Part shown: positions 1 to 64,000 of the stretch, in pieces
How the letters are laid out: each line of letters begins with the position of its first letter
How positions within the stretch are numbered: the stretch's first letter is position 1
Program-made: the position numbers and the translations under genes
Origin: an uncultured Syntrophaceae bacterium
GTDB taxonomy: Bacteria > Desulfobacterota > SM23-61
Assembly (NCBI GenBank): GCA_964484485.1
Contig: CAZAGD010000065.1
Coordinates: 7,490 to 71,489 of the forward strand
Direction: 5' to 3'
DNA length: 64,000 nt
Notes under the pieces: model-generated
The model's database searches: none
What the model was told of the DNA's origin: nothing
Seen by the model: the letters and a program-made list of their open reading frames with translations, nothing else

Positions 1-10966: not shown

Positions 10967-12867
10967 TATGAAACGGTGGTCTTTCTCTTTTTGAGGAACC
11001 AATATATTATAAAAAGCGCTACAGGGATTATAGCGGAAATGGCGTAGATAAGGTTAGGATGGAAAATAATTACTAAGGAAAAACCGGCGAGAATGAGGCG
11101 CATGAGTATGTCCACCATCTGTTTTTCACTATATTGGGCCTGCCACGCAAATACTATGCCTAAAGTTCCGGCCATCAATAGGCCCATAGCACCGAGTTGC
11201 GCTATACCAGGCTCGATAACTAATTGCGGCCGGGAAAAAACCCCTCCCATGAGCACGAAAATGACACTACATAATTGAATAGCCCGAAATAGAGTAGCAT
11301 TAAACCCGGCCTCCGCAATTTTAGACGTAACCGCCGCCGATACAGATGTGGGTGGAGTAAGTTCGCCCCATACAGCCACAAAAAAAGCAAAGAAATGAAT
11401 TACCCACGGATTTATGCCAATCTTTTGCATCGCCGGCGCAATAACTAAAACGGTAATTATATAAGTAGGCGCTGGCGGAAGACCAGTGCCTAAAAGAGAA
11501 CCTAAGATAAAAGCTATTAGAACCATAGCCACTATATTCATGCCCGCAGCTTCCATAAGGATGAAACCAATCTTTGTGGTCACCCCTGTATTCACTACTA
11601 CCCCGGTCATAATAGACAAGCTACTTAATAAAAGAGTTAAATCAAAAGTCATACTGGCAAAGTGATCGAGCATGCGCAAATAAGGTGCTCCAAATGAACG
11701 CAGAGAGCGTACGGGAGATTTTTGAAAAGCCATAAAATGAACTAAAGTAGCCGCGATAATAACGGCAATAAAGACCCGGAGAGCAGCAAGCATAGGAGGC
11801 AACTGGGTAATGCCCATCAGTAGAATCAACCCAGCAATAACTCCCCCATAAAGGATAAGATTAATTTTATCTATAAACTGCATTTCTGCCGGAATACGCA
11901 CCATCTTTTTTTGATAACGTACGGAAATTAAATATACAGCTACGCTAACCCCCAGATAATAAATTAATGCTGGAGCGTATCCTCTGGCGACGACTTCAAA
12001 GTAGCTCTTTCCTAAGAATTCGGCCATGAGGAAGGCGGCAATCCCCATGACGGGCGGCATTAATTGCCCGCCCATAGAAGAAGCGGTTTCAATGGCCGCC
12101 GCATTAACTTTAGGTATGCCACTAGCGATCATAGCTGGGATGGTGGCCGATCCGATGGTAATAGCGTTGGCTGCTCCACTACCACTTACCGTACCTACGG
12201 CCATAGATCCTAAAACTGCTGCTTGTGGTAACGCGTGGGCCGATTTATTAGCCAAACGAGAAGCTGTCTTCACGATAGATTCCACGCAACCAAAAGCGCG
12301 CATGACGCTTAAGACAAGTAAAAAAGATCCGATCAAGGTAAGAGCAAGTTGTGGGAGATTGGAAAAGACTCCGGTAGCCAGCTCTACGCTCATGGAGGTA
12401 AAAATCCTTTTCCAACTTAAGCCGGGATGGCCGAACATGCCCGGAATCAGCCAACCATAGACCGCATAAATGATCAAAATTAGATTAAGAACAAACAAAG
12501 CAAAGTGCCGCTTGCGCGTATATTCCAAAACTAAGATAAACATGAAGCCGCCGATGATTATGTCCGTGGTGTTCCACACTCCGGCCCGCACTGTACCTAT
12601 CGTTTCAAATTCCAAGCCGATATAAAAGAGGACGACGAAAGAAAGGCCCAAATAAATAAAGGCCATTATGTAATTGGCGGTAGGACTGAGCTTGGGGTAA
12701 AATTCATTCTTCCGTAAGCAATCAAGGGTAAAAAGAATAAAAGTAATGGGCAACAAAACCACCGCTAAGAGCGTTGGCCCCCCTTCGCCGGTTATATAAT
12801 AATGGAAAAGGTAACCGAAGAAGAATAAAGCAAACAGAGTATAAAGATTATTAATAAAAGACTTCAT
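10963..12867 (-). CDS. TRAP transporter fused 4TM/12TM permease (TAXI-type)
   Basis: 634-aa polytopic membrane protein with a DctM-like core and an N-terminal DctQ-like extension. Lies directly downstream of a TAXI-like solute receptor gene. Confidence 0.7.
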   Translation of the reverse strand: MKSFINNLYTLFALFFFGYLFHYYITGEGGPTLLAVVLLPITFILFTLDCLRKNEFYPKLSPTANYIMAFIYLGLSFVVLFYIGLEFETIGTVRAGVWNTTDIIIGGFMFILVLEYTRKRHFALFVLNLILIIYAVYGWLIPGMFGHPGLSWKRIFTSMSVELATGVFSNLPQLALTLIGSFLLVLSVMRAFGCVESIVKTASRLANKSAHALPQAAVLGSMAVGTVSGSGAANAITIGSATIPAMIASGIPKVNAAAIETASSMGGQLMPPVMGIAAFLMAEFLGKSYFEVVARGYAPALIYYLGVSVAVYLISVRYQKKMVRIPAEMQFIDKINLILYGGVIAGLILLMGITQLPPMLAALRVFIAVIIAATLVHFMAFQKSPVRSLRSFGAPYLRMLDHFASMTFDLTLLLSSLSIMTGVVVNTGVTTKIGFILMEAAGMNIVAMVLIAFILGSLLGTGLPPAPTYIITVLVIAPAMQKIGINPWVIHFFAFFVAVWGELTPPTSVSAAVTSKIAEAGFNATLFRAIQLCSVIFVLMGGVFSRPQLVIEPGIAQLGAMGLLMAGTLGIVFAWQAQYSEKQMVDILMRLILAGFSLVIIFHPNLIYAISAIIPVALFIIYWFLKKRKTTVSY

Positions 12868-12904
12868 TTTCTTGGTCCGTTATTTCTTATAAAAATAAAA
12901 CAAA

Positions 12905-12940
12905 AAAGTCCCGGGTAGCAAAAACCCGGGACTTAAGGAG
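12905..12940 (-). terminator. intercistronic hairpin + T-tract (attenuator/terminator) between TAXI receptor and permease genes
   Basis: Perfect 10-bp stem AGTCCCGGGT/ACCCGGGACT with a 7-nt loop. On the minus strand it is followed by TTTTTTGTTTT. Confidence 0.5.
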
Positions 12941-12947
12941 AGAATAA

Positions 12948-13976
12948 TTATTTAGCTTTGGCAATGCGCCCATCCCACTTGCTATCCCAAACATTTTTTT
13001 CGCGCATATATTTGGCCAAGCCTGGATGAATGGGCACAAAATCTACCGCTGCTTCGACACCTTGCCGTTGAAATCCGGGCATATCCTTCTGCAGCTGAAT
13101 AAAAGCACTATCTGCCTTAGCTAAATCAGTAGCATTTTTTTCAATAATGGTGAGCATCTTATAAACATCTTCTTCGGGGATTTCTAACCCCACATGGAAG
13201 CCATAATAAAAAGGCAATAAAAGCGCCTTATCTGCATGAATATTTTTCTTGAAGGCCTCTGGCTTGACTTCCATAATGGAAAATTTTGCTTTCTTCAAAA
13301 TCTCAATTTCTTCTGGACTGGGGTTCAATATCGCCCAATCTGTCCCTACAGATATTTCGATAATCCAAGGGGCGGTGGTAATTCCGGAATTGGTATAAGC
13401 GTTAAAAGCCTTTATTGTTCCTGCTTCTAATTGGGCCCCTACCGAAGAGAGATCCATTTCTCTATAGGTAAATTTTATACCTAAGGCTCGGAGAGCCCTT
13501 TCTAAATGAGCCCGCACATCCCAGGGTAAAGGTCCGGTAAAAATGGGCTGCCCGGTTAAATCACGCCATTGTTTGAATTTTCCTCTATCCTTGGCCATTA
13601 TGCCAACACCCACTTCTGTTGAAAATGCCCAGAAAGATTGTACTGGATACCTTTTAATTTGGGATTTGAAACCTTTAAAGCGGTTAATGTCGTTGGCTAA
13701 TTCGTAAAAAGCAATATCGGCGCCATAATAGCCGTCGAACTCACCAGTTGCATAACCTTTGACCGAAACAACTGCCCCCGGCGTGGGTAAGGCAGTTACT
13801 TTGTATTTGGGCAATTCTTTATTTATTAAAGCCGCCAAGTTAACCAAGGCTCTATGTCCTGAAGAACCGGCCGCCGAAGTAGCCCAACGAATATCCTTGG
13901 CCTGCCCCCAGCTTAAGGTAGTTATCGCTCCCCAAAAAACTGCGATAAATAAAAAAACAAGCCATCTTTTTTTCAT
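12948..13976 (-). CDS. TRAP transporter solute receptor, TAXI family (periplasmic)
   Basis: 342 aa with a signal peptide. SAAGSSGHRALVNLAALINKELP resembles the TAXI (TGGTGG...Y) N-terminal lobe. Paired with the fused TRAP permease. Confidence 0.6.
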   Translation of the reverse strand: MKKRWLVFLFIAVFWGAITTLSWGQAKDIRWATSAAGSSGHRALVNLAALINKELPKYKVTALPTPGAVVSVKGYATGEFDGYYGADIAFYELANDINRFKGFKSQIKRYPVQSFWAFSTEVGVGIMAKDRGKFKQWRDLTGQPIFTGPLPWDVRAHLERALRALGIKFTYREMDLSSVGAQLEAGTIKAFNAYTNSGITTAPWIIEISVGTDWAILNPSPEEIEILKKAKFSIMEVKPEAFKKNIHADKALLLPFYYGFHVGLEIPEEDVYKMLTIIEKNATDLAKADSAFIQLQKDMPGFQRQGVEAAVDFVPIHPGLAKYMREKNVWDSKWDGRIAKAK

Positions 13977-14093
13977 CTTTTACCTCCTTGGCTGAATTTT
14001 AATTTATTCTATATACTCTGCGCAAAAAGTGCAAACAAAAAATTTATTTCTTCTTAATGTCTTACTACACCTTTCTCTGCTGGCGAGAAGAAA

Positions 14094-14143
14094 AGGCTTG
14101 TCGCTTGCTAAGTATAATTCGTAAGGTAAGGGTCTAACTCCCC
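14094..14143. repeat. short repeat D (about 50 bp), copy 1
   Basis: GGCTTGTCGCTTGCTAAGTATAATTCGTAAGGTAAGGGTCTAACTCCCCC is about 80% identical to 15373-15425. Both copies lie immediately 5' of another MITE. Confidence 0.4.
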
Positions 14144-14161
14144 CAAATCCCTCTTAAGTTA

Positions 14162-14395
14162 TTAATCGGAGCAAATAAATATTTACAGTTATCACTCTTA
14201 TCTTACTCCGTGGTCTGGCTTTATCGAGTTTTCCCAATGAAATTTTGTCGTAATTACCCATAAGAAATAAAACGACATGCGGCAAGGGACAAGCACTTGC
14301 CCTACATTTGAGGTTTTTTTAATTTCTCGTAGGGCAAGCCCTTGAGGCTTGCCGAACCACGCATGAAGATGTCGTTTATTTTATGCTCCCATCAA
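14162..14395 (+). mobile_element. MITE family B, copy B1 (234 bp; IS630/Tc1-like TIRs with TA flanks)
   Basis: TIRs TTAATCGGAGCA (14162-14173) and TGCTCCCATCAA (14384-14395), flanked by TA on both sides. Three internal GC-rich hairpins (GGCAAGGG/CCCTTGCC, CTTGCCCTAC/GTAGGGCAAG, GGCAAGCC/GGCTTGCC). About 87% identical over the same 234-bp length to 48794-49027. Confidence 0.6.
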
Positions 14396-14449
14396 TAAAA
14401 GGCGGAAAGGGGGGTTATGAGATGAGGAAAGTTTATGCCGTGTAGGCAG

Positions 14450-15244
14450 TCATAAATATTGGGGCAATATCTTAACAGTATATTTATGCGCAATGCGGCG
14501 CCCCAATATGGGATCTTCCATCTCCAATTTGTAAGCATCTCCATATATTAAGCCACTCTTCGTGGCAATGGTTCCGGAAAAAAGGACGACGCCTTTCCCT
14601 TTTAAACTTTCTGCTTCGGGTATTTTCGCCATTATTTCTTGGGGTGAAAGAATTGTGCCCAAAGAGGCTTCTTGGTAAAGGATTTTTTCCTTATCTTTAA
14701 AAACCCAGCAGCGCAAAACGAGATTATCCCAATGATCTTCAATATCTGGCCAAGGCCAACATTCCTTGGCCAAACATTTGGCATACATTTGTTTGGAAGC
14801 CGGAATAGATTTCGCCTCTACCTCGCGGTCGGTATGGTCGCTACCTACGGTAACCCATATCTCTTCTCCTCGCCAAAGCAGAACATATTCAATTTCTCCA
14901 GATGACTGCGAGCTAATCACTGAAATTTCATCATCCGTAGTCAATAGATAAGTGGAAAAATTCATATAAATGGGAATTCGCGACGGACCAGCTATGCCTA
15001 ATTTGGCCAGCTCATCAATATGTTCCTGAAGCGCCTGCCGATCTTTTCCCACCCACCCACTGCAAATAAGATGATCAACGATAAAATTTAATTGTTTTGA
15101 GCCTTTTTTCTCAATAACAGTCATTGCCAGCACTTTAGGCGTTATCATTTTTGTTTCCTTTCTATTACTTATAATTGCTTTAACAATTTTATAAGATAGA
15201 AATAATATGTCAACTTTTTTGTGGTCAACTTGGTAATACCTCAC
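14450..15244 (-). CDS. conserved hypothetical protein (function unknown)
   Basis: 264-aa ORF with good coding statistics and no motif I can place. Likely start is the internal MITPKV Met. Lies between the two TRAP systems. Confidence 0.4.
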   Translation of the reverse strand: MRYYQVDHKKVDILFLSYKIVKAIISNRKETKMITPKVLAMTVIEKKGSKQLNFIVDHLICSGWVGKDRQALQEHIDELAKLGIAGPSRIPIYMNFSTYLLTTDDEISVISSQSSGEIEYVLLWRGEEIWVTVGSDHTDREVEAKSIPASKQMYAKCLAKECWPWPDIEDHWDNLVLRCWVFKDKEKILYQEASLGTILSPQEIMAKIPEAESLKGKGVVLFSGTIATKSGLIYGDAYKLEMEDPILGRRIAHKYTVKILPQYL

Positions 15245-15372
15245 GGAAGGATAGAAACTTTAATTTTTTGGGCCGGAAATTCGGAAATAATAACTTCTCT
15301 ATTAAATAACACCTTACCCAACGAAGTATTGTTGTAGGACAAAGGCTTATTCTGGTCAAGTTTAATCCGTAG

Positions 15373-15425
15373 CCTAAGGTCTTGTCGCTCGCTGGGTATA
15401 ATTCGTAATGTGAAGGTCTAACTCT
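15373..15425. repeat. short repeat D, copy 2
   Basis: GGTCTTGTCGCTCGCTGGGTATAATTCGTAATGTGAAGGTCTAACTCTCCC matches 14094-14143. Confidence 0.4.
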
Positions 15426-15429
15426 CCCT

Positions 15430-15482
15430 CTCTCCCTCCCGCCTGAATTAATCTGGAATTTAAAAACTGATCGACGGTCAGG
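15430..15482 (+). repeat. MITE family C, partial copy C3 (right half only)
   Basis: CTCTCCCTCCCGCCTGAATTAATCTGGAATTTAAAAACTGATCGACGGTCAGG matches the right arm and right TIR of C2 (53600-53662). The left arm is absent. Confidence 0.5.
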
Positions 15483-15495
15483 ACAATTTTTATTA

Positions 15496-15523
15496 TTGAC
15501 AAGCTTGAAAAAATAAGTATTTT
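15496..15523 (+). promoter_or_regulatory. sigma70-like promoter for dctPQM (TTGACA-16-TATTTT)
   Basis: -35 TTGACA at 15496-15501, 14 bp after the MITE-C right TIR. -10 TATTTT at 15518-15523. RBS GGAG lies upstream of 15572. Confidence 0.4.
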
Positions 15524-15571
15524 TTAACAAAATTAAATTAGGAGATCAATTCAAATGAGGGGGAGTAAAAA

Positions 15572-16639
15572 ATGTGTCTAAATATTTCCCGAAGAAATTT
15601 TATTAAGGCGGCCATGGTCAGCAGTATGGCCTTGGGAATAGATGGGGGAATCTTTGAATTGGCTTTTAGTCAAAATACCCACATCCGCTTCAGCACCTGG
15701 CATACCCCTTTGAGTCGAGAGGTTAAGACTGTCTGGGAACCTATGCTCAAAGCCATAAAAGAAAAAAGTAAAGGACAAATTAGCTCTACTATATATGCCG
15801 GCGGAGCATTGGGAAAAGGGCCCGAACATTTCGATATCGTGGCTAAGGGCCTTTCTGATATGGGTTATTTTACGGCTACGTGGACTCCTGGCCGCTTTCC
15901 CCTTTCAGATGTCCTCTCTTTAGCTGTTTGGGTTGATGGAAAGGATATTGGCACGGATATCGGCAATGCCATGTTTGAGAGAATTTTGCATAGAGAATTC
16001 ACCAATGTAAAGATGATCGAATTGAACGGCTGCATCCAGTCCTTCCTTTGGACTAAGAGACCAGTCCGGTCTTTGGCAGATGTCAAAGGGCTGAAAATCA
16101 GGACACCCGGCGGTCATCAAACAAATTATATCAAATCTTTGGGAGCCGAACCTATTTTTATGCCTTTGGGCGATGTTTATTTGGCCATCGAGACCGGAAC
16201 GATTGATGGCGTGGTAACCTGTCCTCCTTTGGTCATTGCTTTCAAATTATTCGAAGTGGTTAAATACGGGGTTATTGCTACCTTCGGTTGCGTCACCGAA
16301 GGAGTGGTGATGAACCTGCAAAGTTGGCAAAGAATTCCCAAAGATCATCAACAAATTATTGAATCAATAGCCCGTAATCCCTTTAGAACTACAGGGGGAT
16401 TGACGCAAAAAGCATATCAGGAGATGATGAAGGAAATTAGCCAAAAAGGAGTATCCCTTTACCAACTTCCTCCAGAAGAGGCGGAACGCTGGTATGAAAG
16501 GTTTAGAGAAGAGACCAGGAAATGGGTAGCTGATTTAGAGAGAAAAGGACTCCCGGCTAAAGAAACAGTGCGGATGTTCAATCAAGAATGCGCTAAGCGC
16601 GGTATTAGTGTAGTTGCTTTCCCCAAAGAATGGGCCTGA
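15572..16639 (+). CDS. dctP: TRAP transporter substrate-binding protein, DctP family (Tat signal)
   Basis: Twin-arginine signal SRRNFIKAAMVSSMALG. The DctP fold, including KIRTPGG, is conserved. Confidence 0.85.
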   Translation: MCLNISRRNFIKAAMVSSMALGIDGGIFELAFSQNTHIRFSTWHTPLSREVKTVWEPMLKAIKEKSKGQISSTIYAGGALGKGPEHFDIVAKGLSDMGYFTATWTPGRFPLSDVLSLAVWVDGKDIGTDIGNAMFERILHREFTNVKMIELNGCIQSFLWTKRPVRSLADVKGLKIRTPGGHQTNYIKSLGAEPIFMPLGDVYLAIETGTIDGVVTCPPLVIAFKLFEVVKYGVIATFGCVTEGVVMNLQSWQRIPKDHQQIIESIARNPFRTTGGLTQKAYQEMMKEISQKGVSLYQLPPEEAERWYERFREETRKWVADLERKGLPAKETVRMFNQECAKRGISVVAFPKEWA

Positions 16640-16645
16640 TTACAA

Positions 16646-17131
16646 ATGACCTTCAGATCCTGGATCCAAAAATTTAATTATTGCACTTGTCTCGTGGGTA
16701 TGTTCCTTCTTCTGCCTTTAATGTTTCTAACCACTGGGGATGTTTTAGGGAGGAAAATTTTAGCTAAGACGATCCCCGGCACTTTTGAGTTATCCGAATA
16801 TATTCTGGTTGTGTTCGTTTTGTTGGCGGCCGCTTATACCCAACAGGTCAAAGGACATGTAGGAGTTGACTTTTTTATTTCGCGCCTATCGTGCCGCTCG
16901 CGCCTCATTTGTCGTCTTATCACTAATCTATTAAGTCTTTTCATCATAGCCATTTTAATTGGGTATGGTTGGTGGGAGGGCATCCACGAAAAGGCTGTTT
17001 CCGATATGTTAAGAATTCCCCAATATCCCTTTCGGTTATTAATCCCTGTGGCCGGACTCTTTCTTTGGTTAGAACTATTTTTTGACCTCCAAGATGCTTT
17101 CAAAAAATTATCCAAAGGGAAAAAGCTATGA
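16646..17131 (+). CDS. dctQ: TRAP transporter small permease, DctQ family
   Basis: 161 aa with 4 TM helices, between dctP and dctM. Stop overlaps the dctM start. Confidence 0.75.
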   Translation: MTFRSWIQKFNYCTCLVGMFLLLPLMFLTTGDVLGRKILAKTIPGTFELSEYILVVFVLLAAAYTQQVKGHVGVDFFISRLSCRSRLICRLITNLLSLFIIAILIGYGWWEGIHEKAVSDMLRIPQYPFRLLIPVAGLFLWLELFFDLQDAFKKLSKGKKL

Positions 17132-18438
17132 ACCCCATTTCTGTTGGGCTTTTGGGAATTGTTCTTCTCCTCTTTCTCCTCATTTTGGGCATGCCCATCG
17201 CCTTGGTAATGATGTTAGTGGGTGTCTTGGGCATTAGTTATCTGACTTCAATTCCCGCTGCCTTCCCGGTTGTAGCTAAAACTGTTTATGAAACGGCCGC
17301 ACATTATCCTTATACCATAATTCCGCTCTTTGTTTTAATGGGTGGTTTGGCCGCCATAGGTGGCTTAACTCAAAAACTTTTTATGGCCTTTGATAAATGG
17401 TTTAGGAATTGGCCGGGGGGGTTGGGGATAGCTACTATTGTCTCCTGTGCTTTTTTTGCTGCTCTTAGCGGCTCTTCCGTGGCGGCTGCTGCCGCTATGG
17501 GATCAATAGCCATTCCCGAAATGAGACGATTCCATTACGCGCCTCAGTTGGCCGTAGGCGTGGTTGCGGCGGGCGGAACGCTGAGTTTTCTTATCCCCCC
17601 CTCATTAGGTTTCGTGGTTTATGGAGTACTTACGGAACAGTCCATTGGAAAACTTTTTATAGCTGGCCTGCTGCCGGGTTTTTTCCTTTCTTTGGCTTTT
17701 ATCATCGTCATCATCATCTTGGTGAAAAACAATCCTGCCTTAGCTCCCTTGATCTCTGGAGAAATAGGATGGAAAGAAAAAATTTCAGCCCTTTTCGACA
17801 TTTGGGAAACTATATTAGTTTTTGCCATCGTCATTGGAGGAATTTATCTGGGTATTATCAACCCTACTGAAGCCGGTGCTCTTGGCGCAACAATTCTTTT
17901 TTTGCTTACCTTGGGGAAAAGAAAATTGACCTGGCCGAATCTTTCATCTTCCCTCCGGGAAGCAGCCAGGATTTCGGTTCTGGTCCTTTTTCTAGTCGCC
18001 GGGGCAAATGTGTTCAGTTATTTTTTGGCGCTCACGACTATCCCCATGACTATTTCCAGTTGGCTAGCCGATCTCCCCTTATCCCGCTATTTTATTCTAA
18101 CTATTATCGTCCTAATTTATTTGTTATTAGGATGTTTTCTTGATGCCATCTCCATGATGGTCCTGACCATGCCGGTAATTTTTCCGGTCATTAGCAACTT
18201 AGGCTTTGATCCTATTTGGTTTGGAGTAATCTGCGTAATTATGATGGAAGCTGGACTTATTACTCCTCCGGTCGGTCTGAATATTTACACTTTAGCCGGC
18301 GTGGTCAAGGATATTCCCAGTGAAACAATCTTTAAGGGCGCCCTGCCCTTTCTTGGGGCCATGCTCGGCGTGGTTATCCTTATTACCATCTTTCCTCAAA
18401 TAGCTTTATTTCTGCCCAGGATGATGATAGGTAAGTAA
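17128..18438 (+). CDS. dctM: TRAP transporter large permease, DctM family
   Basis: 436 aa with 12 TM helices. DctM motifs (GGLGIATIVSCAFFAALSGSSVA). Confidence 0.85.
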   Translation: MNPISVGLLGIVLLLFLLILGMPIALVMMLVGVLGISYLTSIPAAFPVVAKTVYETAAHYPYTIIPLFVLMGGLAAIGGLTQKLFMAFDKWFRNWPGGLGIATIVSCAFFAALSGSSVAAAAAMGSIAIPEMRRFHYAPQLAVGVVAAGGTLSFLIPPSLGFVVYGVLTEQSIGKLFIAGLLPGFFLSLAFIIVIIILVKNNPALAPLISGEIGWKEKISALFDIWETILVFAIVIGGIYLGIINPTEAGALGATILFLLTLGKRKLTWPNLSSSLREAARISVLVLFLVAGANVFSYFLALTTIPMTISSWLADLPLSRYFILTIIVLIYLLLGCFLDAISMMVLTMPVIFPVISNLGFDPIWFGVICVIMMEAGLITPPVGLNIYTLAGVVKDIPSETIFKGALPFLGAMLGVVILITIFPQIALFLPRMMIGK

Positions 18439-18543
18439 AAATTATAATTGTAGCTAAATGGGGCATGATTATACAAAAAGACTTTAAGCATATTAAACCT
18501 TTTCTGTTGCCGGAACGTATTAAAATATGGTAATTTTCTGGCT

Positions 18544-19584
18544 ATGGGTTTTAAGACTTTAGATTGGAAAAATGGGAAACTTCTTCTCCTCGATCAGACT
18601 AAACTTCCGCGAGTCAAAATTTATGTCTCCTGCACTACGGCTCAGGATGTGGCCCAGGCCATTAAAAAAATGATCGTGCGGGGAGCTCCGGCCATCGGCG
18701 TGGCTGCTGCCTTTGGGTTTGCCTTAGGGGCCAAACAGGTTAAGAGTTCCCAACCCTCCATTTTCCAACGGGAAATGAAGAAACTGACCCAAGAATTGCT
18801 GCAGGCTCGGCCGACAGCCGTAAATCTACGTTGGGCTATAGATCGCCAGCAAAAAGTATTAGCCCAAAATATTAGCCAAGGAATAGAAGCTGTCCAAATT
18901 GCTTTGGTAAAAGAAGCTCAAAAAATTCTCCAAGAAGATGTCGCCACTAATAGGGAAATTGGCCGGCAAGGACAAATACTCATTCCCGATAACAGCAATA
19001 TTCTTACCCACTGTAATGCGGGGGCTTTGGCCACGGCTGGGTACGGAACAGCTCTGGGAGTAATTCGCGCCGCCCATGCGGCCGGCAAAAAAATTCATGT
19101 CTTTATTGACGAAACCCGTCCTTTTCTTCAAGGAGCACGCTTAACGGCCTGGGAGCTAAAACAAGACGGCATTCCTTGCACACTTATTGCTGATAATATG
19201 GCGGGAGATCTGATGCAGAGAGGGAAAATACAATTGACCATTGTCGGTGCCGACCGGATAGCGGCTAATGGGGACGTGGCCAACAAGATTGGTACTTACT
19301 CTTTGGCCTGCCTTTGCCATCTCCATGGTCTACCTTTTTACGTGGCGGCCCCGCTCTCTTCAATAGACCTTTCTACCCCCACGGGAAATCAAATTCCTAT
19401 TGAACAGCGGCCGGCAGAAGAGCTAATTTATCTGTATGGCCAGCCCCTGGCCCCCCGCAGCATAAATGTATATAACCCGGCATTTGATATTACGCCGCAA
19501 AAATTCGTTCAAGCCTTAATTACTGAAAAAGGAATTATCCGCAGACCATTAGGAAAAAATTTACACAAAATTTTCCGTGGCTAG
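18544..19584 (+). CDS. mtnA: S-methyl-5-thioribose-1-phosphate isomerase / ribose-1,5-bisphosphate isomerase (eIF-2B-like, MtnA family)
   Basis: 346 aa. RGAPAIGVAAAFG, HCNAGALAT and TGADRIAANGDVANKIGTY are MtnA/e2b2 family signatures. Confidence 0.75.
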   Translation: MGFKTLDWKNGKLLLLDQTKLPRVKIYVSCTTAQDVAQAIKKMIVRGAPAIGVAAAFGFALGAKQVKSSQPSIFQREMKKLTQELLQARPTAVNLRWAIDRQQKVLAQNISQGIEAVQIALVKEAQKILQEDVATNREIGRQGQILIPDNSNILTHCNAGALATAGYGTALGVIRAAHAAGKKIHVFIDETRPFLQGARLTAWELKQDGIPCTLIADNMAGDLMQRGKIQLTIVGADRIAANGDVANKIGTYSLACLCHLHGLPFYVAAPLSSIDLSTPTGNQIPIEQRPAEELIYLYGQPLAPRSINVYNPAFDITPQKFVQALITEKGIIRRPLGKNLHKIFRG

Positions 19585-19623
19585 TCACGATATTTTTTAG
19601 GATGTTTCTGGAAAGGAGAAAAA

Positions 19624-20070
19624 ATGATATCCCAAATTTTAGTTAATTTGATTGCCAAAAATGCCGATCCTTTAGCCCAAGCTTGGCTTAAAGATGTCCG
19701 CCAAAATCCCCAGACCCCATTTTTCCATACTTTTCGTGAAGATTTGCTCTTAGAAAGGGCGCGCAGTATCTACCAAAACTTAAGCCACTGGCTAAGCATC
19801 CCTACCCCCAAAGAAGAGACTGTTAAATATTACAAAAATTATGGCCGGGAACGTTGCCAAGAAGGATTCCCTTTGGCCGAATTAATATATTCATTTATTC
19901 TCTTCCGCCGCCACCTTTGGCTTTTTGTATTGCATTCAGGTTTTTACGATAGTGCTTATGAATTGTTGCGCGTATTGGAACTAAATAACCGGGTTATTCT
20001 TTTCTTTGACCGCGCCCTCCATAGCGTGGCCTTAGGTTATGAAGAGTGTGTGCGGCAAAAATCTCAGTAA
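19624..20070 (+). CDS. hypothetical protein
   Basis: 148-aa ORF with ordinary codon usage and no recognisable motif. Confidence 0.35.
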   Translation: MISQILVNLIAKNADPLAQAWLKDVRQNPQTPFFHTFREDLLLERARSIYQNLSHWLSIPTPKEETVKYYKNYGRERCQEGFPLAELIYSFILFRRHLWLFVLHSGFYDSAYELLRVLELNNRVILFFDRALHSVALGYEECVRQKSQ

Positions 20071-20399
20071 TCAAAATTAACTACCCCATCCGGAGTTATA
20101 ACTAAAATAGTCTTTTTCTCATCGCGGATAATGATCGTAAAGTCGTGGTAAGTGCGCCCATTGATGATTAAACCAGTAAGCTCATTATCTTGAGCGATTA
20201 CGTGGCAACCCGCATAACTTTCCAGAACGCGGCGTACTAATTCCAAGCGTTGGCCGCGCACCTTTTCTCCTCTCTCAAAGAGAATCCGCTTCTGGGCGGC
20301 GCTCTTCTCTTCGGCGTGGAGGTCAATTACCTGTCCTAAATTGCTGAGCCCTAATACCCCAAAAAATATCCAAATTTTTTTACCCATCGCAAACCTCAA
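20064..20399 (-). CDS. hypothetical secreted protein
   Basis: 111 aa with an N-terminal signal peptide (KIWIFFGVLGLSNLGQVIDLHA). Confidence 0.35.
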   Translation of the reverse strand: MRFAMGKKIWIFFGVLGLSNLGQVIDLHAEEKSAAQKRILFERGEKVRGQRLELVRRVLESYAGCHVIAQDNELTGLIINGRTYHDFTIIIRDEKKTILVITPDGVVNFDY

Positions 20400-20416
20400 T
20401 GCTCAACGGAATTTCC

Positions 20417-21124
20417 TTAACTGCTCATTTCCTTTTCCCCATGCTTCGTATCTGCATAATGTTTAATTACCAATCCTTTGACCATAAAAATAACGCCTTC
20501 AGCTATATTAGTAGCATGATCGGCAATCCGCTCCAAGCAGCGGCTGACGATGATTAAATGGGCCGCCCGGGTAATAGTTTTCGGGTCAGCCATCATATAG
20601 GTAAGCAATTCTCTAAAAACTTGGTCATTCAAACCATCTACCTCATCGTCCCTTTCACAAACTCGCCGGGCCAGATCAGCGTCACCCTTAACAAAGGCAT
20701 CTAAGACATCTTTGACCATAGATTGGGAAATTTGGGCCATGCGGGGAATATCAATATAGGGTTTTAACTGCGGTTCTTGATTTAAGAGAATCGCCCGCTG
20801 GGCAATGTTAGCTGCCTGATCGCCAATTCTTTCTAACTCAGTATTGATGCGCATGGCAGAAGTGATAAAACGTAAATCAGCAGCCATGGGCTGGTGTAGA
20901 GCCAGAAGTTTTAGACACTGATCGTCGATCAAAAGTTCCAGCTCATTAATCTTTTCATCTTCCTTGATAGTTTTTTCTGCTAAAGCAGAATCCCTCTGCA
21001 CCAAAGCAGCTATAGCATTGCTTATGGCCTGTTCCGCCAGCCCAGCCATCTTCAAGAGGTTTTCTTTCAGCTTTTTTAATTCTTGATGAAAATGCGTTTC
21101 CATCTCTCCTCCTTTTTTAGCCAT
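20417..21124 (-). CDS. phoU: phosphate signalling complex protein PhoU
   Basis: Two PhoU repeats with E(L/R)IGD motifs (TELERIGDQAANIAQRA; LERIADHATNIAEG). Confidence 0.85.
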   Translation of the reverse strand: MAKKGGEMETHFHQELKKLKENLLKMAGLAEQAISNAIAALVQRDSALAEKTIKEDEKINELELLIDDQCLKLLALHQPMAADLRFITSAMRINTELERIGDQAANIAQRAILLNQEPQLKPYIDIPRMAQISQSMVKDVLDAFVKGDADLARRVCERDDEVDGLNDQVFRELLTYMMADPKTITRAAHLIIVSRCLERIADHATNIAEGVIFMVKGLVIKHYADTKHGEKEMSS

Positions 21125-21872
21125 ATTTCCCGCTTAAATAATCTTCGGTTATCTTTTTTTGAGGTTTAGTGAAGATTTGCGCAACCGGTCCTTCTTCGAT
21201 AAGTTCCCCTCCTAATAAAAAAGCTACGCGGTCCGCAATGCGGGAAGCTTGCTGGATATTATGGGGCACAATTACTATAGTGTATTTCTTTTTTAATTCA
21301 TAGAGGGTTTCTTCAATGGCCCGAGTGGAGATAGGATCAAGACCAGAGCATGGTTCATCAAGCATGATTACTTCTGGGTCAAGAGCCAATACTCGGGCAA
21401 TGCACAATCTTTGTTGCTGTCCGCCGGATAGGCGAAAAGCAGAATTAGTAAGCCTATCCTTGACTTCATCCCATAAGGCGGCCGCTTTTAAAGCAGCCTC
21501 GACAATTTCCTGGAGGTTATTCTTTTGGCCAATACCTTTAAGGCGGGGACCGTAAGCCACATTCTCAAATATAGAAAGGGGAAGAGGTGTAGGCAAGTCA
21601 AAAACCATACCCACGCGCCTACGTAATTCCGGAAGAGAGATGGAGGAGTCGTATATATCTTGGCCATCAAGAAAAATATTTCCGGTATGTCTCGTTCCAT
21701 GGATTAAATCAGTTAAACGATTTAGACTTTTTAAAAGGGTAGTCTTGCCGCTGCGCGCCGGGCCCAAAATGGCAAAAATCTGTTTTTCATCAATGCGGAG
21801 ATTAATATTCTTCAGAGCGAGGTAATTTTTCGTAAAAAAAATTTGAATCTTTATTTTTCCTTCAGAGTCCAT
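21117..21872 (-). CDS. pstB: phosphate ABC transporter ATP-binding protein PstB
   Basis: Walker A GPARSGKTT. ABC signature LSGGQQQRLCIARVLALDPEVIMLDEPCSGLDPIST is PstB-specific. Confidence 0.85.
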   Translation of the reverse strand: MDSEGKIKIQIFFTKNYLALKNINLRIDEKQIFAILGPARSGKTTLLKSLNRLTDLIHGTRHTGNIFLDGQDIYDSSISLPELRRRVGMVFDLPTPLPLSIFENVAYGPRLKGIGQKNNLQEIVEAALKAAALWDEVKDRLTNSAFRLSGGQQQRLCIARVLALDPEVIMLDEPCSGLDPISTRAIEETLYELKKKYTIVIVPHNIQQASRIADRVAFLLGGELIEEGPVAQIFTKPQKKITEDYLSGKYG

Positions 21873-22001
21873 TAATTAATAATATCATTATTAGCAAGGC
21901 CGTGCCAGTGGCCTACCGCAAAATTTTAAAAAACGGGTAATAGTTTTGAGAAAAGGGTTATTAAATTTTCCATTAAAGCTTTTAAAAGAGGAAGTTATTT
22001 T

Positions 22002-24215
22002 TCACTTCTTCTCTTTTGTTTTTTCCAACTCTTTCTTGAGTCCCTGGACCTTCTCGCGAAATTCCCGGGTGACTTGATTCGACTCTTCCAAATCAGTAAT
22101 CACGTGCGGCGTGAGCAGTAAGACGGTCTCTGTTTTGTTAATATCGCGCGTTTGATATCCGAATAAAGCTCCTATGATCGGAAGGCGGCTTAGGAAGGGA
22201 ACCCCGGAAGCGCCAGCTTCTTTTTTATCTTCTATAAGGCCGCCGATGACGATAGTCTGCCCTTCCATAATAGAAAGGGTAGTTTTGGCTGTCTTTTTCT
22301 TAAATACGGGAATGTTATCGAGGCTGCCTAATTTGGTGCTCGCCACATCACTCTGCTCCAAGTTAATCTCCATAGTCACCAGCTTAGCATCACTAATGCG
22401 CGGGGTGACGGTTAGAATAATACCAATATCTTTATATTCAATTGTCCCTTCCACCACTGAAGGCGAAGTGGTAGCTGTGGTGGTATAAGTCGTAGTCAAG
22501 ATAGGTTGCGCTTTACCAATTTGAATCTTTGCTTCTTTATTGTTAGAGGCTAAGATATGGGGCGAGGAGATCATCTTAAGCCGATTTTCAATAGCCGAAG
22601 CATGAATGGCAGCAAAGAGGCGATCTGTAGAGGCAATGGAATAGCGTAAGCCGGAGGAAAAAGTTTCTGGAGTAGCTACCCCTCCCATACCTACAGTATA
22701 AGTGTAAGGTCTTACTCCCTGGACGAAGGTATCAGTGAAAGTGGAAAACTCCAGACCATATTTAGTTAAGTCAGTTAAAGTAACCTCTGCTAAAAAGACT
22801 TCAATAAACACTTGTTTGGGATAGAGATCAAGTTTCTTGATGGTTTCCAGAATAGCTTTATAATCACGAGGATAAGCGCGGATGATTAGGGCATTAGTAG
22901 TCTCGTCCACCACAATATTAATTTCTCCCTCGGGCACGCTCCCTTCTGGTAAAGGAGCTTTTTCTTCTTTAGGTGGAGTAGCTGGTGCAGGAGATGGTGT
23001 AGTAGTGGGGGTTGGGGGTTTGACGGTTCGCGCTGGGGTAGGAGGGGTAGGAGTTACGATCTTCTCTTTAAAGTCTTTTTTATCCTTGGTCGGGACATAT
23101 ACTTGTTTAAGAACCTCCGCTAAATCTTTGGCCTTCCCATTTTGGACATAATAAACAAAAACCCCCAATTTTGTCCCTTCCGGTGGTGTCTTATCCAATT
23201 CCTGCAGCCATTTTTCAACTTTTTCAAAAATTTGCGGTATGGAGCTGACTACTAAAAGGGAATTAATGCGCTGAATAGGGGTAAAGGTAATACCCACTCC
23301 CCTTCCACTCTTCACATTTATTTCTAAGGAGGAAAATATTCTTTCCATTTCTTTAGCTATTTCATTGACGTCGGCATTCATAATCGGGTAAATCCTGATG
23401 CGCATATCCGCAAAAATGTCCACATCGAAGATTTCAATTATGGCAGCGGATTTTTTTATATTGCCGGCTAAGTCTCCGATGATCAAGATGTTATGAGCAG
23501 GATGCTCTACAATATCTGCCCCTTCAGAAAGAAATGGTTTGATCATTTTGGCCACTTCGGCCACGGGTATAAATTTTAAAGGAATGATCTGAATGCTGTA
23601 TTTATCTTCTGGACTAAGATGATCGGGAAGTTTTAGGGTTGGTTGAGTATAAGCCCTTTTCGCTTCGGTCAAGGGCACAATCTCGTATATACCCTCTTTT
23701 TGGATAGCCGCCGCCCCGTTCAGGCGCAGTATCGATTGGAATATGGCTAAAAGTCCTTCGGTTGTTATTTGTCCGGAAGTATGAATATTCACTGTTCCTT
23801 TAACCCGGGGATCAACGAGATAATTTATCTTCAGCATATCGGCAATGACGCGAATGACTTCGTGCAGATCAGCATTATCAAAATTGAGGACTATCTTTGC
23901 TCCTTTAGCTACCTCGTTAGGTTTTTTTATCGGCAAGGGAGGCGGAAGCGTCACCGGTGAACTGGGCCTTCTTTTCTCTTCTATTTGGGCAGGAACTTTT
24001 GTTTCGGCTAATTTCTCTTTTTCGGACATACCTGCTGGAGGAATTTTTTCTGCCATATATCCGCTACTTTCTTTTTTAGGCATCTCCATGCTTGTTGGCG
24101 GCCTCATCCCCTCTTCCTTTTCTTTGCTTTTTTGCCCCGCCGTGGTCGCACAGCCAAAGCTTATAAAAAGAATTAATAAAATCAATAATCGGCAGTGAAT
24201 AATTCTCAGGGTCAT
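22002..24215 (-). CDS. gspD: type II secretion system secretin GspD (lipoprotein-type)
   Basis: 737 aa. Lipobox LILFISFGC at the N-terminus. N0/N1 domains, a Pro/Thr-rich linker and a C-terminal secretin domain (IGGLIEDKKEAGASGVPFLSRLPIIGALFG). Confidence 0.85.
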   Translation of the reverse strand: MTLRIIHCRLLILLILFISFGCATTAGQKSKEKEEGMRPPTSMEMPKKESSGYMAEKIPPAGMSEKEKLAETKVPAQIEEKRRPSSPVTLPPPLPIKKPNEVAKGAKIVLNFDNADLHEVIRVIADMLKINYLVDPRVKGTVNIHTSGQITTEGLLAIFQSILRLNGAAAIQKEGIYEIVPLTEAKRAYTQPTLKLPDHLSPEDKYSIQIIPLKFIPVAEVAKMIKPFLSEGADIVEHPAHNILIIGDLAGNIKKSAAIIEIFDVDIFADMRIRIYPIMNADVNEIAKEMERIFSSLEINVKSGRGVGITFTPIQRINSLLVVSSIPQIFEKVEKWLQELDKTPPEGTKLGVFVYYVQNGKAKDLAEVLKQVYVPTKDKKDFKEKIVTPTPPTPARTVKPPTPTTTPSPAPATPPKEEKAPLPEGSVPEGEINIVVDETTNALIIRAYPRDYKAILETIKKLDLYPKQVFIEVFLAEVTLTDLTKYGLEFSTFTDTFVQGVRPYTYTVGMGGVATPETFSSGLRYSIASTDRLFAAIHASAIENRLKMISSPHILASNNKEAKIQIGKAQPILTTTYTTTATTSPSVVEGTIEYKDIGIILTVTPRISDAKLVTMEINLEQSDVASTKLGSLDNIPVFKKKTAKTTLSIMEGQTIVIGGLIEDKKEAGASGVPFLSRLPIIGALFGYQTRDINKTETVLLLTPHVITDLEESNQVTREFREKVQGLKKELEKTKEKK

Positions 24216-24242
24216 GCTTACGACACTCCTTTCTTAATCATT

Positions 24243-25010
24243 TTATTTATCTCCCTTAATTTCTTCGGGCAGAGGGGGTCTTCTTGACGGAGGTAGAATA
24301 GAACTCGGCGGTGCGGGTGACCCCTGGAGCAAAGGCGATTGATAGGCTGGGGGTTGAATTTCTCTTGTGGGTCCAACAAAGGGTTGCGAAGTTGGGGCAG
24401 GTGGTGGCGGAGTTTTCGTAGTTGGTACCGGCCCCCCAGGAGAAGAGCGTATAGGTTCGGTGGGGCGCGTCGGAGTTCTTATCTCCCTTCTCTTTTTGGG
24501 CGATTTTAAATCATATAAAAATACTTCATACACATCCCCCGGGGCTTCTAAGACTATCCGGTCGGGTAATATTTTCGTTAGTTTATATTCTCCTATTTGG
24601 TCTCCTAAATTTAATGTTTTAGTCGCTTTCTCTCCTTTGGCCAAAGATTTTCCTTGCAGGATCAAGGAAGCCTTCTGTACTTCATCTGTTATTAATACCC
24701 CTTGAAGTTGAAGTTGAGGGCGGTTCATAGGTGTGGCCTTTGGTTGCTCAGGATTAAGAGAAACGAATTCCCTCCTTTCCGGATGGAAGATATTCTTTTC
24801 TGCAATGATTGTCAGAGAGGAGGCGTCAGCTTTGCGAATATTCAGGGTGGATAAAGGGGGCAATGTTTCTCCTTTACTATCGCTGCGCTTGCTTTCCTCT
24901 TTGACGATCGATCCCGAATCAGGCTTAGTCCAGGTTTCATAATTCTTATTAAAAAGAAAGATAATCATTACGCTTAAAATGATATTCAGAAGCCCGTAAT
25001 GCTTAAACAT
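24243..25010 (-). CDS. T2SS-associated proline-rich inner-membrane protein (GspC/PilP-like)
   Basis: N-terminal TM helix, then a central beta-rich domain and a Pro-rich C-terminus. Position between gspM-like and gspD is consistent with GspC. Confidence 0.4.
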   Translation of the reverse strand: MFKHYGLLNIILSVMIIFLFNKNYETWTKPDSGSIVKEESKRSDSKGETLPPLSTLNIRKADASSLTIIAEKNIFHPERREFVSLNPEQPKATPMNRPQLQLQGVLITDEVQKASLILQGKSLAKGEKATKTLNLGDQIGEYKLTKILPDRIVLEAPGDVYEVFLYDLKSPKKRREIRTPTRPTEPIRSSPGGPVPTTKTPPPPAPTSQPFVGPTREIQPPAYQSPLLQGSPAPPSSILPPSRRPPLPEEIKGDK

Positions 25011-25023
25011 AGATTTGCCCCGC

Positions 25024-25629
25024 TTACTTTTCTTTGATCTTTTCTGGTATCTTGCTTCCTTGCATATAGGCCGAAACCATTAAATTGCCCTGCAGAGCGT
25101 TAGGCAGGCGTGGATTAATAATCAGCAGATCCAAATCGGAGATAATTATTAATTTTTCTTGGTTCTCTAAATCAGCGATAAAGTGGCTCAAATTCATCAT
25201 ACTATTCGTGGGCAAAAATTCTATCTGCAAAGATACTTGGCGAAAGGGACCTATATCTTTGGGCTCTAAAATGCGAAAACTCCTTAAACTCACAAAATTT
25301 TTTTCCGCGATTTTTTTTACCATATCCTGGAGGTTGGCGGCAGCTAACTGCAGAGTATCTCCAGAAATAAGTTTTTTATTAATTTCTTCCATCTGTTTCT
25401 TGGCTTTTTCCAAGTTTAATTCTACTTGCGACCTATTTTGCAAAATTTCGTTATACTGACTCAAGATTTTCCTTTTTAACAAGATCTCTTCTTCAGCTTT
25501 TTTCTTAGTCTCTTCCCAGGGGATAATGGCCAAGTAGTAGATGGTTAATGCGGCGACCAAGGCCAAGAGGAGCCAGAAGATGCGGGGAGAGGTAATTTGT
25601 CTCGGGGATACCAATTTTGGGGGCAGCAT
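25024..25629 (-). CDS. T2SS GspM/PilO-like bitopic protein
   Basis: 201 aa with one TM, a coiled-coil, and a PilO/GspM-like C-terminal domain. Confidence 0.45.
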   Translation of the reverse strand: MLPPKLVSPRQITSPRIFWLLLALVAALTIYYLAIIPWEETKKKAEEEILLKRKILSQYNEILQNRSQVELNLEKAKKQMEEINKKLISGDTLQLAAANLQDMVKKIAEKNFVSLRSFRILEPKDIGPFRQVSLQIEFLPTNSMMNLSHFIADLENQEKLIIISDLDLLIINPRLPNALQGNLMVSAYMQGSKIPEKIKEK

Positions 25630-25631
25630 AA

Positions 25632-27038
25632 TTAAAGCCTCTTTTTTTCCAGGTACATGCGAATTTTAAACCTTTCTTTTTCCTTATCACTACCCAAACG
25701 GCGATCGCGTTCTTTAGTCACCGGGGCCAAAAATTCCACTTTCTCAAAGAGCGGAGAGCGGTCAAGCAACGGAATAAGGTCAGAGGCTGAATCGGCGAAT
25801 CCACTAATTTCTATTTCGCGACCAGTAGCTTTTAAATTCCATATCCAAACTGTGGGGGGCAATATTTGGGTTAGCTCTTTCAAAATATCTATCTTACGGA
25901 CTTCTAAAGAACTAAGCTTTTCAAACTCCGCTATCTCTTTGAGAATCTTTTCCCTTTCTTTCTTTAAATTTTCCACGGCGGTTACTTCGGGTTTCTTCCT
26001 ATTTACTTCGGCCCGTAAAAATTGCAGTTCATCTTGGATTTTTCGGTATGAACCCCATACCCAAGAAAGAATAAGCAAAATGGTTAAAGAAAGCAAAAAT
26101 ATAAAAAGAGGCTTACCCATCTGGCGAGTTTTTTTCTTTTCCTCCTCCGCGAGAAGATTCAATTTATAAGGCGTCTTTATTAATCCCGGCAAAGGAACTC
26201 CCACGCCGCTATAAATGGCCGGAGGTAAAGATTCTCCTCGCCTTGTTTTTATTTTATGCCGTGGGGGAGGAGTTATATACTGCAAAGAGGGATGGTCAAG
26301 CCATGAAGATACAGATTTTGTTTCTGCTCCTGTTCCGTATACGTAAAACTCAGTTTGCCCCAGTTCGGTCTCTGGAACTCCACCCATTTGACAAATTTGA
26401 ATAATCTTCTCCCCTTTTTTTTCAGAAGGTAAGGTAAAAAGAAAGTTTTCCTGCCATTGCCCTTCCTTGAGAAAATTAATCTCCGCCATTGATCCCTGCA
26501 GGTCGAGTAAAACCGTATTATTTTTATAATTCCCTCCCACATGGTAAAAGAAAAGGTTGAGCGCTCCTAAGGAAGAAATCTGGATAGCTCGGGGTTTAAG
26601 ACCAATTTTCTCTAATAGAGCAAGATAATGAGCAACTTCTCTTTTCTTGCTAAAGAGAACTACTAAACTTAGTCCTTGCCCGTCCCGATGGAGAATTTGA
26701 TAATCAAAACAAATTTCTTCTACTTCCCAGGGAACGTATTTAGGCGCCTCATACTCTAAAACCTGGCGCAGATTTTCTTGAGCAGCTAAGGGCAAACGCA
26801 AGAAACGGATGACGGTTTTTTCCCGCGGCATAGCCAGAAAAACTTTATCATTAGCTACGCCATATTGAGCCACAAAATTGCTAAGGAAAGGAAGCTGATC
26901 CTCAACGGAAAAATCTTCTGCCCAAGTTTTTACCCGATAATCCACCAAGCTAATCCCTCGCCAAGCTTTTTGCAAAAGGCAAAGGACTAAATGATTCTTT
27001 CCTAAGTCAATTCCTAAGCTTAAATTGTTACCAGCCAT
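25632..27038 (-). CDS. gspL: T2SS GspL-like protein (actin-like cytoplasmic domain + TM + periplasmic domain; PilM/PilN-fusion-like)
   Basis: N-terminal GIDLGKNHLVL actin-like ATPase fold, about 310 aa. Followed by the TM helix KPLFIFLLSLTILLILSWVWG and a coiled-coil periplasmic segment. Confidence 0.6.
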   Translation of the reverse strand: MAGNNLSLGIDLGKNHLVLCLLQKAWRGISLVDYRVKTWAEDFSVEDQLPFLSNFVAQYGVANDKVFLAMPREKTVIRFLRLPLAAQENLRQVLEYEAPKYVPWEVEEICFDYQILHRDGQGLSLVVLFSKKREVAHYLALLEKIGLKPRAIQISSLGALNLFFYHVGGNYKNNTVLLDLQGSMAEINFLKEGQWQENFLFTLPSEKKGEKIIQICQMGGVPETELGQTEFYVYGTGAETKSVSSWLDHPSLQYITPPPRHKIKTRRGESLPPAIYSGVGVPLPGLIKTPYKLNLLAEEEKKKTRQMGKPLFIFLLSLTILLILSWVWGSYRKIQDELQFLRAEVNRKKPEVTAVENLKKEREKILKEIAEFEKLSSLEVRKIDILKELTQILPPTVWIWNLKATGREIEISGFADSASDLIPLLDRSPLFEKVEFLAPVTKERDRRLGSDKEKERFKIRMYLEKKRL

Positions 27039-27053
27039 ACCTGCCGCAATCCA

Positions 27054-28151
27054 TCAGGGAATATGGTCGATCCACTGGATTACCTTATAACCATTTTTTT
27101 CTCGGGCATCGATTTTAATGATGGCTTTCAGACTCCTCCCCAATTCGTTCTCCCTCATCCATGCTCTCGTTTCAATTGTATAGTAAGGATGTAAAGGCCG
27201 AAAAGAAATAAACCGGCCAATTTCTTTCAAAAAAGGTTGTATTTCCGGCACGCGCTGACTGAGATCGGTCAAGTTTTCAAATTCCCTCTCTTCCCGCATC
27301 GAAATTACCTTCTCCGCTATTTCTCCGGGTAATCCCAAAAAACACCGGAGCACCGGCCACCCCGCGGCATTAAGATCAATCTGTTCGCCCGCGGCATAAA
27401 CAGAGAAGATGTCTTTCAAGCCGACTATTTTTTCTTCTTTTTCTCCAGGGAATAAAATTTTTTTTCCCCAAAATAATTCTTTACTTACCCCCCTAACTAA
27501 CAAAAGTTCTTCGATAGTGGCCAAGTTTCCATTTTTACAATCATAAGGTTCTTGGAGAGACCGGTAGTATTCATTTTCTGCTCCATGAGCCCGATAAAAA
27601 TCATCAGGGTCGCGCCAATCAAGTATAGAGTCCACCAAAATATCTCGGCTTTCTCCTTCCAACCCTAAACACGTGGCCACTTGACGCAAAGTTCTCTCGG
27701 AAGCCAAATTAATATTTATTTTTCCCGCTTCTCCATAAATACGTACCTGGCACGTTCCCTGGCCAAGGGAGAAAGTGTAAGGTCGGCCATCAATTAACCA
27801 CTCCCACTTGGCGGCCGGAATTTGCTCTCGGAGCAGATCTTTTTTCTTTTGCCTAAGGAAAGGATCATGCCGACAGTTCAGTTCCCCAAGGGCTCGCTCA
27901 TATGCTCCGCAGGCCCAGGCATATAGTTGGGCCTCTTCTTGGTAATTTTTTACGCTATAGCTCTCTAAGCGCATGGCTGAGCTAAATTCCAAGGCCACGA
28001 TCACCAGGATCGTAATAATCCAAATAGTAACTACCAGAGCGACTCCCTTTTCTGGGCTATTTTTTCTATTTTGTCTGTTCATCTTCATCCCGTCGGCCTT
28101 TGCGGTATTACTCTCCTTTGGGGAACGGTCTTGATCTCTTCCCAGCGGCAA
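27054..28151 (-). CDS. gspK: T2SS minor pseudopilin GspK
   Basis: GVALVVTIWIITILVIVALEF is a GspK-type N-terminus without the conserved Glu5. Size 365 aa and position after gspJ fit GspK. Confidence 0.65.
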   Translation of the reverse strand: MPLGRDQDRSPKESNTAKADGMKMNRQNRKNSPEKGVALVVTIWIITILVIVALEFSSAMRLESYSVKNYQEEAQLYAWACGAYERALGELNCRHDPFLRQKKKDLLREQIPAAKWEWLIDGRPYTFSLGQGTCQVRIYGEAGKININLASERTLRQVATCLGLEGESRDILVDSILDWRDPDDFYRAHGAENEYYRSLQEPYDCKNGNLATIEELLLVRGVSKELFWGKKILFPGEKEEKIVGLKDIFSVYAAGEQIDLNAAGWPVLRCFLGLPGEIAEKVISMREEREFENLTDLSQRVPEIQPFLKEIGRFISFRPLHPYYTIETRAWMRENELGRSLKAIIKIDAREKNGYKVIQWIDHIP

Positions 28152-28804
28152 GCCGGAAGACGCATTACTAAATCTACCTGAGTGGACTTTCCTTTTTCTA
28201 TTTCTTTTTCGTATTTAAAGCGCAAACGCACAGCCGCTGGCAATTGACCCCGCTCTTTACCCGACCATTCGCGCAGCCATTCCGCGTTAACACCATTGAC
28301 CTTATCTTCCTCTTGGTAGTATTCAAAGTAAGCTCCCTTTAGATTTTTGAGTAGAGGCCAAGCTGCCTCCGGATCATAAACTTCTTCCTGGAGGTCTCTG
28401 TTAAGCACTCTTTTTTCCGAGAAGAAGAGAGTGCCCTCGCCGTTTTGCTGGCGCAAATCATAAATCACCAACACTAACCCTTCTAATCTTTTATAGCGTA
28501 ATGAATACGTGGAAATGAATTTCAGCATCTGGGCGGTCCCTTCAAAGAATAAGTAATCTCCTTCGGCTTTGCTACTTTTGACCTTATAAGGTTGGGCCGA
28601 CTTGATCTGGCGGAATAGATATTGTTCTACCGTCCTAATCTGTTGATCTATTTCTTGGATTTCTTCCCCTTTATGCCATGAAGAAAGAGCCAAGCGGAAA
28701 ACTCCAAAGATCATTAAGAGGACAAATCCCAGAATGGTTAAAGTAACCATCACCTCTACTAACGTGAATCCGCCGGTTTTTTTTCCGCAAAAAACGTTCT
28801 TCAA
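28085..28804 (-). CDS. gspJ: T2SS minor pseudopilin GspJ-like
   Basis: Prepilin N-methylation motif GGFTLVEVMVTLTILGF. Confidence 0.6.
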   Translation of the reverse strand: MKNVFCGKKTGGFTLVEVMVTLTILGFVLLMIFGVFRLALSSWHKGEEIQEIDQQIRTVEQYLFRQIKSAQPYKVKSSKAEGDYLFFEGTAQMLKFISTYSLRYKRLEGLVLVIYDLRQQNGEGTLFFSEKRVLNRDLQEEVYDPEAAWPLLKNLKGAYFEYYQEEDKVNGVNAEWLREWSGKERGQLPAAVRLRFKYEKEIEKGKSTQVDLVMRLPACRWEEIKTVPQRRVIPQRPTG

Positions 28805-29220
28805 ATTTTTTCTTCTCCAGCAGTTTCTTTTAAAAATTTATAGGTTTCTAAAACCAAGTTTCTTTCTTTAATCCCCGCTTTCCAATTAACTTTTAACTTA
28901 ATCTGATAAAGTTCCAAAGGTACAGGTACTTCTCCATATTTTTCCCTCAAAATTTCTGTTTTTTTAATTTCCAATTGCCAACGGTAGTTTTCCGGCAGCT
29001 CCCCTTCTTCCAGGCCTTCTTGCAATCGGGGTTGCAAGATAACTTCTTCTAATTTCATTCTGGCCCAGGCTGTGGCGCGCGAATACTCATTAGCGGTTTT
29101 TCCTAGCCGCAAGGCGCCTGAAAATAATTCGATGAGGACAATTAAAGCTATGCCCATTAGGCCTAAAGCTATAACCACTTCTATTAAAGTAAAGCCAAAA
29201 CTATTTACTAGGCGTCTCAT
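28801..29220 (-). CDS. gspI: T2SS minor pseudopilin GspI-like
   Basis: FGFTLIEVVIALGLMGIALIVL prepilin motif. 139 aa. Confidence 0.6.
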   Translation of the reverse strand: MRRLVNSFGFTLIEVVIALGLMGIALIVLIELFSGALRLGKTANEYSRATAWARMKLEEVILQPRLQEGLEEGELPENYRWQLEIKKTEILREKYGEVPVPLELYQIKLKVNWKAGIKERNLVLETYKFLKETAGEEKI

Positions 29221-29222
29221 AT

Positions 29223-29711
29223 CTAAATTTTTTCTATTTCTACTAAGCCGGTTAAAAAACTGATCTTGATGAGGTACCCTTTTTGCTCTGGATCGGCCAG
29301 CAGTATTTGGCCGCCATTGGCCTGCCCTGTAGGGTAAAATTCAATAGCCGGTAAATCTGTATTGTATTTCCCGGGGTTTATTTCTTCTCGCAAATTTATG
29401 CCCGCGGGGATTTGATATTTAATCTTCTCTATCCAGGTGATACCTGTTTCTTCTTTTTTTTCTGATATTAGCGCCCGGACGATTAATTCTCTTTGTTTTT
29501 GATCGATAAGGATTTGATGTATTTGCCCTTTTTGAATCGTGGCGAGACGGCAATAGCGTAAAATTCCCGCTATTTTTTGGGCCGTTCCTTTTAATTCTAC
29601 GGCCTTGGCCAGGCGGGCCATAGAAGGGACGACTAAATACCCGGCCAGGCTCAACAAGATAAGAACCAAAACTAATTCGAGGAGCGTAAAGCCTTTATTT
29701 TTTCTCATCAA
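29223..29711 (-). CDS. gspH: T2SS minor pseudopilin GspH-like
   Basis: KGFTLLELVLVLILLSL prepilin motif. 162 aa. Confidence 0.6.
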   Translation of the reverse strand: MMRKNKGFTLLELVLVLILLSLAGYLVVPSMARLAKAVELKGTAQKIAGILRYCRLATIQKGQIHQILIDQKQRELIVRALISEKKEETGITWIEKIKYQIPAGINLREEINPGKYNTDLPAIEFYPTGQANGGQILLADPEQKGYLIKISFLTGLVEIEKI

Positions 29712-30135
29712 TATCCTTCCAGCTCACAATATCTTGATTTTCCCCTTCCCCGCCTTCAACTCCATCCAGGCCATATGAAATTAAATCATACTCTCCATGC
29801 TCTCCCGGACATTTATAAACATAGGCTCTCCCCCATGGATCTTTGGGGATTTCTTTTGGCAAATAAGGACCTTTCCACCCCTCCATTCCCGAGGGTTTCT
29901 CTCTTAAAGCTCTTAATCCTTCTTCGGTAGTGGGGTAACGGCCTACGTCCAAGCGTAAAGCATCCAGAGCCGTCCCGAATAGCTCAATCTGCGCTTTGGC
30001 TGCCTTTTGTTTAGCTGTACTCACTTTGCCGAAAAGTCTTGGGCCCACTAAGGCAGCTAACAGACCAATGATAATAATTACTATTAGCAATTCAATCAAG
30101 GTGAATCCTTTAACTCTCCTTGATTTTCTCAGCAT
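29695..30135 (-). CDS. gspG: T2SS major pseudopilin GspG
   Basis: KGFTLIELLIVIIIIGLLAALVGPRL...RLDVGRYPTTEEGLRAL is the canonical GspG sequence. 146 aa. Confidence 0.85.
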   Translation of the reverse strand: MLRKSRRVKGFTLIELLIVIIIIGLLAALVGPRLFGKVSTAKQKAAKAQIELFGTALDALRLDVGRYPTTEEGLRALREKPSGMEGWKGPYLPKEIPKDPWGRAYVYKCPGEHGEYDLISYGLDGVEGGEGENQDIVSWKDIDEKK

Positions 30136-30159
30136 CTATCCTCCTTAGAATCTACCCTT

Positions 30160-30324
30160 TATCCCCCACTCTCCCCCGTGGTCGGGTGTCAGTAGGACAG
30201 TGTCGGAACGACAATCGTACCGATTCGTCCCGACTCTTATCTACTCTCCCCATGCTTGGGGAGAGGTTTTAGGTTGAGGGGTTAAAAATGGCCAAGGTCA
30301 TTTATTCAATGCTTCTATTAATCA
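30160..30324 (+). mobile_element. MITE family A, copy A1 (5'-truncated; fills the gspF-gspG intergenic space)
   Basis: About 90% identical to 37640-37797 and 44820-44991, including GTCGGAACG...CGTTCCGAC and TCTCCCCA...TGGGGAGA hairpins and the right TIR-like end ATGCTTCTATTAATCA. The left TIR is missing. The element ends at the gspF stop codon. Confidence 0.5.
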
Positions 30325-31539
30325 TTAAAAAGGAATCTCTTGTAAACTAAAAACTGCTAAAAGCATGGAGATGACGATAAATCCAATAATAAGTCCCATG
30401 ACTAAGATGATTAAGGGTTCCAACAAGGAAACTAAACGCTTGGTAGTGTTTTGAATGCTCTCTTCATAGCTAGTAGCTACTTTGTGCAACATCTCTTCCA
30501 GTTTTCCGGTTTCTTCCCCAACCTCGATCATATGCACAGCGAGGGCGGGAAAGATCTGTATTTCTTTTAAGGCTCGCGCCATCCCTTTGCCTTCCCGCAG
30601 CCGTTCCTGGACATAATCAATGGCCTTGGCTACAGCTTGGTTTTGAGAAACTTCTCTTACCAGACTAAGGGCAGACAAAATGGGTACGCCGCTTTGTAAC
30701 AAAGTTCCCAAAGTCCTCGAAAATCTGGCCACTTCAATTTTTTTTATGAGCGAGCCGAAGGCCGGCCAGGATAATTTGAAACGGTCCCAGCGCCATCTTC
30801 TCTCTTCGCCTTGAATATAGGCTTTCAAACATATGTAAAAAAAACCAATTAAAACAATTCCTAACCACCAATAATTGCGAAAATATTGACTTCCCACCAA
30901 GACCATCTGCGTCGGCAGAGGAATAGCTTGACCAAGATCGGCAAAAAGGCGACTGAAACGGGGGATAACGAAAGCTACCAAAATAGTAATGGAAACGGCA
31001 CTCACGGCAGTCAATATAACCGGGTAGATTAATATGGAAATCAAATACTCCTTTATTTCTTTTACTCTTTGCAAATACTGCACCAAGCGCATAAAAATGG
31101 TTTCTAAAAAACCCCCTACTTCCCCAGCTTTAACCATGTTAATGTATAAATTAGGAAAAACCTGCGGATGATTGGCTAGGGCTTCTCCTAAGGAGCTTCC
31201 GCCGCGGATCCGAGCTAAGACATCGCGGAGAATTTCTTGCATTCTTAGATCGGGAGTTAAAGAAGCTAATATATCTAAGCTGCGGTCCAAAGGGAGCCCC
31301 GCGGAAATTAATGTAGCTAACTCCTGCGTAAAGGTCAACAGATTACTTATTCTCCTCCGCCCGGAAGGGAATGAGGGAAGACGCCATTTTTTTAAGGTTC
31401 TCTGCCGGGAGACAACGCGAACGGGTATATAACCCTGGTCTTGCAAATTGCGGACAATGGTTTTTTCATCCTTTCCTTCGAGAAAGCCTTCAACTACTTG
31501 CCCAGTATTAGTTATCGCTTTATAAAAATATTCAGCCAT
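30325..31539 (-). CDS. gspF: T2SS inner-membrane platform protein GspF
   Basis: 404 aa with two GspF/PilC repeats and 3 TM segments. Confidence 0.85.
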   Translation of the reverse strand: MAEYFYKAITNTGQVVEGFLEGKDEKTIVRNLQDQGYIPVRVVSRQRTLKKWRLPSFPSGRRRISNLLTFTQELATLISAGLPLDRSLDILASLTPDLRMQEILRDVLARIRGGSSLGEALANHPQVFPNLYINMVKAGEVGGFLETIFMRLVQYLQRVKEIKEYLISILIYPVILTAVSAVSITILVAFVIPRFSRLFADLGQAIPLPTQMVLVGSQYFRNYWWLGIVLIGFFYICLKAYIQGEERRWRWDRFKLSWPAFGSLIKKIEVARFSRTLGTLLQSGVPILSALSLVREVSQNQAVAKAIDYVQERLREGKGMARALKEIQIFPALAVHMIEVGEETGKLEEMLHKVATSYEESIQNTTKRLVSLLEPLIILVMGLIIGFIVISMLLAVFSLQEIPF

Positions 31540-31595
31540 TTAAATTATTTTTTCTATAAAATACTTTAATTTTTTTGATCTGCGCCAGAAATATT

Positions 31596-33308
31596 TTAAG
31601 TGATATTTTCTTCCTGAGTTACCCTCAAAACCTCGGAGATCGTGGTTATTCCGCGTTTTACTTTCAACCAACCATCTTCTCTTAAAGTGCGCATCCCCTT
31701 CTGCAAGGCTACCTGTTTTATGGTATTGGCATCTTTTCTATCTAAGATCAATCGTTGAATTTCCTCGTCCACCTTAAGCAGTTCAAATATGCCTGTTCTT
31801 CCCCAATATCCTGTGTGCGAACAGTTCGCGCAACCCCGGACTTCGTGAATTTTAAAAAATGGTAATTCTTCTTTAGCAATTTTCATCTCTTTTAAGACTT
31901 GGGGTTCAGGAGAATAACTTAGCCGACAATGAGGACAGGATACGCGTACTAATCTTTGAGCTAAAATACCCAAAATAGTAGAAGAAAGTAGATAATCTTC
32001 CATCCCCATGTCAATGAGGCGGGTAATAGCACTGGGAGCGTCATTGGTGTGGAGGGTACTCAAAACTAAATGGCCGGTAAGCGCTGAGTGGATGGCTATT
32101 TCAGCAGTTTCGGCATCGCGAATTTCTCCAATAAGGATCACATCCGGGTCTTGGCGCACTATCGAACGCAAAGCGTTGGCAAACGTAAGACCAATGGCCG
32201 GCTTTACTTGGATCTGATTAATGCCGGGTAATTGATACTCTACGGGATCCTCTACCGTGATAATCTTTTTTTCGGCAGAATTTATTTTTTGTAAGGCACA
32301 ATATAAGGTCGTAGTCTTACCGCTCCCCGTGGGGCCGGTGACCAGGATTATGCCATGAGGATGACGAATAAGTTCTTCCACTTCTCGGCGGGTGTCTTCC
32401 TGGAAGCCGAGCTGTTCCATTTCCAAAACCATGCTGCCTTTATCCAAGATGCGCAAAACAACAGACTCTCCGTGAATAGTAGGCACAGAAGAAACTCGGA
32501 AATCAATTTCTTTTCCCTTAACGCGCAGCATCATCCGCCCATCTTGAGGAAGACGTCTTTCGGCTATATTTAGCTTGGCCATAATTTTTAAACGGGAAAT
32601 TATGGCTGCTTGCAGTCGCTTCGGAGGTGATTCTACATCGTGGAGAACGCCATCTATTCTATAGCGCACCCGAAAGTGATCTTCAAAAGGTTCGAAATGT
32701 ATATCACTAGCCCTTCTTTCAATGGCCTTGGTAATAATTAAATTTACTAACCTGATTACCGGCCCTTCCGAAGCCATATCTCTCAGAAGATCAACATTTT
32801 CTTCCTCATCGCTGCGATACTCAGGCAAACGATCAATGTCTTCTATAATCTTCTCCATGGAAGTTAAGCCAGAACCATAAACCCGATCGATGCCTCGCTT
32901 AATGTCTTCTTCCAAGCCAGCCAAGACTTTAATTTCATACTTTATGGCTAAACGCAGAGCTTCCAAGGCATGAAAGTCTTGTGGGTTGGCCATTATTATA
33001 GTTAAAGTATTATTTTCTAATTTAGCCGGCAAAATTTTAGCGGCTTTCATAAAATGGAGGGAAATTTGGTCAAAAAGAATTGGTTCATCTGGAAAATCTT
33101 CTGCCTTGGCAAAAGGGACTTTAAAAATTTCTGCCAAAGCCGATTGATATTCGGCTAAAGTTATATAACCTTTTTTGAGCAGGATTTCTTCTAAGGAATA
33201 TTTGTCATCTAAAGGGTCTTCCTTTATTAATTTTTCATAATCCCCTTTTTTTAATATACCTTTGTTAATTAAATGGTTTAAAATATAAATCTTAAAATTT
33301 TTCGTCAT
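31596..33308 (-). CDS. gspE: T2SS ATPase GspE with MshEN-like N-terminal domain
   Basis: Walker A GPTGSGKTTTLY, Asp/His boxes and a tetracysteine motif (CPHC...CANC). Start moved to the MTKNF Met (33308), which has a GGAGGG RBS. The ORF-track start at 33458 would overlap the divergent MFS gene. The N-terminal 100 aa resemble the MshEN/GspE-N1 fold. Confidence 0.85.
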   Translation of the reverse strand: MTKNFKIYILNHLINKGILKKGDYEKLIKEDPLDDKYSLEEILLKKGYITLAEYQSALAEIFKVPFAKAEDFPDEPILFDQISLHFMKAAKILPAKLENNTLTIIMANPQDFHALEALRLAIKYEIKVLAGLEEDIKRGIDRVYGSGLTSMEKIIEDIDRLPEYRSDEEENVDLLRDMASEGPVIRLVNLIITKAIERRASDIHFEPFEDHFRVRYRIDGVLHDVESPPKRLQAAIISRLKIMAKLNIAERRLPQDGRMMLRVKGKEIDFRVSSVPTIHGESVVLRILDKGSMVLEMEQLGFQEDTRREVEELIRHPHGIILVTGPTGSGKTTTLYCALQKINSAEKKIITVEDPVEYQLPGINQIQVKPAIGLTFANALRSIVRQDPDVILIGEIRDAETAEIAIHSALTGHLVLSTLHTNDAPSAITRLIDMGMEDYLLSSTILGILAQRLVRVSCPHCRLSYSPEPQVLKEMKIAKEELPFFKIHEVRGCANCSHTGYWGRTGIFELLKVDEEIQRLILDRKDANTIKQVALQKGMRTLREDGWLKVKRGITTISEVLRVTQEENIT

Positions 33309-33456
33309 AATTTTGCCCTCCACTCTGCCTGCTATCAATTTCAGAACCTGGCCAAAGAGGGCAGGGTAATTTTGGGTTAGATTATATAATAATAATCGGC
33401 AGAAAAAAATATTAAAATTACTATTTTTATGCCGCAAAGGACCGGTTTCCATCTTC

Positions 33457-34650
33457 ATGGGCTATAAATTAACCAGATATGAAGAGAAGAAATTTTGGGG
33501 CCTAAATCGCCAAATTTTTGTTCTTGGTTGGGTCAGCTTTTTTACAGATGTGAGCAGCGAGATGATTTATCCGCTCCTCCCCGTCTTTTTGACCAGCGTT
33601 TTAGGGGCCAGCCCTACTTTCTTAGGTTTTATTGAGGGGATAGCGGAAACTACGGCTTCCCTTTTCAAGCTCTTTTCTGGTTGGCTGTCCGATCGATGGC
33701 AAAAAAGAAAAGCCTTGGTGGTATTTGGTTACTTACTATCTTCTGTCGTTCGTCCCCTGGTAGCAGTCGCTACTTCAGCCAGCCAGGTGCTAATAATTCG
33801 TTTCCTCGACCGGGTGGGGAAAGGAATCAGAACGTCTCCGCGTGATGCTTTAATCGCTGACTCAACCACAGAAGATGTTCAAGGAAAATCTTTTGGTTTT
33901 CAAAGGGCTATGGATCATACGGGGGCGGTAATTGGGCCATTCATCTCATTTTTATTGATCTCTTATTTCACCCAAGATTACCGCCTTATCTTTGCCTTGG
34001 CTTTTATCCCTGCTTTTGGCGCTGTTTTCATCTTAATTGGGGGAGTGCGCGAAAAAATTATTTCCCCCCTCCCTTCCGTAAATCCTTGGAGAAAATTTAG
34101 CCTAAAATCTTTTTCTCCATCCTTCCGCATTTTTCTTCTCGCCGTCACTATTTTTAGTTTAGGAAATTCCAGTGATGCTTTCTTGATTCTGCGCGCTAAA
34201 GAAAATGGGGTAGGCGTGGCTTGGATTCCTGTCCTTTGGATGATCCTCCATGTGGTGAAATCTCTTTCAGCTACCCCCGGTGGAATTCTTTCCGATCGTT
34301 GGGGGAGGAAAAAGACCATTATTCTCGGTTGGCTTCTTTATAGCGCCATTTATTGGGGATTTGCTTGGAGCAAATCCCCAGAAGCAATCTGGCTTCTCTT
34401 TACGGTCTACGGTCTATTTTATGGCCTTACGGAGGGGGCGGAGAGGGCCTTGGTCACGGATTTAGTTCCGGCCACTTGGCGCGGCACAGCTTTTGGTTTA
34501 TACAATTTCTCCGTTGGGTTGAGTACTTTACCCGCGAGTCTGCTCCTAGGCTTTTTTTGGGAAAAATTCGGCGCTCCCTTCGCTTTTTCTTTCGGAGCCT
34601 CCTTAGCCCTCCTGGCCGTATGTTTATTGGGGTTTGGTCTAAAAAAATAA
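33457..34650 (+). CDS. MFS transporter
   Basis: 397 aa with 12 TM helices. MFS loop motif GWLSDRWQKRK. Confidence 0.7.
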   Translation: MGYKLTRYEEKKFWGLNRQIFVLGWVSFFTDVSSEMIYPLLPVFLTSVLGASPTFLGFIEGIAETTASLFKLFSGWLSDRWQKRKALVVFGYLLSSVVRPLVAVATSASQVLIIRFLDRVGKGIRTSPRDALIADSTTEDVQGKSFGFQRAMDHTGAVIGPFISFLLISYFTQDYRLIFALAFIPAFGAVFILIGGVREKIISPLPSVNPWRKFSLKSFSPSFRIFLLAVTIFSLGNSSDAFLILRAKENGVGVAWIPVLWMILHVVKSLSATPGGILSDRWGRKKTIILGWLLYSAIYWGFAWSKSPEAIWLLFTVYGLFYGLTEGAERALVTDLVPATWRGTAFGLYNFSVGLSTLPASLLLGFFWEKFGAPFAFSFGASLALLAVCLLGFGLKK

Positions 34651-34662
34651 AAAATCGAATTT

Positions 34663-35841
34663 TTATATTCTATGAATGGGGAAAATTACTTTTTTTAGAT
34701 AAGCTAAAATGCGATCAATTTCCTTATTTAATCGCTCTTTTTCCTCTCCCCGGGCATATAGAGGTAGGTCGTATAATTCTCCGGCCTCGATTTCCGGGCC
34801 GTACATCATGCCCCCTACTGCTCCCGCGTATTCATCTTTGGGCTCTTGGCCGCTTAGAATGGCCCAAGCTAAAGTCCAATTTCGCGCGGTTTTGTATAGG
34901 TCATAACCGCCGCCACCTAAAACCAGAATGGAGGAAGAGTTTTGGGTGAGTATCTTTATTGCTTGGCTATAGCTGGCATTGGTAATCTGCAAATGAGTTA
35001 GGGGATCGGCTACGTGCATATCAGCGCCGATTTGGGCTATAAGAATGTCCGCATTGAAGCTTGCTAACAGGGGAGGGACAATTTCTTTAAAGGCTCTAAG
35101 AAAAACTTCATCGTCGCAGCCTTGGGGTAAAGGGAAGTTAATATTATATCCCCTCCCCTTTCCTTCCCCAATTTCATCTTCAAAGCCTGACCAAGGGTAG
35201 AGGAATTGTCCGCTTTCATGAAAAGAAATTTTTAAGACGCGATGGTCACGATAAAAAGCTTCCTGCACTCCATTTCCATGATGAGCATCAATGTCCACAT
35301 AAGCCACGCGCCGGCCTTCTTGTAAAAGATCAGCAATGGTTACTCCTATGTCATTTATATAACAAAATCCTTCCGCTCGATTTCTGCGGGCATGGTGAAA
35401 TCCACCCAATGGATTAAAAGCTACGTTAACTTCACCAGCCGCAACCAATTCGGCTCCTAATTGGGTGGCTCCCGCACAGAGAGCGGCAAAATCAAAAACT
35501 CCAGGAAAAATAGGGTTGTCTTCAGTACCCAATCCATATTGCAAAAGTTTACTGGCCAATTCATCAAAACCTTCGCCTAAAATATTACCGTTTAAAGTAT
35601 TGGCCCTTTGCAAAACTTTTAAAAAATTGGGATCATGGAATCTACTCAATTCGGCTAAAGTTAAAGGTAAGGGTTTAATCATTCTTATCCAAGGTCTTTC
35701 GAGAAGACCGTAGCGATGGCAAAGATCAAGCATAATTTTAGCTCGCACCGGCTTAAAGGGGTGATGAGGGCTGAATTCAATACTAGTTAGTTCTTCCGCA
35801 TAAATAAAAGCGCAATTAAATTTTTCGCTCCGCGGTTGCAT
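34663..35841 (-). CDS. histone deacetylase-family amidohydrolase (AcuC/HDAC-like)
   Basis: GFCYINDIGVTIADL and DIDAHHGNGVQEAF are HDAC class I/II zinc-site motifs. Confidence 0.8.
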   Translation of the reverse strand: MQPRSEKFNCAFIYAEELTSIEFSPHHPFKPVRAKIMLDLCHRYGLLERPWIRMIKPLPLTLAELSRFHDPNFLKVLQRANTLNGNILGEGFDELASKLLQYGLGTEDNPIFPGVFDFAALCAGATQLGAELVAAGEVNVAFNPLGGFHHARRNRAEGFCYINDIGVTIADLLQEGRRVAYVDIDAHHGNGVQEAFYRDHRVLKISFHESGQFLYPWSGFEDEIGEGKGRGYNINFPLPQGCDDEVFLRAFKEIVPPLLASFNADILIAQIGADMHVADPLTHLQITNASYSQAIKILTQNSSSILVLGGGGYDLYKTARNWTLAWAILSGQEPKDEYAGAVGGMMYGPEIEAGELYDLPLYARGEEKERLNKEIDRILAYLKKVIFPIHRI

Positions 35842-36009
35842 AATCTTAATATCATATATATTATTTGGGGAGGGTCAATATTTTTTTCGCCTAACCGTTG
35901 GTACCTTTGAAAAATTAGACAGAATCCCAGGAGGAGATGGAGAGGTAAGCGAGTTTTTTGTTGACTTTGATTTCCCAGAAAATGCTGCCGATATGACTAT
36001 GCAGGAGGT

Positions 36010-36741
36010 TTGGTCATGGAAGATTACACGCCTTATATTGGTCAATTATTTCAGGAAAAGACAAAATATTTGCGCTCCACCACTGGATCTTCTTGGGCTA
36101 CCCAAAGAGCAGTTGCCTATGATCTTTCACCCAGGAAGATTATTCCTTTACCTAAGCCGCGCTTTGTAAAAGGATTGGATTTTTGGCAAATTCTTAAGCA
36201 GCGGCGCTCAATTCGCGATTACCAAACAGGTTCCCTTTCATTGATTGAGCTGGCTAACCTCCTTTGGGCGACGCAGGGGTTAACTGAGGGAATGGGTTCT
36301 CCCTGGTATCGCACAGTTCCCTCAGCAGGAGCTCTCCACCCCATCGATACTTACTTAGTGATTAATCGGGTTGAGGAAGTGCCTTCCGGGATTTACTATT
36401 TCCAAGTGGAGGATTTTTCTTTGCAGGAGAAAAAAGTAGGGGACTTCTCCCGCCCAATAGCCAGCGCGGCCTTGGGACAAAAAATGGCTATGACCGCCGC
36501 TGTGGTCTTTGTCTGGGTAGCGGTTATCGATCGTTGTCGGCAAAAATATCGTCAGCGAGCTTATCGGTATATTTATTTAGACTGCGGCCACATCGGGCAA
36601 AATCTCTATTTGGCCGCCACGGCTATGAATTTGGGGTGTTGTACTATTGGTGCTTTTTTCGATGACGAAGTAAATGCTCTGATCGAGGTAGACGGTCAGG
36701 AAGAAACCACAATTTATCTGGCCGCTATTGGTAAAATATAA
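36010..36741 (+). CDS. SagB-type dehydrogenase / nitroreductase-family protein
   Basis: 243 aa. RRSIRDY FMN-binding motif and a nitroreductase fold (GCCTIGAFFDDE). Confidence 0.65.
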   Translation: MVMEDYTPYIGQLFQEKTKYLRSTTGSSWATQRAVAYDLSPRKIIPLPKPRFVKGLDFWQILKQRRSIRDYQTGSLSLIELANLLWATQGLTEGMGSPWYRTVPSAGALHPIDTYLVINRVEEVPSGIYYFQVEDFSLQEKKVGDFSRPIASAALGQKMAMTAAVVFVWVAVIDRCRQKYRQRAYRYIYLDCGHIGQNLYLAATAMNLGCCTIGAFFDDEVNALIEVDGQEETTIYLAAIGKI

Positions 36742-36751
36742 TTAAGGCAAT

Positions 36752-37297
36752 TTATTTGGGCCAAAAAACTCTATTGTTTGTTACGGGCACTCCTTCAAGT
36801 TTTAAGAGATTAGCTTTTAGAGATAAGCCTCCCGGAGCGGAGAAACCAGTCAAATGCCCATTTTGGCCTAAAATTCTATGACAAGGGACGACCAAGGGCC
36901 AACGGTTTTGGGCATTAGCCGAACCTACGGCCCGTAAAGCCTGAGGTTTCCCAATTTTCTGGGCTAACCATCGATAAGTTCGTACTTGGCCATAAGGAAT
37001 CTTGGCCATGGTTTTATAAACTTTCCTTTGGAAAGGAGTCGCTGCCGTCAAATCCAAGGGGACTTGGAAAATCTTCCGCTCTCCTAAAAAATATTCTTTA
37101 AATTGGGTTTTCACTTCTCGCCAATATTCGGCATCTTCTTTACAACCGGGAAATTCAGAGGTAATCTGCTTTTTTAGTTCTTGCTTTTTTAAACCTGGAA
37201 GGTAAATGCGCTGTACCCCTTTTTTATTCCCTACTAACCCCATCCAGCCCGGGCGCACGCGAAAAATAGTATACGTGCTTTCCATTCTCCCCTCCAT
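36752..37297 (-). CDS. ogt: methylated-DNA-[protein]-cysteine S-methyltransferase
   Basis: Active site VVPCHRIL plus a helix-turn-helix. Confidence 0.8.
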   Translation of the reverse strand: MEGRMESTYTIFRVRPGWMGLVGNKKGVQRIYLPGLKKQELKKQITSEFPGCKEDAEYWREVKTQFKEYFLGERKIFQVPLDLTAATPFQRKVYKTMAKIPYGQVRTYRWLAQKIGKPQALRAVGSANAQNRWPLVVPCHRILGQNGHLTGFSAPGGLSLKANLLKLEGVPVTNNRVFWPK

Positions 37298-37319
37298 TTC
37301 TGTTGCAGTTAAACTGATG

Positions 37320-37562
37320 TCAGCGTCCTTTAAGCAAGTCTTTTAAACGCGATTCGTTCTGCTTTAACCCAAAACCCAAGGTATTATAGAAGCTTTCCAA
37401 CCATTCGGTAATACTCATTTTAACCTTATTCTCCACTTTTAAGCCATAGCGCCCGCAAAACTCACAAACTTGCCAGAACAAATCGCTTTTTAAAATCTCC
37501 TCTATATTATTTTTCTGTTTTTTCCCACATTTTGAGCAGATAACTTTTTTAATTACTTTCAT
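37320..37562 (-). CDS. small zinc-ribbon protein (hypothetical)
   Basis: 80 aa with CSKC...CEFC (2x CxxC). Confidence 0.35.
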   Translation of the reverse strand: MKVIKKVICSKCGKKQKNNIEEILKSDLFWQVCEFCGRYGLKVENKVKMSITEWLESFYNTLGFGLKQNESRLKDLLKGR

Positions 37563-37601
37563 TTCTTTTTCACTTTCCCAAAATTTACGACGCGCAAATT
37601 A

Positions 37602-37795
37602 TTAGGCGGAGCAATTAAATATTTACGCTTAATCCCTTCAACCACCCCCCCTGTGTTCGGGTGTCAGTATGACAGTGTCGGAACGACAATCGTACCGATT
37701 CGTTCCGACTCTTATCGACTCTCCCCAGGCGTGGGGAGAAGGCCAGAATAAAGGGTTAAGAAGGGCACAGGTCATTTATTTAATGCTCCCATTAA
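37602..37795 (+). mobile_element. MITE family A, copy A2 (194 bp; TIR TTAGGCGGAGCA / TGCTCCCATTAA, TA flanks)
   Basis: Complete copy. The 12-bp TIRs are flanked by TA at 37600-37601 and 37796-37797. The internal hairpins are the same as in A1 and A3. Confidence 0.6.
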
Positions 37796-37964
37796 TAATG
37801 CCCAAATTTTACTGGGAATTATTAATTAACGTCAGCAAATTTTGTTAAATTTTAATGTACTTATCGTTTAAATAAGTAGATAAGTTTAGCATAGCAGAAA
37901 ATGGTCATCCTGAAAATAAATATTTTCCCTTATTCTGTCCCAATTTTTCCCCAGATTCTAAAAA

Positions 37965-39638
37965 TTACTTTTTTTCTTCCTCAGCGCGCAGGGCTTTCCT
38001 TAGTATTTTGCCCACATGGGATTTAGGAAGTTCTTCTCGAAATTCTACAATGGTAGGTGCTTTATAGCGGGCCAAGTTTTGGCGGCAGAAATCGATGATC
38101 TCTTCGGGAGTGGATTTTTCTCCTTTCTTTAAAACGACAAAAGCTTTGACTGTTTCTCCCCGGTAAGGGTCAGGAACCCCGATGACGCACGCTTCCATTA
38201 TTTTGGGGTGCATGTAGAGAACTTCTTCTATTTCTCGGGGGTAAACATTATAACCGCCGCAAATGATCATATCTTTTTTGCGGTCCACAATATAGAAATA
38301 TCCTTCTTCGTCCATCCGGGCTATGTCTCCAGTATAAAGCCATCCTTGGCGAAGAGTTTGGGCGGTTTCTTCAGGCCGATTCCAATACCCTTGCATTACT
38401 TGGGGTCCTCTAAGGCAAAGTTCGCCCTCCTCCCCCGGGGGTAGCTCCCGTTCTCCTGATTCCAAGTCCACAATTTTGGCATCTGTGTCAGGTCGCGGAA
38501 GGCCTATGCTGCCAATTTTGCGTTTGCCAAAGAAAGGATTGCCATGAGTCACTGGTGAAGCTTCCGTAAGGCCATAGCCTTCGCTGATTTTCCCGCCAGT
38601 TATTTCTTCGAACCGCTTTAAGGCTTCTACAGGCATAGGAGCGGATCCACAACTGCATACTTTAATAGAGGAGATATCATATTCTTTTAGCCGGGGATGA
38701 TTGATCAAAGCAATATACATAGTGGGTACTCCTGGAAACCGAGTTGGCCGGTATCTGTTTATTGCCTCTAAAGTATCGTCGACTTGAAATCTGGGCAGTA
38801 AGATAATAGTTGCGCCCAAGTAAATAGCTTCATTCATGGCTACGGTCATTCCGTAGACATGGAAAAATGGCAACACGGCCAGCATCCGCTCTTTGCCCAT
38901 TTGGATTTCGGGGTTCCAGCTTACACATTGTTGCACATTGGCCACTAAATTAAAATGGGTTAGCATAGCTCCTTTACTTAAGCCGGTGGTACCTCCGGTG
39001 TATTGTAAGAGAGCCACATCTTCTGCGACCACTTTTATCTGGGGTAGAGAAAGTTTTTCTCCCGCCGTCCAAAGCTCTTTTAAGGCAAATGTTCCCGTCT
39101 GCTTATCTATTGGCGGAGAGGAAGGTAAATTGGCAAGAGAAGCATCGCGAAAATCCGTTAAAATAATTCTCTGCAAGCCTACTTTCTCTTTGACCGCGGC
39201 TAAACGAGGGTAAAATTCTTGCCCCGCAATAATATTGGCTACCCCCGCATCTTTAAGCTGAAACTCTAACTCTCTTTCCACATACATAGGGTTCACATTA
39301 ACCACTACGCCCCCTATTTTTAATATGGCATAATAAGCGGCAATATATTGCGGACAGTTGGGGAGCATAATAGCTACTCTCTCTCTCGGCCCAAGACCAA
39401 GCTGGAAAAGAGCGGCCGCCAGATCGCGAGCCTTTTGAGCTAATCGGCGATAAGTTATTCTTTCTTCTTGAAAAATGACGGCCAGATTTTCGGGAAACTT
39501 TGCGGCTGCTTCATCAAGGAAATAAGTTAAGGGAACACGGTGGTAATCAAGATGAAAGGGTACACCTTTATCGTAAAACTTTAACCAAGGCTTTTGCATA
39601 TTTTTTTCTCCATTCCTGGGCAAAAATTTATATGCCAA
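37965..39638 (-). CDS. AMP-dependent acyl-CoA synthetase/ligase (fatty-acid or aromatic-acid CoA ligase)
   Basis: AMP-binding motifs YTGGTTGLSKGAMLTH, GYGLTE and a C-terminal lid. 557 aa. Confidence 0.85.
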   Translation of the reverse strand: MAYKFLPRNGEKNMQKPWLKFYDKGVPFHLDYHRVPLTYFLDEAAAKFPENLAVIFQEERITYRRLAQKARDLAAALFQLGLGPRERVAIMLPNCPQYIAAYYAILKIGGVVVNVNPMYVERELEFQLKDAGVANIIAGQEFYPRLAAVKEKVGLQRIILTDFRDASLANLPSSPPIDKQTGTFALKELWTAGEKLSLPQIKVVAEDVALLQYTGGTTGLSKGAMLTHFNLVANVQQCVSWNPEIQMGKERMLAVLPFFHVYGMTVAMNEAIYLGATIILLPRFQVDDTLEAINRYRPTRFPGVPTMYIALINHPRLKEYDISSIKVCSCGSAPMPVEALKRFEEITGGKISEGYGLTEASPVTHGNPFFGKRKIGSIGLPRPDTDAKIVDLESGERELPPGEEGELCLRGPQVMQGYWNRPEETAQTLRQGWLYTGDIARMDEEGYFYIVDRKKDMIICGGYNVYPREIEEVLYMHPKIMEACVIGVPDPYRGETVKAFVVLKKGEKSTPEEIIDFCRQNLARYKAPTIVEFREELPKSHVGKILRKALRAEEEKK

Positions 39639-40338
39639 TATAAGCCTGCTTTACCTTTTCTTCATTCAGCAAACTTTGGGCTTCTCCCGTTAAGACAACT
39701 TCCCCTGTTTCTAAGACATAACCACGATGGGCAACATTTAAGGCTAAAACCGCATTTTGCTCTACGAGCAAGATAGCCGTGCCTTGCTGGTTAATTTCCT
39801 TGATGACTTCGAAGATCCGGTTGACCAAGAGCGGAGCAATCCCCAAAGAAGGTTCATCCAGCATCAATAAGATAGGACGAGCCATAAGTGCGCGGCCAAT
39901 GGTAAGCATCTGTTGTTCGCCCCCGCTCAAGGTTCCGGCCAGCTGTTCTTGTCTTTCTTTTAATACGGGGAAAAGTTCATAGATGCGCTCAATCGTCTCG
40001 GCCATCCCCTTTCTCTCATTTCGACGCACATAAGCGCCTAAAATTAGATTTTTATAAACGGTCAATTGGGGAAATAATTTTCTGCCTTCAGGACAATGAG
40101 AAATACCTAATCGGACGATTCTTTCAGGGGGCAAATTATCTATTCTCTTCCCCAAAAATTCTATGGTACCTTTTCGGGGCTCAGTGAGTCCGGAAATGGT
40201 GCGTAATAGAGTGGTCTTCCCTGCTCCGTTGGCCCCTAAAATAGCCACTAACTCCCCTTGCGCCATTTCCATAGAAATTCCGCGTAGGGCTTGGGCTCGA
40301 CCGTAGAAAACTTCCACTTCCCTTAATCTAAGCAACAT
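39628..40338 (-). CDS. livF: branched-chain amino acid-type ABC transporter ATPase LivF
   Basis: Walker A GANGAGKTT. LSGGEQQMLTIGRAL. Confidence 0.85.
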   Translation of the reverse strand: MLLRLREVEVFYGRAQALRGISMEMAQGELVAILGANGAGKTTLLRTISGLTEPRKGTIEFLGKRIDNLPPERIVRLGISHCPEGRKLFPQLTVYKNLILGAYVRRNERKGMAETIERIYELFPVLKERQEQLAGTLSGGEQQMLTIGRALMARPILLMLDEPSLGIAPLLVNRIFEVIKEINQQGTAILLVEQNAVLALNVAHRGYVLETGEVVLTGEAQSLLNEEKVKQAYIGI

Positions 40339-41101
40339 AACTCTTCCCCAAATAAGCTTCGATGACCCTTCTATCTTTTCCTACATCTGCTGGCTTTCCT
40401 TCCGCGATTTTTTGACCATAACTCAAAACCATCACTCTTTGCGGCAGCTCCATGGCTACTTTCATTTTATGTTCAATCAATACAATAGTAATCCCCTGGT
40501 CATTGATCCTGGCAATTAAGGAGATGAGGTCGTTTATCTCCTTAAGGTTGACACCTCCGGTGGGCTCATCTAAGAGAAGTAAGCACGGTTCCGTCGCCAG
40601 GGCCATGCCAATAGATAACCTCTTTTGCGCTTCTTGGGTCAAGGTGCTGGCTAATACATTTCTTTTTTCTGTCAGACCTATAAAATTTAATATATCTGCA
40701 GCTTTTTCTTGAGCAATTTTTTCTTCCTCTTGGAAACTACGGCTGTTTATTAAAGTGCCAAGGAGTGGAGCTTTGGCCCGTAAACGACAACCAATTTTTA
40801 TATTTTCCAAAACAGTTTCTCTACCGAATATAGAAGTAATTTGAAAAGTGCGCGCAATCCCTTTTTGAGCTATGGTAAAAGGTTTTAGATGAGATATATC
40901 TTCTCCTTTAAAGGTGATTTTGCCTTTAGTGGGCGCCAAAAAACCCGTAATCACATTGAAGAGCGTGGTTTTCCCTGAACCATTAGGCCCAATGATGCTA
41001 AAAATTTCCCCTTCCTTTACGTAAAAGCTCAAGTCAGCAATAGCGCGCAGACCACCGAAATCTTTACAAAGGCCTTCTACTTCCAGAATCTTCCGGTTCA
41101 T
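40328..41101 (-). CDS. livG: branched-chain amino acid-type ABC transporter ATPase LivG
   Basis: Walker A GPNGSGKTT. LivG-type C-terminal extension. Confidence 0.85.
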   Translation of the reverse strand: MNRKILEVEGLCKDFGGLRAIADLSFYVKEGEIFSIIGPNGSGKTTLFNVITGFLAPTKGKITFKGEDISHLKPFTIAQKGIARTFQITSIFGRETVLENIKIGCRLRAKAPLLGTLINSRSFQEEEKIAQEKAADILNFIGLTEKRNVLASTLTQEAQKRLSIGMALATEPCLLLLDEPTGGVNLKEINDLISLIARINDQGITIVLIEHKMKVAMELPQRVMVLSYGQKIAEGKPADVGKDRRVIEAYLGKSYVA

Positions 41102-42087
41102 TTTCTTGCTTTTAAGAATAAATTAGCGGCCAGGAGATGGACTCCCCCCATGATACCTCCCCGCAAGAAAATAACAATAATAATTAACAAAAACCCATAG
41201 GCGACTAAGCGGGGAAAAGCCATCCCATGTAAAAGTTCGCTAATAACGGTTAAGCTAAAAGCCCCGATTATGGGCCCGGCCATTGTGCCTAAGCCGCCGA
41301 TTAGACAGTAGATGAGGATCTCAAAGGTTACATGGTAATCAGAAATCTCTGGGCTAAGAAAACCTATATAAGAAGCATATAAGCCACCGGATAGGCCAGC
41401 GAAAAACACGCTAATTAAAAATGATTGTAATTTGGTAAATAAGGTGTTAATCCCTAGAGATTCAGCCAACTCTTCATTTCCGCGAACAGCCAGAAAAGAC
41501 CTCCCAATCATAGAATTTACTATTCTTCTAATAATCAGCAAAGTCAAAATTAGGAAGGAAAAAACCAGATAATAATTAGCAGTCATCGTGGTAAAATTAA
41601 TTTCTTTTCCAAATGGGAACGGAATAGGTGTTGGCCTGGGAATGCCCAGCAATCCCCTAACTCCTTCGGTAAGACCCTCCCAGTTTTCGATGATTACGGT
41701 AACGATGACATTGAAACACATCGTTCCTATAGCGTAGTAGGAACCTTTGGTCCGAAAAGCAAGCAGACCAATGAAAAATCCAATGGCCACGGTTATAGAG
41801 CAGGCCATAATTAGGGCCAGCCAGAAATTAATTCCTAACTTTAACATTAATAAACCTGTGCTATAGGCACCAATTCCAAAAAAAGCCCCATGGGCTAAAT
41901 TAACTTGCCCCGTATAACCCATAATAAGATTCATAGAGGCGGCGGCTATTCCCCAAATACCGCACATGATCAAGATATGCATATAAAAACGGCTGCTGAC
42001 GAAAAAAGGTATGGTGGCCACCACTATAATGAAGATAATATAGGCCAAATTTCTGGAAATGAAATTACTGAATTTTGTTTGCCTCAT
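41098..42087 (-). CDS. livM: Liv-type ABC transporter permease LivM
   Basis: 329-aa polytopic permease adjacent to livH. Confidence 0.8.
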   Translation of the reverse strand: MRQTKFSNFISRNLAYIIFIIVVATIPFFVSSRFYMHILIMCGIWGIAAASMNLIMGYTGQVNLAHGAFFGIGAYSTGLLMLKLGINFWLALIMACSITVAIGFFIGLLAFRTKGSYYAIGTMCFNVIVTVIIENWEGLTEGVRGLLGIPRPTPIPFPFGKEINFTTMTANYYLVFSFLILTLLIIRRIVNSMIGRSFLAVRGNEELAESLGINTLFTKLQSFLISVFFAGLSGGLYASYIGFLSPEISDYHVTFEILIYCLIGGLGTMAGPIIGAFSLTVISELLHGMAFPRLVAYGFLLIIIVIFLRGGIMGGVHLLAANLFLKARK

Positions 42088-42983
42088 TTAGCCCCAAAGA
42101 GTCCCGTTGGTCTTATGGCCAAAACAGTAACCAAGACACCAAAGGAGAAAACTTCGTTATAAGCTGTACTGATATAACCCCCGCTTAGACTTTCCACTAA
42201 CCCTAAAATAAACCCACCTATGATGGCTCCGGGAATACTCCCCATTCCGCCTAAGATAATAATTACAAAAGCTTTAAGGATGACTGGCCCGCCCATTCCT
42301 GGGTAGACTAAATGGATAGGGGAAATTAAAGCGGCAGCTATGGAGGCCAAGCCGGTGCCCAAAGCAAAAACTATCATGCGCACGCGATTTACACTAATTC
42401 CCATGAGCAAGGCGCCTTCGCGATCTTGAGCCGTAGCTTCTATAGTGGCGCCGATGGTAGTTTTTTTAATAAAGAGCTGCAGAAGAATAATTAGCAGGAT
42501 AGTAACGGTGATAATGATTATTCTTTGTAAAGTAATTGTGAGGCCCATTACTTGGAAGGCCTCATAATGAACCGGGGGGAATCTTTTAAAGTCTGGGCCA
42601 AAAATATGTAAAGCCCCATCTACAAATATAAAGATTAGTCCAATGGCGGCTATAAAAGAATTTAAAGGAGATTCTTTGATCAAAGGCCGGTAAACTAAAC
42701 GTTCTACTAACACTCCGATGGCTGCTAAGGCGATCATGGCCAGCATCATGGCCAGCCAGTAATTGAATCCCATTTGGGTGGCCAACAGAAATGTCAAATA
42801 AGCTCCGGCCATATATAAAGCCCCATGAGCAAAATTAGGAATATGTAATATTCCATATTCCAAGGTAAGTCCCAAGGCCACCAATGAATAGATGCTGCCC
42901 AGCATTATGCCGTTTAAAACTTGCTGGATAAACAGCGCCATTTCTGCATCATCTTTTCCATTAAAATTTTTAGTGTAGAGCAA
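42084..42983 (-). CDS. livH: Liv-type ABC transporter permease LivH
   Basis: 299-aa polytopic permease. Confidence 0.8.
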   Translation of the reverse strand: MLYTKNFNGKDDAEMALFIQQVLNGIMLGSIYSLVALGLTLEYGILHIPNFAHGALYMAGAYLTFLLATQMGFNYWLAMMLAMIALAAIGVLVERLVYRPLIKESPLNSFIAAIGLIFIFVDGALHIFGPDFKRFPPVHYEAFQVMGLTITLQRIIIITVTILLIILLQLFIKKTTIGATIEATAQDREGALLMGISVNRVRMIVFALGTGLASIAAALISPIHLVYPGMGGPVILKAFVIIILGGMGSIPGAIIGGFILGLVESLSGGYISTAYNEVFSFGVLVTVLAIRPTGLFGAK

Positions 42984-43075
42984 GGGTTTATCCCTTGCCC
43001 TGGATGAGATAACTTTGAAGTTTATTCTCTTTATTTTTCAAGCAGAGATAAGAAAATTATAAAGATAAATAGATC

Positions 43076-44287
43076 TCACTTCGGCGTCCAAGTAGCGCCA
43101 TACTTTTGGTACCAGGGGCGCGGATCAATATCAACTGGTTTGCCAAATTTTCCCTCATCCACTTCCATGGCGAAGTAACCGGATAAAAATTGCCCTTCTT
43201 TAGTCATGGTATGAATGCCTCGGATAGCATGTTTGCCCACGGGTAGAACTTGCGGCACTGCCTCCATTATTTTATACACATCTGTTACAGTTCCCGCTTT
43301 CTTCATGGCCTCGGCAAAAATATACATAACTTCATAGTTGAAGGCTGATTCGGAAGTGGGAATAGTGTTAAATCTCTCTCTGTGTCTTTTGGAGTAATCT
43401 TGCATAAGCGGCAAAGGCATCATACCCACAGGACATACTCCCGTACTGGGGGAGATTAGTTTGAGTGGGGTTACTTTCTCCATCTCGTCCAGTTTACACT
43501 GGGATCCGAGAACAAAACCGCCCTTAAAGCCGAGTTCTCGCGCTTGCGATATAATCATGGCCGAAGGTTCTGAAGGGCCATAAAGGAAGATACAATCTGG
43601 CTTAGCGGCCAAAACTTTCGTTAGGTAAGGATAAAAGTCGGTCACTTTGGCATAATCAGCCGGGGCGTTAGCCACTATCTGCCCACCTTTGTCTTTCCAG
43701 AGAACCTCAAAAATTTGTTCGGCCAGTTTCCCTGATTCATGAGTACCACAAAGTAAGGCACCTTTGCGCCACCCCTTTTGCCAGCCCAGCTCGATTACTC
43801 CAGAATTATAAAAACCCATGGACATAGGTGCTTTGACCAATAACCTATTCCCCTGCTGCAATACAGCCGGATTATCAGTATAACCATGAATAATGAATTT
43901 TTCTTGTTCATTAAACTTCAGCATCCCTAATATGCCGCCGGCATGGGGACAAAAGATAAAAGGAGGTTTATGCAACTCGATTAAACGCCGGGCGTTGGTT
44001 ACTGTATCAGCCGGTTTATAGCGATCATCTAAGGCTATTACTTTAAAAGTATATTTTTTACCCCCAACGGTAATCCCACCGGCAGCATTTATCTCTTCCA
44101 CGGCCATTTCTAAACCCTCTAAGTTATTTCGACCGTATTTAGCTGCTCCTCCGCTCAAAGGTCCGGTATAGCCCACGTTAATTACATCGGCCAAAACCAT
44201 AGAAAGATTGCCCATAAACGACGTTAAGATAAGAATTATTAAAAAGTTTATAATTTTTTTAAAATTTTTCCCCCCACCCATAACCAT
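43076..44287 (-). CDS. Liv-type ABC transporter periplasmic substrate-binding protein (LivK/LivJ family)
   Basis: 403 aa with a signal peptide and a type I periplasmic binding fold. Confidence 0.75.
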   Translation of the reverse strand: MVMGGGKNFKKIINFLIILILTSFMGNLSMVLADVINVGYTGPLSGGAAKYGRNNLEGLEMAVEEINAAGGITVGGKKYTFKVIALDDRYKPADTVTNARRLIELHKPPFIFCPHAGGILGMLKFNEQEKFIIHGYTDNPAVLQQGNRLLVKAPMSMGFYNSGVIELGWQKGWRKGALLCGTHESGKLAEQIFEVLWKDKGGQIVANAPADYAKVTDFYPYLTKVLAAKPDCIFLYGPSEPSAMIISQARELGFKGGFVLGSQCKLDEMEKVTPLKLISPSTGVCPVGMMPLPLMQDYSKRHRERFNTIPTSESAFNYEVMYIFAEAMKKAGTVTDVYKIMEAVPQVLPVGKHAIRGIHTMTKEGQFLSGYFAMEVDEGKFGKPVDIDPRPWYQKYGATWTPK

Positions 44288-44589
44288 CCCCCTTTCTTAT
44301 TTAATTTTTTTATTTAAAAGGTAAAGTTATATAACTAATTTATTAGCGGACCCCCCTGACCTCTTTATCTCTACTTAGCCAGAAGATAAAACCCAACATT
44401 CAATTATATTCTCGGAGCAAATTACCATTTTTGCCAAACAATTTCAAGCAAAACTTAATTGGCAAAGTAATATCTCACTGAAGGTTAGAAACTTTAACTT
44501 TTTTGGCTACAAATGAGGCATGTAGCCATTATTACATGGGTTTTAAATAAGGCATTTGGTAGCGGAGTATGGCGTAGGCCAAGGGTTCA

Positions 44590-44781
44590 TCCCTTGCCGA
44601 AAAGAGGCAAGCCCTAAGGGCTTGCCCTACGAGAAATTAAAAAAACCTCAAATGTAGGGCAAGGGCTTGTCCCTTGCCGCATTTGGTTTTATTTCTTATA
44701 TGTAATTACGACACAATTTCATTGGGGAAAGTAGATAAAGCCAGACCACGGAGTAAGATAAGAGTGATAGCTGTAAATATT
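44590..44781 (-). mobile_element. MITE family B, copy B3 (reverse orientation, truncated at both ends)
   Basis: The reverse complement matches the B1/B2 core (AAATGCGGCAAGGGACAAGCCCTTGCCCTACATTTGAGGTTTTTTTAATTTCTCGTAGGGCAAGCCCTTAGGGCTTGCC) and the upstream CCGTGGTCTGGCTTTAT...ATGAAATTGTGTCGTAATTAC segment. Its left end abuts the A3 TIR and its right TIR is missing. Confidence 0.5.
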
Positions 44782-44783
44782 TA

Positions 44784-44991
44784 TTACTCGGAGCAATTAA
44801 TTATTTACACTTATGCCCCTCACCCTCCCCCCGTGGTCGGGTGTCAGTATGACAGTGTCGGAACGACAATCGTACCGATTCGTTCCGACTCTTATCGACT
44901 CTCCCCATGCTTGGGGAGAGGGTTAGGGTGAGGGGTTGAAAACGGCGGATGTCATATATTTATTGATCTCATTAATAATTGCTCCCAGTAA
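44784..44991 (+). mobile_element. MITE family A, copy A3 (208 bp; TIR TTACTCGGAGCA / TGCTCCCAGTAA, TA flanks)
   Basis: Near-perfect 12-bp TIRs with TA at 44782-44783 and 44992-44993. Same internal hairpins as A1 and A2. Confidence 0.6.
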
Positions 44992-45107
44992 TACCTCAGT
45001 CTCCTAAGAGCAAAAAAAGAGGTAGAAATAAGGTAATATCGGCCAGCCGCGAAAGCGTTATCAAAGGGGAAATTAAAACTACAATTCTTGGGAAATAATT
45101 TCTTTCT

Positions 45108-45971
45108 TTATTGACCTAAATAAATATTAATAAAGGCCTCCACATCTTGCCGGATAAATTCTGCTAAGGATAGAGTTGTATTTTGTAAAAGGATATTCAT
45201 ATCTAAAAAAATTTCGGCAAAGGTCATTCTTTGAATCTCGTGGCTTTCCCAGAATATTGCTTCATAGTTGCTCTTCCCTAAAATACCTTGTTGGTAATTT
45301 TTATAAGCCATTTGGGTCTCATGAGCCAGGACAGCCTGGATTTTGTCTTTAATATAAGGCGTAATATCAAAAATAATTCGTTTGTGTCCTCCCCAGAAGT
45401 TTCCCCAAATGCTGTAACCAAAAAGATGAGTAGCTTTTATGGAACAGGCGCGTAAAGCCTCCAAGCTAATCTGCGTGCAAAGCAAATGGGTTTTATGCCT
45501 TTCATATGGCGCGGGGATAAATACTTCTTCTGGCTGGAGAAGGTCTAAGATTTTGGCCAGAGTTCCTTTCACTTGAACAAATTTTGCGGGCAATTCTTTA
45601 CTGTTAACCCTAAGAAAAAAACCGCCTTTAGCTCTAAGGAGGCGCAGAGCTGATAGTGCTTCTATCTCTCTTCTGCTGACCATCTGGGCATTTGGAAAAT
45701 TCTTATCTCTGCGCGGGCTACCAGCTCCGTCGGTAATATAAACTACAAATACCTGTTTCTTTTTTTCAGCGGCGCTGGCCATGTAACCGCCGACCCCTAA
45801 TACGTCATCATCCGGATGCGGAGCAACGATCAATATATTTTCTTTTATTTGCCTATAATCTTCCAAATTTCGCCCTGTTTCTACAGCGATAAAAAAATCT
45901 TGGAGCATGGACACATCTTTCATAAAAAATTCTCCAGCAGCTGGATGTAATAATAATCTAAGGAAACACAA
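45108..45971 (-). CDS. PIG-L/LmbE-family N-acetylglucosaminyl deacetylase
   Basis: Zinc-binding motif APHPDDDVLGVGG. Downstream of murQ-anmK. The real start is probably the MKDVSM or MLQDF Met. Confidence 0.75.
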   Translation of the reverse strand: MCFLRLLLHPAAGEFFMKDVSMLQDFFIAVETGRNLEDYRQIKENILIVAPHPDDDVLGVGGYMASAAEKKKQVFVVYITDGAGSPRRDKNFPNAQMVSRREIEALSALRLLRAKGGFFLRVNSKELPAKFVQVKGTLAKILDLLQPEEVFIPAPYERHKTHLLCTQISLEALRACSIKATHLFGYSIWGNFWGGHKRIIFDITPYIKDKIQAVLAHETQMAYKNYQQGILGKSNYEAIFWESHEIQRMTFAEIFLDMNILLQNTTLSLAEFIRQDVEAFINIYLGQ

Positions 45972-47133
45972 TTTTCCCTAAAATAGCCGATCTTTCAGCC
46001 CCGGTGGCTCCCGGGACATTTCCGGAAATTCCTTGTAAAGTAGCATCTGCTAAGAGAGCGAAGGCCACGGCCTCTTTGGCATCCCCATCAATACCCAAAG
46101 CATTTAGAGTTTTTATGGGAATAGGTTGGAATAGTTCTTTCATGAAGCGAAGCAGGGTTTTATTATGCAGGCCTCCGCCAGAAATGAAGACTTCATCTAT
46201 TCTAAATTTGGGGAAAATATAATTTTTAAAAGCATCAAAAATCGAGATGGCTGTTAAATAGGTGGCGGTAGCGATAAGATCGGGAAAAGAGGCTTTCCGG
46301 GCGGCGCTGATGAATTCTTTTAAAAATGGTTTCCCAAATATTTCGCGCCCAGTAGATTTAGGAGGTTCTAAGCGGAAATAGGGATGTTGACGCATTCGGC
46401 TTAAAAGCTCTTCTTGCACCCTCCCTTGGGCAGCTATTTTCCCTAGGCTATCAAATTTTTTCTTCCCCTTTGTATAAATAGAGACCAAATCATCAATAAC
46501 CATATTTCCGGGACCTGTATCAAAGGCAAGTACTTCCTCTAATTTTTCCGGGACTACAGTCACATTGGCAATGCCACCTATATTTATGAAGGCGCGCACC
46601 TTCCCTTTTTCCCGGAAAAGAACAAAGTCAGCAAAAGGAACTAAGGGTGCTCCTATGCCACCGGCAGCTATATCACCTGGGCGGAAATCACCTATGGTTA
46701 AAATTCCGGTGCGGGCTGCGATCACGGCTCCCTCTCCTATTTGCAAAGTAGAATTAATTTTTCCTGGAACCTGACTAATATGATAAACAGTATGGCCGTG
46801 GGAACCCAGGAAATCTACCTGATTTGTCTGGTATCCGTGGTGCTGGAGAAATTTCAATACACAGGAAGCAAAAACTTCCCCCAAGATAAAATTCATTTCA
46901 CAGATTTCTTCCGCTTTAGCTGAATTAAGCTCTAAGATTCTTTTTCTAAGTGAGCGCGGGTAAGGGTAGGAATTAAAGGCTAAAAGTTTTACGTCCGTGG
47001 CCAAGTGGCGGCCTGATATTTCTACTAAGGCCAGGTCCACGCCATCCCCGGAAGTGCCCGACATGAGGCCTAGGGCTATTCTCTTTTTCTTTTCCTGGAT
47101 GCGCCATATTCTTGACCAAGCAGCTCTTTCCAT
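45958..47133 (-). CDS. anmK: anhydro-N-acetylmuramic acid kinase
   Basis: N-terminal GLMSGTSGDGVDLALVEI matches the AnmK signature. 391 aa. Confidence 0.85.
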   Translation of the reverse strand: MERAAWSRIWRIQEKKKRIALGLMSGTSGDGVDLALVEISGRHLATDVKLLAFNSYPYPRSLRKRILELNSAKAEEICEMNFILGEVFASCVLKFLQHHGYQTNQVDFLGSHGHTVYHISQVPGKINSTLQIGEGAVIAARTGILTIGDFRPGDIAAGGIGAPLVPFADFVLFREKGKVRAFINIGGIANVTVVPEKLEEVLAFDTGPGNMVIDDLVSIYTKGKKKFDSLGKIAAQGRVQEELLSRMRQHPYFRLEPPKSTGREIFGKPFLKEFISAARKASFPDLIATATYLTAISIFDAFKNYIFPKFRIDEVFISGGGLHNKTLLRFMKELFQPIPIKTLNALGIDGDAKEAVAFALLADATLQGISGNVPGATGAERSAILGKIVFP

Positions 47134-48101
47134 AATTCCTTCTTTTTCCTGATCAAATTCCGCGCTTCTTGAGCACTACATTTTTTCTTACCCATGATCA
47201 AGGCTATTTTAGGTTCGTAATCAGCTTTTTGCAACAAATCTTGGGCTTGTTTTGCTGGGCAACCGAGAATTTGGGTTACAATTTTTTCGGCTCTTCTCTT
47301 CAATTTTTGGGAAACAGGCCTAACTTCTATCATTAAATTACGGTAAACTTTTCCCAGAAGAATCATGGCCCCCGTGGAGATCATATTCAATACCAGCTTG
47401 GTTGCTGTTCCAGCTTTTAGGCGAGTTGAACCAGCAATTATTTCGGGGCCAACTATCGGATTAATTAATATCCCCTTTTTAAAAGGAAGCGCGGGGTGAG
47501 GCTGACAGGTAATAAAAATGCAACGCGCCCCCCGCTTATATGCTTCTCCTAAAGCGGCGCGCACAAAAGGGGTTGTGCCCGAAGCACTTATGCCGCAAAC
47601 TACATCTTTTCTTCCAATTTTCGCTTTTCTTACCGCGTGCACTCCCGCTCCTTGATCATCTTCGGCACCTTCTATGGCTTTCCAAAGGGCTTTTCGCCCT
47701 CCCGCAATAATGGCCTGTACTTTTCTTGATGACACATTAAATGTGGGTCCACACTCCACCGCATCCAACATGCCTAAGCGGCCACTTGTTCCAGCACCCA
47801 CATAAAATAATCTTCCTCCTTGTTTAAGAGCATCATGAACTATCTCTATAGCCCGGGCCACCTTACCAAGTTGAGTATGTACGGCTAAAGCAACTTTTTG
47901 GTCCTCACGATTCATAACCTCGGCTATTTCTAAAGCAGATGCCTGGTCAATATTGATCGATGCCAGATTGCCTTTTTCTGTTAATGCCGAAAATTCTCTT
48001 TTCTTATTTTTGGCCTTTGGTTCCATCTTCCCCATGGCCATATTCTTGGCCTTTTGCCCCCGGCCCTTCGCTTTTTGCTCCACTCCCCGCGCGCTGCTCA
48101 T
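47076..48101 (-). CDS. murQ: N-acetylmuramic acid 6-phosphate etherase
   Basis: SIS domain with YVGAGTSGRLG and an EGAED... catalytic Glu region. The true start is probably an internal Met, giving about 300 aa. Confidence 0.85.
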   Translation of the reverse strand: MSSARGVEQKAKGRGQKAKNMAMGKMEPKAKNKKREFSALTEKGNLASINIDQASALEIAEVMNREDQKVALAVHTQLGKVARAIEIVHDALKQGGRLFYVGAGTSGRLGMLDAVECGPTFNVSSRKVQAIIAGGRKALWKAIEGAEDDQGAGVHAVRKAKIGRKDVVCGISASGTTPFVRAALGEAYKRGARCIFITCQPHPALPFKKGILINPIVGPEIIAGSTRLKAGTATKLVLNMISTGAMILLGKVYRNLMIEVRPVSQKLKRRAEKIVTQILGCPAKQAQDLLQKADYEPKIALIMGKKKCSAQEARNLIRKKKELWKELLGQEYGASRKRKRE

Positions 48102-48670
48102 TCCCCTACCAACTCTTTACCCAACGCATAAGCTTCCGTCAAAGCAGTTGGATGCTTGATAATTTCTCCTTTTTCATCAATTTTCTGGTAAAGAAGTGAT
48201 TTATAAAAAATCATATCTAGGGCATCAAAAAAATATTTCATGGTTAAGAGTGGTCCATCGAAGACCTTATTCCCTCGCGATCCTCCCACAGCCAGAAAGA
48301 CTCCTCGGCGGTGCGGTTTATTTGGTGATATGGGTTGTTTTAATAGATATTTCTTCGCCCAAAGGGCCTGGCAACGGTCAATAAATGCCTTAGTATGGGC
48401 ACTTACCGCATAGAAGAAAATGGGGGAAGCAAGGGCGACTGCATCGGCTTCGGCCAGCTTATCATAAAGAGGCTGCATATCATCGGGAATGGGACATTTT
48501 CCTTCTTTTTTACACGCATAAATTTCTAAACATGGACTAATCTTTAATTGGCGTAAAAAAATTTCTTCTACTTCCGCTCCAGCCTCCCGGCAGCCCCGGA
48601 GAAGTTCTCTCAATAAAAGATCCGTATTTCCATCTCGGCGCGGACTCCCGTAAATACCCAAGACTTTCAT
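48098..48670 (-). CDS. NADPH-dependent FMN reductase / iron-sulfur flavoprotein-like
   Basis: MKVLGIYGSPRRDGNTDLLL flavodoxin-like N-terminus. 190 aa. Confidence 0.75.
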   Translation of the reverse strand: MKVLGIYGSPRRDGNTDLLLRELLRGCREAGAEVEEIFLRQLKISPCLEIYACKKEGKCPIPDDMQPLYDKLAEADAVALASPIFFYAVSAHTKAFIDRCQALWAKKYLLKQPISPNKPHRRGVFLAVGGSRGNKVFDGPLLTMKYFFDALDMIFYKSLLYQKIDEKGEIIKHPTALTEAYALGKELVGE

Positions 48671-48793
48671 TTTTGGCCCTCCTTTTTTAAAACCTTAGCA
48701 AACTACTTCTCTCCTGCCAAGAGGGAAAAATTTTGACCGCCAAGCGATTTTAATTTTTTAGTCCCTCGGCATAAAGAGGCTCTGGGGCAATTA

Positions 48794-49027
48794 TTAATCG
48801 GAGCAATTAAATATTTACAGTTATCACGCTTATCTTCCTCCATGCTCTGGCTTTGTTTGCTTGCCCCAATGAAATTGTATCTTAATTGCCCATAAGAAAT
48901 GAAACCAAATGCGGCAAGGGACAAGCCCTTCCCCTACATTTGAGGTTTTTTTAATTTCTTGTAGGGCAAGCCCTTGGGGCTTGCCGAACCCCGCATTAAG
49001 ATGTCGTTTATTTTATGCTCCCATTAA
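48794..49027 (+). mobile_element. MITE family B, copy B2 (234 bp; TIR TTAATCGGAGCA / TGCTCCCATTAA, TA flanks)
   Basis: Same length and architecture as B1, with TA at 48792-48793 and 49028-49029. Explains the spurious ORFs 48703-48924 and 49008-49334. Confidence 0.6.
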
Positions 49028-49208
49028 TAACTCTCCTCTGCCCAGCTGGGCACTTGGTCTTAATCAATAAATAGGCTAACTTTCTCCTGGGGTGGAGACT
49101 GTGTCGCCATGAGGGAGGAGGGCCGGAGGCAGGCCAAAAAGGAAACCAGTTGTTTTTTTGTGAAGAAAGAGCTATCCTATGCAAAATTTTTAAGAAAGGA
49201 GGAGTCCC

Positions 49209-49811
49209 ATGAAAGCCCAAGAAACCGCCATCGTTTTTATTGAGTTTCAAAATGACTTCTGCAAAGAAGGAGGTGCCCTTTACGAAGGAGTAAAAGGACA
49301 AATTAAAGCCCAAAACACTATTAAAAATGCCCAAGATTGCCTCCAGCGTGCCCGCGGAAAATGCCTTACTTTACTTGTGCCCATTCTTTTCGAAGAAGAT
49401 TATACTGATATAGGTTGCCTGGAAGTTTTAGGCCCTATTCATATCAACGCGGCTAAGGCTAAAGCTTTCCGCAAAGGTACTTGGGGTGGAGAGATTATTG
49501 AGGAATTGAAGCCCACTAAGCAAGATATAGTGGTTGAAGGTAAGAGAACCTTGGATGCTTTTCACTCCAGCAATATTGATTTCATCCTGCGGGTCAACTG
49601 CATAAAAAATGTAGCTTTCTGCGGATTCCTCACTAATGTATGTGTGGAAGGAACAGCCCGGTCAGCTTACGATAAGGGGTATAAAGTTTTTCTCCTAAAA
49701 GACTGCTGTGCGGCTATTTCCGCCGAAGAACAAAAATATGTGGAAGAAAAATTCTTCCCCTATATTGGCGAAGTATTAACACATGATGAATTCTTAAAAA
49801 GGCTAGAATAA
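49209..49811 (+). CDS. isochorismatase-family cysteine hydrolase
   Basis: Isochorismatase fold. Asp (IEFQNDF), Lys and Cys (FCGFLTNVCVEGT) catalytic triad context. Confidence 0.75.
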   Translation: MKAQETAIVFIEFQNDFCKEGGALYEGVKGQIKAQNTIKNAQDCLQRARGKCLTLLVPILFEEDYTDIGCLEVLGPIHINAAKAKAFRKGTWGGEIIEELKPTKQDIVVEGKRTLDAFHSSNIDFILRVNCIKNVAFCGFLTNVCVEGTARSAYDKGYKVFLLKDCCAAISAEEQKYVEEKFFPYIGEVLTHDEFLKRLE

Positions 49812-49896
49812 AAAAATTCTCGGGGCAATAAGGCTTTTTATGGGCTGCTTGATTTAAGCAGTTCATAAATTCTTTTTTTATATAAAGGGAATCGAA

Positions 49897-51336
49897 ATGA
49901 AAAGGGAAAAAAGTTTTCACATGGATCCCGATGAATTTCGCCGGTGGGGATATGCCGTAATAGACTGGATTGCTGATTACTATAAACGCGTCGAGTCGCT
50001 ACCGGTCTTATCTCAAGTTCAACCGGGTGAGATTCGCGCTAAACTCCCTCCTCATCCCCCGCGACAAGGCGAACCATTTTCCCAAATTCTGGCGGATCTG
50101 GAGCAGATCATTCTACCCGGGATTACCCATTGGCAGTCCCCTAAATTTTTTGCCTATTTCCCAGCTAATTCCTCTGGGCCTTCTGTATTAGGGGAACTCT
50201 TGGCTGCAGGCTTGGGAGTACAAGGAATGCTCTGGTCAACGAGTCCGGCTTGCACAGAGTTGGAAACACATGTATTAGATTGGTTAGTTGATCTTTTGGA
50301 TTTGCCCCAAAAATTTAAATCCTCCAAAAGTGGGGGTGGAGTAATCCAAGATTCAGCTTCCAGCGCGGCTCTTTGCGCTATCTTAGCGGCGCGCGAGCGG
50401 GCCACCAATTATTTGACTAATGAACGAGGATACACCGGAAAGCTGATCGCCTATGCTTCTACCCAAACCCATTCTTCCATTGAGAAAGGGGTGAAGATCG
50501 CGGGGATAGGTAGGGAAAATTTACGTTTAATAGATGTGGATAAAAATTTTGCTATGCGCCCCGATTTGTTAGCCGGGCAGATTAAAAAAGATCGAGAAGC
50601 AGGTTTGCTTCCTTTCTTTGTTTGTGCTACGGTAGGGACTACTTCCTCTAATGCCCTTGACCCCCTGGCGGAAATTGGGCCCATATGTCAGCAAGAAGGG
50701 CTTTGGTTGCATGTGGATGGCGCCATGGCTGGGACGGCAGCCCTTTGCCCAGAATTTCGCTACATCCATGCCGGCTTGGAATTCGCGGATAGCTATTGTT
50801 TTAACCCGCATAAATGGATGTTTACTAATTTTGATTGTGATTGTTTCTTCGTTGTCGATCGCCAAATTTTGATCAAGGCTTTCAGTATTCTTCCGGAATA
50901 TTTGCGTAACCGAGCGTCCGAAAGTGGAACAGTATTTGATTATCGAGACTGGCAAATTCCTTTAGGAAGGCGTTTTCGCGCCCTGAAACTATGGTTTGTT
51001 ATCCGTCACTACGGCGTGGAAGGATTACAATATCATATTCGTCGGCACGTGGCCTTAGCCCAGGAGTTCGCCCAATGGGTCAGAGAAGATGAGCGTTTTG
51101 AGTTAGTGGTCCCTCCGCCTTTGAATTTAGTGTGCTTCCGGCATAAAGGGGGAGATATCCTAAACGAAAGGATTCTGAATCAAATAAACAAAAGTGGGGA
51201 TTTATTTTTGACCCATACAAAGTTAAACGAGAAAATTACTTTACGCCTGTGTGTAGGGCAAACCTACACCGAAGCTCGTCATGTGCGGGCGGCCTGGGAA
51301 AAGATTTCCCAAGTGGCTAATGATTTAGAAAAATAA
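49897..51336 (+). CDS. PLP-dependent group II decarboxylase (aromatic-L-amino-acid/tyrosine decarboxylase family)
   Basis: PLP-lysine motif NPHKWMFTNFDCD. Conserved HWQSP and DSASSAAL regions. 479 aa. Confidence 0.8.
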   Translation: MKREKSFHMDPDEFRRWGYAVIDWIADYYKRVESLPVLSQVQPGEIRAKLPPHPPRQGEPFSQILADLEQIILPGITHWQSPKFFAYFPANSSGPSVLGELLAAGLGVQGMLWSTSPACTELETHVLDWLVDLLDLPQKFKSSKSGGGVIQDSASSAALCAILAARERATNYLTNERGYTGKLIAYASTQTHSSIEKGVKIAGIGRENLRLIDVDKNFAMRPDLLAGQIKKDREAGLLPFFVCATVGTTSSNALDPLAEIGPICQQEGLWLHVDGAMAGTAALCPEFRYIHAGLEFADSYCFNPHKWMFTNFDCDCFFVVDRQILIKAFSILPEYLRNRASESGTVFDYRDWQIPLGRRFRALKLWFVIRHYGVEGLQYHIRRHVALAQEFAQWVREDERFELVVPPPLNLVCFRHKGGDILNERILNQINKSGDLFLTHTKLNEKITLRLCVGQTYTEARHVRAAWEKISQVANDLEK

Positions 51337-51348
51337 TAGATTCCCTAA

Positions 51349-51840
51349 CTAATCAAAATTAAAATCGACGGCAATTTTAATAATTTTGCTGGCGGGCAAA
51401 TTTAAGATTTTTTTAACCCCTGTTCGCCGCGATATCTCTTTTATAATTTTTTCAATTTTTTGCGCCGTTGGCGCAATCAAGGTAAACCAAATATTATAAT
51501 CTCCTGCCCGTTCATAATTATGGGTTACGCCGGGATAGGAATTAACTACTTCAATAAATTTCGGCAATTTCGCCATCGGTACTTTGGCCGCGCAAAGAGT
51601 GGAAGTAAAGCCCATAGCGCGGGCACTAAAACTGGCTCCCATCCGGCGAATAATGCCGGCAGCATGCATCCTCTGCACACGAGCAAAAATTTCCTTTTCT
51701 TTCAACTTTAATTTGCGAGCTAAAGCTAAATAAGGGCGGTGGGTTATGGGAAAATTTCTCTGGATTTCCTTAAGGATGAGCCGATCTTTTTGATCCAGAG
51801 TTAACCCTGGATCCACCGCAGATTCTTTCTTTCTTTCCAT
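51349..51840 (-). CDS. Lrp/AsnC-fold protein resembling siroheme decarboxylase subunits (AhbA/AhbB, NirD/L/G/H family)
   Basis: Start moved to the MERKK Met (51840), 14 bp after the upstream radical-SAM stop. The ORF-track start would overlap that gene by about 100 bp. HTH, then GVTHNYERAGDYNIWFTL, which I recall as typical of the NirDLGH/AhbAB lineage rather than classical Lrp. Confidence 0.5.
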   Translation of the reverse strand: MERKKESAVDPGLTLDQKDRLILKEIQRNFPITHRPYLALARKLKLKEKEIFARVQRMHAAGIIRRMGASFSARAMGFTSTLCAAKVPMAKLPKFIEVVNSYPGVTHNYERAGDYNIWFTLIAPTAQKIEKIIKEISRRTGVKKILNLPASKIIKIAVDFNFD

Positions 51841-51854
51841 CTTTGTCTTTTCTT

Positions 51855-53093
51855 TTAGCTTACGCAAATCAGTCCTTGATCGCGCCATTTGATAATCTCC
51901 CATGCCAAAACTTCCTGTTCTTTCCACCAACCATCTAATTTCTTTTTCTTTTCCCAATCTATTAAAGTATTTTTAGTCTGGTCATCTATGAGAGAAGGCT
52001 CTTTTAAAAAAAGGGGCGTACCGGGCAAAGGAAGAAAAGAATGAGCGTGAATCTTTGCCCCATACTCTTCAATCATGCGGGCAGCCAAATTTAAAGAAAG
52101 GAGACGATCAGTGCTACTCTCCTCCGGAAATCCAAAAATAAAATCAACATGAGGTGAAAAGCCTGCTTGACAAATTAACCTGACAGCTTCTAAAGCTCTT
52201 TCCGCAGTGTGTCCCCGATGCAGTTTTTGTAGTAAAGCATTACTTCCGGATTGCCCTCCTAAAACAATAGTGCGGTTATGACAAAATTTTTTAATGAGCT
52301 CCAGAACCTCCTTGGAGACCCAGTCTGGCCTTACTTCGGCGGGGAAAGAGCCGAAGTTAATCTTAGTATACCCAGCCTCTTGGCAAGCAGTAAACAGTTC
52401 TTTTAGGGCTGTTAAATTCGGTTGATGATCTTCTTTGGCTCCATAAGCCAAAGCGTTGGGCGATATGAAGGAGCAGCGTTGGTAACCATAGGTGGCTGCC
52501 TTTTGCAATTGTTGACTAAGGTTATCTAAATTTCTATGGCGCAGTGAATTTCCAAATATTCGAGGGGTCTGACAAAATGTGCAGCCATACGGGCAGCCGC
52601 GCGTAATTTCCAAGGGAGCAAAAAAATTTTCTTCGCTATAGAAAGGAGGGAAAGAAGGAACACACCATCCTTTTTTCTTGGGACGAACGATCCTTTCTGT
52701 TGGCAAACGTCCGGCAAAAAATTGCTCCACAAAATCCGGCCAGGTCTCCTCTGCTTCCCCCCAAAAAACGAAATCGAACCCTAATTTTAAAGTCCCTTGG
52801 GGATCAGCAGTAGCATGCGGACCGCCAGCAATAATGGTGATCTCATCCCGAAAATTTTTCCGCAAATCTTCTATCTCTTCCTCGACTTTCATTAACCAAG
52901 GAGTCATAAAAGAATATCCAATCAAGGTTATCTTAGGTAGTATTTTTTCTTTTATATCTTTCAGAGATTCTGCGGTCGTAATTTTTATTTTTCTGGTCCA
53001 GCCTCTTTCCTCCAGTCCCCCCATGAGGGTTGGTAGAGTATATCTATTCTCTCTTGTCCTCCGCAAGATCAAGGTTGGTTTTTCTACTTTCAT
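51855..53093 (-). CDS. B12-binding-domain radical SAM protein
   Basis: N-terminal Rossmann-like cobalamin-binding region. CPYGCTFC is a Cx3Cx2C radical SAM cluster. 412 aa. Confidence 0.7.
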   Translation of the reverse strand: MKVEKPTLILRRTRENRYTLPTLMGGLEERGWTRKIKITTAESLKDIKEKILPKITLIGYSFMTPWLMKVEEEIEDLRKNFRDEITIIAGGPHATADPQGTLKLGFDFVFWGEAEETWPDFVEQFFAGRLPTERIVRPKKKGWCVPSFPPFYSEENFFAPLEITRGCPYGCTFCQTPRIFGNSLRHRNLDNLSQQLQKAATYGYQRCSFISPNALAYGAKEDHQPNLTALKELFTACQEAGYTKINFGSFPAEVRPDWVSKEVLELIKKFCHNRTIVLGGQSGSNALLQKLHRGHTAERALEAVRLICQAGFSPHVDFIFGFPEESSTDRLLSLNLAARMIEEYGAKIHAHSFLPLPGTPLFLKEPSLIDDQTKNTLIDWEKKKKLDGWWKEQEVLAWEIIKWRDQGLICVS

Positions 53094-53332
53094 GACCTAT
53101 ATTTTATCTTTTGGACCTGCCCTCTTGTCAAAGTAAAATTAAATGAGTTCCTTCATCTCCCGTTGGAAGTGATTTTGAACTAAGAGCATAAAGCTACCTT
53201 ATGATCCCGAGAGTGGACCTCCTTGCCTCTTGGGCGACTAAGATTTAGATAAATAGTTAAGTTGGTCCAGGTTAAAAGAAATCTCTGAAAAATCTTTTTA
53301 AAAAATTTGTAGGTCAACTCTTTATAAACCGC

Positions 53333-53425
53333 TTGAGGTAAGGGACAAGCCCTTACCCTACAAATTTATTGGCCAGATGTTTTTTGTAGGGTAATCCCTT
53401 GTGGCCTACCGAATGAATATTAATG
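53333..53425. repeat. degenerate fragment of MITE family B (B4)
   Basis: GGTAAGGGACAAGCCCTTACCCTACAAA...TTTGTAGGGTAATCCCTTGTGGCCTACCGAATGAATATTAATGGGGAACA retains the hairpin architecture and a TIR-like end, at about 65% identity. Confidence 0.35.
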
Positions 53426-53545
53426 GGGAACAATTCCTTATCCTTAGCTCATGTGTCCGTATCTTCCAAGATGGCTCTTTACCTCACTCTCCCGTGCCAG
53501 AGTGTAGTTTATAATCACATTTTTCAAAGGTCTCTTAAAATTACT

Positions 53546-53662
53546 AACCGTCTAACAGTTTTAATATTTCTCGCCAGCAGGAAACAGGCGGGAGGGGGAG
53601 AGGCGAGCCTCTCTTCCTCCCGCCTGAATTAAGCTGAAATTTAAAAAATGATCGACGGTCAG
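53546..53662 (+). mobile_element. MITE family C, copy C2 (117 bp) with 11-bp target-site duplication
   Basis: TIRs aACCGTCtaaCAg ... tgaTCGACGGTcag. Internal hairpin CAGGCGGGAGGGGGAGAGGCGAG/CCTCTCTTCCTCCCGCCTG. Perfect direct repeat TTAAAATTACT at 53535-53545 and 53663-53673. Confidence 0.6.
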
Positions 53663-53674
53663 TTAAAATTACTC

Positions 53675-53703
53675 TTGACAGCTTTGCTAGTAAGATATAA
53701 TCT
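53675..53703 (+). promoter_or_regulatory. sigma70-like promoter for pal/ompA-like gene (TTGACA-17-TAATCT)
   Basis: -35 TTGACA at 53675-53680, within or adjacent to the right TSD of MITE C2. -10 TAATCT at 53698-53703. GGAAGAGG lies upstream of the start at 53749. Confidence 0.45.
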
Positions 53704-53748
53704 CAATTTATTGCATAAATCTTTTGGGTCAGGAAGAGGTCTGGAAGA

Positions 53749-54399
53749 ATGAAAAGAGGGATGATAATTTTTTTAGCAGTCATTTTTTGGGCATCTGTTT
53801 TAAATTTTGGTTGCAGCCAAAAAGTGATGCGCTCCGAAGAAACACCTTACCCCATCTCTCACCAGGAACCCCCAAAAGATACCAGACTTGCGCCGAAAGC
53901 AGTTACGCCCAGCCCACCACCTTCTTTTACCGCACCTGATATAGAAAAACAACGGAAAGATAAACCTTTAAAGGAGGAGACACTGGGAGCTCAGCCTTCC
54001 GCACCTCCACTCCTTAAAGAAGAATTAAAAAAAGAGAAAGAAACCCGCGAGGCAGCTCTAACCAGCATAGAATTAAAATCAATCTTTTTTGATTTTGACC
54101 AGGCCGTCATCAGGGAAGATCAAAAAGAAGTCATGTTGCAAAATGCACAATGGCTCAAAGCTCATCCCCAGGTGCGAGTAAGAATTGAAGGAAACTGTGA
54201 CGAAAGAGGAACAGCAGAATATAACTTAGCCTTAGGGCAGAGAAGAGCAGAAGCGGTAAAGGAATTTTTAGAAGGGCTGGGAATTGCTCCTACACGCATG
54301 CAAACAATTAGCTATGGCTTTGAACGTCCTTTAGACCCCGGTCATAATGAAGAAGCTTGGGCCAAAAATCGGCGAGTTGACTTTACTATTCTTAAATAA
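53749..54399 (+). CDS. pal: OmpA-family peptidoglycan-associated lipoprotein (Pal-like)
   Basis: Lipobox VLNFGC and a Pro-rich linker. C-terminal OmpA domain (NCDERGTAEYNLALGQRRAEAV...NRRV). Confidence 0.8.
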   Translation: MKRGMIIFLAVIFWASVLNFGCSQKVMRSEETPYPISHQEPPKDTRLAPKAVTPSPPPSFTAPDIEKQRKDKPLKEETLGAQPSAPPLLKEELKKEKETREAALTSIELKSIFFDFDQAVIREDQKEVMLQNAQWLKAHPQVRVRIEGNCDERGTAEYNLALGQRRAEAVKEFLEGLGIAPTRMQTISYGFERPLDPGHNEEAWAKNRRVDFTILK

Positions 54400-54470
54400 A
54401 GAGGTTGAAGAAAAGTCTTAAATTGTGGAGGCAAATTTTTTAATCATAAACCAGAAAGGAGGAAAATTTT

Positions 54471-54758
54471 ATGCCCATGACAAAAGCCCAGATTGTAAGT
54501 TATTTAGCAGAGAAAACTGGAGTAGCCAAAAAGCAAGCCGCGGCAATTCTTGATGAGCTTGCTGGCCTGGCGGCCAAAGTGATCAAAAAAGGTGATAAAC
54601 TTGCTCTTCCTGGATTTGTAACTGTAAAAGTGCAAAACCGCAAAGCGCGGATGGGTAGAAATCCGCAGACCGGGGAACCAATAAAGATTCCGGCGAAAAA
54701 AGTGGTGAAAGCCGTCCCCGCTGCTGCCTTAAAGTCAATATTAGCTCCCAAAAAATAA
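54471..54758 (+). CDS. hup: HU/IHF-family nucleoid-associated DNA-binding protein
   Basis: 95 aa. GFVTVKVQNRKARMGRNPQTGEPIKIPAKKVVK is the HU beta-arm signature. Confidence 0.85.
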   Translation: MPMTKAQIVSYLAEKTGVAKKQAAAILDELAGLAAKVIKKGDKLALPGFVTVKVQNRKARMGRNPQTGEPIKIPAKKVVKAVPAAALKSILAPKK

Positions 54759-54794
54759 AATTTATTTTTCCGCTATTTTTATAACAGACTTGGG

Positions 54795-54850
54795 CCAGAA
54801 GAGGCGAATTTTATATGCCCTTCTGGCTCAAGATTTTTTTAAACTTCTGG
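54795..54850. terminator. bidirectional rho-independent terminator between convergent hup and maoC-like genes
   Basis: Stem GGCCAGAAGAGGC / GCCCTTCTGGC, followed by AAGATTTTTTTAAA. An A-rich run on the other side serves the minus-strand gene. Confidence 0.5.
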
Positions 54851-54865
54851 AGGAGAAAATTTGCT

Positions 54866-55315
54866 TTAACTCCTCTTGATCATAAGCGTCTTGTACCCCG
54901 ATTGGACTACTACCTCTCCTTCTTTTTTTATGATTTGTAAAAAGAGCTTAATTATCCCCCTATCTGGTTTGCTCTTACTGGGAATCTTTTCTACTACTTT
55001 AGCTTTTACATAAATAGTCTCACCAAAAAATAAGGGGGCCTCAAATTTCCACGAATCGATACCTAAAAAAGCAATTGCGGTGCCCTCCAGATATCCGGTG
55101 CGGAACAGTAAACCATGGGAAATAGCCAACCCTAACAATCCATGGACAATCCTTTGTCCAAATTGACTATTTTTCATAAAAGCTTCACTGGTATGTAGTT
55201 CATTATAATCTCCGCTCATAGCTGCAAACATGACTACATCCGTCTCCGTAACAGTTCTACTGGGAGTAATAAATTCTTCATTTAGCTGCCATTCATCAAA
55301 TAATTTTCCAGTCAT
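54866..55315 (-). CDS. MaoC-like (R)-specific enoyl-CoA hydratase / hot-dog fold dehydratase
   Basis: 149 aa. NELHTSEAF...RIVHGLLGLAISHG is the MaoC/PhaJ hot-dog motif. Confidence 0.75.
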   Translation of the reverse strand: MTGKLFDEWQLNEEFITPSRTVTETDVVMFAAMSGDYNELHTSEAFMKNSQFGQRIVHGLLGLAISHGLLFRTGYLEGTAIAFLGIDSWKFEAPLFFGETIYVKAKVVEKIPSKSKPDRGIIKLFLQIIKKEGEVVVQSGYKTLMIKRS

Positions 55316-55412
55316 AACTTAATCTCCTTAATATTTTGCTTTATATTATCACCATCAAGATTTTAAGCGTTTGGCCTCCCTAAAGCAATTTTTTAAAAAA
55401 ATTAACCTAAAC

Positions 55413-56414
55413 TTATTTTCTCTTTTCTAAGGCGGCAATTAATTTCGGCAGAATTTGGCGAAAATCAGCCACTATACCCAAGTCAGCATTCTGGAAAATG
55501 GCCGCTTTAGGATCATTATTTATGGCAATTATAGTCTTGGCCTCTTGAATACCAACCACATGCTGAATAACGCCCGATATGCCCACCCCAATATATAACT
55601 TGGGCCGAATAGTTTTCCCGCTTTGGCCGATCATCTGTTCTTCCCTTATCCACCCCTCATCTAAGGGTGGACGTGTTCCTCCTACAGTTCCCTGTAAGAC
55701 TTCAGCTAACCGTTCGACTAGTTTCCAATCTTCTCGATTACCGATACCTGCTCCCCCGGCTACAACTATTTCTGCTTCTTCTAATGAACAAGTAAATTCC
55801 TTAGCCCGCTCAACTTTAAGGACCTTCTGGCGTAAATCGGCGGGGTTTAATTCCACAGGTACCTCTTCGATTACAGGAGTTTTTTCATGCCCAATTGCTC
55901 GACGGTAGACTCCAGGACGCACGGTAGCCATCTGGGGAAGATGACGCGGACAAAGAATAGTGGCCATCACTTGGCCGCCAAAAGCAGGCACCACTTGTTT
56001 GAGTTTCCCTTTTTCATCAATATCCAATTGCGTACAATGAGCTGAAAGTCCCGTACGAACGCGCGCCGCCAGCCTGGCCGCCAAATCTGATCCCACAGTA
56101 GTAGCCGGCAAAAGAAATACTTCTGGCCTTTTTTTCATAATTAACTGACTGATAACTCTGGTATAAGGAAGGGTTAAATAGTTTTCTAAACAGGGATGAT
56201 CGGCTAATAAAACTTTTTCTACCCCAAACGAGAAAAGAGAATAAGCCAAATCTCTTATCTTATGCCCCAGAAGAATAGCTATAATCTCTGCTTGATCCAG
56301 TTTCTGCGCCAGAAAACCGGCAGCCTGCAGAAGTTCAAAAGAAACTTCCGCAATACAACCCTCTTGTTGTTCTATAAAAACCCAGATTTCTTTTTTCGCC
56401 TGCAGATCTTTCAT
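55413..56414 (-). CDS. etfA: electron transfer flavoprotein alpha subunit
   Basis: 333 aa. FAD-binding C-terminal domain (PKLYIGVGISGVIQHVVGIQEAKTIIAINNDPKAAIFQNADLGIVAD). Confidence 0.85.
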   Translation of the reverse strand: MKDLQAKKEIWVFIEQQEGCIAEVSFELLQAAGFLAQKLDQAEIIAILLGHKIRDLAYSLFSFGVEKVLLADHPCLENYLTLPYTRVISQLIMKKRPEVFLLPATTVGSDLAARLAARVRTGLSAHCTQLDIDEKGKLKQVVPAFGGQVMATILCPRHLPQMATVRPGVYRRAIGHEKTPVIEEVPVELNPADLRQKVLKVERAKEFTCSLEEAEIVVAGGAGIGNREDWKLVERLAEVLQGTVGGTRPPLDEGWIREEQMIGQSGKTIRPKLYIGVGISGVIQHVVGIQEAKTIIAINNDPKAAIFQNADLGIVADFRQILPKLIAALEKRK

Positions 56415-56449
56415 TTTTCTCGTCCTTCACCCAACTCTTTCCTTTCATT

Positions 56450-57241
56450 TTAGCCAATGGCCTGCCTTATCTTTTGGATGACTTCGGCAATTAACTCGTC
56501 TGGCTCCCCTTGGAGAATTACTCCTTTTCTTTTCATTTCCGGCATAAATATTTCCCCCGTCTGCGTGGGGGAACCAGAGAATCCAACTTCCTCTGGCTTT
56601 ATCCCTAACTCGCTAGCTCCCCAAATTGTCAGGGGCTTGTTCTCTGCCTCTAAGACGCCCATAAGAGAGATGAATCGGGGAGTGTTTATTTCTCGAGCCA
56701 CGGTGATTAGGGCCGGCAAGGAAGTCTCTAATATTCGGCAGCCGCCCTCCATCAAGCTCCGCGTATATAAAGCTCCTTCTTCTGTAAATTCTATGGCTAC
56801 GGTGCGGGTAATATGGGGAATGTCCAAAAATTCAGCTAACTGGGGACCCACATGGCCGGTAGATCCGTCTAAGCTCCATTCCCCGCAAATAATTAGGTCA
56901 AATTTGCCGATCTTTTTAATAGCTTTACTGAGCGCATAAGAAGTGGCCCAGGTATCAGATCCCGCAAAGGCGCGGTCGCTCAATAAATAAGCTTCATCCG
57001 CCCCCATAGCCAAAGTTTCCACTAAATTATCTCTCGCCCCTAGGGGGGCCATGGCTATGGTTCTAACTTTACCGCCATATTTTTCTTTAAGACGCAAACC
57101 TTCTTCCAAGGCTCGCTTATCCAAAGGCCCCAGAACACTGGGAATGCCCTCCCGCCGCAAAGCTTTGGTTATCGGATCCAATTGGATGCGCTCCCAGAAT
57201 TTTGGGTCTGGGGCCGGTTTTACACAGACAACAATATCCAT
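56450..57241 (-). CDS. etfB: electron transfer flavoprotein beta subunit
   Basis: 263 aa. Starts MDIVVCVKPAPD. ETF-beta fold. Confidence 0.85.
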   Translation of the reverse strand: MDIVVCVKPAPDPKFWERIQLDPITKALRREGIPSVLGPLDKRALEEGLRLKEKYGGKVRTIAMAPLGARDNLVETLAMGADEAYLLSDRAFAGSDTWATSYALSKAIKKIGKFDLIICGEWSLDGSTGHVGPQLAEFLDIPHITRTVAIEFTEEGALYTRSLMEGGCRILETSLPALITVAREINTPRFISLMGVLEAENKPLTIWGASELGIKPEEVGFSGSPTQTGEIFMPEMKRKGVILQGEPDELIAEVIQKIRQAIG

Positions 57242-57330
57242 TATTATTTTCTCCGCCTCAAGCGATTTTTTAACTTGGGGAGGCCGAGTCGAAACAATGC
57301 TCTAACCCAGCCTCTGCGCCAAGACCTCTT

Positions 57331-58473
57331 TTATTTAAATGAGGTAAGGGCTTTCCGAGCCATTATAATCCGCTGAATTTCTGAAGTTCCCGCCGAAGCA
57401 ATTAAAATTTCCGCATCTCGATAGTACCTTTGCACTGGGTATTCCATCATATAACCATAGCCACCGTGAATATCTACGGCCTTTTTCGCGCAACGTACAG
57501 CAGCTTCAGTAGCATAGAATTTGGCTAAAGCCATTTCTGTATCACAACGCAACTTTTGATCACGTAGCCAAGCAGCCCGGTAACAAAGTAAGCGGCTGGC
57601 TTCTAAATCAACATAAATATCAGAAATCAACCATTGAATTCCTTGATGCTGACTTATAGGCTTGCCGCCTAAGATCCGTTCATTGGCAAACTTTACGGAA
57701 GCTTCTAAACATGCCTGAATGAGCCCTAAACCACATCCGGCCATGCCGGCGCGGCCTACTTCGCTAATTCCGGCCATACATATTTTTAAGCCATCACCTT
57801 CGTTGCCTAAAAGGTTGGCGCGGGGAACAAGACAATTCTCCATGACGATCTCGCCCGTATTACATCCATGGAGACCAAATTTCTTCTCTTTACGCCCCAC
57901 TTTAAAACCGGGGAAGGATTTTTCGACTAAGAAGGCGCTAAATCCCTTAGGGCCTTCTCCAGTCTTCGCCATAATGGTTATGGTATCCGCCACATGTCCG
58001 TGAGTGATAAAACATTTTCGTCCGTTTAATACATAATGATCGCCTTCAAGTTTAGCCGTGCTCTGAATTCCGGTAGGATCTGATCCACCAGTGGCTTCAG
58101 TAACCGCGATAGTGGCCAAGCGTTCGCCCTTGGCCAGACTGGGCAAATATTTTTTCTTTTGCTCCTCATTGGCAAAATCTGTAAGCGGAGCAATGCCTAA
58201 ATGAAAAATCTGCATGGCCATGCCAATGGAGGCAGAAACCCGGGCTAATTCCTCGATCATGATCATCCGCGCTAAGTTGCCCAGGTTTGTTCCACCATAC
58301 TCTTTGGGAATCATTATGCCCATATAGAGCTGCTTGCCCATCTCCCGGTAAAGATCCCAAGGAACTTCATCAGTTTCTTCCATATGGGGAATGCGCGGAG
58401 CGACAGCCCCCTCAGCAAATTCTCTAATGCTCTTGCGCAATAATTCTAATTGGGGTGATAATTGGAAATCCAT
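57331..58473 (-). CDS. acyl-CoA dehydrogenase (short/medium-chain type)
   Basis: 380 aa. ACAD N-terminal, middle and C-terminal domains. Catalytic Glu region (YATEAAVRCAKKAVDIHGGYGY...E). Confidence 0.85.
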   Translation of the reverse strand: MDFQLSPQLELLRKSIREFAEGAVAPRIPHMEETDEVPWDLYREMGKQLYMGIMIPKEYGGTNLGNLARMIMIEELARVSASIGMAMQIFHLGIAPLTDFANEEQKKKYLPSLAKGERLATIAVTEATGGSDPTGIQSTAKLEGDHYVLNGRKCFITHGHVADTITIMAKTGEGPKGFSAFLVEKSFPGFKVGRKEKKFGLHGCNTGEIVMENCLVPRANLLGNEGDGLKICMAGISEVGRAGMAGCGLGLIQACLEASVKFANERILGGKPISQHQGIQWLISDIYVDLEASRLLCYRAAWLRDQKLRCDTEMALAKFYATEAAVRCAKKAVDIHGGYGYMMEYPVQRYYRDAEILIASAGTSEIQRIIMARKALTSFK

Positions 58474-58604
58474 TTGGTCCTCCTTTATAATTTTTTTCAG
58501 AGAAAAATTTTCTTCTTCTTGGAAAATGAATTAAATTTATACCATTTTACTTATTTGCTGACAAGCTTTTTGGTGGCGGGAAGTAAAAAATTTTTGCGTA
58601 ATAT

Positions 58605-59468
58605 TCAATCTGGGGTTTTTTCTGATTCTTTCTTTCGCCGGCGATAAAAATGATAACCATAGCTCCCTGCGGCCACAATCACTGCCATTACAATACCAAT
58701 CCCGTAAAAAAAACGCATGATATAGAAAACTGGTTGGCTCTGCCAAGAAACTTTAAAATGGATAGGACCTAAGAGCGCAGGTGTAGCGTATGATTTGTCA
58801 TGGCACTTTACGCATGTACTCTTCCCTACTTCTTTTTGGGGATGGCCGGTATTCTCGGGATGACAGTTAGCACATATCTGGGTATCGTAACGATAATTCA
58901 AGTTGACCTTAGGATGCCCTTTTAAGCGGTAGGAGGCTAAAGTGGCCAGAAGACCTGGTACAGGTTTGGCTTCCTCATGACATTTGGCGCAGGCCTGGGG
59001 AAGATTTTGGGCGGATACAGAAGATGCCGGGTCGTTAATCTTGCGCATATAATGGGCTGTATGGCAATCGGCACATTGCGGAGCATTTTCCAGGCCACTG
59101 GCCCACATCATCCCATGGGTGGTTTTTTTATAAGCCTCCACCGCCTCTTGGTGGCATTGAGCACAATCAACTTTCGCAAATCCCTCGGCCGGATGAGCAT
59201 CCGGACGGGCTTCCTGATGACAATCTGTACAACCCATTCCCCCTGCCCCATGCACTGAGGCTCGGAAGGATTCGGCATTTACGTATAAAGAAAGGAGAGA
59301 ACCATCTTTCTTTCCCTTACTGAGCCGCGGATTTTGGTGGCATTTTAGACAAGCAGCGTCATCTGCTCCTTGAACCGGCCCTCCCCAGATGAAGAGCAAA
59401 ACTCCCCAGATCAGCAAAATTAAATATTTTTCGAAGCCTTTTCTTTCCTGACCTTTTCTCATTTTCAT
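58605..59468 (-). CDS. membrane-anchored heptaheme cytochrome c
   Basis: Seven CxxCH motifs (CLKCH, CTDCH, CAQCH, CADCH, CAKCH, CANCH, CVKCH). N-terminal signal sequence and a single C-terminal TM helix (FYIMRFFYGIGIVMAVIVAAG). Confidence 0.75.
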   Translation of the reverse strand: MKMRKGQERKGFEKYLILLIWGVLLFIWGGPVQGADDAACLKCHQNPRLSKGKKDGSLLSLYVNAESFRASVHGAGGMGCTDCHQEARPDAHPAEGFAKVDCAQCHQEAVEAYKKTTHGMMWASGLENAPQCADCHTAHYMRKINDPASSVSAQNLPQACAKCHEEAKPVPGLLATLASYRLKGHPKVNLNYRYDTQICANCHPENTGHPQKEVGKSTCVKCHDKSYATPALLGPIHFKVSWQSQPVFYIMRFFYGIGIVMAVIVAAGSYGYHFYRRRKKESEKTPD

Positions 59469-59501
59469 TTCCTACCCTTATTTACACCCACACCCCGAAG
59501 G

Positions 59502-61460
59502 CTAATCCTTTTTCTCTTCTAAAGCTTGGACAACTAATTCGGTTATGTCATACGCAGCCATTTTCTCTTCCAATTCTTTTTCTTTTATGCCGTCGCCAAT
59601 CATCGTTAGGCAATAAGGGCAAGCCGTAGCTACCAGAGAAGCTCCCGTACGCAAAGCCTGGTCAGTACGCATCTGGTTGATGCGTGTTCCCAGTTTCTCC
59701 TCCATCCACATGCGCCCGCCACCAGCTCCGCAGCAAAAGCTGGTGAGACGATTCCGTTTCATTTCGACGAGCTGCAGTCCTGGAATAGACCTTAAAACTT
59801 GCCGAGGTTCTTCGTAAACTTCATTGGCGCGCCCTAAATAACAGGAGTCATGATAAGTCAAAACTTTTTCCACGGGCTTATTTAGGTTTAAACGGCCCTC
59901 CCGAAGAGCTTCCGCCAGAAATTGAGTGTAGTGCATTACTTCATAGTGGCCACCGAATTGCGGATATTCATTTTTTAAAGTATTGAAGCAATGGGGACAC
60001 ATGGTCAATATTCTTTTAACTTCATAGCCGTTCAATACTTCGATATTGGCTTGGACCAACGTTTGGTACAGATATTCGTTGCCAAGGCGTCGCGCCGAGT
60101 CGCCACAGCAACCTTCTTCTGTACCCAATATAGAAAATTTTACACCCATGGCTTTTAAAATCTTAACCAAAGCAGTGGCCACTTTTTTATTCCGGTCATC
60201 AAAACTCCCCGCACACCCTACCCAGAATAAAAGTTCAACTTCTTTATCTTCAGCCATGGTCGTTAAATCCAGTCCTTTGGCCCATTCCGCTCTTAAACCC
60301 AGGCCAACTCCCCAAGGATTGCTATTATTTTCCATATTGCGGAAAACGAGCTGTACTTCGGAGGGGAAGCGGCTTTCCATGAGCACGAGATAGCGGCGCA
60401 TTTCTAAAAATTTATCCACACAGGGAATGAAAACCGGACAGACCATAGCACAAGCTAAACAATTAGTACAAGACCAGATCACCTCTTCGGCAAGGACATC
60501 GCCGATGAGTTTTTTCTCTTCCGCAGCAGTTCCCTGGCCAAGTTTCTTAATCCGCCCTTTCTCTTCCATATAGGCCCTTAAAGCATCCCAATTTTTTTTG
60601 GGCGCTAATGGTTTGCCACTAACGGCCGCTGGACAATGATCTAAACACCTACCGCATCTCGTGCAGGCATCCATATCAAAAAGTTGTTTCCACGTTAATT
60701 CTTCGATCCGCGAGACTCCGAAGGTTTCCGCTGTCTCGAAATCAAGGATGGGCGGCATAGCGCCTTTGGGTTTTAAGGAACGCATGTAGATATTAGCCGG
60801 CCCGGTAATTATATGGAGCATACGAGAGTAAGGGATGAAGGCCACGAAACCCAATACTAAAAAGAGATGCAGCCGCCAAAAAAGACGATGCCAGAAAATT
60901 TGGGCATTATCGGTTAGACCCCGGAATAAATAAGAAAGACTTAAACCGATGGGGGACCAATTCGCCCAATCGGGTTCACTGCGGGCTATACGCAGACCCT
61001 CCACACAGAAGCCTAATCCGAAGATGCCCAAAAGTAAGAGGAGGGCAACTAAGTTTCCTAAGCTACTATCATAGGTGAGGTTTTCAGGCTTTTGCCCATA
61101 GCGCCGATAAAGGGCCAGCAAAGTTCCTATCAACCCTAAGCAACCAATTAAATCAAAAAACAAGGACAAGGGATAGGCTAGGGCCGTAGGTAAAGTGAAA
61201 TTAAGTTGGGTTATAACAATCACGATGAAAGGAATAATAAAGGCATAAAAAATGAAGAGGTGCATTAACCCGGGATAAATTTCCCGCAAAATTCTTTTCT
61301 GCCCGAATACATAAGCCCAGATCAGTTTGAGGCGCTCTTTAGGTTGATCCGTCCTTTTTTCCGGTTTACCTATTTTCCAAAGCTTATAGCGGCGGTAAAA
61401 TCCATAAATGAATACAACCGCCGTAATGAAGATCAGCAATAAATCAAAGGAACCAGCCAT
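59502..61460 (-). CDS. membrane-bound FeS oxidoreductase (NarI-like cytochrome b domain fused to HdrD/DsrK/GlpC-like 2x[4Fe-4S] + 2xCCG domains; Etf:quinone oxidoreductase-like)
   Basis: 652 aa. Five N-terminal TM helices with conserved His. CTRCGRCLDHCP and CTNCLACAMVCP ferredoxin motifs. CCGDSARR and CCGAGGG are CCG-domain signatures. Confidence 0.75.
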   Translation of the reverse strand: MAGSFDLLLIFITAVVFIYGFYRRYKLWKIGKPEKRTDQPKERLKLIWAYVFGQKRILREIYPGLMHLFIFYAFIIPFIVIVITQLNFTLPTALAYPLSLFFDLIGCLGLIGTLLALYRRYGQKPENLTYDSSLGNLVALLLLLGIFGLGFCVEGLRIARSEPDWANWSPIGLSLSYLFRGLTDNAQIFWHRLFWRLHLFLVLGFVAFIPYSRMLHIITGPANIYMRSLKPKGAMPPILDFETAETFGVSRIEELTWKQLFDMDACTRCGRCLDHCPAAVSGKPLAPKKNWDALRAYMEEKGRIKKLGQGTAAEEKKLIGDVLAEEVIWSCTNCLACAMVCPVFIPCVDKFLEMRRYLVLMESRFPSEVQLVFRNMENNSNPWGVGLGLRAEWAKGLDLTTMAEDKEVELLFWVGCAGSFDDRNKKVATALVKILKAMGVKFSILGTEEGCCGDSARRLGNEYLYQTLVQANIEVLNGYEVKRILTMCPHCFNTLKNEYPQFGGHYEVMHYTQFLAEALREGRLNLNKPVEKVLTYHDSCYLGRANEVYEEPRQVLRSIPGLQLVEMKRNRLTSFCCGAGGGRMWMEEKLGTRINQMRTDQALRTGASLVATACPYCLTMIGDGIKEKELEEKMAAYDITELVVQALEEKKD

Positions 61461-61606
61461 TTTCTCCCTCGATGACCAAAGGCGCTATAGTTTTATCTCA
61501 CCGGTAACTTAACCCACTTGGCTATCTGAGTGGCCTTTAAATGGCTATTAATTCGCCAGCGCCAAAAGAAAATGGCTCTCTATTTGGGAGAGCCATTTTT
61601 CTGTGG

Positions 61607-62599
61607 TTAGCTCTCGGAGAGGAGCTTTTTAAATTCTTCAGTTAAAAGGGGCACAACTTTGAATAGATCTTCTACAATTCCGTAATCGGCTTTTTGAAAG
61701 ATAGGAGCATCTGGATCTTTGTTGATGGCCACAATTACCTTAGAAGATCCCATGCCAGCGAGATGCTGAATTGCGCCAGAAATCCCGCAGGCAATGTAAA
61801 GATTAGGAGTGACTACTTTCCCGGTCTGCCCCACTTGATCGGCGTGATCGCGCCATCCAGAATCTACGGCCGCCCGCGAAGCCCCCACGGTAGCATGGAG
61901 AACGTCGGCCAATTCTTCTAAGATCTTGAAATTCTCCGCTCCTTTCATCCCTCGGCCTCCGGAGACGATGATCTCAGCCTCGGTCAAATCAACTTTTGCT
62001 CCGGCAGTTTTAACTACTTCCACAATGGCGGTGCGCAGACTGGAGGAGTCTACTTTGGCTTCTACTTTAATTACCTCCCCTTTTTTACCAGATTCTGGGG
62101 GCACCATAGGTAGAACGTTGGGACGCACCGAAGCCATTTGCGGGCGGGAATTAGGACAAACCACTTCGATGAAAGCTTTGCCAGCATAAACGGGCCTTTT
62201 GGCTAATAATAAGCCTTCTTCATTGAGGCTTAAACCTGTACAGTCTGTGGCCAGCCCAGTCTGCAGGCGCGTCGCTAATCGAGGAGAAAGGTCTTTACCC
62301 AAAACTGTAGCTCCACAGAGGAAAATTGAAGGCTGATGTTCTTTGAGCAGGTTGGTTATAATGGTGGCATATGGATCCGTAGTGTATTGCGCTAAAATTG
62401 GATCGTCCACGAAATATACTTTATCGGCGTATTCTGCCAAACGCCCGGTCAGTCCTTCTATACCTGATCCAAGGAGAACAGCCACTAGTTCTTCGCCAAG
62501 TTTTTCAGCCATCTTCTTCCCTTGACTTAGAAGCTCAAAAGTAACTTTGCGAATATTTCCTTCCTTAACTTCGGCAAATACCCAGATTCCTTTGCCCAT
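61607..62599 (-). CDS. etfA: electron transfer flavoprotein alpha subunit (second copy)
   Basis: 330 aa. IACGISGAIQHLAGMGSSKVIVAINKDPDAPIFQKADYGIVEDLF. Confidence 0.85.
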   Translation of the reverse strand: MGKGIWVFAEVKEGNIRKVTFELLSQGKKMAEKLGEELVAVLLGSGIEGLTGRLAEYADKVYFVDDPILAQYTTDPYATIITNLLKEHQPSIFLCGATVLGKDLSPRLATRLQTGLATDCTGLSLNEEGLLLAKRPVYAGKAFIEVVCPNSRPQMASVRPNVLPMVPPESGKKGEVIKVEAKVDSSSLRTAIVEVVKTAGAKVDLTEAEIIVSGGRGMKGAENFKILEELADVLHATVGASRAAVDSGWRDHADQVGQTGKVVTPNLYIACGISGAIQHLAGMGSSKVIVAINKDPDAPIFQKADYGIVEDLFKVVPLLTEEFKKLLSES

Positions 62600-62671
62600 A
62601 AATTGTCTCCTTCTTTAGCTATATAAATTGCTAATTTTTTTCTCTGGTTGATATCTTTTCTCTGTCCAGCA

Positions 62672-63463
62672 TCAAACAACTTTGGCCTCTTCGCGCAAAA
62701 ACTTGACTAAATTTTTAACACAATCTATCAGTTCCCCTGCAATAATCTTCCCCGGGGGTCGGGAAGGTGGGGGAATGTACCTTAAAATTTTTGTCTTTGA
62801 CCCGGCCGCGCCTACCTCTTCCGCACCCAAACCAAGGGCAGCTAAATTAATCGGTTTGACTTCTTTTTTCTTTGCTTTCATGATCCCCGGGAGAGAGGCA
62901 TATCTCGGCTCGTTCAAACCCTTCTGACAGGTAAAGACCGCGGGAAGTTTTACTTCCACTACTTCTTTCCCCCCTTCTACTTCTCTTTCTACTCGTGCTT
63001 TCTTTTGCTCAGCATTGATTTCTAATTTAGTGATGAGGGTTACATGGGGTAAATCCAAGAATTCGGCTAAAGAGGGTCCTACCTGAGCCAAGTCATCGTC
63101 GACAGCTTGCTTTCCGCAAAGAATTAGGTCGAATGGTTCTTTTTTGATTACTTCAGCCAGTGCTTTGGCTGTGGCAAAGCCGTCTGCTCCTTCAAAGGCT
63201 GGGTCATTTAAATGTATGGAACGATCAGCTCCCATAGCTAACCCGGTGCGCAAAGCTTCTACTGCTCTCGCCGGCCCCATCGTAATTAGAACTGCTTGAC
63301 CACCGAATTTTTCTTTAATACGTAGGGCTTCTTCCACGGCGAATTCGCAATAAGGGTTCATTACGTACTTAATATCATCGGTCACGATGCCCGAACCATC
63401 CGGCTTGATTTTAATCAAAGTTTCTGTATCCGGCACTTGTTTAAGACAAACAATAACGTTCAC
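62672..63463 (-). CDS. etfB: electron transfer flavoprotein beta subunit (second copy)
   Basis: 263 aa. Starts MNVIVCLKQVPDTE. Confidence 0.85.
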   Translation of the reverse strand: MNVIVCLKQVPDTETLIKIKPDGSGIVTDDIKYVMNPYCEFAVEEALRIKEKFGGQAVLITMGPARAVEALRTGLAMGADRSIHLNDPAFEGADGFATAKALAEVIKKEPFDLILCGKQAVDDDLAQVGPSLAEFLDLPHVTLITKLEINAEQKKARVEREVEGGKEVVEVKLPAVFTCQKGLNEPRYASLPGIMKAKKKEVKPINLAALGLGAEEVGAAGSKTKILRYIPPPSRPPGKIIAGELIDCVKNLVKFLREEAKVV

Positions 63464-63522
63464 TGCCTACCTCCTTTCCGCATTTTAATTATTAATTTCC
63501 TGGCCTAAGCTCATCATATTTT

Positions 63523-64000
63523 TCAAACTGGCCAGAGATTATTCTGGCGCGCTTCTTCAGTCATCATTCCTCTGATGAAAACATCACTTATCTGCCACAC
63601 TGCGTCATTTATGCTGTGTTTCTTTTTCGTGGACAGAACCCAATAGCGAGCCATCTCATCTAAAGCCCCAAAGAAGGCTCTCTTCATTATTCCTGGAGTT
63701 AGATCCTTGCGGATTAACCCTTTTTCCTGACCTTCCACAACAATAGCACGGATGAGGTTTAAGTATTCGATAAAAGGTTTATTCACATACTCCTTCATAA
63801 ATTTGCTGCTCTGGCGCACTTCTACCCCCAAAACCTCAGCTAACTGCTGTTGCTTCTGTAAAATAGAAAGATGGACCTGGGCAAATTTTCTAATCTTCTG
63901 TAAAGGATTTTTCTCTTTTTCCAGCTCTTGGCGCATATTTTCCACTATTTGCCCGAATTCCTCCTCAAACAAGGAGATAAGGATATCGTCTTTATTCTTG
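63523..64000 (-). CDS. TetR-family-like transcriptional regulator (C-terminal ligand-binding part; 5' end beyond window)
   Basis: The ORF stays open to the window edge (..KNKDDILISLFEEEF..). The all-helical C-terminal domain is typical of TetR/AcrR regulators of fatty-acid degradation genes. The HTH would lie outside the window. Confidence 0.4.
   Translation of the reverse strand, partial: KNKDDILISLFEEEFGQIVENMRQELEKEKNPLQKIRKFAQVHLSILQKQQQLAEVLGVEVRQSSKFMKEYVNKPFIEYLNLIRAIVVEGQEKGLIRKDLTPGIMKRAFFGALDEMARYWVLSTKKKHSINDAVWQISDVFIRGMMTEEARQNNLWPV

Follow-up and report, generated by a model that had tools for sequence, protein, structure and literature searches.

Family B, a Probable IS630/Tc1-Mariner-Type MITE with a REP-Like Hairpin Core in an Uncultured Sulfate-Reducer-Like Lineage

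The 234-bp repeat family B, represented by the copies B1 and B2 in the 64-kb window (the whole 64,000-nucleotide stretch of DNA that was analysed), is very probably a non-autonomous MITE of the IS630/Tc1-mariner type whose transposase is supplied in trans by an IS630-family IS. A preliminary description of this DNA had already classed the repeat as a non-autonomous MITE of the IS630/Tc1 type, and that assignment is supported here by the number of copies, by the TA duplication and by the recovery of an IS630-type partner with matching ends. The superfamily that shares these ends consists of IS630-derived MITEs in an uncultured sulfate-reducer-like lineage and is a newly defined example of a known element type.

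Copies of Family B and Other Repeats in the Window

B1 occupies positions 14162-14395 (forward strand), in the loop of another palindromic repeat, and B2 occupies positions 48794-49027 (forward strand), between divergent FMN reductase-like and isochorismatase-like genes. The two copies had been described as 234 bp long and about 87% identical; the lengths were confirmed, and 208 of the 234 positions were identical (88.9%). The TA reported on each side of both copies was found at 14160-61 and 14396-97 for B1 and at 48792-93 and 49028-29 for B2. With these flanks, B1 reads TA-TTAATCGGAGCA...TGCTCCCATCAA-TA (14160-14397) and B2 reads TA-TTAATCGGAGCA...TGCTCCCATTAA-TA (48792-49029). The ends of the family are TTAATCGGAGCA on the left and TGCTCCCAT(T/C)AA on the right. 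They form the 12-bp inverted termini noted previously, with 11 of 12 positions identical between TTAATCGGAGCA and the reverse-complemented right end (TTAATGGGAGCA) and an imperfect likeness that extends to ~25 nt. Four occurrences of the 20-nt terminal motif were counted in the window, as compared to 0.09 expected from shuffles, which is far beyond chance.

Family B has no coding capacity, the ORFs that overlap it being only short and non-conserved, and at 234 bp it falls within the size range of bacterial MITEs (under ~500 bp). Examination of the MITE copies in the window against the ORFs showed that all of them are intergenic, as had been claimed. The B2 insertion is present in the ENA contig L004 as well, at 98.75% identity, while contigs L001 and L003 both stop ~95 nt into B1. 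Ends of this kind are typical of repeat-induced breaks in (short-read) assembly.

A third copy, B3, had been described as inverted and truncated at 44590-44781. The inversion stands: the main part of B3 (44560-44781, reverse strand; the low boundary is approximate) is B-like over 44606-44781, where it is 93% identical to B1, and the arms 14174-14353 and 44606-44785 are 93% complementary, as in an inverted B copy. Simple truncation does not stand, since a nested MITE of a second family, A, interrupts the B3 terminal repeat; this nested element is 192 bp long (44784-44975, forward strand) and has TA at 44782-83 and 44976-77. The outer 14 nt of the interrupted repeat, ATTGCTCCCAGTAA, have been displaced to the far side of the nested element at 44978-44991 (reverse strand), where their own flanking TA follows (44992-93). 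Deletion in silico of the nested A element and one TA produces CTGTAAATATTTAATTGCTCC, a sequence that, once reverse-complemented, matches exactly both the left terminus of B2 and the intact B copy in locus L082. The other arm of B3 (~44560-44605) follows a stand-alone hairpin-cluster repeat and not the B right arm.

Family A elements are ~194 bp long and have termini as in B (TTAnnCGGAGCAATTAAATATTTAC ... GTCATTTATTTAATGCTCCCATTAA), with an interior that is unrelated to B. In addition to the nested copy, a family-A MITE of 194 bp lies at 37602-37795 (forward strand; TA at 37600-01 and 37796-97), and a family-A remnant without its left terminus lies at 30150-30321 (forward strand) in the type II secretion operon, in the interval from the T2SSF stop codon (30325-27) to the T2SSG ribosome-binding site. 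The 64-kb window contains six TIR-family elements, or ~1 per 10 kb, and at this density they make up a visible share of the local intergenic DNA.

The absence of a transposase gene from the window, stated in the preliminary description, was confirmed in three ways. No transposase was found by Pfam analysis, which covered the ORFs with 110 aa or more in the intervals 138-1710, 14450-48101 and 58605-63972, none was present among the called genes of L001 and L004 (equivalent to window positions 2948-14256 and 47866-58670), and tblastn of the window with the transposase of locus L075, described below, returned nothing. The window has a G+C content of 43% and a housekeeping content that includes TAXI/TRAP transporters, GatCAB, a type II secretion operon, a Liv-type ABC transporter, AnmK and MurQ-like proteins, ETF, acyl-CoA dehydrogenase and multihaem cytochromes. 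Four 40-nt repeats at 1979-2798, with a spacing of ~261 nt, lie inside the gene for a 595-aa S1-domain protein (1737-3524, reverse strand); these were rejected as a mobile element and correspond to tandem S1 domains.

Repeats of other kinds were also observed. One family, at 14092-14161 plus 14396-14425 and at 15376-15428, has a box GCTTGTCGCTTGCTAAGTATAAT followed by a C-rich/G-rich palindrome, CTAACTCCCCC...CCCTCTTAAG-N-TAAGAGGG...GGGGGAG, and occurs as well at L047 8237-8330 and at L046 1913-2002 and 2280-2372. It is the loop of this palindrome that holds B1, and the palindrome is also found as the interior of 304-314-nt C-type MITEs. A palindromic repeat of ~115 nt, ACCGTCTAACAGTTTTAATATTTCT...CAGGCGGGAGGGG...CCTCCCGCCTGAATTAAGCTG...GATCGACGGT, is present in at least three copies with inverted ends (4459-4597, 15426-15481 and 53547-53662) and may be another MITE family; a paralog in L100 holds an inserted B copy. 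Additionally, a 48-nt direct repeat beginning GTAATA(C/T)CTCAC(G/T)GAAGG(A/T)TAGAAACTTTAA... occurs at 15233-15280 and 44467-44514 with 83% identity. One of its copies overlaps the 5' end of a DUF2848 ORF (14450-15244, reverse strand) and the other lies upstream of a Peripla_BP_6 binding-protein gene (43076-44287, reverse strand).

Copies in Other Genomes, the Target Site and a Candidate Partner IS

A scan of the genome collection with the left-terminus pattern CGGAGCAANTAANTATTTAC identified 16 loci, which are distributed over four MAGs with the label Thermodesulfobacteriota or Deltaproteobacteria. Seven further genome matches (Hormoscilla, Maribacter, Geosporobacter and others) were discarded as chance 20-mer matches with no surrounding element. 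In the metagenome collection, an exact 20-mer search identified 75 loci, mostly from Ga0209102 and Ga0129301, both of which also have contigs that encode a protein identical to a window protein. Pairing of left and right ends across the related MAGs and metagenomes resulted in 88 elements at 74 unique sites, with lengths of 122-314 nt and a mode of 240 nt; ~43 of the 74 are family B copies of 238-242 bp, which establishes that the repeat is multi-copy. Alignment of the 43 unique B copies gave a mean column identity of 93% and a mean pairwise identity of 0.907. The elements form modular subfamilies with common ends, namely A (122-200 nt, in short and long forms), B (240 nt with flanks), an A/B chimera (289 nt) and C (304-314 nt). 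BLASTN of B1 against PLSDB plasmids gave no match. Left termini without a nearby right end in L011 and L012 were examined for a neighbouring transposase; only housekeeping genes were found there, and these termini were set aside as variant or truncated MITEs.

Across the 74 sites, conservation reaches 99-100% at TA and at the element positions, and the TA flanks noted for B1 and B2 are therefore near-universal among the other copies. The first base outside TA is T at 67 of 74 left flanks and A at 68 of 73 right flanks; two bases further out, A is found at 58 of 74 left flanks and T or A at 65 of 73 right flanks. The target context is the palindrome A-N-T-TA-A-N-T, and filled sites read A-N-T-[TA]...[TA]-A-N-T. 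Predicted empty sites were rebuilt as flank+TA+flank and searched for in the window and the retrieved loci. The uninterrupted sites recovered were mostly paralogous repeat copies and cross-lineage orthologous regions, which match the rebuilt sites and have the T-TA-A context.

Filled and empty sites were matched for L026/L010, L078/L039, L053/L035 and L067/L035, and the pairs involving the window were L100 with 53520-53680, L016 with 44481-44183, the A element in B3 with L082, and B1 with L047/L046. For example, GTTAGAAATTTAAACATT in L026 matches GTTAGCAATTTAAAAATT in L010 across the junction, AAACTTAAATAATAG is the same in L053 and L035, and CAGTTTTAATATTTCT in L100 pairs with the window at 53520-53680. 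The B1 site, CTTAAGT[TA]...[TA]AAAGG, has the uninterrupted paralogs CTTAAGGTAAGAGG (L047 8237-8330) and CTTAATTTAAGAGG (L046 1913-2002 and 2280-2372). Because a single TA, and no more, joins the two flanks at the empty sites, the duplication is the 2-bp TA, and a duplication of TA only is seen at several uninterrupted sites. Presence/absence polymorphism between strains was not found, all of the empty sites being either paralogous or from another species (at most 91% flank identity), and for this reason it is solely the similarity of the copies that points to recent mobility.

Six-frame translations of all retrieved loci were scanned with a transposase motif, resulting in one match, LPSYSPELNPDE in L075. 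The match lies in an autonomous IS of 1116 bp (L075 3287 to 2172, reverse strand) that has TA on both sides and an intact 343-aa ORF; there was no transposase besides this one in the ~0.95 Mb of loci retrieved by MITE terminus. The ORF matched the IS630 family transposase model NF033545 with 234 bits (cutoff 100) and Pfam DDE_3 with 121 bits (4.6e-35), and it carries several N-terminal HTH domains. The ends of the IS are TTAATCGGAGCA.../...TGCTCCCCGTAA, with terminal repeats of ~30 nt (TTAATCGGAGCAAAAAATAGTTTGCATTTT and TTACGGGGAGCATAAAATAGTTTGCATTTT). An A-type MITE of ~125 bp (L075 ~3426 to 3296, reverse strand) is located 8 bp from the IS, and the two, which together span L075 2169-3426, split an ABC-transporter permease gene on this 95-kb metagenome contig (Ga0315298_1000319). 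The preliminary description had called for a genome search for an IS630-family transposase ORF bounded by the same TIRs, and L075 holds one, flanked by TA and beside a MITE of the superfamily.

Comparison of the left ends of B and of the L075 IS showed that the outer 13 nt are identical and that the two diverge after position 13, while the right ends have in common the 14-nt block GGGAGCATAAAATA. Of the outermost 20 nt at each MITE end, 17 are identical to the IS. No IS with the MITE-type inner repeat ATTAAATATTTAC was found. Relatives of the L075 transposase are many in metagenomes (70-99% identity), mostly on contigs of ~1.1-1.5 kb, and the IS relatives that were fetched (77-86% protein identity) have the ends TTA(C/A)TC(G/A)GAGCATAAAATAG(A/T)TTGCA and TA flanks in many contexts. 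One transposase among these relatives, P0036, was found as an identical protein in places that include Ga0078972 and Ga0272448, which are metagenomes that also contain the MITEs. The nearest annotated plasmid relatives in PLSDB are "IS630 family transposase" genes at 45-56% identity, and the L075 IS belongs to a distinct clade within the IS630 family. Loci L103-L110 carry the identical 343-aa P0036 with identical ends in very different neighbourhoods and come from several sequencing sources; in L104 the copy is next to reductive-dehalogenase-like genes. This distribution of P0036 suggests a recent horizontal spread of the IS clade across hosts.

The L075-type IS clade or a close relative is a plausible mover of both A and B and is regarded here as their candidate partner, and we infer that a mobilising IS is present, or was formerly present, in the window's own genome. 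In the transposition of IS630/Tc1-mariner elements, the terminal repeats are bound by a DDE transposase, which excises the element and inserts it at a TA; gap repair then duplicates this TA. In family B, the imperfect terminal repeats of ~25 nt, which start with TTAATCGGAGCA, would be where a DDE transposase acting in trans binds and cuts. The transposase would cut the element out and paste it into TA, preferably within A-N-T-TA-A-N-T, and the TA would be duplicated on repair.

The Central Hairpin Module and Rival Explanations

The centre of B1 is a hairpin module (14281-14353) of two inverted 25-nt units that resembles a GTAG-tagged REP dimer. Unit 1 reads GGCAAGGG-N5-CxCTTGCC-CTAC (14281-14305) and unit 2 reads GTAG-GGCAAGCC-N5-GGCTTGCC (14329-14353). 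The consensus unit is GGCAAGGG-N5-CCCTTGCC-CTAC, together with the inverse that starts with GTAG, and has an 8-bp stem and a 5-nt loop. Three GC-rich perfect stems had been claimed for each copy. The stems are present, but only the family consensus is perfect, as B1 and B2 each have a single mismatch in stem 1 and B2 has another in stem 3; furthermore, the stems overlap, and because their arms are shared they cannot all form together.

The hairpin module also occurs on its own. A repeat at 53333-53425, previously taken for a decayed B fragment, is instead a stand-alone hairpin module (53326-53413, forward strand) that lacks IS630-type termini such as those of B and matches stand-alone copies elsewhere. 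The window at 53324-53413 is 72-82% identical to the B core, and 53326-53413 contains stems with the compensatory changes GGTAAGGG...CCCTTACC and a 25-nt unit at 53337-53361. A single 25-nt hairpin-CTAC unit is located at 42975-42999 (reverse strand) in the Liv-type ABC operon, between the binding-protein gene and the first permease gene, and stand-alone units of the form GGYAAGGG-N5-CCCTTRCC-CTAC are found at 44574-44598 (reverse strand) as well. In the retrieved loci the unit has ~50 occurrences outside TIR-bounded elements, as singles, dimers and triplets; stand-alone copies include L066 10379-10491, L054 9954-10065 and L059 245-358 and others in L040 and L074. Variants of the stem are compensatory (GGTAAGGG...CCCTTACC, GGCAAAGG...CCTTTGCC and GGCAATGG...CCATTGCC), and the CTAC is nearly invariant.

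The published anatomy of REPs comprises a palindrome of 20-40 nt and a GTAG tag, and REP dimers within longer palindromes have been described in Anabaena variabilis (PMC3733652). The central module of B is likewise a palindrome of 20-40 nt with an unpaired GTAG, and it is found extragenically as singles and inverted dimers that are independent of other repeats. At the level of sequence, the B core can be said to resemble the GTAG-tagged REPs, which falls short of membership among them. REPINs normally spread by means of a RAYT tyrosine transposase. A tentative reading, which we think possible but rather doubtful, is that B is a chimeric hitch-hiker, in which a REPIN-type dimer embedded in an IS630-type MITE was amplified to dozens or hundreds of copies by the DDE transposase. 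If this were true, two unrelated transposition systems would meet on one small element, and REP hairpins would be seeded genome-wide without RAYT. B3, whose right arm continues as a stand-alone REP cluster, could then be viewed as a record of recombination between both repeat systems.

That a RAYT acting on the central GTAG-tagged hairpin dimer spreads the whole of B, with the IS630-like ends as relics, is very unlikely. B is conserved from end to end, its termini are 99-100% conserved at the outer positions and it is always bracketed by TA, all of which fits cut-and-paste by a DDE transposase; HUH/Y1 transposition (IS200/IS605, RAYT) is not known to give a target duplication. The core is indeed an inverted dimer of 25-nt CTAC/GTAG hairpin units, and the ~50 stand-alone units with their compensatory stem variants are what RAYT spread would lead one to expect, but these ends are also found on families A and C, which have no such hairpin core. 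GTAG-tagged REPs and their dimers in longer palindromes are known from other bacteria (PMC3733652), while tblastn over the 1.0 Mb of retrieved loci found no RAYT/IS200 (Y1) homologs, which is a weak negative result.

Mobilisation of family B by a different transposase family merits even less credence. The candidates would be the IS5 group, with 3-4-bp TNA or YTAR duplications, or a TTAA-duplicating family, the ends then being TCGGAGCA...TGCTCCCA. All copies read TTATTAAT...ATTAATAA, which does allow TTA/TAA or TTAA to be mistaken for the duplication, but the empty sites AAATATTTAATTGCTCC, GTTAGCAATTTAAAAATT and CTTAATTTAAGAGG restore one TA and not TTATTAATAA, which excludes both TTAA and TNA. 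The left end is TTACTCGG in many A-type and some B-type copies, where there is no TTAA to be duplicated, and the sole full-length element bounded by such ends codes for an IS630-family protein.

Least probable of all, and in effect refuted, is a reading of the copies as pieces of a conserved structured RNA gene, the alternative named in the preliminary description, or of a cis-regulatory RNA leader, and not as insertions: although the B1 single strand folds better than shuffles (-33.2 kcal/mol, z = -3.76) and the centre of B contains GC-rich stems, Rfam had no match at gathering thresholds over the whole window, RNAalifold on the 43-copy alignment gave a covariation term of +0.33 with compensatory change in 2 of 35 pairs, the 43 B copies are too similar to one another for covariation to emerge, with pairs disrupted by changes about as frequently as they are preserved, and the elements are found in unrelated contexts and both orientations, with TA duplications, matching empty sites and one nested copy.

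Likeness to Known Systems and Significance

The reading of family B as an IS630/Tc1-mariner-type MITE has a precedent for its parent-IS/MITE argument in RUP and IS630-Spn1 of Streptococcus pneumoniae (PMC2229807). RUP is, like B, small and non-coding, with IS630-family-like terminal repeats, TA insertion, a mostly intergenic location and a high copy number (PMC2229807). RUP also often inserts into other repeats or IS (PMC2229807), and here B1, the nested A element and several copies at other loci do likewise. The two have no sequence similarity and differ in length (107 bp for RUP and 234 bp for B), and B differs further in its uncultured Thermodesulfobacteriota-like host, in having several subfamilies with one pair of ends, and in the REP-like dimer inside it. 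The L075 IS is in turn like other members of the IS630 family (NF033545; DDE_3) in its single ORF with HTH and DDE_3, its terminal repeats and its TA flanks. The B core shares with GTAG-tagged REPs and REPINs the hairpins with unpaired GTAG/CTAC at one end and the occurrence as extragenic singles, inverted dimers and triplets; unlike them, the B dimer rides in an element with IS630-type ends and TA duplications, and no RAYT was found in the retrieved loci.

Correia elements of Neisseria and other bacterial TA-flanked MITEs resemble B in that they are small, have AT-rich ends, inverted repeats and TA flanks, and are mostly intergenic or co-transcribed (PMC2229807). In contrast to Correia elements, B has a candidate parent IS and shows no promoter or terminator signal in B1 or B2. 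Consensus scans found no promoter- or terminator-like sites inside either copy, and the counts around both were no higher than in shuffles; the suggestion that the elements shape promoters and terminators genome-wide received no support from these scans. Correia elements carry functional promoter and RNase III features and are not known to have a parent IS.

For these uncultured Thermodesulfobacteriota-like bacteria, the results provide a defined repeat library that comprises the ends, the TA target, the A, B and C subfamilies and the IS put forward as candidate parent. The library explains the breaks of short-read contigs at B sites (L001 and L003) and helps to separate true intergenic regulatory sequence from insertions. 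Beyond the lineage, the finding amounts to a textbook IS630/MITE pair, in which just one feature is less common, the REP-like dimer carried as cargo.

Follow-up and report, generated by a model that had tools for sequence, protein, structure and literature searches.

A MITE remnant between gspF and gspG in the type II secretion operon of an uncultured Thermodesulfobacteriota lineage, probably tolerated and decaying neutrally

The gspF-gspG spacer and its repeat

The window, i.e., the whole 64,000-nt stretch of DNA analyzed here, contains a type II secretion system (T2SS) cluster of 11 co-directional gsp genes, which runs from 33458 to 22002 in the order gspE-F-G-H-I-J-K-L-M-C-D. On the minus strand, gspE (31596-33458) is followed by gspF (30325..31539, from the ORF list; Pfam T2SSF, E 2.9e-60), the stop codon of which (TAA) lies at 30325-30327, and by gspG, encoding the major pseudopilin (29695..30135; Pfam T2SSG, E 4e-41, in addition to the N-methylation motif N_methyl). 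Four minor-pseudopilin-like genes, including gspK, are found between gspG and gspL, and the cluster ends with the PilM/PilN-type gspL (25632-27038), gspM (25024-25629), gspC (24243-25010, a weak assignment) and the secretin gene gspD (22002-24215). The spacer between gspF and gspG is exactly 189 nt long (30136-30324), with the gspG ATG at 30135, and is an outlier among gsp junctions: the remaining junctions checked are overlaps or gaps of at most 56 nt (56 nt for gspE-gspF and 15 nt for gspK-gspL). The C terminus of GspF (...QEIPF*) is common to all relatives compared. At the other end of the cluster, the longest gspE ORF (620 aa), starting at 33458, overlaps the start of a divergent MFS transporter gene (33457); gspE is called at 570 aa in the sister lineage described below, suggesting that the true start in the window is probably ~150 nt further downstream (window 33300-33458).

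An earlier note on this DNA had proposed that a MITE copy fills the 189-bp gap inside the T2SS operon, and both the 11-gene cluster and the blastn matches of the spacer to two complete copies bear this out. Comparing the window with itself revealed a three-copy family (30172-30324, 37647-37799 and 44827-44979), in which a shared terminal segment lengthens the 37647 and 44827 copies to ~208 nt. The two long window copies match the spacer with E values of 3e-43 and 8e-51, and a 24-nt core word that occurs three times in the window was absent from all of 100 shuffles. The repeat similarity of the gsp spacer is therefore far beyond chance.

The remnant of this family, family A, occupies 30150..30321, as defined by these matches and by alignments. 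It stands in the “+” form of the element on the plus strand of the window, the gsp mRNA carrying the reverse complement. Alignment of the spacer with the two complete window copies extends from ~30150/30163 to 30324 and shows that the copy is one-ended, with the right terminal repeat present and the left, gspG-proximal one lost. The right terminal inverted repeat, GTCATTTATTCAATGCTTCTATTAA (30297..30321, plus strand), aligns with the right terminal repeats of complete copies and ends with the TTAA at 30318-30321. It is followed by TC at 30322..30323 on the plus strand, a degenerate target-site duplication that was originally TA, as indicated by the TA flanks of six complete copies and by the empty site in the related genome L003 (see below), and then by a single native base, 30324, which separates the target TA from the gspF stop codon. 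The TIR-like string ATGCTTCTATTAATCA quoted previously is present at 30309-30324 and indeed abuts TTA, the complement of the stop codon (30325-30327); the element proper, however, does not run directly into the stop, given that it ends at TTAA and that TC and one native base intervene.

At the opposite end, homology fades over 30147-30163 and the outer ~13-22 nt of the left repeat are absent, in agreement with the previous description of the copy as 5′-truncated. That end had been placed ~25 bp from the gspG ribosome-binding site, but homology can be traced to ~5-18 nt from the Shine-Dalgarno sequence (30140-30147). The native Shine-Dalgarno region of gspG (30140..30149, minus strand) reads TAAGGAGG (30140-30147), then ATAG, then the ATG at 30135, and TAAGGAGGATAG-ATG is identical in the window, in the sister lineage and in the MITE-free L003. 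The junction of the truncated end, at ~30147-30163, lies just beyond this region and displays TTTAA/TCTAA microhomology, the TTTAA-like sequence being found both in the element (GTAAATATTTAA) and in the native sequence just upstream of the Shine-Dalgarno (..AATTTTTAA). We infer that the tip of the terminal repeat and the bulk of the ancestral spacer were lost in a single deletion.

Inside the copy lie the conserved family core (30178..30243), which is identical to the young subfamily at 63/66 positions, a large interrupted hairpin, GTCGGAACGA..TCGTCCCGAC (30202..30234; 14 bp, -16.8 kcal/mol as sense RNA), and a small hairpin, CTCTCCCCA-TGCT-TGGGGAGAG (30244..30265; 9 bp, -15.7 kcal/mol as sense RNA). 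Two ACTCTCCCC direct repeats are present on the plus strand, the first at 30168..30176 and the second at 30243..30251, the latter forming the 5′ half of the small hairpin. The ORFs across the copy are all of 50 aa or less, and no Shine-Dalgarno is visible upstream of the ATG of a 33-aa ORF in the element (30152-30253).

Copies, structure and mobility of family A

Scanning a metagenome collection with a 23-nt core word, we found 14 further loci, none overlapping the window and all from two JGI samples (contig prefixes Ga0209102 and Ga0129301). Over 7.2 kb, the window is matched at 100% identity by the gsp contig of JGI sample 3300025794 (prefix Ga0209102), which hence comes from the same population. 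Family A comprises at least 17 dispersed copies (three in the window and at least 14 in the same population), which are all intergenic, lie in both orientations relative to the flanking genes and in many cases are truncated or are chimeras with a second family, family B. Complete copies are non-coding and 192-194 nt long (~193 nt). Their left end, TTAnTnGGAGCAATTAAATATTTAC, shows zero to two mismatches in most copies and has an imperfect inverted counterpart at the right end; the resulting terminal inverted repeats are imperfect and ~25 nt long, with 21-nt arms that are 76% complementary in complete copies. TA is found on both flanks in six of six complete copies, including the two in the window. 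The older of these, at 37602..37795 (plus strand; TA duplications at 37600-01 and 37796-97), is shared with the sister lineage, while the young copy at 44784..44975 (plus strand; TA duplicated at 44782-83 and 44976-77) corresponds to an empty site in the sister.

The young copy sits within a family-B copy (44606-44785), where it interrupts the terminal repeat; this family-B repeat continues after the duplicated TA. Mobility is evident from two sites, the gsp site being empty in five outgroups and the 44606-44988 site in the sister lineage. At the latter, the whole nested A-in-B block (~500 nt, 44606-44988) is absent and the intergenic region measures 311 nt (L065 3817-4127) instead of 820 nt, indicating that families A and B both moved after the lineages split. 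Given its size, its lack of coding sequence, its terminal inverted repeats, its target duplication, its dispersed copies and its filled and empty sites, family A is a bacterial MITE family.

We assign family A to the IS630/Tc1-mariner style because of the TA duplication alone, a hallmark of this type of mobilization, as for RUP of Streptococcus pneumoniae, a MITE derived from IS630/Tc1-mariner and mobilized by IS630-Spn1 (PMC2229807). In common with RUP, family A has a length in the ~100-200 nt range, no coding sequence, terminal inverted repeats and TA duplication, is present between genes in many copies, and has members inserted into other repeats or into IS ends (PMC2229807). Unlike RUP-type MITEs, it resides in an uncultured Thermodesulfobacteriota host, shows no similarity in GTDB representatives, viral contigs or plasmids, and comes with no transposase in our searches: no autonomous parent IS, sought as paired matching terminal repeats around a long element, was found in the window, in L001-L003 or in L026-L039. 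The exact core 24-mer gave 0 matches in GTDB representative genomes, the 23-mer 0 matches in viral contigs, and the full element no match in PLSDB plasmids, so that family A is not widespread in those collections. It appears to be undescribed among Rfam, GTDB representatives, viral contigs and PLSDB; this TA-duplicating MITE family, which had not been named before, was active in this lineage recently.

Other repeats were noted as well. Family B, a second MITE family of ~240 nt, has the terminal repeats of family A and a different interior, with full copies at 14159-14398 and 48791-49030 and an inverted, truncated one at 44606-44785. The family-B interior holds a hairpin module of the GGCAAGGGACAAGCCCTTGCC type, which is also present alone at 11217, 44595, 44653 and 53326. 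An example of an A/B chimera is seen in L030 (9093-9381), and an element in L036 (~1389-1640) with the same termini and an interior unlike that of family B is possibly a third family. In L069 (2531-2760, JGI 3300010308), the same family-A copy stands beside a PIG-L gene and has a different far flank, with a biotin-protein ligase gene in place of the family-B copy and a periplasmic binding protein gene, which reflects either rearrangement by way of the repeat or a chimera created when the metagenome was assembled over the ~200-nt repeat. Further short dispersed repeats, direct and inverted, such as the CCCTCCCGCCTG..GACGGTCAG motifs, show that the genome is rich in small repeats; in the window they are found at 4439-4498, 4547-4597, 15426-15486 and 53547-53662, and as the pairs 14092-14144/15376-15428 and 15233-15280/44467-44514. 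Four repeats with a spacing of ~261 nt (window 1979-2798) lie within a 595-aa ORF (1737-3524, minus strand), which suggests a tandemly repeated protein domain of ~87 residues.

The insertion site in outgroups and in a sister lineage

As outgroups, we used contigs encoding proteins 74-91% identical to GspF, which represent five lineages. The gspF-gspG spacers are all short and MITE-free: 53 nt in L003 (a GTDB genome labelled Thermodesulfobacteriota; GspF 91% identical), 46 nt in L050/L051 (89%), 49 nt in L052 (87%), 52 nt in L053 (81%) and 70 nt in L054 (74%). None of these five outgroup spacers gave a blastn match to the element, and all carry the same Shine-Dalgarno sequence as the window. 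In L003, the empty site reads TAA-T-TA-AGGGAG, with a TA exactly where the window element inserted. The absence of the element from the outgroup spacers and the empty TA site of L003 indicate that the gsp insertion is derived.

Sister-lineage contigs were retrieved by exact GspG protein look-up, in 13 further samples (JGI, ENA and Logan). Their gspF differs from that of the window by ~5% at the nucleotide level, while GspG is 100% identical, with 0 amino acid changes in spite of 25-26 third-position changes, which argues for strong constraint on GspG in both spacer states and for a functional operon. All sister contigs share the insertion with the window, including its mutated duplication and its truncated end. 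The spacer, however, is only 116 nt long in the sister, a segment of ~73 nt between the two ACTCTCCCC repeats, including the large hairpin, being gone. In L002 (Logan), a further 9-nt loss reduces the spacer to 107 nt. The loss of a palindrome flanked by 9-nt direct repeats is a classic result of strand slippage. Thus, one site provides a natural series of empty (46-70 nt), filled (189 nt) and internally deleted (116 and 107 nt) states. As a separate observation, L002 (Logan SRR5216256, 1429-2897) combines a gspF of the window type (1 nt difference in 1215) with a spacer and gspG start of the sister type, the type changing at the MITE; either the strain is a recombinant or the contig is a chimera.

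Where the spacer is shared, window and sister differ by ~8-10% (our own count on the alignment), compared with 12% at fourfold-degenerate sites in gspF and 27% in gspG; the spacer thus diverges at roughly the neutral rate, with no sign of extra constraint. The old 37602 copy has likewise changed in the sister, the orthologue of which (L055 2223-2379 and L056 1403-1559) has independently lost 49 nt of the core, with a junction between GGTCGGG and CCTTATCGAC and boundaries unlike those of the deletion at the gsp site. The arms of the two old window copies differ by 14-20% from those of the sister orthologues (our own count on the alignment).

Given that both old orthologous copies (gsp and 37602) are core-bearing in the window and core-less in the sister, and that the arms vary far more than the core, one could imagine the reverse polarity, in which the 116-nt form is ancestral and the core spread secondarily into core-less copies, by gene conversion or as a nested mini-element. 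We regard this scenario as very unlikely. The missing segments differ in length (73 versus 49 nt) and in boundaries, the gap at the gsp site corresponds to the stretch delimited by a pair of 9-nt direct repeats, a deletion signature, the flanking homology available for conversion amounts to only ~14-22 nt, and the young complete copies already carried the core when they transposed. The core as a discrete nested insert was rejected for now, the core-less forms at the two loci having different boundaries.

Based on these comparisons, we consider it likely that the gsp copy is a tolerated, co-transcribed and neutrally decaying remnant of a TA-duplicating, IS630-style MITE that inserted 1 nt past the gspF stop codon. 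The element inserted before the window and sister lineages split from their common ancestor, at a TA separated from the stop by one base on its downstream side; a later deletion, probably mediated by the shared TTTAA-like microhomology, removed the outer gspG-proximal repeat and most of the native ~50-nt spacer, halting just short of the Shine-Dalgarno. The operon stayed intact, and the remnant is presumably transcribed within the gspE..D polycistronic mRNA and evolving neutrally. In the sister lineage, a slipped-strand deletion between the two ACTCTCCCC repeats would then have eliminated the large hairpin. MITEs in operon spacers are a well-known phenomenon (PMC2229807, PMC3184786, PMC2649163); the present case suggests that a MITE one base past a stop codon can be tolerated in an operon for essential machinery, provided that the downstream ribosome-binding site survives.

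Hairpins, expression signals and the conserved core

In agreement with the earlier note, which had predicted two strong hairpins in the polycistronic mRNA, both hairpins fold strongly in the predicted sense RNA. As sense RNA, the 111-nt core region has a folding energy of -49.6 kcal/mol (z = -4.5) and forms two clean hairpins of 9 bp and 14 bp, and it is still folded in silico at 70 °C (-22.6 kcal/mol). The element is presumably co-transcribed with the operon, and its transcript presumably remains unprocessed.

The existence of GC-rich hairpins raises the question of a partial intrinsic terminator or attenuator between gspF and gspG, as had been put forward. In a terminator consensus scan, however, no hairpin on the sense (minus) strand was followed by a U-run within the spacer. 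The sole terminator-like site, which consists of the small hairpin (30244-30265) and GTTTTAGGTT, is on the plus strand and hence antisense to the operon; none of the Pfam-assigned ORFs on that strand runs into it. Moreover, nine essential T2SS genes lie downstream and are conserved. Termination within the spacer is thus hardly credible.

We also considered that a promoter internal to the element could boost gspG..D transcription, since promoters arise at the ends of some MITEs, e.g., Correia elements (PMC2649163). A TTGAAT motif is found in the arm of the element adjoining gspF. The consensus scan, limited to a sigma-70-type consensus that may not be the organism's own, nevertheless detected no sigma-70-like promoter on the sense strand within the element, and the two matches in the region fall inside gspG, making such a promoter highly improbable.

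A third possibility is that the insertion was exapted as an RNA element, matching the previous suggestion of an mRNA-stabilizing or processing role: an endonuclease would cut the AU-rich arm or the stem, the hairpins would protect the 5′ end of the gspG..D transcript or the 3′ end of the gspF transcript, and GspG would rise relative to GspE and GspF. The major pseudopilin is required in excess, in line with such a role. The arrangement is also suggestive, with an AU-rich single-stranded arm preceding strong sense-strand hairpins located directly upstream of the gspG Shine-Dalgarno, as is the unusual conservation of the core. GC-rich hairpins in operon spacers, as in REP/BIME, can stabilize upstream mRNA against 3′ exonucleases. 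REPs are units of 20-40 nt that have neither terminal inverted repeats nor TA duplications and are mobilized by RAYT tyrosine transposases, whereas family A, which shares the GC-rich hairpins in an operon spacer, is ~193 nt long with terminal repeats and target-site duplications.

Closer precedents exist among co-transcribed MITEs, namely Correia elements with RNase III and ERIC with RNase E (PMC2229807, PMC2649163). Like family A, Correia elements (CREE/NEMIS) of Neisseria have inverted repeats enclosing a conserved core, a duplicated TA, and both full-length and internally deleted forms; they are often co-transcribed with neighboring genes and have been suggested to function in mRNA processing (PMC2229807, PMC2649163). 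In their transcripts, RNase III cleaves a long duplex formed between the repeats (PMC2229807). In contrast, family A is unrelated in sequence, no promoter-like ends were detected, and the long repeat-to-repeat duplex cannot form in the gsp copy because the left terminal repeat is lost, leaving stems of only 9 and 14 bp. The ERIC/IRU sequences of enterobacteria are, similarly, imperfect palindromes of ~127 nt between co-transcribed genes, with reported orientation-dependent effects on the stability of flanking mRNA segments (PMC2229807). They too are unrelated in sequence, and their effects were demonstrated by experiment, while the gsp copy is known from sequence alone and is polymorphic and decaying.

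Several results speak against an exapted RNA. The comparison with related genomes, proposed in the earlier note, argues against a selected role: all five outgroups lack the element, and the sister lineage has deleted the large hairpin and the core with it, yet keeps an identical GspG. The spacer, in addition, diverges at about the neutral rate, and the same element is found elsewhere in both orientations. Covariation analysis of three hairpins in 17 copies revealed pairs that are either invariant or broken, with no compensatory change, and the changes in the small hairpin among copies are all disruptive; this lack of covariation gives exaptation no backing and is uninformative either way as to RNA structure. 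Searching Rfam 15, we obtained 0 matches in the window at the gathering score, the spacer giving only noise (E >= 0.4). A stabilizing or processing role is disfavored because the insertion is recent and lineage-restricted and the hairpin core is dispensable in the nearest relatives, and we consider an exapted RNA element unlikely.

A tolerated, neutrally decaying remnant thus remains our preferred explanation, under which any effects of the hairpins on the fate of the gspF/gspG mRNA in the window strain would be incidental and strain-specific rather than a selected function. Hairpins as strong as those predicted (z = -4.5) could alter mRNA decay in this strain, and we give such a strain-specific effect a small but real chance. 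Were the hairpin-bearing form to change the GspG:GspF ratio, the insertion would gain significance, and the three natural spacer alleles would be ready-made test constructs.

The conservation of the core is the one odd feature of the family. Across family A, the core is more conserved than the terminal repeats: among the six complete copies, identity is 0.96-1.00 in the core, compared with 0.89-0.91 in the terminal repeats and 0.65-0.82 in the subterminal arms, such that copies with arms diverging by 20-35% still have near-identical cores. In the two old window copies, the core is 1/66 and 3/66 off the consensus of the young subfamily, i.e., four changes were observed versus ~10 expected neutrally (Poisson P ~0.03, a rough estimate of our own). 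The low divergence of the old cores may be due to gene conversion, with the numerous young copies as donors, or to a degree of constraint on the core. It is conceivable, but doubtful, that the ~66-nt hairpin core is a selected functional module, such as a binding site for the element or the host or a structured RNA, or that it is kept uniform by concerted evolution: in the window lineage, even copies that are old and dead have kept it near the consensus, but both sister orthologues have lost it. If the core is uniform through concerted evolution, the T2SS mRNA may be genuinely affected by the gsp copy in this lineage.

Partition function calculations predict, finally, that the gspG Shine-Dalgarno UAAGGAGG pairs with the last gspF codons UUCCUUUUUAA, a pairing that is predicted in the MITE-free L003 and in the MITE-bearing sister alleles alike. 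Calculations with and without the element showed no consistent effect of the MITE on Shine-Dalgarno accessibility. In window coordinates, the two partner regions correspond to 30136-30150 and 30328-30340 (minus-strand RNA), and the pairing may represent a translational-coupling structure that now contains the MITE.

Follow-up and report, generated by a model that had tools for sequence, protein, structure and literature searches.

A 194-nt intergenic element, A2, lies within the 64,000-nt stretch of contig CAZAGD010000065.1 analysed here (the window), and the strong predicted folding of this element raises the question of whether it is a mobile DNA element, a structured RNA or a terminator. 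The earlier note had assigned it to a MITE family, family A, which shares its TIRs with a second family, family B, but was said to carry an unrelated, highly structured core. The hairpins of that core had been taken as a sign of selection on structure, possibly in a transcribed small RNA or terminator module.

Family-A and family-B copies in the window

The window has a G+C content of 43%, and its genes include a type II secretion operon, a FadD-like ligase and Ogt. Identical proteins were found on metagenome contigs, while the relatives that are at least 90% identical are MAGs named 'Thermodesulfobacteriota bacterium'. A repeat search of the window recovered three family-A and two family-B copies, with a 55-nt block common to the left ends of A2, A3, B1 and B2; a 28-nt left-TIR pattern matched four times, against 0.00 expected.

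Full-length family-A elements are 192-197 nt long, are crossed by short ORFs alone, and end in an asymmetric TIR pair, TTAnnCGGAGCAATTAAATATTTAC ... GTCATTTATTTAATGCTCCCATTAA (ends also written TTAnnCGGAGCA...TGCTCCCnnTAA). The limits previously given for A2 (37602-37795, + strand) were confirmed, with TA on both sides (37600-37601 and 37796-37797). Its left, L-type TIR, TTAGGCGGAGCAATTAAATATTTAC, spans 37602-37626 on the + strand and its right, R-type TIR (reverse complement TTAATGGGAGCATTAAATAAATGAC) spans 37771-37795 on the - strand. The second full-length copy, A3 (44784-44975, + strand, 192 nt), carries its insert at 44833-44899 and is flanked by TA at 44782-44783 and 44976-44977. Its right terminus, ...GATCTCATTAA, lies at 44975 rather than at 44991 as first described; the last 16 nt of the longer interval are part of the split TIR of a family-B host copy, and TGCTCCCAGTAA (44980-44991), which had been read as the right TIR of A3, belongs to the left TIR of that reversed copy. 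The third copy, A1 (about 30150-30321, + strand), is decayed, with the left TIR lost and the right TIR degenerate. The insert of A1 (30178-30244) has three substitutions, and the element occupies the whole spacer between the gspF stop and the gspG RBS. The three copies share 84-87% identity with one another, lower than the roughly 90% claimed before, and 86-94% with the full-length reference copy L015. The +0 translation of the element, the single frame searched, had no protein homologue, and this search yielded no candidates for a captured gene fragment or a called ORF as the origin of the element.

Both family-B MITEs, B1 (14159-14398, + strand) and B2 (48791-49030, + strand), have the TIR pair of family A, bearing out the claim that the two families share TIRs and TA flanks. 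A BLAST search of B against the window also returned a reversed B copy at 44606-44792, adjoining A3. This copy, B3, spans 44606-44781 on the - strand (B positions 195 to about 19) and hosts A3 within its TIR; the distal half of its left TIR, ATTGCTCCCAGTAA, resumes beyond A3 at 44978-44991 (- strand) and is followed by TA at 44992-44993.

The window contains other repeats. A 55-nt block, CCTCTCTYCCTCCCGCCTGAATTAAnCTGnAATTTAAAAAnTGATCGACGGTCAG, is present at 15376-15481 and 53608-53662 with 93% identity, about 90 nt upstream of unrelated ORFs at 15572 and 53749, and a separate 53-nt block is common to 14092-14144 and 15376-15428. Neither matched Rfam; these blocks could be a shared leader or promoter, or a further repeat family. 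Four tandem units of about 260 nt at 1979-2798, 63-85% identical across 40 nt, lie within a 595-aa ORF (1737-3524), which suggests a repeat-domain protein.

Family A is mobile and duplicates TA

Two independent comparisons of filled and empty sites revealed a TA target-site duplication. One is the nested insertion, where the site reads ...AAATATT-TA-[A3]-TA-ATTGCTCC... and the intact B TIR is AAATATTTAATTGCTCC; written in reverse complement, the intact TIR is CTGTAAATATTTAATTGCTCC and the window has CTGTAAATATT-TA-[A3]-TA-ATTGCTCCCAGTAATA. Comparison of the intact with the split TIR indicates that A3 entered at a TA within the B3 TIR and that the TA was duplicated. The other is between species. 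L037, a contig of MAG Kamch4342-D-MF-053, is syntenic with window positions 40810-48738 at 88-90% identity. At an unoccupied TA target in the window (44423-44424), the sequence is GCAAAT-TA-CCATTTTTGCC, while L037 reads GCGAAAT-TA-[146 nt]-TA-ACATGTTTGCC, its orthologous interval (4279-4428) comprising a 146-nt A-type element and a second TA. The downstream flanks are CCATTTTTGCCAAAC in the window and ACATGTTTGCCAAAC in L037. Given the TA duplication at both sites, together with the presence and absence of family-A copies between species, family A is a real mobile MITE that inserts at TA with duplication of the TA. The elements are small and non-coding, have conserved TIRs and occur as multiple dispersed copies.

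Empty sites were also sought for other copies. A2 occupies its locus in each of the four strains or samples covered, none of the four strain contigs lacking it, and the intergenic DNA corresponding to B2 and B3 in the syntenic L037 is too diverged to serve. Both documented insertions (44423-44424 and 44782-44783) are at a TA directly after a TIR-like motif, GGAGCAA(A)T, so that the elements may target their own TIRs. A 44-nt element at L036:3153-3196 is made up of two left TIRs overlapping at TTAAATATTTAA and may be a minimal deletion derivative.

A palindromic backbone with a 67-nt insert

The A-type element of related MAGs forms a near-perfect palindrome of 128 nt, in the order TIR, C-rich arm, TCTCCCCA-n4-TGGGGAGA, G-rich arm, TIR. 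Such core-less 128-nt elements, with the apex hairpin at their centre, were found in four related MAGs; Kamch4342 has a second form, lengthened to 150 nt by a 22-nt insert in the right arm. When 67 nt (GTGGTCGGG...TCTTATCGAC) were removed in silico from the elements of the window species, 122-132 nt were left (127-132 in most), and this remainder could be aligned with the 128-nt elements found in the MAGs Kamch4342 and SIF170217. From this alignment it follows that one of the two strong hairpins formerly placed in the core, TCTCCCCA/TGGGGAGA, is the apex of the backbone, and that the true passenger is the 67-nt block. Both hairpins do exist, as does the GGTCGGGTGTCAGTATGACAGTGTCGG segment claimed for the shared core.

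The block is located between the left arm and the apex and is found in this species only. It folds as a closing stem with two hairpins, H0 and H1. In A2, this lineage-specific insert occupies 37653-37719 (+ strand, closing stem GTCG/CGAC), with H0, TGTCA-GTA-TGACA, at 37662-37674 and H1, GTCGGAACGA-n13-TCGTTCCGAC, at 37677-37709; the apex hairpin, TCTCCCCA-GGCG-TGGGGAGA, follows at 37720-37739 (+ strand). The 22-nt insert of Kamch4342 is related to the 5' half of H1 and its loop (20 of 23 aligned positions; 0 of 5000 shuffles) and is positioned elsewhere than the 67-nt block. The presence of this H1-like insert in a sister species indicates that the H1 sequence predates the 67-nt block as such.

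The G-rich right arm of A3 includes GGGGAGAGGGTTAGGGTGAGGGG (44913-44935), a TTAGGG-containing motif with four G-runs of the G-quadruplex type. Between 21 and 23 nt of the G-rich arm motif, after a CCCTCTCCCC hairpin, also occur in intergenic DNA of E. coli and Azospirillum (L053:1500-1537 and L054:1510-1548), with no annotation at these sites. The E. coli match is to one locus, present in 1684 of 5426 genomes, and similar matches of 40-46 nt were seen on Sinorhizobium and Rhizobium plasmids.

Further copies and internal architectures

Searching metagenome contigs with a core 20-mer gave 15 true stretches, all from JGI samples Ga0209102 and Ga0129301, and one chance match. After merging of contig-end halves, there are at least 16 distinct family-A loci in this species, all of them intergenic; the scan missed contig Ga0209102_1000505 despite exact matches to A1 and A2, so copy numbers are lower bounds. 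Full-length copies outside the window are at L007, L009, L015, L017/L013 and L018. Those at L006, L010, L012 and L019 are truncated on the right, and L005 is a decayed copy without TIRs. A core 22-mer had no match among 185,579 species genomes, and the core was not present in any other-species locus examined.

The ends of the element are more widespread. A degenerate TIR scan of the same 185,579 genomes gave 33 stretches, 19 of which are in related MAGs: Kamch4342 (9), RSS170216_bin_405 (5), TCS170221_bin_276 (3) and SIF170217_bin_35 (2). The others are singletons in which the sequence does not go on as a TIR. The same scan of viral contigs found no match, and a blastn search of plasmids with A3 matched the G-run arm/apex motif only, with TIR and core absent. 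The L-type and R-type ends (about 25-28 nt) and the TA are thus kept not only in the window but also in at least 13 further same-species loci and four related MAGs.

At least four internal architectures are carried by this TIR pair. In addition to A and B, L008 is a hybrid of A(1-126) and B(70-240), that is, a B-type element with the insert, and L015:1389-1640 is a B-like element with a third interior. At least two loci (L014+L004 and L016) have the core in the opposite orientation with respect to the L-type and R-type ends, giving the order R-end, core, L-end. Alignment of A with B covers A positions 1-60 (79-84% identity) and 166-197 (84-94%), and the shared stretches (about 60 nt on the left, 32 nt on the right) are longer than the TIRs alone. 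The edges of the insert, GTGGTCGGG / TCTTATCGAC, match the GTGGTCTGGC|TTTATCGAG of B, located exactly where A has its block, with 9-10 nt of B-like sequence at each block edge in A copies. The description of the A and B cores as unrelated does not hold given the common arms, the B-like insert edges and the hybrid; A and B are mosaics on a common scaffold. Such mosaics could have arisen through recombination or template switching among elements with common arms, and the flipped cores by recombination between inverted arms.

The interior of family B consists of two inverted units, each with GTAG and a GGCAAG..CTTGCC-type hairpin, and resembles by sequence a REP-doublet (REPIN/BIME) module. In the window, these modules are at 14291-14343, 44616-44668, 48923-48975 and 53347-53400, and the hairpin pattern has 12 matches, against 1.5 expected. 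Further B-type GTAG-hairpin modules are at L015:527-599, L015:11066-11144 and L005:5839-5931. The module also occurs solo, without TIRs (for example at 53326-53413), and some solo modules have apparent compensatory changes (GGCAAGGG..CCCTTGCC to GGTAAGGG..CCCTTACC).

Two inverted pairs of MITEs flank single genes, encoding an SBP_bac_5 solute-binding protein (L008:7113-9381) and a Wzi-like protein (L015:11482-14259); this composite-transposon-like layout may be a coincidence. Another dispersed repeat, of 88 nt, ending in heptamer repeats of the GCCTGCCTCTG type, is present at L006:2435-2522, L036:3576-3663 and L019:2346-2381. The versions from the window species and from the Kamch4342 MAG are 89% identical in non-syntenic surroundings, and synteny of L006 with L036 was rejected, this repeat being the only part they share.

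Tests for RNA or terminator function

The strong folding expected of A2 was borne out, with z = -6.3 against shuffled sequences on either strand, and z = -6.7 for the insert plus apex hairpin (87 nt) folded as DNA. The covariation expected alongside it was not seen: none of the 27 pairs had compensatory changes among 16 copies, no better than shuffles, in a set of nearly identical copies with low power. Stem variants are one-sided and mostly pair-breaking, and between the arms, only 2 of 34 pairs have a double change across species, too few to be informative. Rfam gave no match to a known riboswitch or structured ncRNA for the whole window at the gathering score; at E<=10, only chance-level matches were returned for 37550-37850, two touching the element ends and none in the core or apex hairpin. 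There is no T-run after H0, H1 or the apex hairpin on either strand, and no terminator-like site within A2. Relative to neighbouring genes, eight copies are antisense, four sense and four ambiguous, indicating no bias.

That copies are transcribed as discrete small RNAs, or are terminator modules selected for their structure, is in keeping with the strong predicted folding and with the intergenic position of all copies, several of them between co-directional genes. We consider it highly improbable, given the missing T-runs on both strands, the occurrence of both orientations, and the lack of covariation and of an Rfam family. In addition, a terminator at A1, which lies within the gspE-F-G operon, would keep transcription from reaching gspG. 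The proposal that the hairpins imply selection on structure thus finds no backing in these tests, and family A, as far as its sequence tells, gives no sign of being an RNA gene. The hairpins would instead be a by-product of a palindromic MITE architecture combined with a nested palindromic insert.

Low divergence of the insert

The insert is far less diverged than the rest of the element. Leaving out the 20 bait bases, differences from the consensus numbered 12 of 714 in the block, compared with 216 of 1355 in the arms and TIRs, a roughly 10-fold difference with dead copies included. The seven full-length copies gave the same picture (4/357 in the block and 96/891 in the arms and TIRs, p = 1e-10). 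A2 has 29 differences in 129 positions of its arms, which are of another lineage and come with the Kamch-type apex loop GGCG, while its block has 0 in 51. In the dead copies L005, L006 and A1, the arms are about 30% diverged and the block is 97-100% identical (98% in L005 and L006, whose TIRs are gone). The unusual conservation of the insert is therefore real. It is uniform over stems, loops and linkers, which looks like youth rather than constraint.

In strain L003 (Logan SRR5216256), about 83 nt including the whole block are missing at A1, around 30166-30248 in the gspF-gspG spacer, with a boundary that is ambiguous within a C-run. The missing segment is flanked by TCCCC microhomology, and the block is kept at the A2 locus. 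We rejected L003 as an empty site for the insert, since 83 rather than 67 nt are missing and the microhomology points to a deletion.

We favour recent origin of the block followed by copying between copies that share arms, whether by gene conversion, gap repair or template switching, because of its uniform invariance, its absence from a sister species that is 88-90% identical over a syntenic block, and its B-like edges. Two other processes, purifying selection and independent insertion, would each account for a block that is 97-100% identical in dead copies. Under the former, the 67-71-nt block would have been recruited for an element or host function, such as an accessory site for the transposase or a host factor (comparable to the IHF site of the long Correia form), a protein-binding palindrome or a small RNA. 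The roughly 10-fold lower divergence of the block, even where the TIRs have decayed (A1, L005, L006), would fit such a role, as would the perfect TGTCA-n3-TGACA palindrome, the 14-bp hairpin and the prediction that the block folds as a closed three-way unit. Yet invariance this uniform is unlike that of a constrained RNA or of a protein site of 15-30 bp; no compensatory changes were found and the few variants break pairs; and the insert has no IHF consensus, Rfam match or orientation bias. With the core deleted at the A1 locus in one strain, and the block absent from a sister species that keeps the MITE backbone, we regard purifying selection as unlikely.

Independent insertion would make the block a tiny non-autonomous mobile element, a recent invader of MITE copies of all ages that homes to CCCC|TCTCCCCA of the palindromic arm on either strand. 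Such homing would account for the identical junction in every copy, for the presence of the block in differing arm lineages (A2, with its Kamch-type loop GGCG), in dead copies and in the B-type L008, and, the target being palindromic, for the occurrence of both orientations with respect to the TIRs; a comparable case is the REP-doublet-like module of family B, which also exists solo. We nevertheless judge it quite unlikely. No solo block was found outside MITE arms and no block-less A-type copy in this species, the 9-10 nt of B-like sequence at the edges point to recombination from a B-type donor rather than to precise transposition, and the sole 'empty' allele, in L003, lacks 83 rather than 67 nt between TCCCC repeats and is a deletion. 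We know of no candidate enzyme for such homing. That the three-way hairpin block (67-71 nt) is either a recently spreading nested or homing unit, or a module kept from varying by some sequence-specific function, is on the whole rather improbable. Recent copying, as suggested by the distribution of differences, remains our preferred account, and the divergence pattern would then not reflect a host RNA or terminator function. Taken as a whole, family A is probably a non-autonomous cut-and-paste DNA transposon (MITE) with a shared transposase, mosaic copies and a recently copied block.

A putative shared transposase

We looked for an autonomous partner using a TIR catalogue of all loci, inverted 13-mers 0.6-3.5 kb apart, and all-against-all blastn for multicopy segments. 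In the roughly 0.5 Mb of DNA collected, no transposase had these TIRs; no such gene was seen in the window, in about 170 kb of same-species contigs or in about 150 kb of related MAGs, and viral contigs and plasmids likewise held no IS with matching TIRs. ORFs bracketed by MITE pairs were rejected as transposases, their Pfam assignments being SBP_bac_5, Wzi and an HTH-cupin protein. IS copies often go missing from MAG assemblies, and the lack of a partner IS is therefore weak evidence.

The families that share the TIR pair (A, B, the hybrid and the L015 variant) would depend, for transposition in trans, on a single TA-specific DDE transposase. IS630/Tc1-mariner is its most likely type, judging only from the TA duplication; duplications of 2 bp are also made by some IS5-group elements. 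The earlier idea of one transposase mobilising two unrelated passengers is thus plausible, judging from the TIRs, as regards a single enzyme serving several passengers, with at least four interiors now seen; the word 'unrelated' has to be dropped, and the ~0.5 Mb searched did not contain the enzyme.

Comparison with known elements

Family A is an ordinary kind of element, and its earlier classification as a MITE is right. The closest analogue is Correia/NEMIS of Neisseria, which has a short form of about 107 bp and a long form of about 155 bp, differing by a 50-bp internal segment (PMC2229807). Like family A, these are non-coding MITEs of about 100-200 nt with TIRs of about 24-26 bp, TA at the termini or target, an intergenic location, a long stem-loop and no known cognate transposase, and their short and long forms parallel the 128-nt and 194-197-nt forms described here. 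There is no sequence similarity between the two; the 50-bp Correia segment carries an IHF site, whereas the family-A insert lacks an IHF consensus; and, unlike in Correia, one species alone has the long form, with the short form seen only in related species.

RUP of Streptococcus pneumoniae is a TA-targeting MITE that tends to land in other mobile elements and has been proposed to be mobilised in trans by IS630-Spn1 (PMC2229807). Its landing habit resembles the two family-A insertions after a TIR-like motif. However, the TIRs of RUP match a known IS630-family element, while none was found for family A, and RUP, at 107 nt, has no modular interior.

Other comparisons concern the interiors. Stowaway MITEs of plants comprise many families with differing interiors that share TIRs and TA duplication with one Tc1/mariner transposase lineage; this 'one transposase, several passengers' arrangement is like that of A and B, although Stowaway elements are eukaryotic and their transposase partners were identified experimentally. 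BIME/REPIN elements of proteobacteria are mosaic intergenic elements of hairpin modules, and their REPs, each a short palindrome with a 5' GTAG tetranucleotide in solo or doublet copies, lack TIRs and TA duplication; their movement is ascribed to RAYT tyrosine transposases. The inverted GTAG-plus-hairpin pair of the family-B interior, also found solo, fits these features; the A insert, which starts with GTCG rather than GTAG and is never seen outside MITE arms, does not.

A little-studied, uncultured clade of Thermodesulfobacteriota thereby gains a well-documented MITE superfamily. The evidence for it includes duplication of TA, insertion of one copy inside another MITE and an empty site at an orthologous position, and its single TIR pair has at least four different interiors. 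Such MITEs break metagenome contigs, several copies being at contig ends, and can be mistaken for structured RNAs. They provide a natural example of modular bacterial MITEs, in which a palindromic backbone gains hairpin inserts, swaps halves and flips its centre. The near-invariant insert amid diverged arms is the only feature that might open something new: if true, either of the readings in which the block is itself active, as a homing unit or as a functional module, would account for its 97-100% identity amid arms that differ by 10-30% and dead TIRs.

Follow-up and report, generated by a model that had tools for sequence, protein, structure and literature searches.

What kind of element parts an OmpA/Pal-like gene and its promoter from the DNA further upstream, and why does it lie exactly there? 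The question is raised by C2, a short repeat in the 64,000-nucleotide stretch of an uncultured Syntrophaceae genome that was analyzed as a whole (the window; 43% GC, with rpsA, cmk, gatCA, the OmpA/Pal-like gene, HU and ETF genes among its genes). A sequence-only reading had assigned C2, a copy upstream of cmk (C1) and a half copy to a MITE family of their own, family C.

The hairpin and the imperfect TIRs containing ACCGTC, on which this assignment was based, are present in the window sequence where they had been placed. CAGGCGGGAGG occurs five times in the window versus 0.8 expected, ACCGTCTAACAGTTTTAATATTTCTC occurs twice versus 0 expected, and the left halves of C1 and C2 are 96% identical over 51 nt. 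As single-stranded DNA, C2 folds into one long hairpin (-31.1 kcal/mol, z = -7.25). The half copy, expected near 15430-15482, was confirmed with slightly shifted borders; a TTGACA (15496-15501) is found 14 nt past its end, instead of the usual 12. C1, C2 and the half copy belong to one MITE family, in which the whole element is hairpin-forming (Table 1). A match to the end motif GACGGTCAG at 36691-36699 was also considered as a family-C end, and rejected as a chance match inside an ORF.

Table 1. Family-C copies, their flanks and the adjacent promoters and genes in the window.
Feature	Position	Strand	Remarks
cmk	3676-4380	-	
-35-like hexamer TTGATT (4/6)	4426..4431	-	3 bp past the duplication of C1, upstream of cmk
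C1 target duplication ATTTTTGGC, promoter-proximal side	4435..4443	+	
C1, MITE copy	4444..4600	-	157 bp; true right end at 4444, true left end at 4600
C1 target duplication ATTTTTGGC, distal side	4601..4609	+	
Solo end remnant TTGACCGTTCATCAGTTTTTT, predates C1	4610..4630	+	old right end, opposite-strand reading
Half copy, right arm and right end only	15427..15481	+	93% to C2
Possible decayed right-end remnant cacatttttcaaaGGTCTC	53516..53534	+	abuts the distal duplication of C2; 5/9 match to end motif; low confidence
Left 9-bp target duplication of C2, TTAAAATTA	53535..53543	+	
C2, short-form MITE	53544..53662	+	119 bp; left end CTAACCGTCTAACAG, right end TGATCGACGGTCAG
GC-rich 19-bp stem of C2	about 53585-53626		
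Right 9-bp target duplication of C2, TTAAAATTA	53663..53671	+	
-35 hexamer TTGACA by C2	53675..53680	+	3 bp (CTC) past the duplication; promoter also conserved in L124
-10 hexamer TATAAT by C2	53696..53701	+	by eye; 15-nt spacer, short/unusual
OmpA/Pal-like gene served by the C2-side promoter	53749-54399		

Two details of the earlier description had to be revised. C2 had been framed as ...TTAAAATTACT / AACCGTC...GACGGTCAG / TTAAAATTACT (slashes mark the element borders), with a target duplication of 11 bp. The duplication is really 9 bp, in the layout ctc TTAAAATTA / CTAACCGTCTAACAG...TGATCGACGGTCAG / TTAAAATTA ctc TTGACA. The extra CT is formed by the first two bases of the left end of C2 (CTAACCGTC, versus YTGACCGTC in the family), which match the next two target bases by chance. 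C1 is opposite in orientation to C2 and flanked by a 9-bp direct repeat, as claimed. It reads ATTTTTGGC / CTGACCGTC...GACGGTCAA / ATTTTTGGC, followed by TTGACCGTTCATCAG at 4610-4624 (in longer form, ATTTTTGGC / CTGACCGTCGATCAC...TAGACGGTCAA / ATTTTTGGC). C1 and C2 have each arisen from a 293-bp palindromic master by a different internal deletion. Of the master's right (subterminal) arm, C1 merely keeps about 40 nt more than C2, so that the loop insertion of roughly 40 bp that had been proposed for C1 does not exist.

The master form was recognized in related genomes. GTDB species genomes, a collection outside which the window's own genome lies, were scanned with a pattern consisting of an end plus an arm. 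The sole matching genome was the Thermodesulfobacteriota MAG JBNAWB01 (Kamchatka), with 59 loci. Their right ends are nearly identical and mostly located at contig ends, as is typical when a recent high-copy repeat breaks short-read assemblies, and at least 62 unique right-end flanks were found in this MAG. A similar pattern identified 89 loci in JGI metagenomes, including contigs of the window's own sample. The comparison data are all metagenome or MAG assemblies.

Altogether, we found 41 unique full copies with flanking 9-mers that match at 8-9 of 9 positions, as anticipated for a mobile MITE family with target-site duplications. Tabulated over both window copies and these 41, the duplication is 9 bp throughout, and the 9-mer is different at every site. 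All copies have ends of the form YTGACCGTC...GACGGTCAG, and in some MAG copies the TIR is perfect over 14 bp. Full-copy lengths cluster at 107-119, 131-166, 243-244 and 291-295 bp, the last of these being the master, a long imperfect palindrome of 293 bp according to the alignment. In the short forms (C2 with 119 bp, C1 with 157 bp, range 107-166 bp), the interior between the GC-rich arms is missing in comparison with the master. The MITE copy in locus L008 lies between two genes and has no ORF of 80 aa or more. At one insertion site, with flanks that are 100% identical, the element measures 114 bp in L064:1266-1379 and L117:1103-1216 and 293 bp in L099:10752-11044, which implies either shortening in place (deletion across the palindrome) or replacement of one copy by another.

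Related contigs also contain sites without the element. The comparison with empty sites that had been recommended for the duplications was run, and it gives a single 9-mer at the sites of both C1 and C2. L112:5225-5355 is 93% identical to the window around C1 and its C1 site is unoccupied (...CAATTA ATTTTTGGC CTGACCGTTCAGCAG TTTTTTGGCC...), the left and right flanks of C1 overlapping by exactly 9 bp. This unoccupied site has a single ATTTTTGGC and already carries the solo end CTGACCGTTCAGCAG. It follows that C1 arrived by insertion, with duplication of ATTTTTGGC, and that the solo end is older, just as the sequence-only reading had suspected of the TIR-like sequence next to C1. In L124, the orthologous promoter of C2 has the 9-mer once (...ACCGGTCAG TAAAAATTA CTC TTGACAGCTTTGCTAGTAAGATATAATC...). 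L124 is colinear with the window from the 9-mer onward, and its upstream DNA is rearranged by other elements. L149 and L073 form a further pair of occupied and unoccupied sites.

Strains without C2 were also sought by an exact-protein look-up of the Pal-like gene, which returned the same strain only, in contigs 99.95-100% identical to the window (JGI 3300010284, ENA ERZ27245602), all with C2. Another element of about 210 bp (L124:4743-4955, ends like TTATTAAAGGGTGGATT...AATCCACCCTTCAGTGA) was noticed at the orthologous promoter of C2. On one side of it is a family-C copy truncated at its 5' end, on the other a decayed right end of family C, and the intergenic region is a nest of insertions.

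There is no transposase within the 64-kb window. The sequence-only reading had postulated a separate transposase class for family C and had suggested a search for a full-length insertion sequence with the same TIRs. Such an element was met on comparing the region of the half copy with its relative L072. It is 1597 bp long (L072:6782-8378) and its ends are CTGACCGTCTAACACTTTTGG and, as reverse complement, CTGACCGTCTATCACTTTTGG. Full elements of 1.55-1.6 kb are present in related metagenome contigs and share the first 19-20 nt of both ends with the MITE, which is the only sequence common to the two. Hence, a distinct transposase class with family-C ends does exist in related contigs, and it belongs to the IS4 family. 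Two longer intervals between ends (2.5 kb in L012; 4.1 kb with a 9-of-9 A-rich repeat in L129) were rejected as full elements, as they have ordinary genes inside. An all-against-all BLAST of the fetched loci for repeated segments longer than 500 bp found orthologous regions only, and no full-element copies.

The transposase is encoded in one ORF (371 aa), which is preceded by a conserved upstream OrfA of 109 aa with a match to Pfam DUF6788 (E = 1.9e-12). OrfA overlaps the transposase start by ATGA in L072 and was called next to the transposase in other loci. The transposase matches NCBIfam NF033591 (IS4 family transposase, IS4_2) with E = 5.9e-37 over profile positions 14-322 of 340. The score of 127.5 bits is below the curated cut-off of 152, and the match to Pfam PF01609 (DDE_Tnp_1) is weak (21.1 versus a cut-off of 23). 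Judged from sequence, such sub-cut-off scores are those of a divergent branch of the IS4 family. The members of this family have D(60-110)D(100-150)E spacing, a Y(2)R(3)E(6)K motif, a single transposase ORF and a target duplication of about one helical turn (8-13 bp), which is 9 bp in the IS10 and IS50 subgroups (PMC2266710). In our protein, the DDE triad (D96, D161, E264; spacers 64 and 102) is invariant in 35 homologues. The YREK motif reads Y257 D R R260 M A I E264 E Q I R D T K271, with R260, E264 and K271 invariant and Y257 at least 90% conserved in the same homologues. The duplication of the full element is 9 bp, the same as for the MITE.

The AlphaFold model of the transposase (pLDDT 89.4) was used for a Foldseek search, in which the Tn5 inhibitor (1B7E) was the top and only hit with E <= 0.001 (E = 3.4e-5, probability 1.00, 312 aligned columns, TM 0.45). 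A phmmer search of the PDB with the transposase sequence gave no hit. The OrfA model (pLDDT 86) consists of a helix, three strands and a long helix; a fold search with this model gave no informative match.

In the protein database, we found 584 homologues of the transposase (E <= 1e-5) and 132 homologues of OrfA (E <= 0.001). The contigs of most of those listed measure about 1.6 kb, as would be anticipated if the element is multi-copy, and at least 7 gene contexts share an identical transposase protein. The full copy nearest to the window, in L187, is 76% identical and has a perfect 9-bp duplication; L187 and a 100%-identical twin contig of the window are from the same ENA assembly, a co-occurrence at the level of the assembly only. 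The shared ends suggest that the MITE is mobilized by the IS4-family transposase, which would be supplied in trans and would carry out a strand transfer with a 9-bp stagger, as in Tn5 and Tn10.

In L152, L165 and L188, the full element is flanked by two unlike 9-mers, each of them at a canonical junction, and the partner junctions lie on other contigs (for example, the left junction of L159 goes with the right junction of L152). Either the assembly has formed chimeras through the repeat, or copies have recombined with each other, so some junction pairs were rebuilt across contigs. GGCAAATAA was seen at left-end junctions in both orientations (L152, L158).

The copies are placed in a fixed register relative to promoters. 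In 29 of the 41 MITE copies, at least five of the six positions of TTGACA are matched at offset 12, i.e., exactly 3 bp past the duplicated 9-mer (at the right end in 18, at the left end in 11, on both sides in none; 18 hexamers are perfect). No other offset in the scanned range of 0-39 was found in more than 3 copies, and random positions in the same loci gave 0.7%. Most of the 12 copies without a five-of-six match have TTGAnn, and C1 has TTGATT. Among 99 unique right-end flanks, TTGAC was found exactly 12 nt after the end in 32, and in 10 further flanks the end of another element follows directly after the 9-mer (TGAC at offset 10).

For the full element, the hexamer is present at the offset in 22 of 43 unique junction flanks, which is the half that is expected if every insertion has one promoter side. 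When full-element insertions were rebuilt from matching 9-mers, the hexamer was present on one side and absent from the other in 8 of 9, and the remaining insertion had TTGCCT. Both the MITE and the full element are thus located by a promoter on one side only, and in either orientation. The register is kept across transposases that are 54-100% identical, and also in GC-rich hosts (for example, ACCTGACCC cag TTGACA), so that AT-richness of the 9-mer is not the determinant.

On the promoter side, there is a second signal, T-A-a-a-a-T, at flank positions 36-41, 17 bp after the hexamer, which was not selected for in the scoring. A -10 match of at least 4/6 was present in 22 of the 29 copies, and in 23 of the 29 an ORF starts downstream, 52-324 nt into the flank. 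The hexamer is a genuine -35 box, and the sites are ordinary sigma-70-type promoters. From the general layout of promoters, we take the duplicated 9-mer to lie roughly at -47 to -39, in the proximal UP-element region. The promoter scan tool considers spacers of 16-18 nt only, and the TATAAT next to C2 was not called. A recurring TTTTTCAGAG on distal flanks was discarded as a second target signal, as it resembles by eye the T-tail of upstream terminators and is found at variable distance.

We are confident that family C represents non-autonomous MITEs of an IS4-family insertion sequence with a 9-bp duplication, placed 3 bp upstream of a -35 hexamer.

Sites that were hit again show the order of events. 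There, the older copy or remnant is separated from the -35 box by the newer copy. A decayed end or a neighboring element abuts the duplication in 9 copies, and it does so only on the side away from the -35 box (cases include L008, L024, L032, L077 and L132). The same arrangement is found for C1, with its weak hexamer, and probably also for C2, as its distal flank (...AAAGGTCTC) appears to correspond to the junction ...ACCGGTCAG in L124. In L081, a full element is located between a 119-bp MITE and the promoter, where L068 still shows AGTAAAAAG tat TTGACT. This polarity of stacking is predicted by repeated choice of the 9-mer that ends 3 bp short of the -35 box, and is predicted neither by survivorship nor by attraction to element ends.

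As to how the site is chosen, we give roughly even chances to direct read-out of the TTGAC hexamer by a protein that the element itself would encode. OrfA is the prime adaptor candidate, because it is the feature that the clade has added to the standard IS4 layout; it is conserved in the clade and absent from the one copy of the relative ISTth2 that was examined.

Somewhat unlikely, but the strongest rival, is tethering, in which the transposase or OrfA would dock on sigma-70 region 4 or on the alpha C-terminal domain of promoter-bound RNA polymerase. Integration would then occur into bent DNA just upstream and TTGACA would be an indirect mark, in parallel to Ty3 at Pol III genes. Docking would fit with the completeness of the promoters at almost every occupied site, where a -10 box lies at 16-18 bp and a gene follows downstream, and with a 9-mer that presumably lies in the proximal UP-element region. 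Insertion in either orientation is also expected if the asymmetry comes from the target, and targeting is kept in hosts of very different GC content. However, TTGAC is essentially invariant among the scored sites, and tighter than in usual -35 boxes, although the scoring selected on the hexamer. A background comparison was meant to separate DNA read-out from polymerase tethering. In this comparison, the -10 box was not significantly commoner at occupied sites than at unoccupied intergenic TTGAC(A/T) sites (14/24 versus 43/106, p = 0.17). With rather more doubt than confidence, we extend promoter-directed integration to the whole IS4-family clade and its MITEs, in which the DUF6788 OrfA or the transposase may read the -35 hexamer, possibly via sigma-70 or RNA polymerase.

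It is improbable that the transposase targets the -35 box as a likeness of its own tip, YTGACC, and would thus also target real resident ends. Insertions of IS30 and IS911 are drawn to element ends, the tip (CTGACC or TTGACC) agrees with TTGACA at 4-5 of 6 positions, and many copies, including C1, lie beside other copies or solo ends. Yet adjacent ends start directly after the 9-mer (10 cases) and never at the 3-bp spacing of TTGACA, as predicted by repeated use of one promoter-defined 9-mer, and the remnants are always located away from the -35 box, a polarity that the likeness does not predict.

Even less credit is due to the explanation that insertion is random or AT-biased, and that only harmless intergenic copies persist. 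The data do consist of fixed, surviving insertions only, intergenic placement is expected under purifying selection, and the duplicated 9-mers are AT-rich in AT-rich hosts. But selection cannot yield a register of a single nucleotide, and the scan has one spike only, at offset 12. Moreover, identical sites are hit repeatedly, with ordered stacking, and in GC-rich hosts the full element keeps the register with GC-rich 9-mers.

Finally, an immobile module (a conserved promoter-upstream hairpin, terminator or small RNA gene, with the repeats belonging to a longer local repeat) is hardly conceivable in spite of the strong hairpin and the constant position relative to promoters, as presence varies between 93%-identical relatives with exactly one 9-mer when unoccupied, the 9-mers differ at every site, a transposase-encoding element has the same ends, an Rfam scan of the window matched no family, and no terminator was called on C2, whose stem is without a T-run after it.

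If family C is placed by an IS4-family transposase next to the -35 hexamer, as we prefer, insertion would occur just upstream of the core promoter, and the 9 bp by the -35 box would be kept via the duplication, so that genes and promoters are likely spared. Such sparing would permit a high copy number, and could explain 60 or more MITE copies in a small genome without wrecked genes. Every insertion would mark a sigma-70-type promoter in uncultured thermophiles. The promoter is parted from upstream activator and UP-element DNA by 110-1600 bp, and regulation may be rewired.

A MITE of a divergent IS4-family element is a known kind of object, and the target rule is the new part. The partner element resembles the IS50 and IS10 subgroups (Tn5, Tn10) in its YREK DDE transposase, the D(64)D(102)E spacing, the 9-bp duplication and ends that start with 5'-CT. 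The best structural match of the transposase is the Tn5 inhibitor 1B7E, and its identity to named IS4 transposases is only about 25-30%. Of the 7 positions conserved in the IS50 end consensus CW------Y---CA-A--W- (PMC2266710, Table 1), 6 are matched by the end CTGACCGTCGATCAGTTTT. The partner element differs from the IS4 norm by the additional upstream OrfA (DUF6788) and by an asymmetric target choice that is keyed to the -35 hexamer. IS10 and IS50 have short symmetric hot-spot consensuses as targets.

The nearest named relative found is ISTth2 from Thermus thermophilus (annotated as IS4-like), with 29% identity over 79% of the transposase. The end of ISTth2 (CTGAGTTCTCATCACTTT) and that of the clade (CTGACCGTCTATCACTTTT, or CTGA......ATCACTTT) have a related architecture. 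In the single copy examined (L193:571-1746 on HB27 plasmid pTT27, 1176 bp, with the perfect 9-bp duplication GTCCTCCAG), the ends enclose no OrfA, and TTGACA is not found at the 3-bp distance.

Correia elements of Neisseria are likewise short, non-coding, high-copy, intergenic and hairpin-forming, have TIRs and duplications, and are moved in trans. They duplicate TA or short -10-like strings (PMC9330008). Correia elements can create promoters, whereas family C leaves the promoter intact, is set by the -35 box and has a 9-bp duplication.

Safe-haven elements include Tn7 at attTn7, the IS1202 group at XerCD sites, and IS231 at Tn4430 ends. Further examples are IS1111 and IS110 elements at REP or attC sites (PMC11187229). 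Like family C, safe-haven transposons avoid harm by homing to a defined feature outside genes. They differ from it in being led by an RNA guide or confined to a single site or a small number of special sites in each genome, whereas the feature recognized by family C is a generic -35 hexamer, so that there are potentially hundreds of sites per genome. Most bacterial insertion sequences are loose in their target choice, and the precise ones depend, to our knowledge, on rare special sites or an RNA guide. If true, homing with single-base register to a generic -35 hexamer would amount to a safe-haven strategy of another kind.

Integration of yeast Ty3 (and Ty1 and Tf1) is likewise promoter-keyed and takes place at a set distance ahead of a transcription unit. 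The analogy is functional only, as these are eukaryotic LTR retrotransposons that are tethered by transcription factors and have no homology to family C. If promoter-directed integration is true of the clade, Ty3-type promoter targeting would have a counterpart among bacterial DDE transposons, undescribed in the literature searched. This search, of partial coverage, found nothing relevant on -35-directed transposon targeting, DUF6788 or MITEs in Thermodesulfobacteriota; that placement by the -35 hexamer at single-base register is undescribed there for a bacterial transposon is weak evidence of novelty. Whether the DUF6788 accessory protein or RNA polymerase directs a Tn5-like transposase is a testable question, and if the read-out is between protein and DNA, it could be adapted for promoter-proximal insertion. 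For family C itself, the anatomy is now corrected: the duplication measures 9 bp, the shorter forms derive by deletion from a 293-bp master, and the partner element is identified.

The window contains other repeats as well. Another MITE-like family (about 240 bp; copies 89-93% identical) is found at 14159-14398 and 48791-49030 (+) and at 44606-44785 (-). Its ends are TTATTAATCGGAGCA...TGCTCC-ATCAATAA, and it is probably family A or B of the sequence-only reading. Direct repeats of 153 nt, 70-86% identical, are located at 30172-30324, 37647-37799 and 44827-44979, and adjoin TTATTA...GGAGCAAT repeat units. An inverted repeat (GGTAAGGGACAAGCCCTTACCCTACAAA / TTTGTAGGGTAATCCCTTGTGGCCTACC) lies at 53326-53410, about 130 bp upstream of C2, and its left arm belongs to a short repeat family also present at 14270, 44595 and 48902. 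A 53-nt repeat (CTTGTCGCTyGCT..GTATAATTCGTAAkGT.AGGGTCTAACTCyCCC) occurs at 14092-14144 and 15376-15428; one copy abuts the other MITE family, and the other is located exactly at the truncation of the family-C half copy.

Follow-up and report, generated by a model that had tools for sequence, protein, structure and literature searches.

A heptaheme cytochrome gene paired with a remodelled ETF:(methyl)menaquinone oxidoreductase homologue in an uncultured Syntrophaceae bacterium

In the 64-kb stretch of DNA analysed here (the window), a gene coding for a homologue of the ETF:(methyl)menaquinone oxidoreductase (EMO, EtfD-type) with a trimmed periplasmic face is followed directly by a gene coding for a heptaheme c-type cytochrome. 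The best reading of this pair, which we hold to be probable on sequence grounds, is a bc-like EMO–cytochrome complex that would link ETF to periplasmic redox partners.

Gene content and order of the locus

The MaoC hydratase, acyl-CoA dehydrogenase (ACAD), two EtfA/B pairs, cytochrome, membrane oxidoreductase and TetR-like regulator named by an earlier sequence-only reading were all found in the window, all on the (-) strand and transcribed in the order TetR/FadR-like regulator, EtfB2, EtfA2, EMO, cytochrome, ACAD, EtfB1, EtfA1 and MaoC. The range first assigned to the island (55413–63463) holds for the core genes, but the MaoC and regulator genes both lie outside it. As proposed, a second complete pair (EtfB2–EtfA2) is located on the other side of the oxidoreductase, directly upstream of EMO. 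The cytochrome had been placed between EtfAB-1 and the oxidoreductase; it does adjoin the latter, but is followed by the ACAD gene and not by EtfAB-1. The complete gene order is kept in 11 species-level genomes, and chance is a most unlikely cause of the arrangement.

The regulator gene (63523..63999, (-) strand; TetR/FadR-like, YsiA-type) shows a match to Pfam TetR_C_4 (4.8e-25) and scores below the cutoff for NCBIfam FadR (94.8 bits, cutoff 200). Its open reading frame stays open to the window edge (to at least 63999), so that it comprises only the C-terminal ligand domain, the HTH part falling beyond that edge; relatives of 207–244 aa include TetR_N. An acyl-CoA-sensing repressor of this type would probably govern the gene set. 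The MaoC-like (R)-specific enoyl-CoA hydratase gene (54866..55315, (-) strand; Pfam MaoC_dehydratas, 8e-25) ends the string of same-strand genes; its position varies among relatives, being elsewhere in L011 and L081 and missing from other loci. The ACAD (57331..58473, (-) strand; Pfam Acyl-CoA_dh N, M and C) is butyryl-CoA dehydrogenase/acryloyl-CoA reductase-like, is 84–98% identical across the clade and remains under the NCBIfam cutoffs for AcrC (380 bits) and GlutCoADH_Des (315 bits).

The membrane oxidoreductase belongs to the EMO family

The 652-aa oxidoreductase (59502..61460, (-) strand; Pfam CCG 2.2e-38, Fer4_8 and Nitrate_red_gam) matches the solved mycobacterial EMO 9OJN in the PDB (9ojn_A, E = 1.8e-115) and is 51% identical to proteins carrying all 11 published residue positions of the Syntrophus EMO (SaEMO), which served as SaEMO-numbered proxies. 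Its N-terminal part is a NarI-like cytochrome b domain of five helices, with heme ligands H67, H198 and H216 and with E154, and its cytoplasmic part carries two complete CCG motifs (10 Cys) in addition to two [4Fe-4S] motifs; the three heme-b histidines and the Ca-ligand glutamate, mapped via the SaEMO-matching proteins, are conserved. The monomer model was poor (pLDDT 61). On these sequence features the protein is classed with the characterised ETF:(methyl)menaquinone oxidoreductases, and the ACAD/EtfAB/membrane FeS-oxidoreductase core, previously likened to that of syntrophs, can be specified as an EMO system. Like SaEMO and EtfD/MsEMO (9OJN), it is a single polypeptide combining a five-helix NarI-like cytochrome b, an HdrC-like part with two [4Fe-4S] clusters and an HdrB-like CCG domain, and its gene lies directly after etfB-etfA. 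Membership in the Tmc, Hmc or Dsr families was rejected, given NCBIfam scores of 71 bits for TmcB (cutoff 735), 62 bits for HmcF (cutoff 750) and 70 bits for DsrK (cutoff 400).

Several features set the window EMO apart from SaEMO: the N-terminal periplasmic segment is missing, two residues are lacking from helix II where SaEMO has A101, the II–III loop is seven residues shorter than in the proxies, Asn replaces H109, and Cys replaces G535 (CPHCF instead of CPHGY), so that the second non-cubane cluster is predicted to be canonical. Unlike SaEMO and EtfD, the window EMO is followed by a gene for a dedicated heptaheme cytochrome; the published EMO/EtfD accounts that were consulted make no mention of a c-type cytochrome.

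The heptaheme cytochrome resembles cytochromes attached to membrane cytochrome b

The cytochrome gene (58605..59468, (-) strand; 287 aa; Pfam Cytochrom_c3_2, 2.4e-14) starts after a 33-bp gap that follows the EMO stop codon and contains a Shine-Dalgarno-like GGTAGGA. The protein has exactly seven CxxCH motifs and seven other invariant histidines, and is thus predicted to be a bis-His heptaheme cytochrome. Hydropathy indicated a Sec-type, signal-like hydrophobic segment (residues 11–35, ending in PVQG before ADD) and a C-terminal hydrophobic helix (residues 246–271) followed by RRRKK, a basic tail on the cytoplasmic side; the topology suggested earlier, with a membrane anchor and the hemes in the periplasm, agrees with this prediction. 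In the anchor helix no conserved histidine was found. Among clade relatives the cytochrome is 56–64% identical, compared with 74–91% for the neighbouring genes.

Remoter relatives of the cytochrome are fused to membrane cytochromes b or are followed by genes for them. Its kin are cytochromes joined to a membrane cytochrome b, as in Geobacter CbcL and CbcA. In Geobacter sulfurreducens, CbcA is a seven-heme periplasmic cytochrome with a C-terminal transmembrane domain located beside a diheme cytochrome b, and CbcL is a multiheme c domain fused to a cytochrome b. By its published description, CbcA has the architecture of the window cytochrome, and the phyla reported for cbcBA homologues are those of the distant cytochrome relatives. 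One of these more distant fusions or pairs, from a Desulfuromonadales MAG (L073; 620 aa, nine hemes, six TM segments), fits the published description of CbcL, its similarity to the window cytochrome being weak (34% over 100 residues). The b partner differs: CbcBA and CbcL have a HydC/FdnI-type quinol oxidase, whereas in the window an ETF-oxidising enzyme supplies its NarI-like domain for this role.

The EMO–cytochrome pair recurs in diverged lineages

The cytochrome gene directly follows EMO in all assessable relatives, including at least six diverged lineages. Within the clade it is found 3' of EMO in the genomes L001–L005 and L007–L011 and in L081, L082, L085 and L086; L006, whose sequence begins at the cytochrome, was left out of this count. 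The diverged lineages with this order are L095/P0091, L012, L014, L013, L164/165, L166 and L167. The absence from orthologous loci that had been considered as an argument against a functional link was therefore not observed: the gene is present in all assessable clade loci and recurs in distant lineages. Eight of the nine examined 50%-identity clusters or lineages with this cytochrome architecture sit in an EMO locus, L169 being counted among the eight although its EMO is not adjacent. In a rough neighbour-joining tree of the cytoplasmic domains only, cytochrome-associated EMOs fell in three separate places with cytochrome-less EMOs between them, and no multiheme gene was found near EMO at some 55 loci that could be assessed in a broad sample of metagenomes.

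We regard it as very improbable that the cytochrome has no functional relation to EMO, that is, a periplasmic anchored cytochrome of another pathway that was inserted beside EMO and co-inherited. Such an origin would fit L083, which has the matching carB-purF-TetR-EtfBA-EMO-ACAD-EtfBA locus without the cytochrome, L168, in which a related cytochrome has no EMO upstream, and the lower conservation of the cytochrome relative to its neighbours. However, adjacency is maintained in at least six lineages whose EMOs are merely 41–53% and whose cytochromes are 32–42% identical, the cytochrome start and EMO stop overlap by 4 bp in L095, L012, L013 and L014 (the two calls overlap by 11 bp in L166), and EMO is remodelled in parallel, all of which already disfavour this explanation. 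The position of the cytochrome next to EMO is thus not incidental.

The periplasmic face of EMO is trimmed where the cytochrome is present

All 21 adjacent pairs contain an EMO whose first two heme ligands are separated by 128–130 residues, with 64–66 residues before the first ligand and an Asp at position 6; the window EMO, a short-loop variant, has 130 and 66 residues, respectively, the N-terminal lengths hinging on start-codon choice. In assessable cytochrome-less EMOs the spacing of the first two ligands is 132–158, the margin to the shortest of these being small (130 versus 132). Cytochrome-adjacent EMOs lack the N-terminal periplasmic segment, two helix II residues around SaEMO A101 and 7–12 residues of the II–III loop. 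The periplasmic face of EMO is therefore remodelled in parallel with the presence of the cytochrome. The loss of H109 in the window EMO proves little, since this residue is also missing from several cytochrome-less EMOs.

In the cryo-EM preprint on SaEMO, the same region covers the twin (distal) heme and lines the modelled methylmenaquinone pocket. Its deletion from all cytochrome-adjacent EMOs speaks against an alternative that we consider rather unlikely, namely that EMO continues to work as an ordinary ETF:(methyl)menaquinone oxidoreductase and that the cytochrome acts as a quinol:cytochrome c oxidoreductase via EMO's b domain or the quinol pool, like CbcBA/CbcL; electrons would then always pass via quinone, and the pair would do no more than place quinol oxidation next to quinone reduction. 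Consistent with that alternative, H67, H198, H216 and E154 are conserved and an acidic residue is retained near the outer end of helix I, so that EMO may itself still reduce quinone; Asp6 could stand in for SaEMO E22, and the cytochrome's relatives are partners of b cytochromes that oxidise quinol. The three distant loci L012, L166 and L169, which carry additional DsrO/TtrB-like FeS (DsrO/HmcB-like) and DsrP/NrfD-like (DsrP/HmcC-like) subunits, can be read either way: NrfD-type subunits are quinone-interacting, but a separate NrfD module would be redundant if EMO had kept its own quinone site. L166 and L169 also encode a Tat-signal PhsA/QrcB-like (molybdopterin) subunit, and L012 and L169 an NrfH-like cytochrome; a periplasmic partner gene was found neither in the window nor in the 20-kb loci of close relatives.

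These distant loci, with their Hmc/DsrMKJOP-like gene set, uphold part of the resemblance to Tmc, Hmc and Qrc complexes that had been noted, but the oxidoreductase is not a Tmc, Hmc or Dsr protein and the cytochrome is not kin to TmcA, HmcA or QrcA. TmcABCD, HmcABCDEF and DsrMKJOP share the logic of a periplasmic multiheme c, a NarI-type b and a cytoplasmic CCG (HdrD-like) protein that together span the membrane. In the window, by comparison, a single fused protein provides the b and CCG parts, ETF takes the place of DsrC as cytoplasmic partner, and the cytochrome, unrelated to TmcA or HmcA, has a C-terminal anchor. DsrJ is triheme and anchored by an uncleaved signal peptide.

The two Etf pairs differ in type

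The B subunits of EtfAB-1 and EtfAB-2 are 36% and the A subunits 41% identical, and the pairs are not duplicates. For EtfB1 (56450..57241, (-) strand), the top five PDB matches were all bifurcating Etf beta subunits (CarD, 3.9e-61; 5ol2_B; LctB; FixA; 4kpu_B), with non-bifurcating matches at 1e-23 or weaker; it retains the motifs SDRAFAGSDTWATS (DTWATS) and GSPTQ (SPTQ), and has GEWSLDGSTGHVG at the site where characterised bifurcating EtfBs have GRQAIDGDTAQVG. EtfA1 (55413..56414, (-) strand; Pfam ETF and ETF_alpha) best matched CarE (2e-83), 5ol2_A and FixB. EtfB2 (62672..63463, (-) strand; Pfam ETF, 6.9e-51) had human ETF-beta as its best PDB match (2.2e-57), and its DDD and NEPRYASLPGIMKAKKK motifs also occur in EMO-adjacent EtfB of Syntrophales and in the human AMP-type ETF; the DTWATS and SPTQ motifs were not found in it. 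EtfA2 (330 aa; 61607..62599, (-) strand; Pfam ETF and ETF_alpha), the FAD subunit, best matched CarE (3e-104), has no ferredoxin domain and is encoded immediately upstream of EMO in all relatives. By these criteria EtfAB-1 is predicted to be of the bifurcating type and EtfAB-2 of the EMO-docking type; the sequence-only reading had proposed looking for a bifurcating signature in either pair. The order ACAD-EtfB1-EtfA1 is that of Bcd-EtfAB, CarCDE and acryloyl-CoA reductase, but in contrast to known bifurcating complexes the module forms one string with a membrane EMO system. S. aciditrophicus, for comparison, has only one etfAB, which is non-bifurcating.

A proposed route for electrons from fatty-acid oxidation

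In the favoured EMO–cytochrome complex, ETF reduced by ACAD would dock on the cytoplasmic CCG/FeS domain of EMO, four FeS clusters would carry electrons to the heme(s) b of the NarI-like membrane domain, and the dedicated heptaheme partner would serve the pared-down periplasmic side, its C-terminal helix lying in the membrane next to EMO as in cytochrome c1/cytochrome b or CbcA/CbcB. Through heme b to heme c transfer, this two-subunit pair could move electrons between cytoplasmic EtfAB-2 and periplasmic redox partners, which in distant relatives may be the co-encoded NrfD/FeS complex, with or without the Tat-exported molybdopterin subunit. ACAD-EtfB1A1 would act as a Bcd/Etf-type bifurcating module, through which NAD(H) and ferredoxin would be coupled to the same acyl-CoA/enoyl-CoA pair.

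During beta-oxidation, electron flow would be outward, assisted by the membrane potential, and the same wire could also run inward for enoyl-CoA reduction. That it is mainly an inward wire, with H2, formate, a partner cell or reduced cytochromes as the periplasmic electron source and enoyl-CoA as the acceptor reached via cytochrome, EMO and ETF/ACAD, seems improbable to us. EMO of Syntrophus aciditrophicus is reversible and used for enoyl-CoA respiration, the Bcd/Etf-type module is typical of reductive crotonyl-CoA metabolism, and the architecture is Tmc/Hmc-like; however, the FadR-like regulator, the MaoC hydratase and the thiolase, HADH and CoA-transferase neighbours in relatives indicate fatty-acid degradation, and the sequence itself does not reveal direction. 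If true, inward flow would amount to enoyl-CoA respiration that generates membrane potential, comparable to the way in which Tmc and Hmc supply electrons for cytoplasmic reductions in sulfate reducers.

The quinone-independent route and the relevance to interspecies or extracellular electron transfer put forward by the sequence-only reading would apply to the proposed complex at most by analogy, as all heme-b ligands are kept and EMO may retain a quinone site. The pairing of a quinone-linked enzyme for fatty-acid electrons with its own outward-facing seven-heme cytochrome suggests a previously undescribed route by which anaerobes may export the electrons of fat oxidation.

Organization of the locus

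ORF listing together with Pfam and NCBIfam scans confirmed a string of nine genes, all on the minus strand. In reading direction, these code for a TetR/FadR-like regulator (63523 to the window end, where the ORF is still open), EtfB2 (62672–63463), EtfA2 (61607–62599), a 652-aa membrane FeS oxidoreductase homologous to EtfD-type ETF:(methyl)menaquinone oxidoreductases (EMO, 59502–61460), a 287-aa cytochrome c (58605–59468), an acyl-CoA dehydrogenase (ACAD, 57331–58473), EtfB1 (56450–57241), EtfA1 (55413–56414) and a MaoC hydratase (54866–55315). All genes named in an earlier, sequence-only reading of this DNA were present; its gene order, with the cytochrome between the first Etf pair and the oxidoreductase, had to be amended in that the cytochrome gene adjoins the oxidoreductase gene and ACAD stands between the cytochrome and EtfAB-1. 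The gap between the EMO and cytochrome genes is 33 bp long and contains a Shine-Dalgarno-like sequence. The sole start listed for the TetR/FadR-like gene (63523–64000) was an internal TTG, and since this gene runs past the window end, the window includes neither its DNA-binding domain nor the locus promoter region. A promoter and terminator scan of 54.7–64 kb returned counts equal to the shuffled expectation and no intergenic minus-strand terminator, and is neutral on a single operon, speaking neither for nor against it. An Rfam scan of the whole window gave zero matches.

Identity of the membrane FeS oxidoreductase

The likeness to Tmc and Hmc put forward in the sequence-only reading did not extend to family membership: against the NCBIfam models the oxidoreductase scored 71.3 bits for TmcB (cutoff 735), 62.4 bits for HmcF (cutoff 750) and 69.9 bits for DsrK (cutoff 400), and membership in the Tmc, Hmc or Dsr families was rejected. 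By sequence, the protein is assigned to the EMO/EtfD family. It matched the solved mycobacterial enzyme (9OJN, 9ojn_A) with E = 1.8e-115, and Pfam detected Nitrate_red_gam (2.8e-6), Fer4_8 (4.3e-11) and CCG (2.2e-38, two stretches), an HdrC-like 2x[4Fe-4S] domain and an HdrB-like double CCG domain being combined in one chain. The etfB–etfA adjacency of the family was also found, with EtfB2–EtfA2 directly upstream of EMO in the window and in its relatives.

Residues were numbered after the Syntrophus aciditrophicus enzyme (SaEMO) using two proxies from a Syntrophales-named group (P0219 and P0220, 706 aa), both of which carry 11 of the 11 residues named in the cryo-EM preprint on SaEMO at the exact published positions; the window EMO is 51% identical to P0220. 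The heme-b ligands of the NarI-like domain, H67, H198 and H216 (SaEMO H87, H233 and H251), are invariant in about 100 homologues, and the Ca-binding Glu is kept (E154, SaEMO E187). The FeS-motif cysteines are found at 266/269/272/276 and 331/334/337/341, and those of the CCG domains at 416/451/452/488/491 and 540/576/577/614/617. Residue 491 is Cys (CPHCF) in place of SaEMO Gly535 (CPHGY in the Syntrophus-numbered proxies), so that all ten CCG cysteines are present, and CPHCF also occurs in all other EMOs of the cytochrome-adjacent, short-loop type and in that of the cytochrome-less relative L083. In SaEMO, the absence of a Cys at G535 gives an unusual [4Fe:5S] cluster; given the Cys at 491, the window EMO is predicted to have a canonical second non-cubane [4Fe-4S] cluster. 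Among the SaEMO pocket residues, H109 is replaced by Asn87 and the E22 position by Gly3, with Asp6 one helical turn further in, and the covering loop is shortened.

A putative periplasmic heptaheme cytochrome

The cytochrome contains seven CxxCH motifs and seven further invariant histidines, which fits a protein carrying seven bis-His hemes. Its N-terminus is signal-peptide-like (residues 11–35, ...PVQG/ADD), and a C-terminal hydrophobic helix (246–271) is followed by RRRKK. Based on these two features, the heme domain is predicted to be periplasmic, not cytoplasmic, and tethered at its C-terminus, in agreement with the membrane-anchored cytochrome of the sequence-only reading. An AlphaFold2 model built from a 22-sequence alignment (pLDDT 61, pTM 0.44) was confident in the anchor helix only, and a Foldseek search of this model against the PDB returned nothing at E ≤ 0.001; because the monomer model was poor and the Foldseek search empty, no fold was assigned. 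A PDB search with the cytochrome profile gave weak matches only, to MtrA (6r2q, 7e-5) and to ActA of ACIII (6lod), and no close solved structure. An 'LYGxG' motif in the anchor helix was considered as a sign of specific packing and dropped: it is present in the close family and in the diverged loci L095 and L013 and missing from L166, L167 and L164.

Distant relatives of the cytochrome (24–41% identity) were found in Calditrichota, Bacteroidota, Chloroflexota, Ignavibacteriota, Acidobacteriota, Sedimenticola and others. In one group the multiheme domain is fused to a 4–6-helix membrane domain, and in a second group a C-terminally anchored multiheme protein is followed by a 4–5-helix protein. 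One relative from a Desulfuromonadales MAG (L073; 620 aa, nine CxxCH motifs, six hydrophobic segments) agrees with the published description of Geobacter CbcL. Geobacter CbcA is described as a periplasmic cytochrome that has seven hemes and a transmembrane domain at its C-terminus and is the partner of the diheme cytochrome b CbcB, and the CbcBA paper reported homologues and fusions in the same phyla as the distant relatives of the window cytochrome. Like CbcA, the window cytochrome would have seven hemes, a signal peptide and a C-terminal anchor, and it is encoded beside a b-heme-carrying membrane protein, the EMO. Unlike in CbcA, the proposed heme-b-ligating His of the anchor helix has no counterpart, as H272 is not conserved and no invariant His follows H237. 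The likeness to CbcA (GSU0594) and CbcL (GSU0274) draws on their descriptions and, in sequence, on a weak similarity to the CbcL-like L073 protein. The window cytochrome thus falls into a wider group characteristically attached to a membrane cytochrome b, the proposed b partner here being the NarI-like domain of EMO.

The EMO–cytochrome pair is conserved and recurs in diverged lineages

In a scan of one genome per species, the close family of the cytochrome (56–90% identity) was present in eleven MAGs assigned to Thermodesulfobacteriota, 'Syntrophaceae' or 'Deltaproteobacteria'. The order TetR-EtfB2-EtfA2-EMO-cytochrome-ACAD-EtfB1-EtfA1 was kept wherever the contig allowed, and contigs retrieved via EMO homologues showed the same gene order. 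The cytochrome gene was also found directly after EMO in more diverged lineages (L095/P0091, L012, L014, L013, L164/165, L166 and L167), with EMOs only 41–53% and cytochromes 32–42% identical. The cytochrome start codon and the EMO stop codon overlap by 4 bp in L095, L012, L013 and L014, and the two genes as called in L166 overlap by 11 bp. A profile-free exhaustive search of 1.84 billion representatives recovered the close family as one 50%-identity cluster, beside about fifteen further clusters with the same 260–320-aa architecture. The EMO locus holds the cytochrome in eight of the nine clusters or lineages examined; in the ninth (L168), the sequence ends at the cytochrome gene and EMO is not upstream. 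Among 80 diverse metagenome EMO loci sampled, the cytochrome was confined to the window clade and the diverged lineages named above, and no multiheme gene was found near EMO in the approximately 55 loci with enough downstream sequence. Far from being absent from all orthologous loci, an outcome that would have counted against the sequence-only reading, the cytochrome is therefore conserved in the window clade and recurs in diverged lineages.

A natural 'minus cytochrome' comparator is provided by L083 (5403–13302), which has the same flanks and order (carB-purF-TetR-EtfBA-EMO-ACAD-EtfBA) without the cytochrome, and whose long-loop EMO (696 aa) is 62% identical to the window EMO. The cytochrome gene is clearly an optional add-on to EMO, and the combination of a short-loop EMO with the cytochrome is found widely among uncultured members of the Thermodesulfobacteriota that come from sediments, groundwater and hot springs. 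The L095/P0091 lineage additionally carries a sensor kinase and a σ54-dependent response regulator ahead of EtfBA-EMO-cytochrome (P0091 contig; L095:38–1273), recalling the σ54-dependent control of Geobacter cbcBA by BccR, and an aldehyde:ferredoxin oxidoreductase after these genes.

EMOs encoded next to the cytochrome are remodelled

All 21 cytochrome-adjacent EMOs showed a spacing of 128–130 residues between the first and the second heme ligand, 64–66 residues ahead of the first ligand and an Asp at position 6. The spacing in the assessable cytochrome-less EMOs was 132–158 residues and their N-terminus was usually longer, a correlation in which the length margin is small and the N-terminal lengths depend on start codons. 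In SaEMO numbering, the cytochrome-adjacent proteins are without residues 1–19 (the periplasmic 'REvFWN' segment), have a helix II shortened by 2 residues around A101 and a helix II–III loop that is 7–12 residues shorter, and carry Asn, Thr, Gln, Gly or Ser at the H109 position. According to the SaEMO cryo-EM preprint, the region trimmed in these proteins is a flexible cover of the distal twin heme, and E22 and H109 line the modelled methylmenaquinone pocket. Loss of H109 as proof that the quinone site has been lost was rejected, since several cytochrome-less EMOs also lack this residue. In a crude neighbour-joining tree of the EMO cytoplasmic domains only, and thus independent of membrane-domain indels, the cytochrome-associated EMOs occupied three separate positions, with the cytochrome-less L083 and L087 between the window clade and L095, suggesting that the association was gained or lost more than once.

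The two Etf pairs appear to belong to different classes

The five best PDB matches of EtfB1 were all bifurcating beta subunits (CarD, 3.9e-61; C. difficile EtfB; LctB; FixA; A. fermentans EtfB; range 1e-61 to 1e-48), whereas non-bifurcating proteins matched at 1e-23 or weaker; the best matches of EtfA1 came from bifurcating complexes too. In alignments to solved structures, on which the Etf motif calls are based, SDRAFAGSDTWATS and GSPTQ of EtfB1 align with CarD and C. difficile EtfB, the segments SDRAFxGxDTWATS and GSPTQ being kept. At the level of motifs and similarity, this points to a second (beta) FAD site in EtfB1 instead of AMP. EtfAB-1 hence carries the bifurcating signature that the sequence-only reading had proposed to look for in the two pairs, and ACAD together with EtfB1A1 represents a putative Bcd/Etf-like module. 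EtfB2 contains DDD and NEPRYASLPGIMKAKKK, which are common to Syntrophales EMO-adjacent EtfBs and human ETF-beta, and is without DTWATS and SPTQ; EtfB2/EtfA2 occupy the position of the EMO-docking ETF. The best PDB match of EtfA2 was the bifurcating CarE (3e-104), and EtfB2 scored nearly equally against human ETF-beta and CarD. In the SaEMO preprint, the AMP of SaEtfB is described as looking like a vestige of the bifurcating FAD. A recent duplication of the Etf pairs was rejected, as they are only 36% and 41% identical and appear to be of different classes. S. aciditrophicus has a single, non-bifurcating etfAB, so that the second Etf pair is a real difference from this model syntroph; being present in the cytochrome-less L083 as well, the second pair is independent of the cytochrome.

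Extended loci and comparison with Tmc, Hmc and Dsr

Co-encoded in Tmc, Hmc and DsrMK are a periplasmic cytochrome c, a NarI-type cytochrome b and a cytoplasmic CCG protein, and the window locus corresponds to these systems at the level of architecture only. It differs in that the b and CCG parts are fused in EMO, and in that HmcB/DsrO-type periplasmic FeS and HmcC/DsrP-type NrfD subunits are not in the window. Neither the window nor the 20-kb loci of its close relatives contain modules of the NrfD/FeS/molybdopterin type, which were found in the distant loci L012, L166 and L169 only. L012 codes for a thiolase, a 3-hydroxyacyl-CoA dehydrogenase, ACAD, EMO, the cytochrome, a TtrB/DsrO-like four-cluster protein, a DsrP/NrfD-like membrane protein and an NrfH-like cytochrome, and the string (L012:4525–17288) continues with ACAD, methylmalonyl-CoA mutase and MeaB, placing an Hmc/DsrMKJOP-like set within a beta-oxidation/propionyl-CoA cluster; no Tat signal of its own was found on the L012 FeS protein. 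L166 (200–6506) contains EMO, the cytochrome, NrfD, a TtrB/DsrO-like FeS protein and a molybdopterin subunit carrying a Tat signal, and in L169 (346–8146) EtfBA and the cytochrome are followed by a TtrB/DsrO-like FeS protein, NrfD, a molybdopterin subunit that likewise carries a Tat signal, and an NrfH-like cytochrome, with EMO last. The L169 molybdopterin subunit was nearest to PhsA (306 bits, cutoff 694) and QrcB (191 bits, cutoff 440), both below cutoff, and that of L166 was likewise nearest, below cutoff, to the thiosulfate reductase PhsA and to QrcB. Similarities to Hmc, DsrMKJOP and Qrc are evident in these gene sets, and those of L166 and L169 may code for a periplasmic reductase of sulfur compounds that is fed by beta-oxidation, or for a quinone reductase of the Qrc kind. 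Judged by gene content, the cytochrome is co-encoded with putative periplasm-facing redox complexes in some lineages.

Other genes in the window

The remainder of the window codes for housekeeping functions, transporters and a type II secretion cluster, and gives no direct clue to the terminal acceptor. The complete-looking type II secretion or pilus-like cluster (22002–33458, minus strand) includes a GspD-type secretin, T2SS M/PilN/PilM-like proteins, T2SS K, two pseudopilins with N-methylation motifs, and T2SS F and T2SS E ATPase components. Outer-surface cytochromes of Geobacter and Shewanella are exported by the T2SS. About 3 kb downstream of the Etf locus, an AsnC-type protein with an NirD/L-like siroheme-decarboxylase HTH domain (AhbA/B-like, alternative heme synthesis; 51349–51957, minus strand) overlaps by approximately 100 bp with the ORF of a B12-binding radical SAM protein (51855–53093, minus strand), a pair that may be relevant to heme supply. 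An acyl-CoA synthetase (AMP-binding) lies beside a five-gene branched-chain-amino-acid-type ABC transporter (37965–44287, minus strand), plausibly a unit for taking up and activating organic acids, with which the beta-oxidation locus could be supplied. Two TRAP-type transporter sets (10963–18438), one on the minus strand (a 634-aa DctM-type protein and an NMT1-like binding protein) and one on the plus strand (DctP-DctQ-DctM), flank a DUF2848 protein (14450–15244).

Discussion

For strict anaerobes that oxidise fatty acids, the central energetic problem is the disposal of relatively high-potential acyl-CoA electrons. To our knowledge, only one mechanism for this has been worked out, the EMO/methylmenaquinone/formate dehydrogenase reverse loop of the model organism S. 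aciditrophicus. This model is without two features of the window locus: an EMO with a remodelled outer face and its own seven-heme cytochrome, and a second, bifurcating-type Etf module. No cytochrome partner for EMO is mentioned in the EMO/EtfD literature examined, and none was found by targeted literature searches. EMO/EtfD, cytochromes attached to cytochrome b and bifurcating Bcd/Etf are known kinds; what appears to be new, as seen in genomic data, is that a short-loop EMO is paired with a dedicated heptaheme cytochrome, and repeatedly so in different lineages.

In the route we propose, acyl-CoA would be oxidised by the ACADs and EtfAB-2 would take the electrons to the CCG/FeS domain of EMO, from where they would move through the proximal heme b and the distal heme site, which lies at the outer face, into the seven c hemes of the anchored cytochrome. 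The hemes of SaEMO titrate at −80 and −220 mV and the membrane potential assists outward electron movement, so that periplasmic acceptors could receive electrons at roughly −200 mV after a single crossing. The cost would be one charge per electron, versus two for the methylmenaquinone/formate dehydrogenase loop. That EMO and the cytochrome form a quinone-independent, membrane-potential-driven exit, through which acyl-CoA electrons cross once from heme b via the c hemes and reach acceptors in the periplasm or outside the cell (be it a cytochrome pool, a sulfur-compound reductase, a mineral or a partner cell), is a tentative reading that we consider possible and rather unlikely. If true, such an exit would need about half the pmf of the two-crossing Syntrophus loop and would, in uncultured Thermodesulfobacteriota, join beta-oxidation directly at the molecular level to cytochrome-based electron transfer between species or to the cell exterior.

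The EMO–cytochrome pairing bears on research into both syntrophy and extracellular electron transfer. Should heme b pass its electrons to the cytochrome, fatty-acid oxidation could be connected directly with periplasmic reductases or with cytochrome-based transfer to the cell exterior or to other species, and reverse electron transport would have a different pmf cost. The locus would also be an example of an HdrDE-like module gaining a c-type output, in parallel to Tmc, Hmc and Dsr, and a short-loop EMO together with a seven-heme anchored cytochrome would be a simple genomic marker by which this physiology could be predicted from metagenomes.
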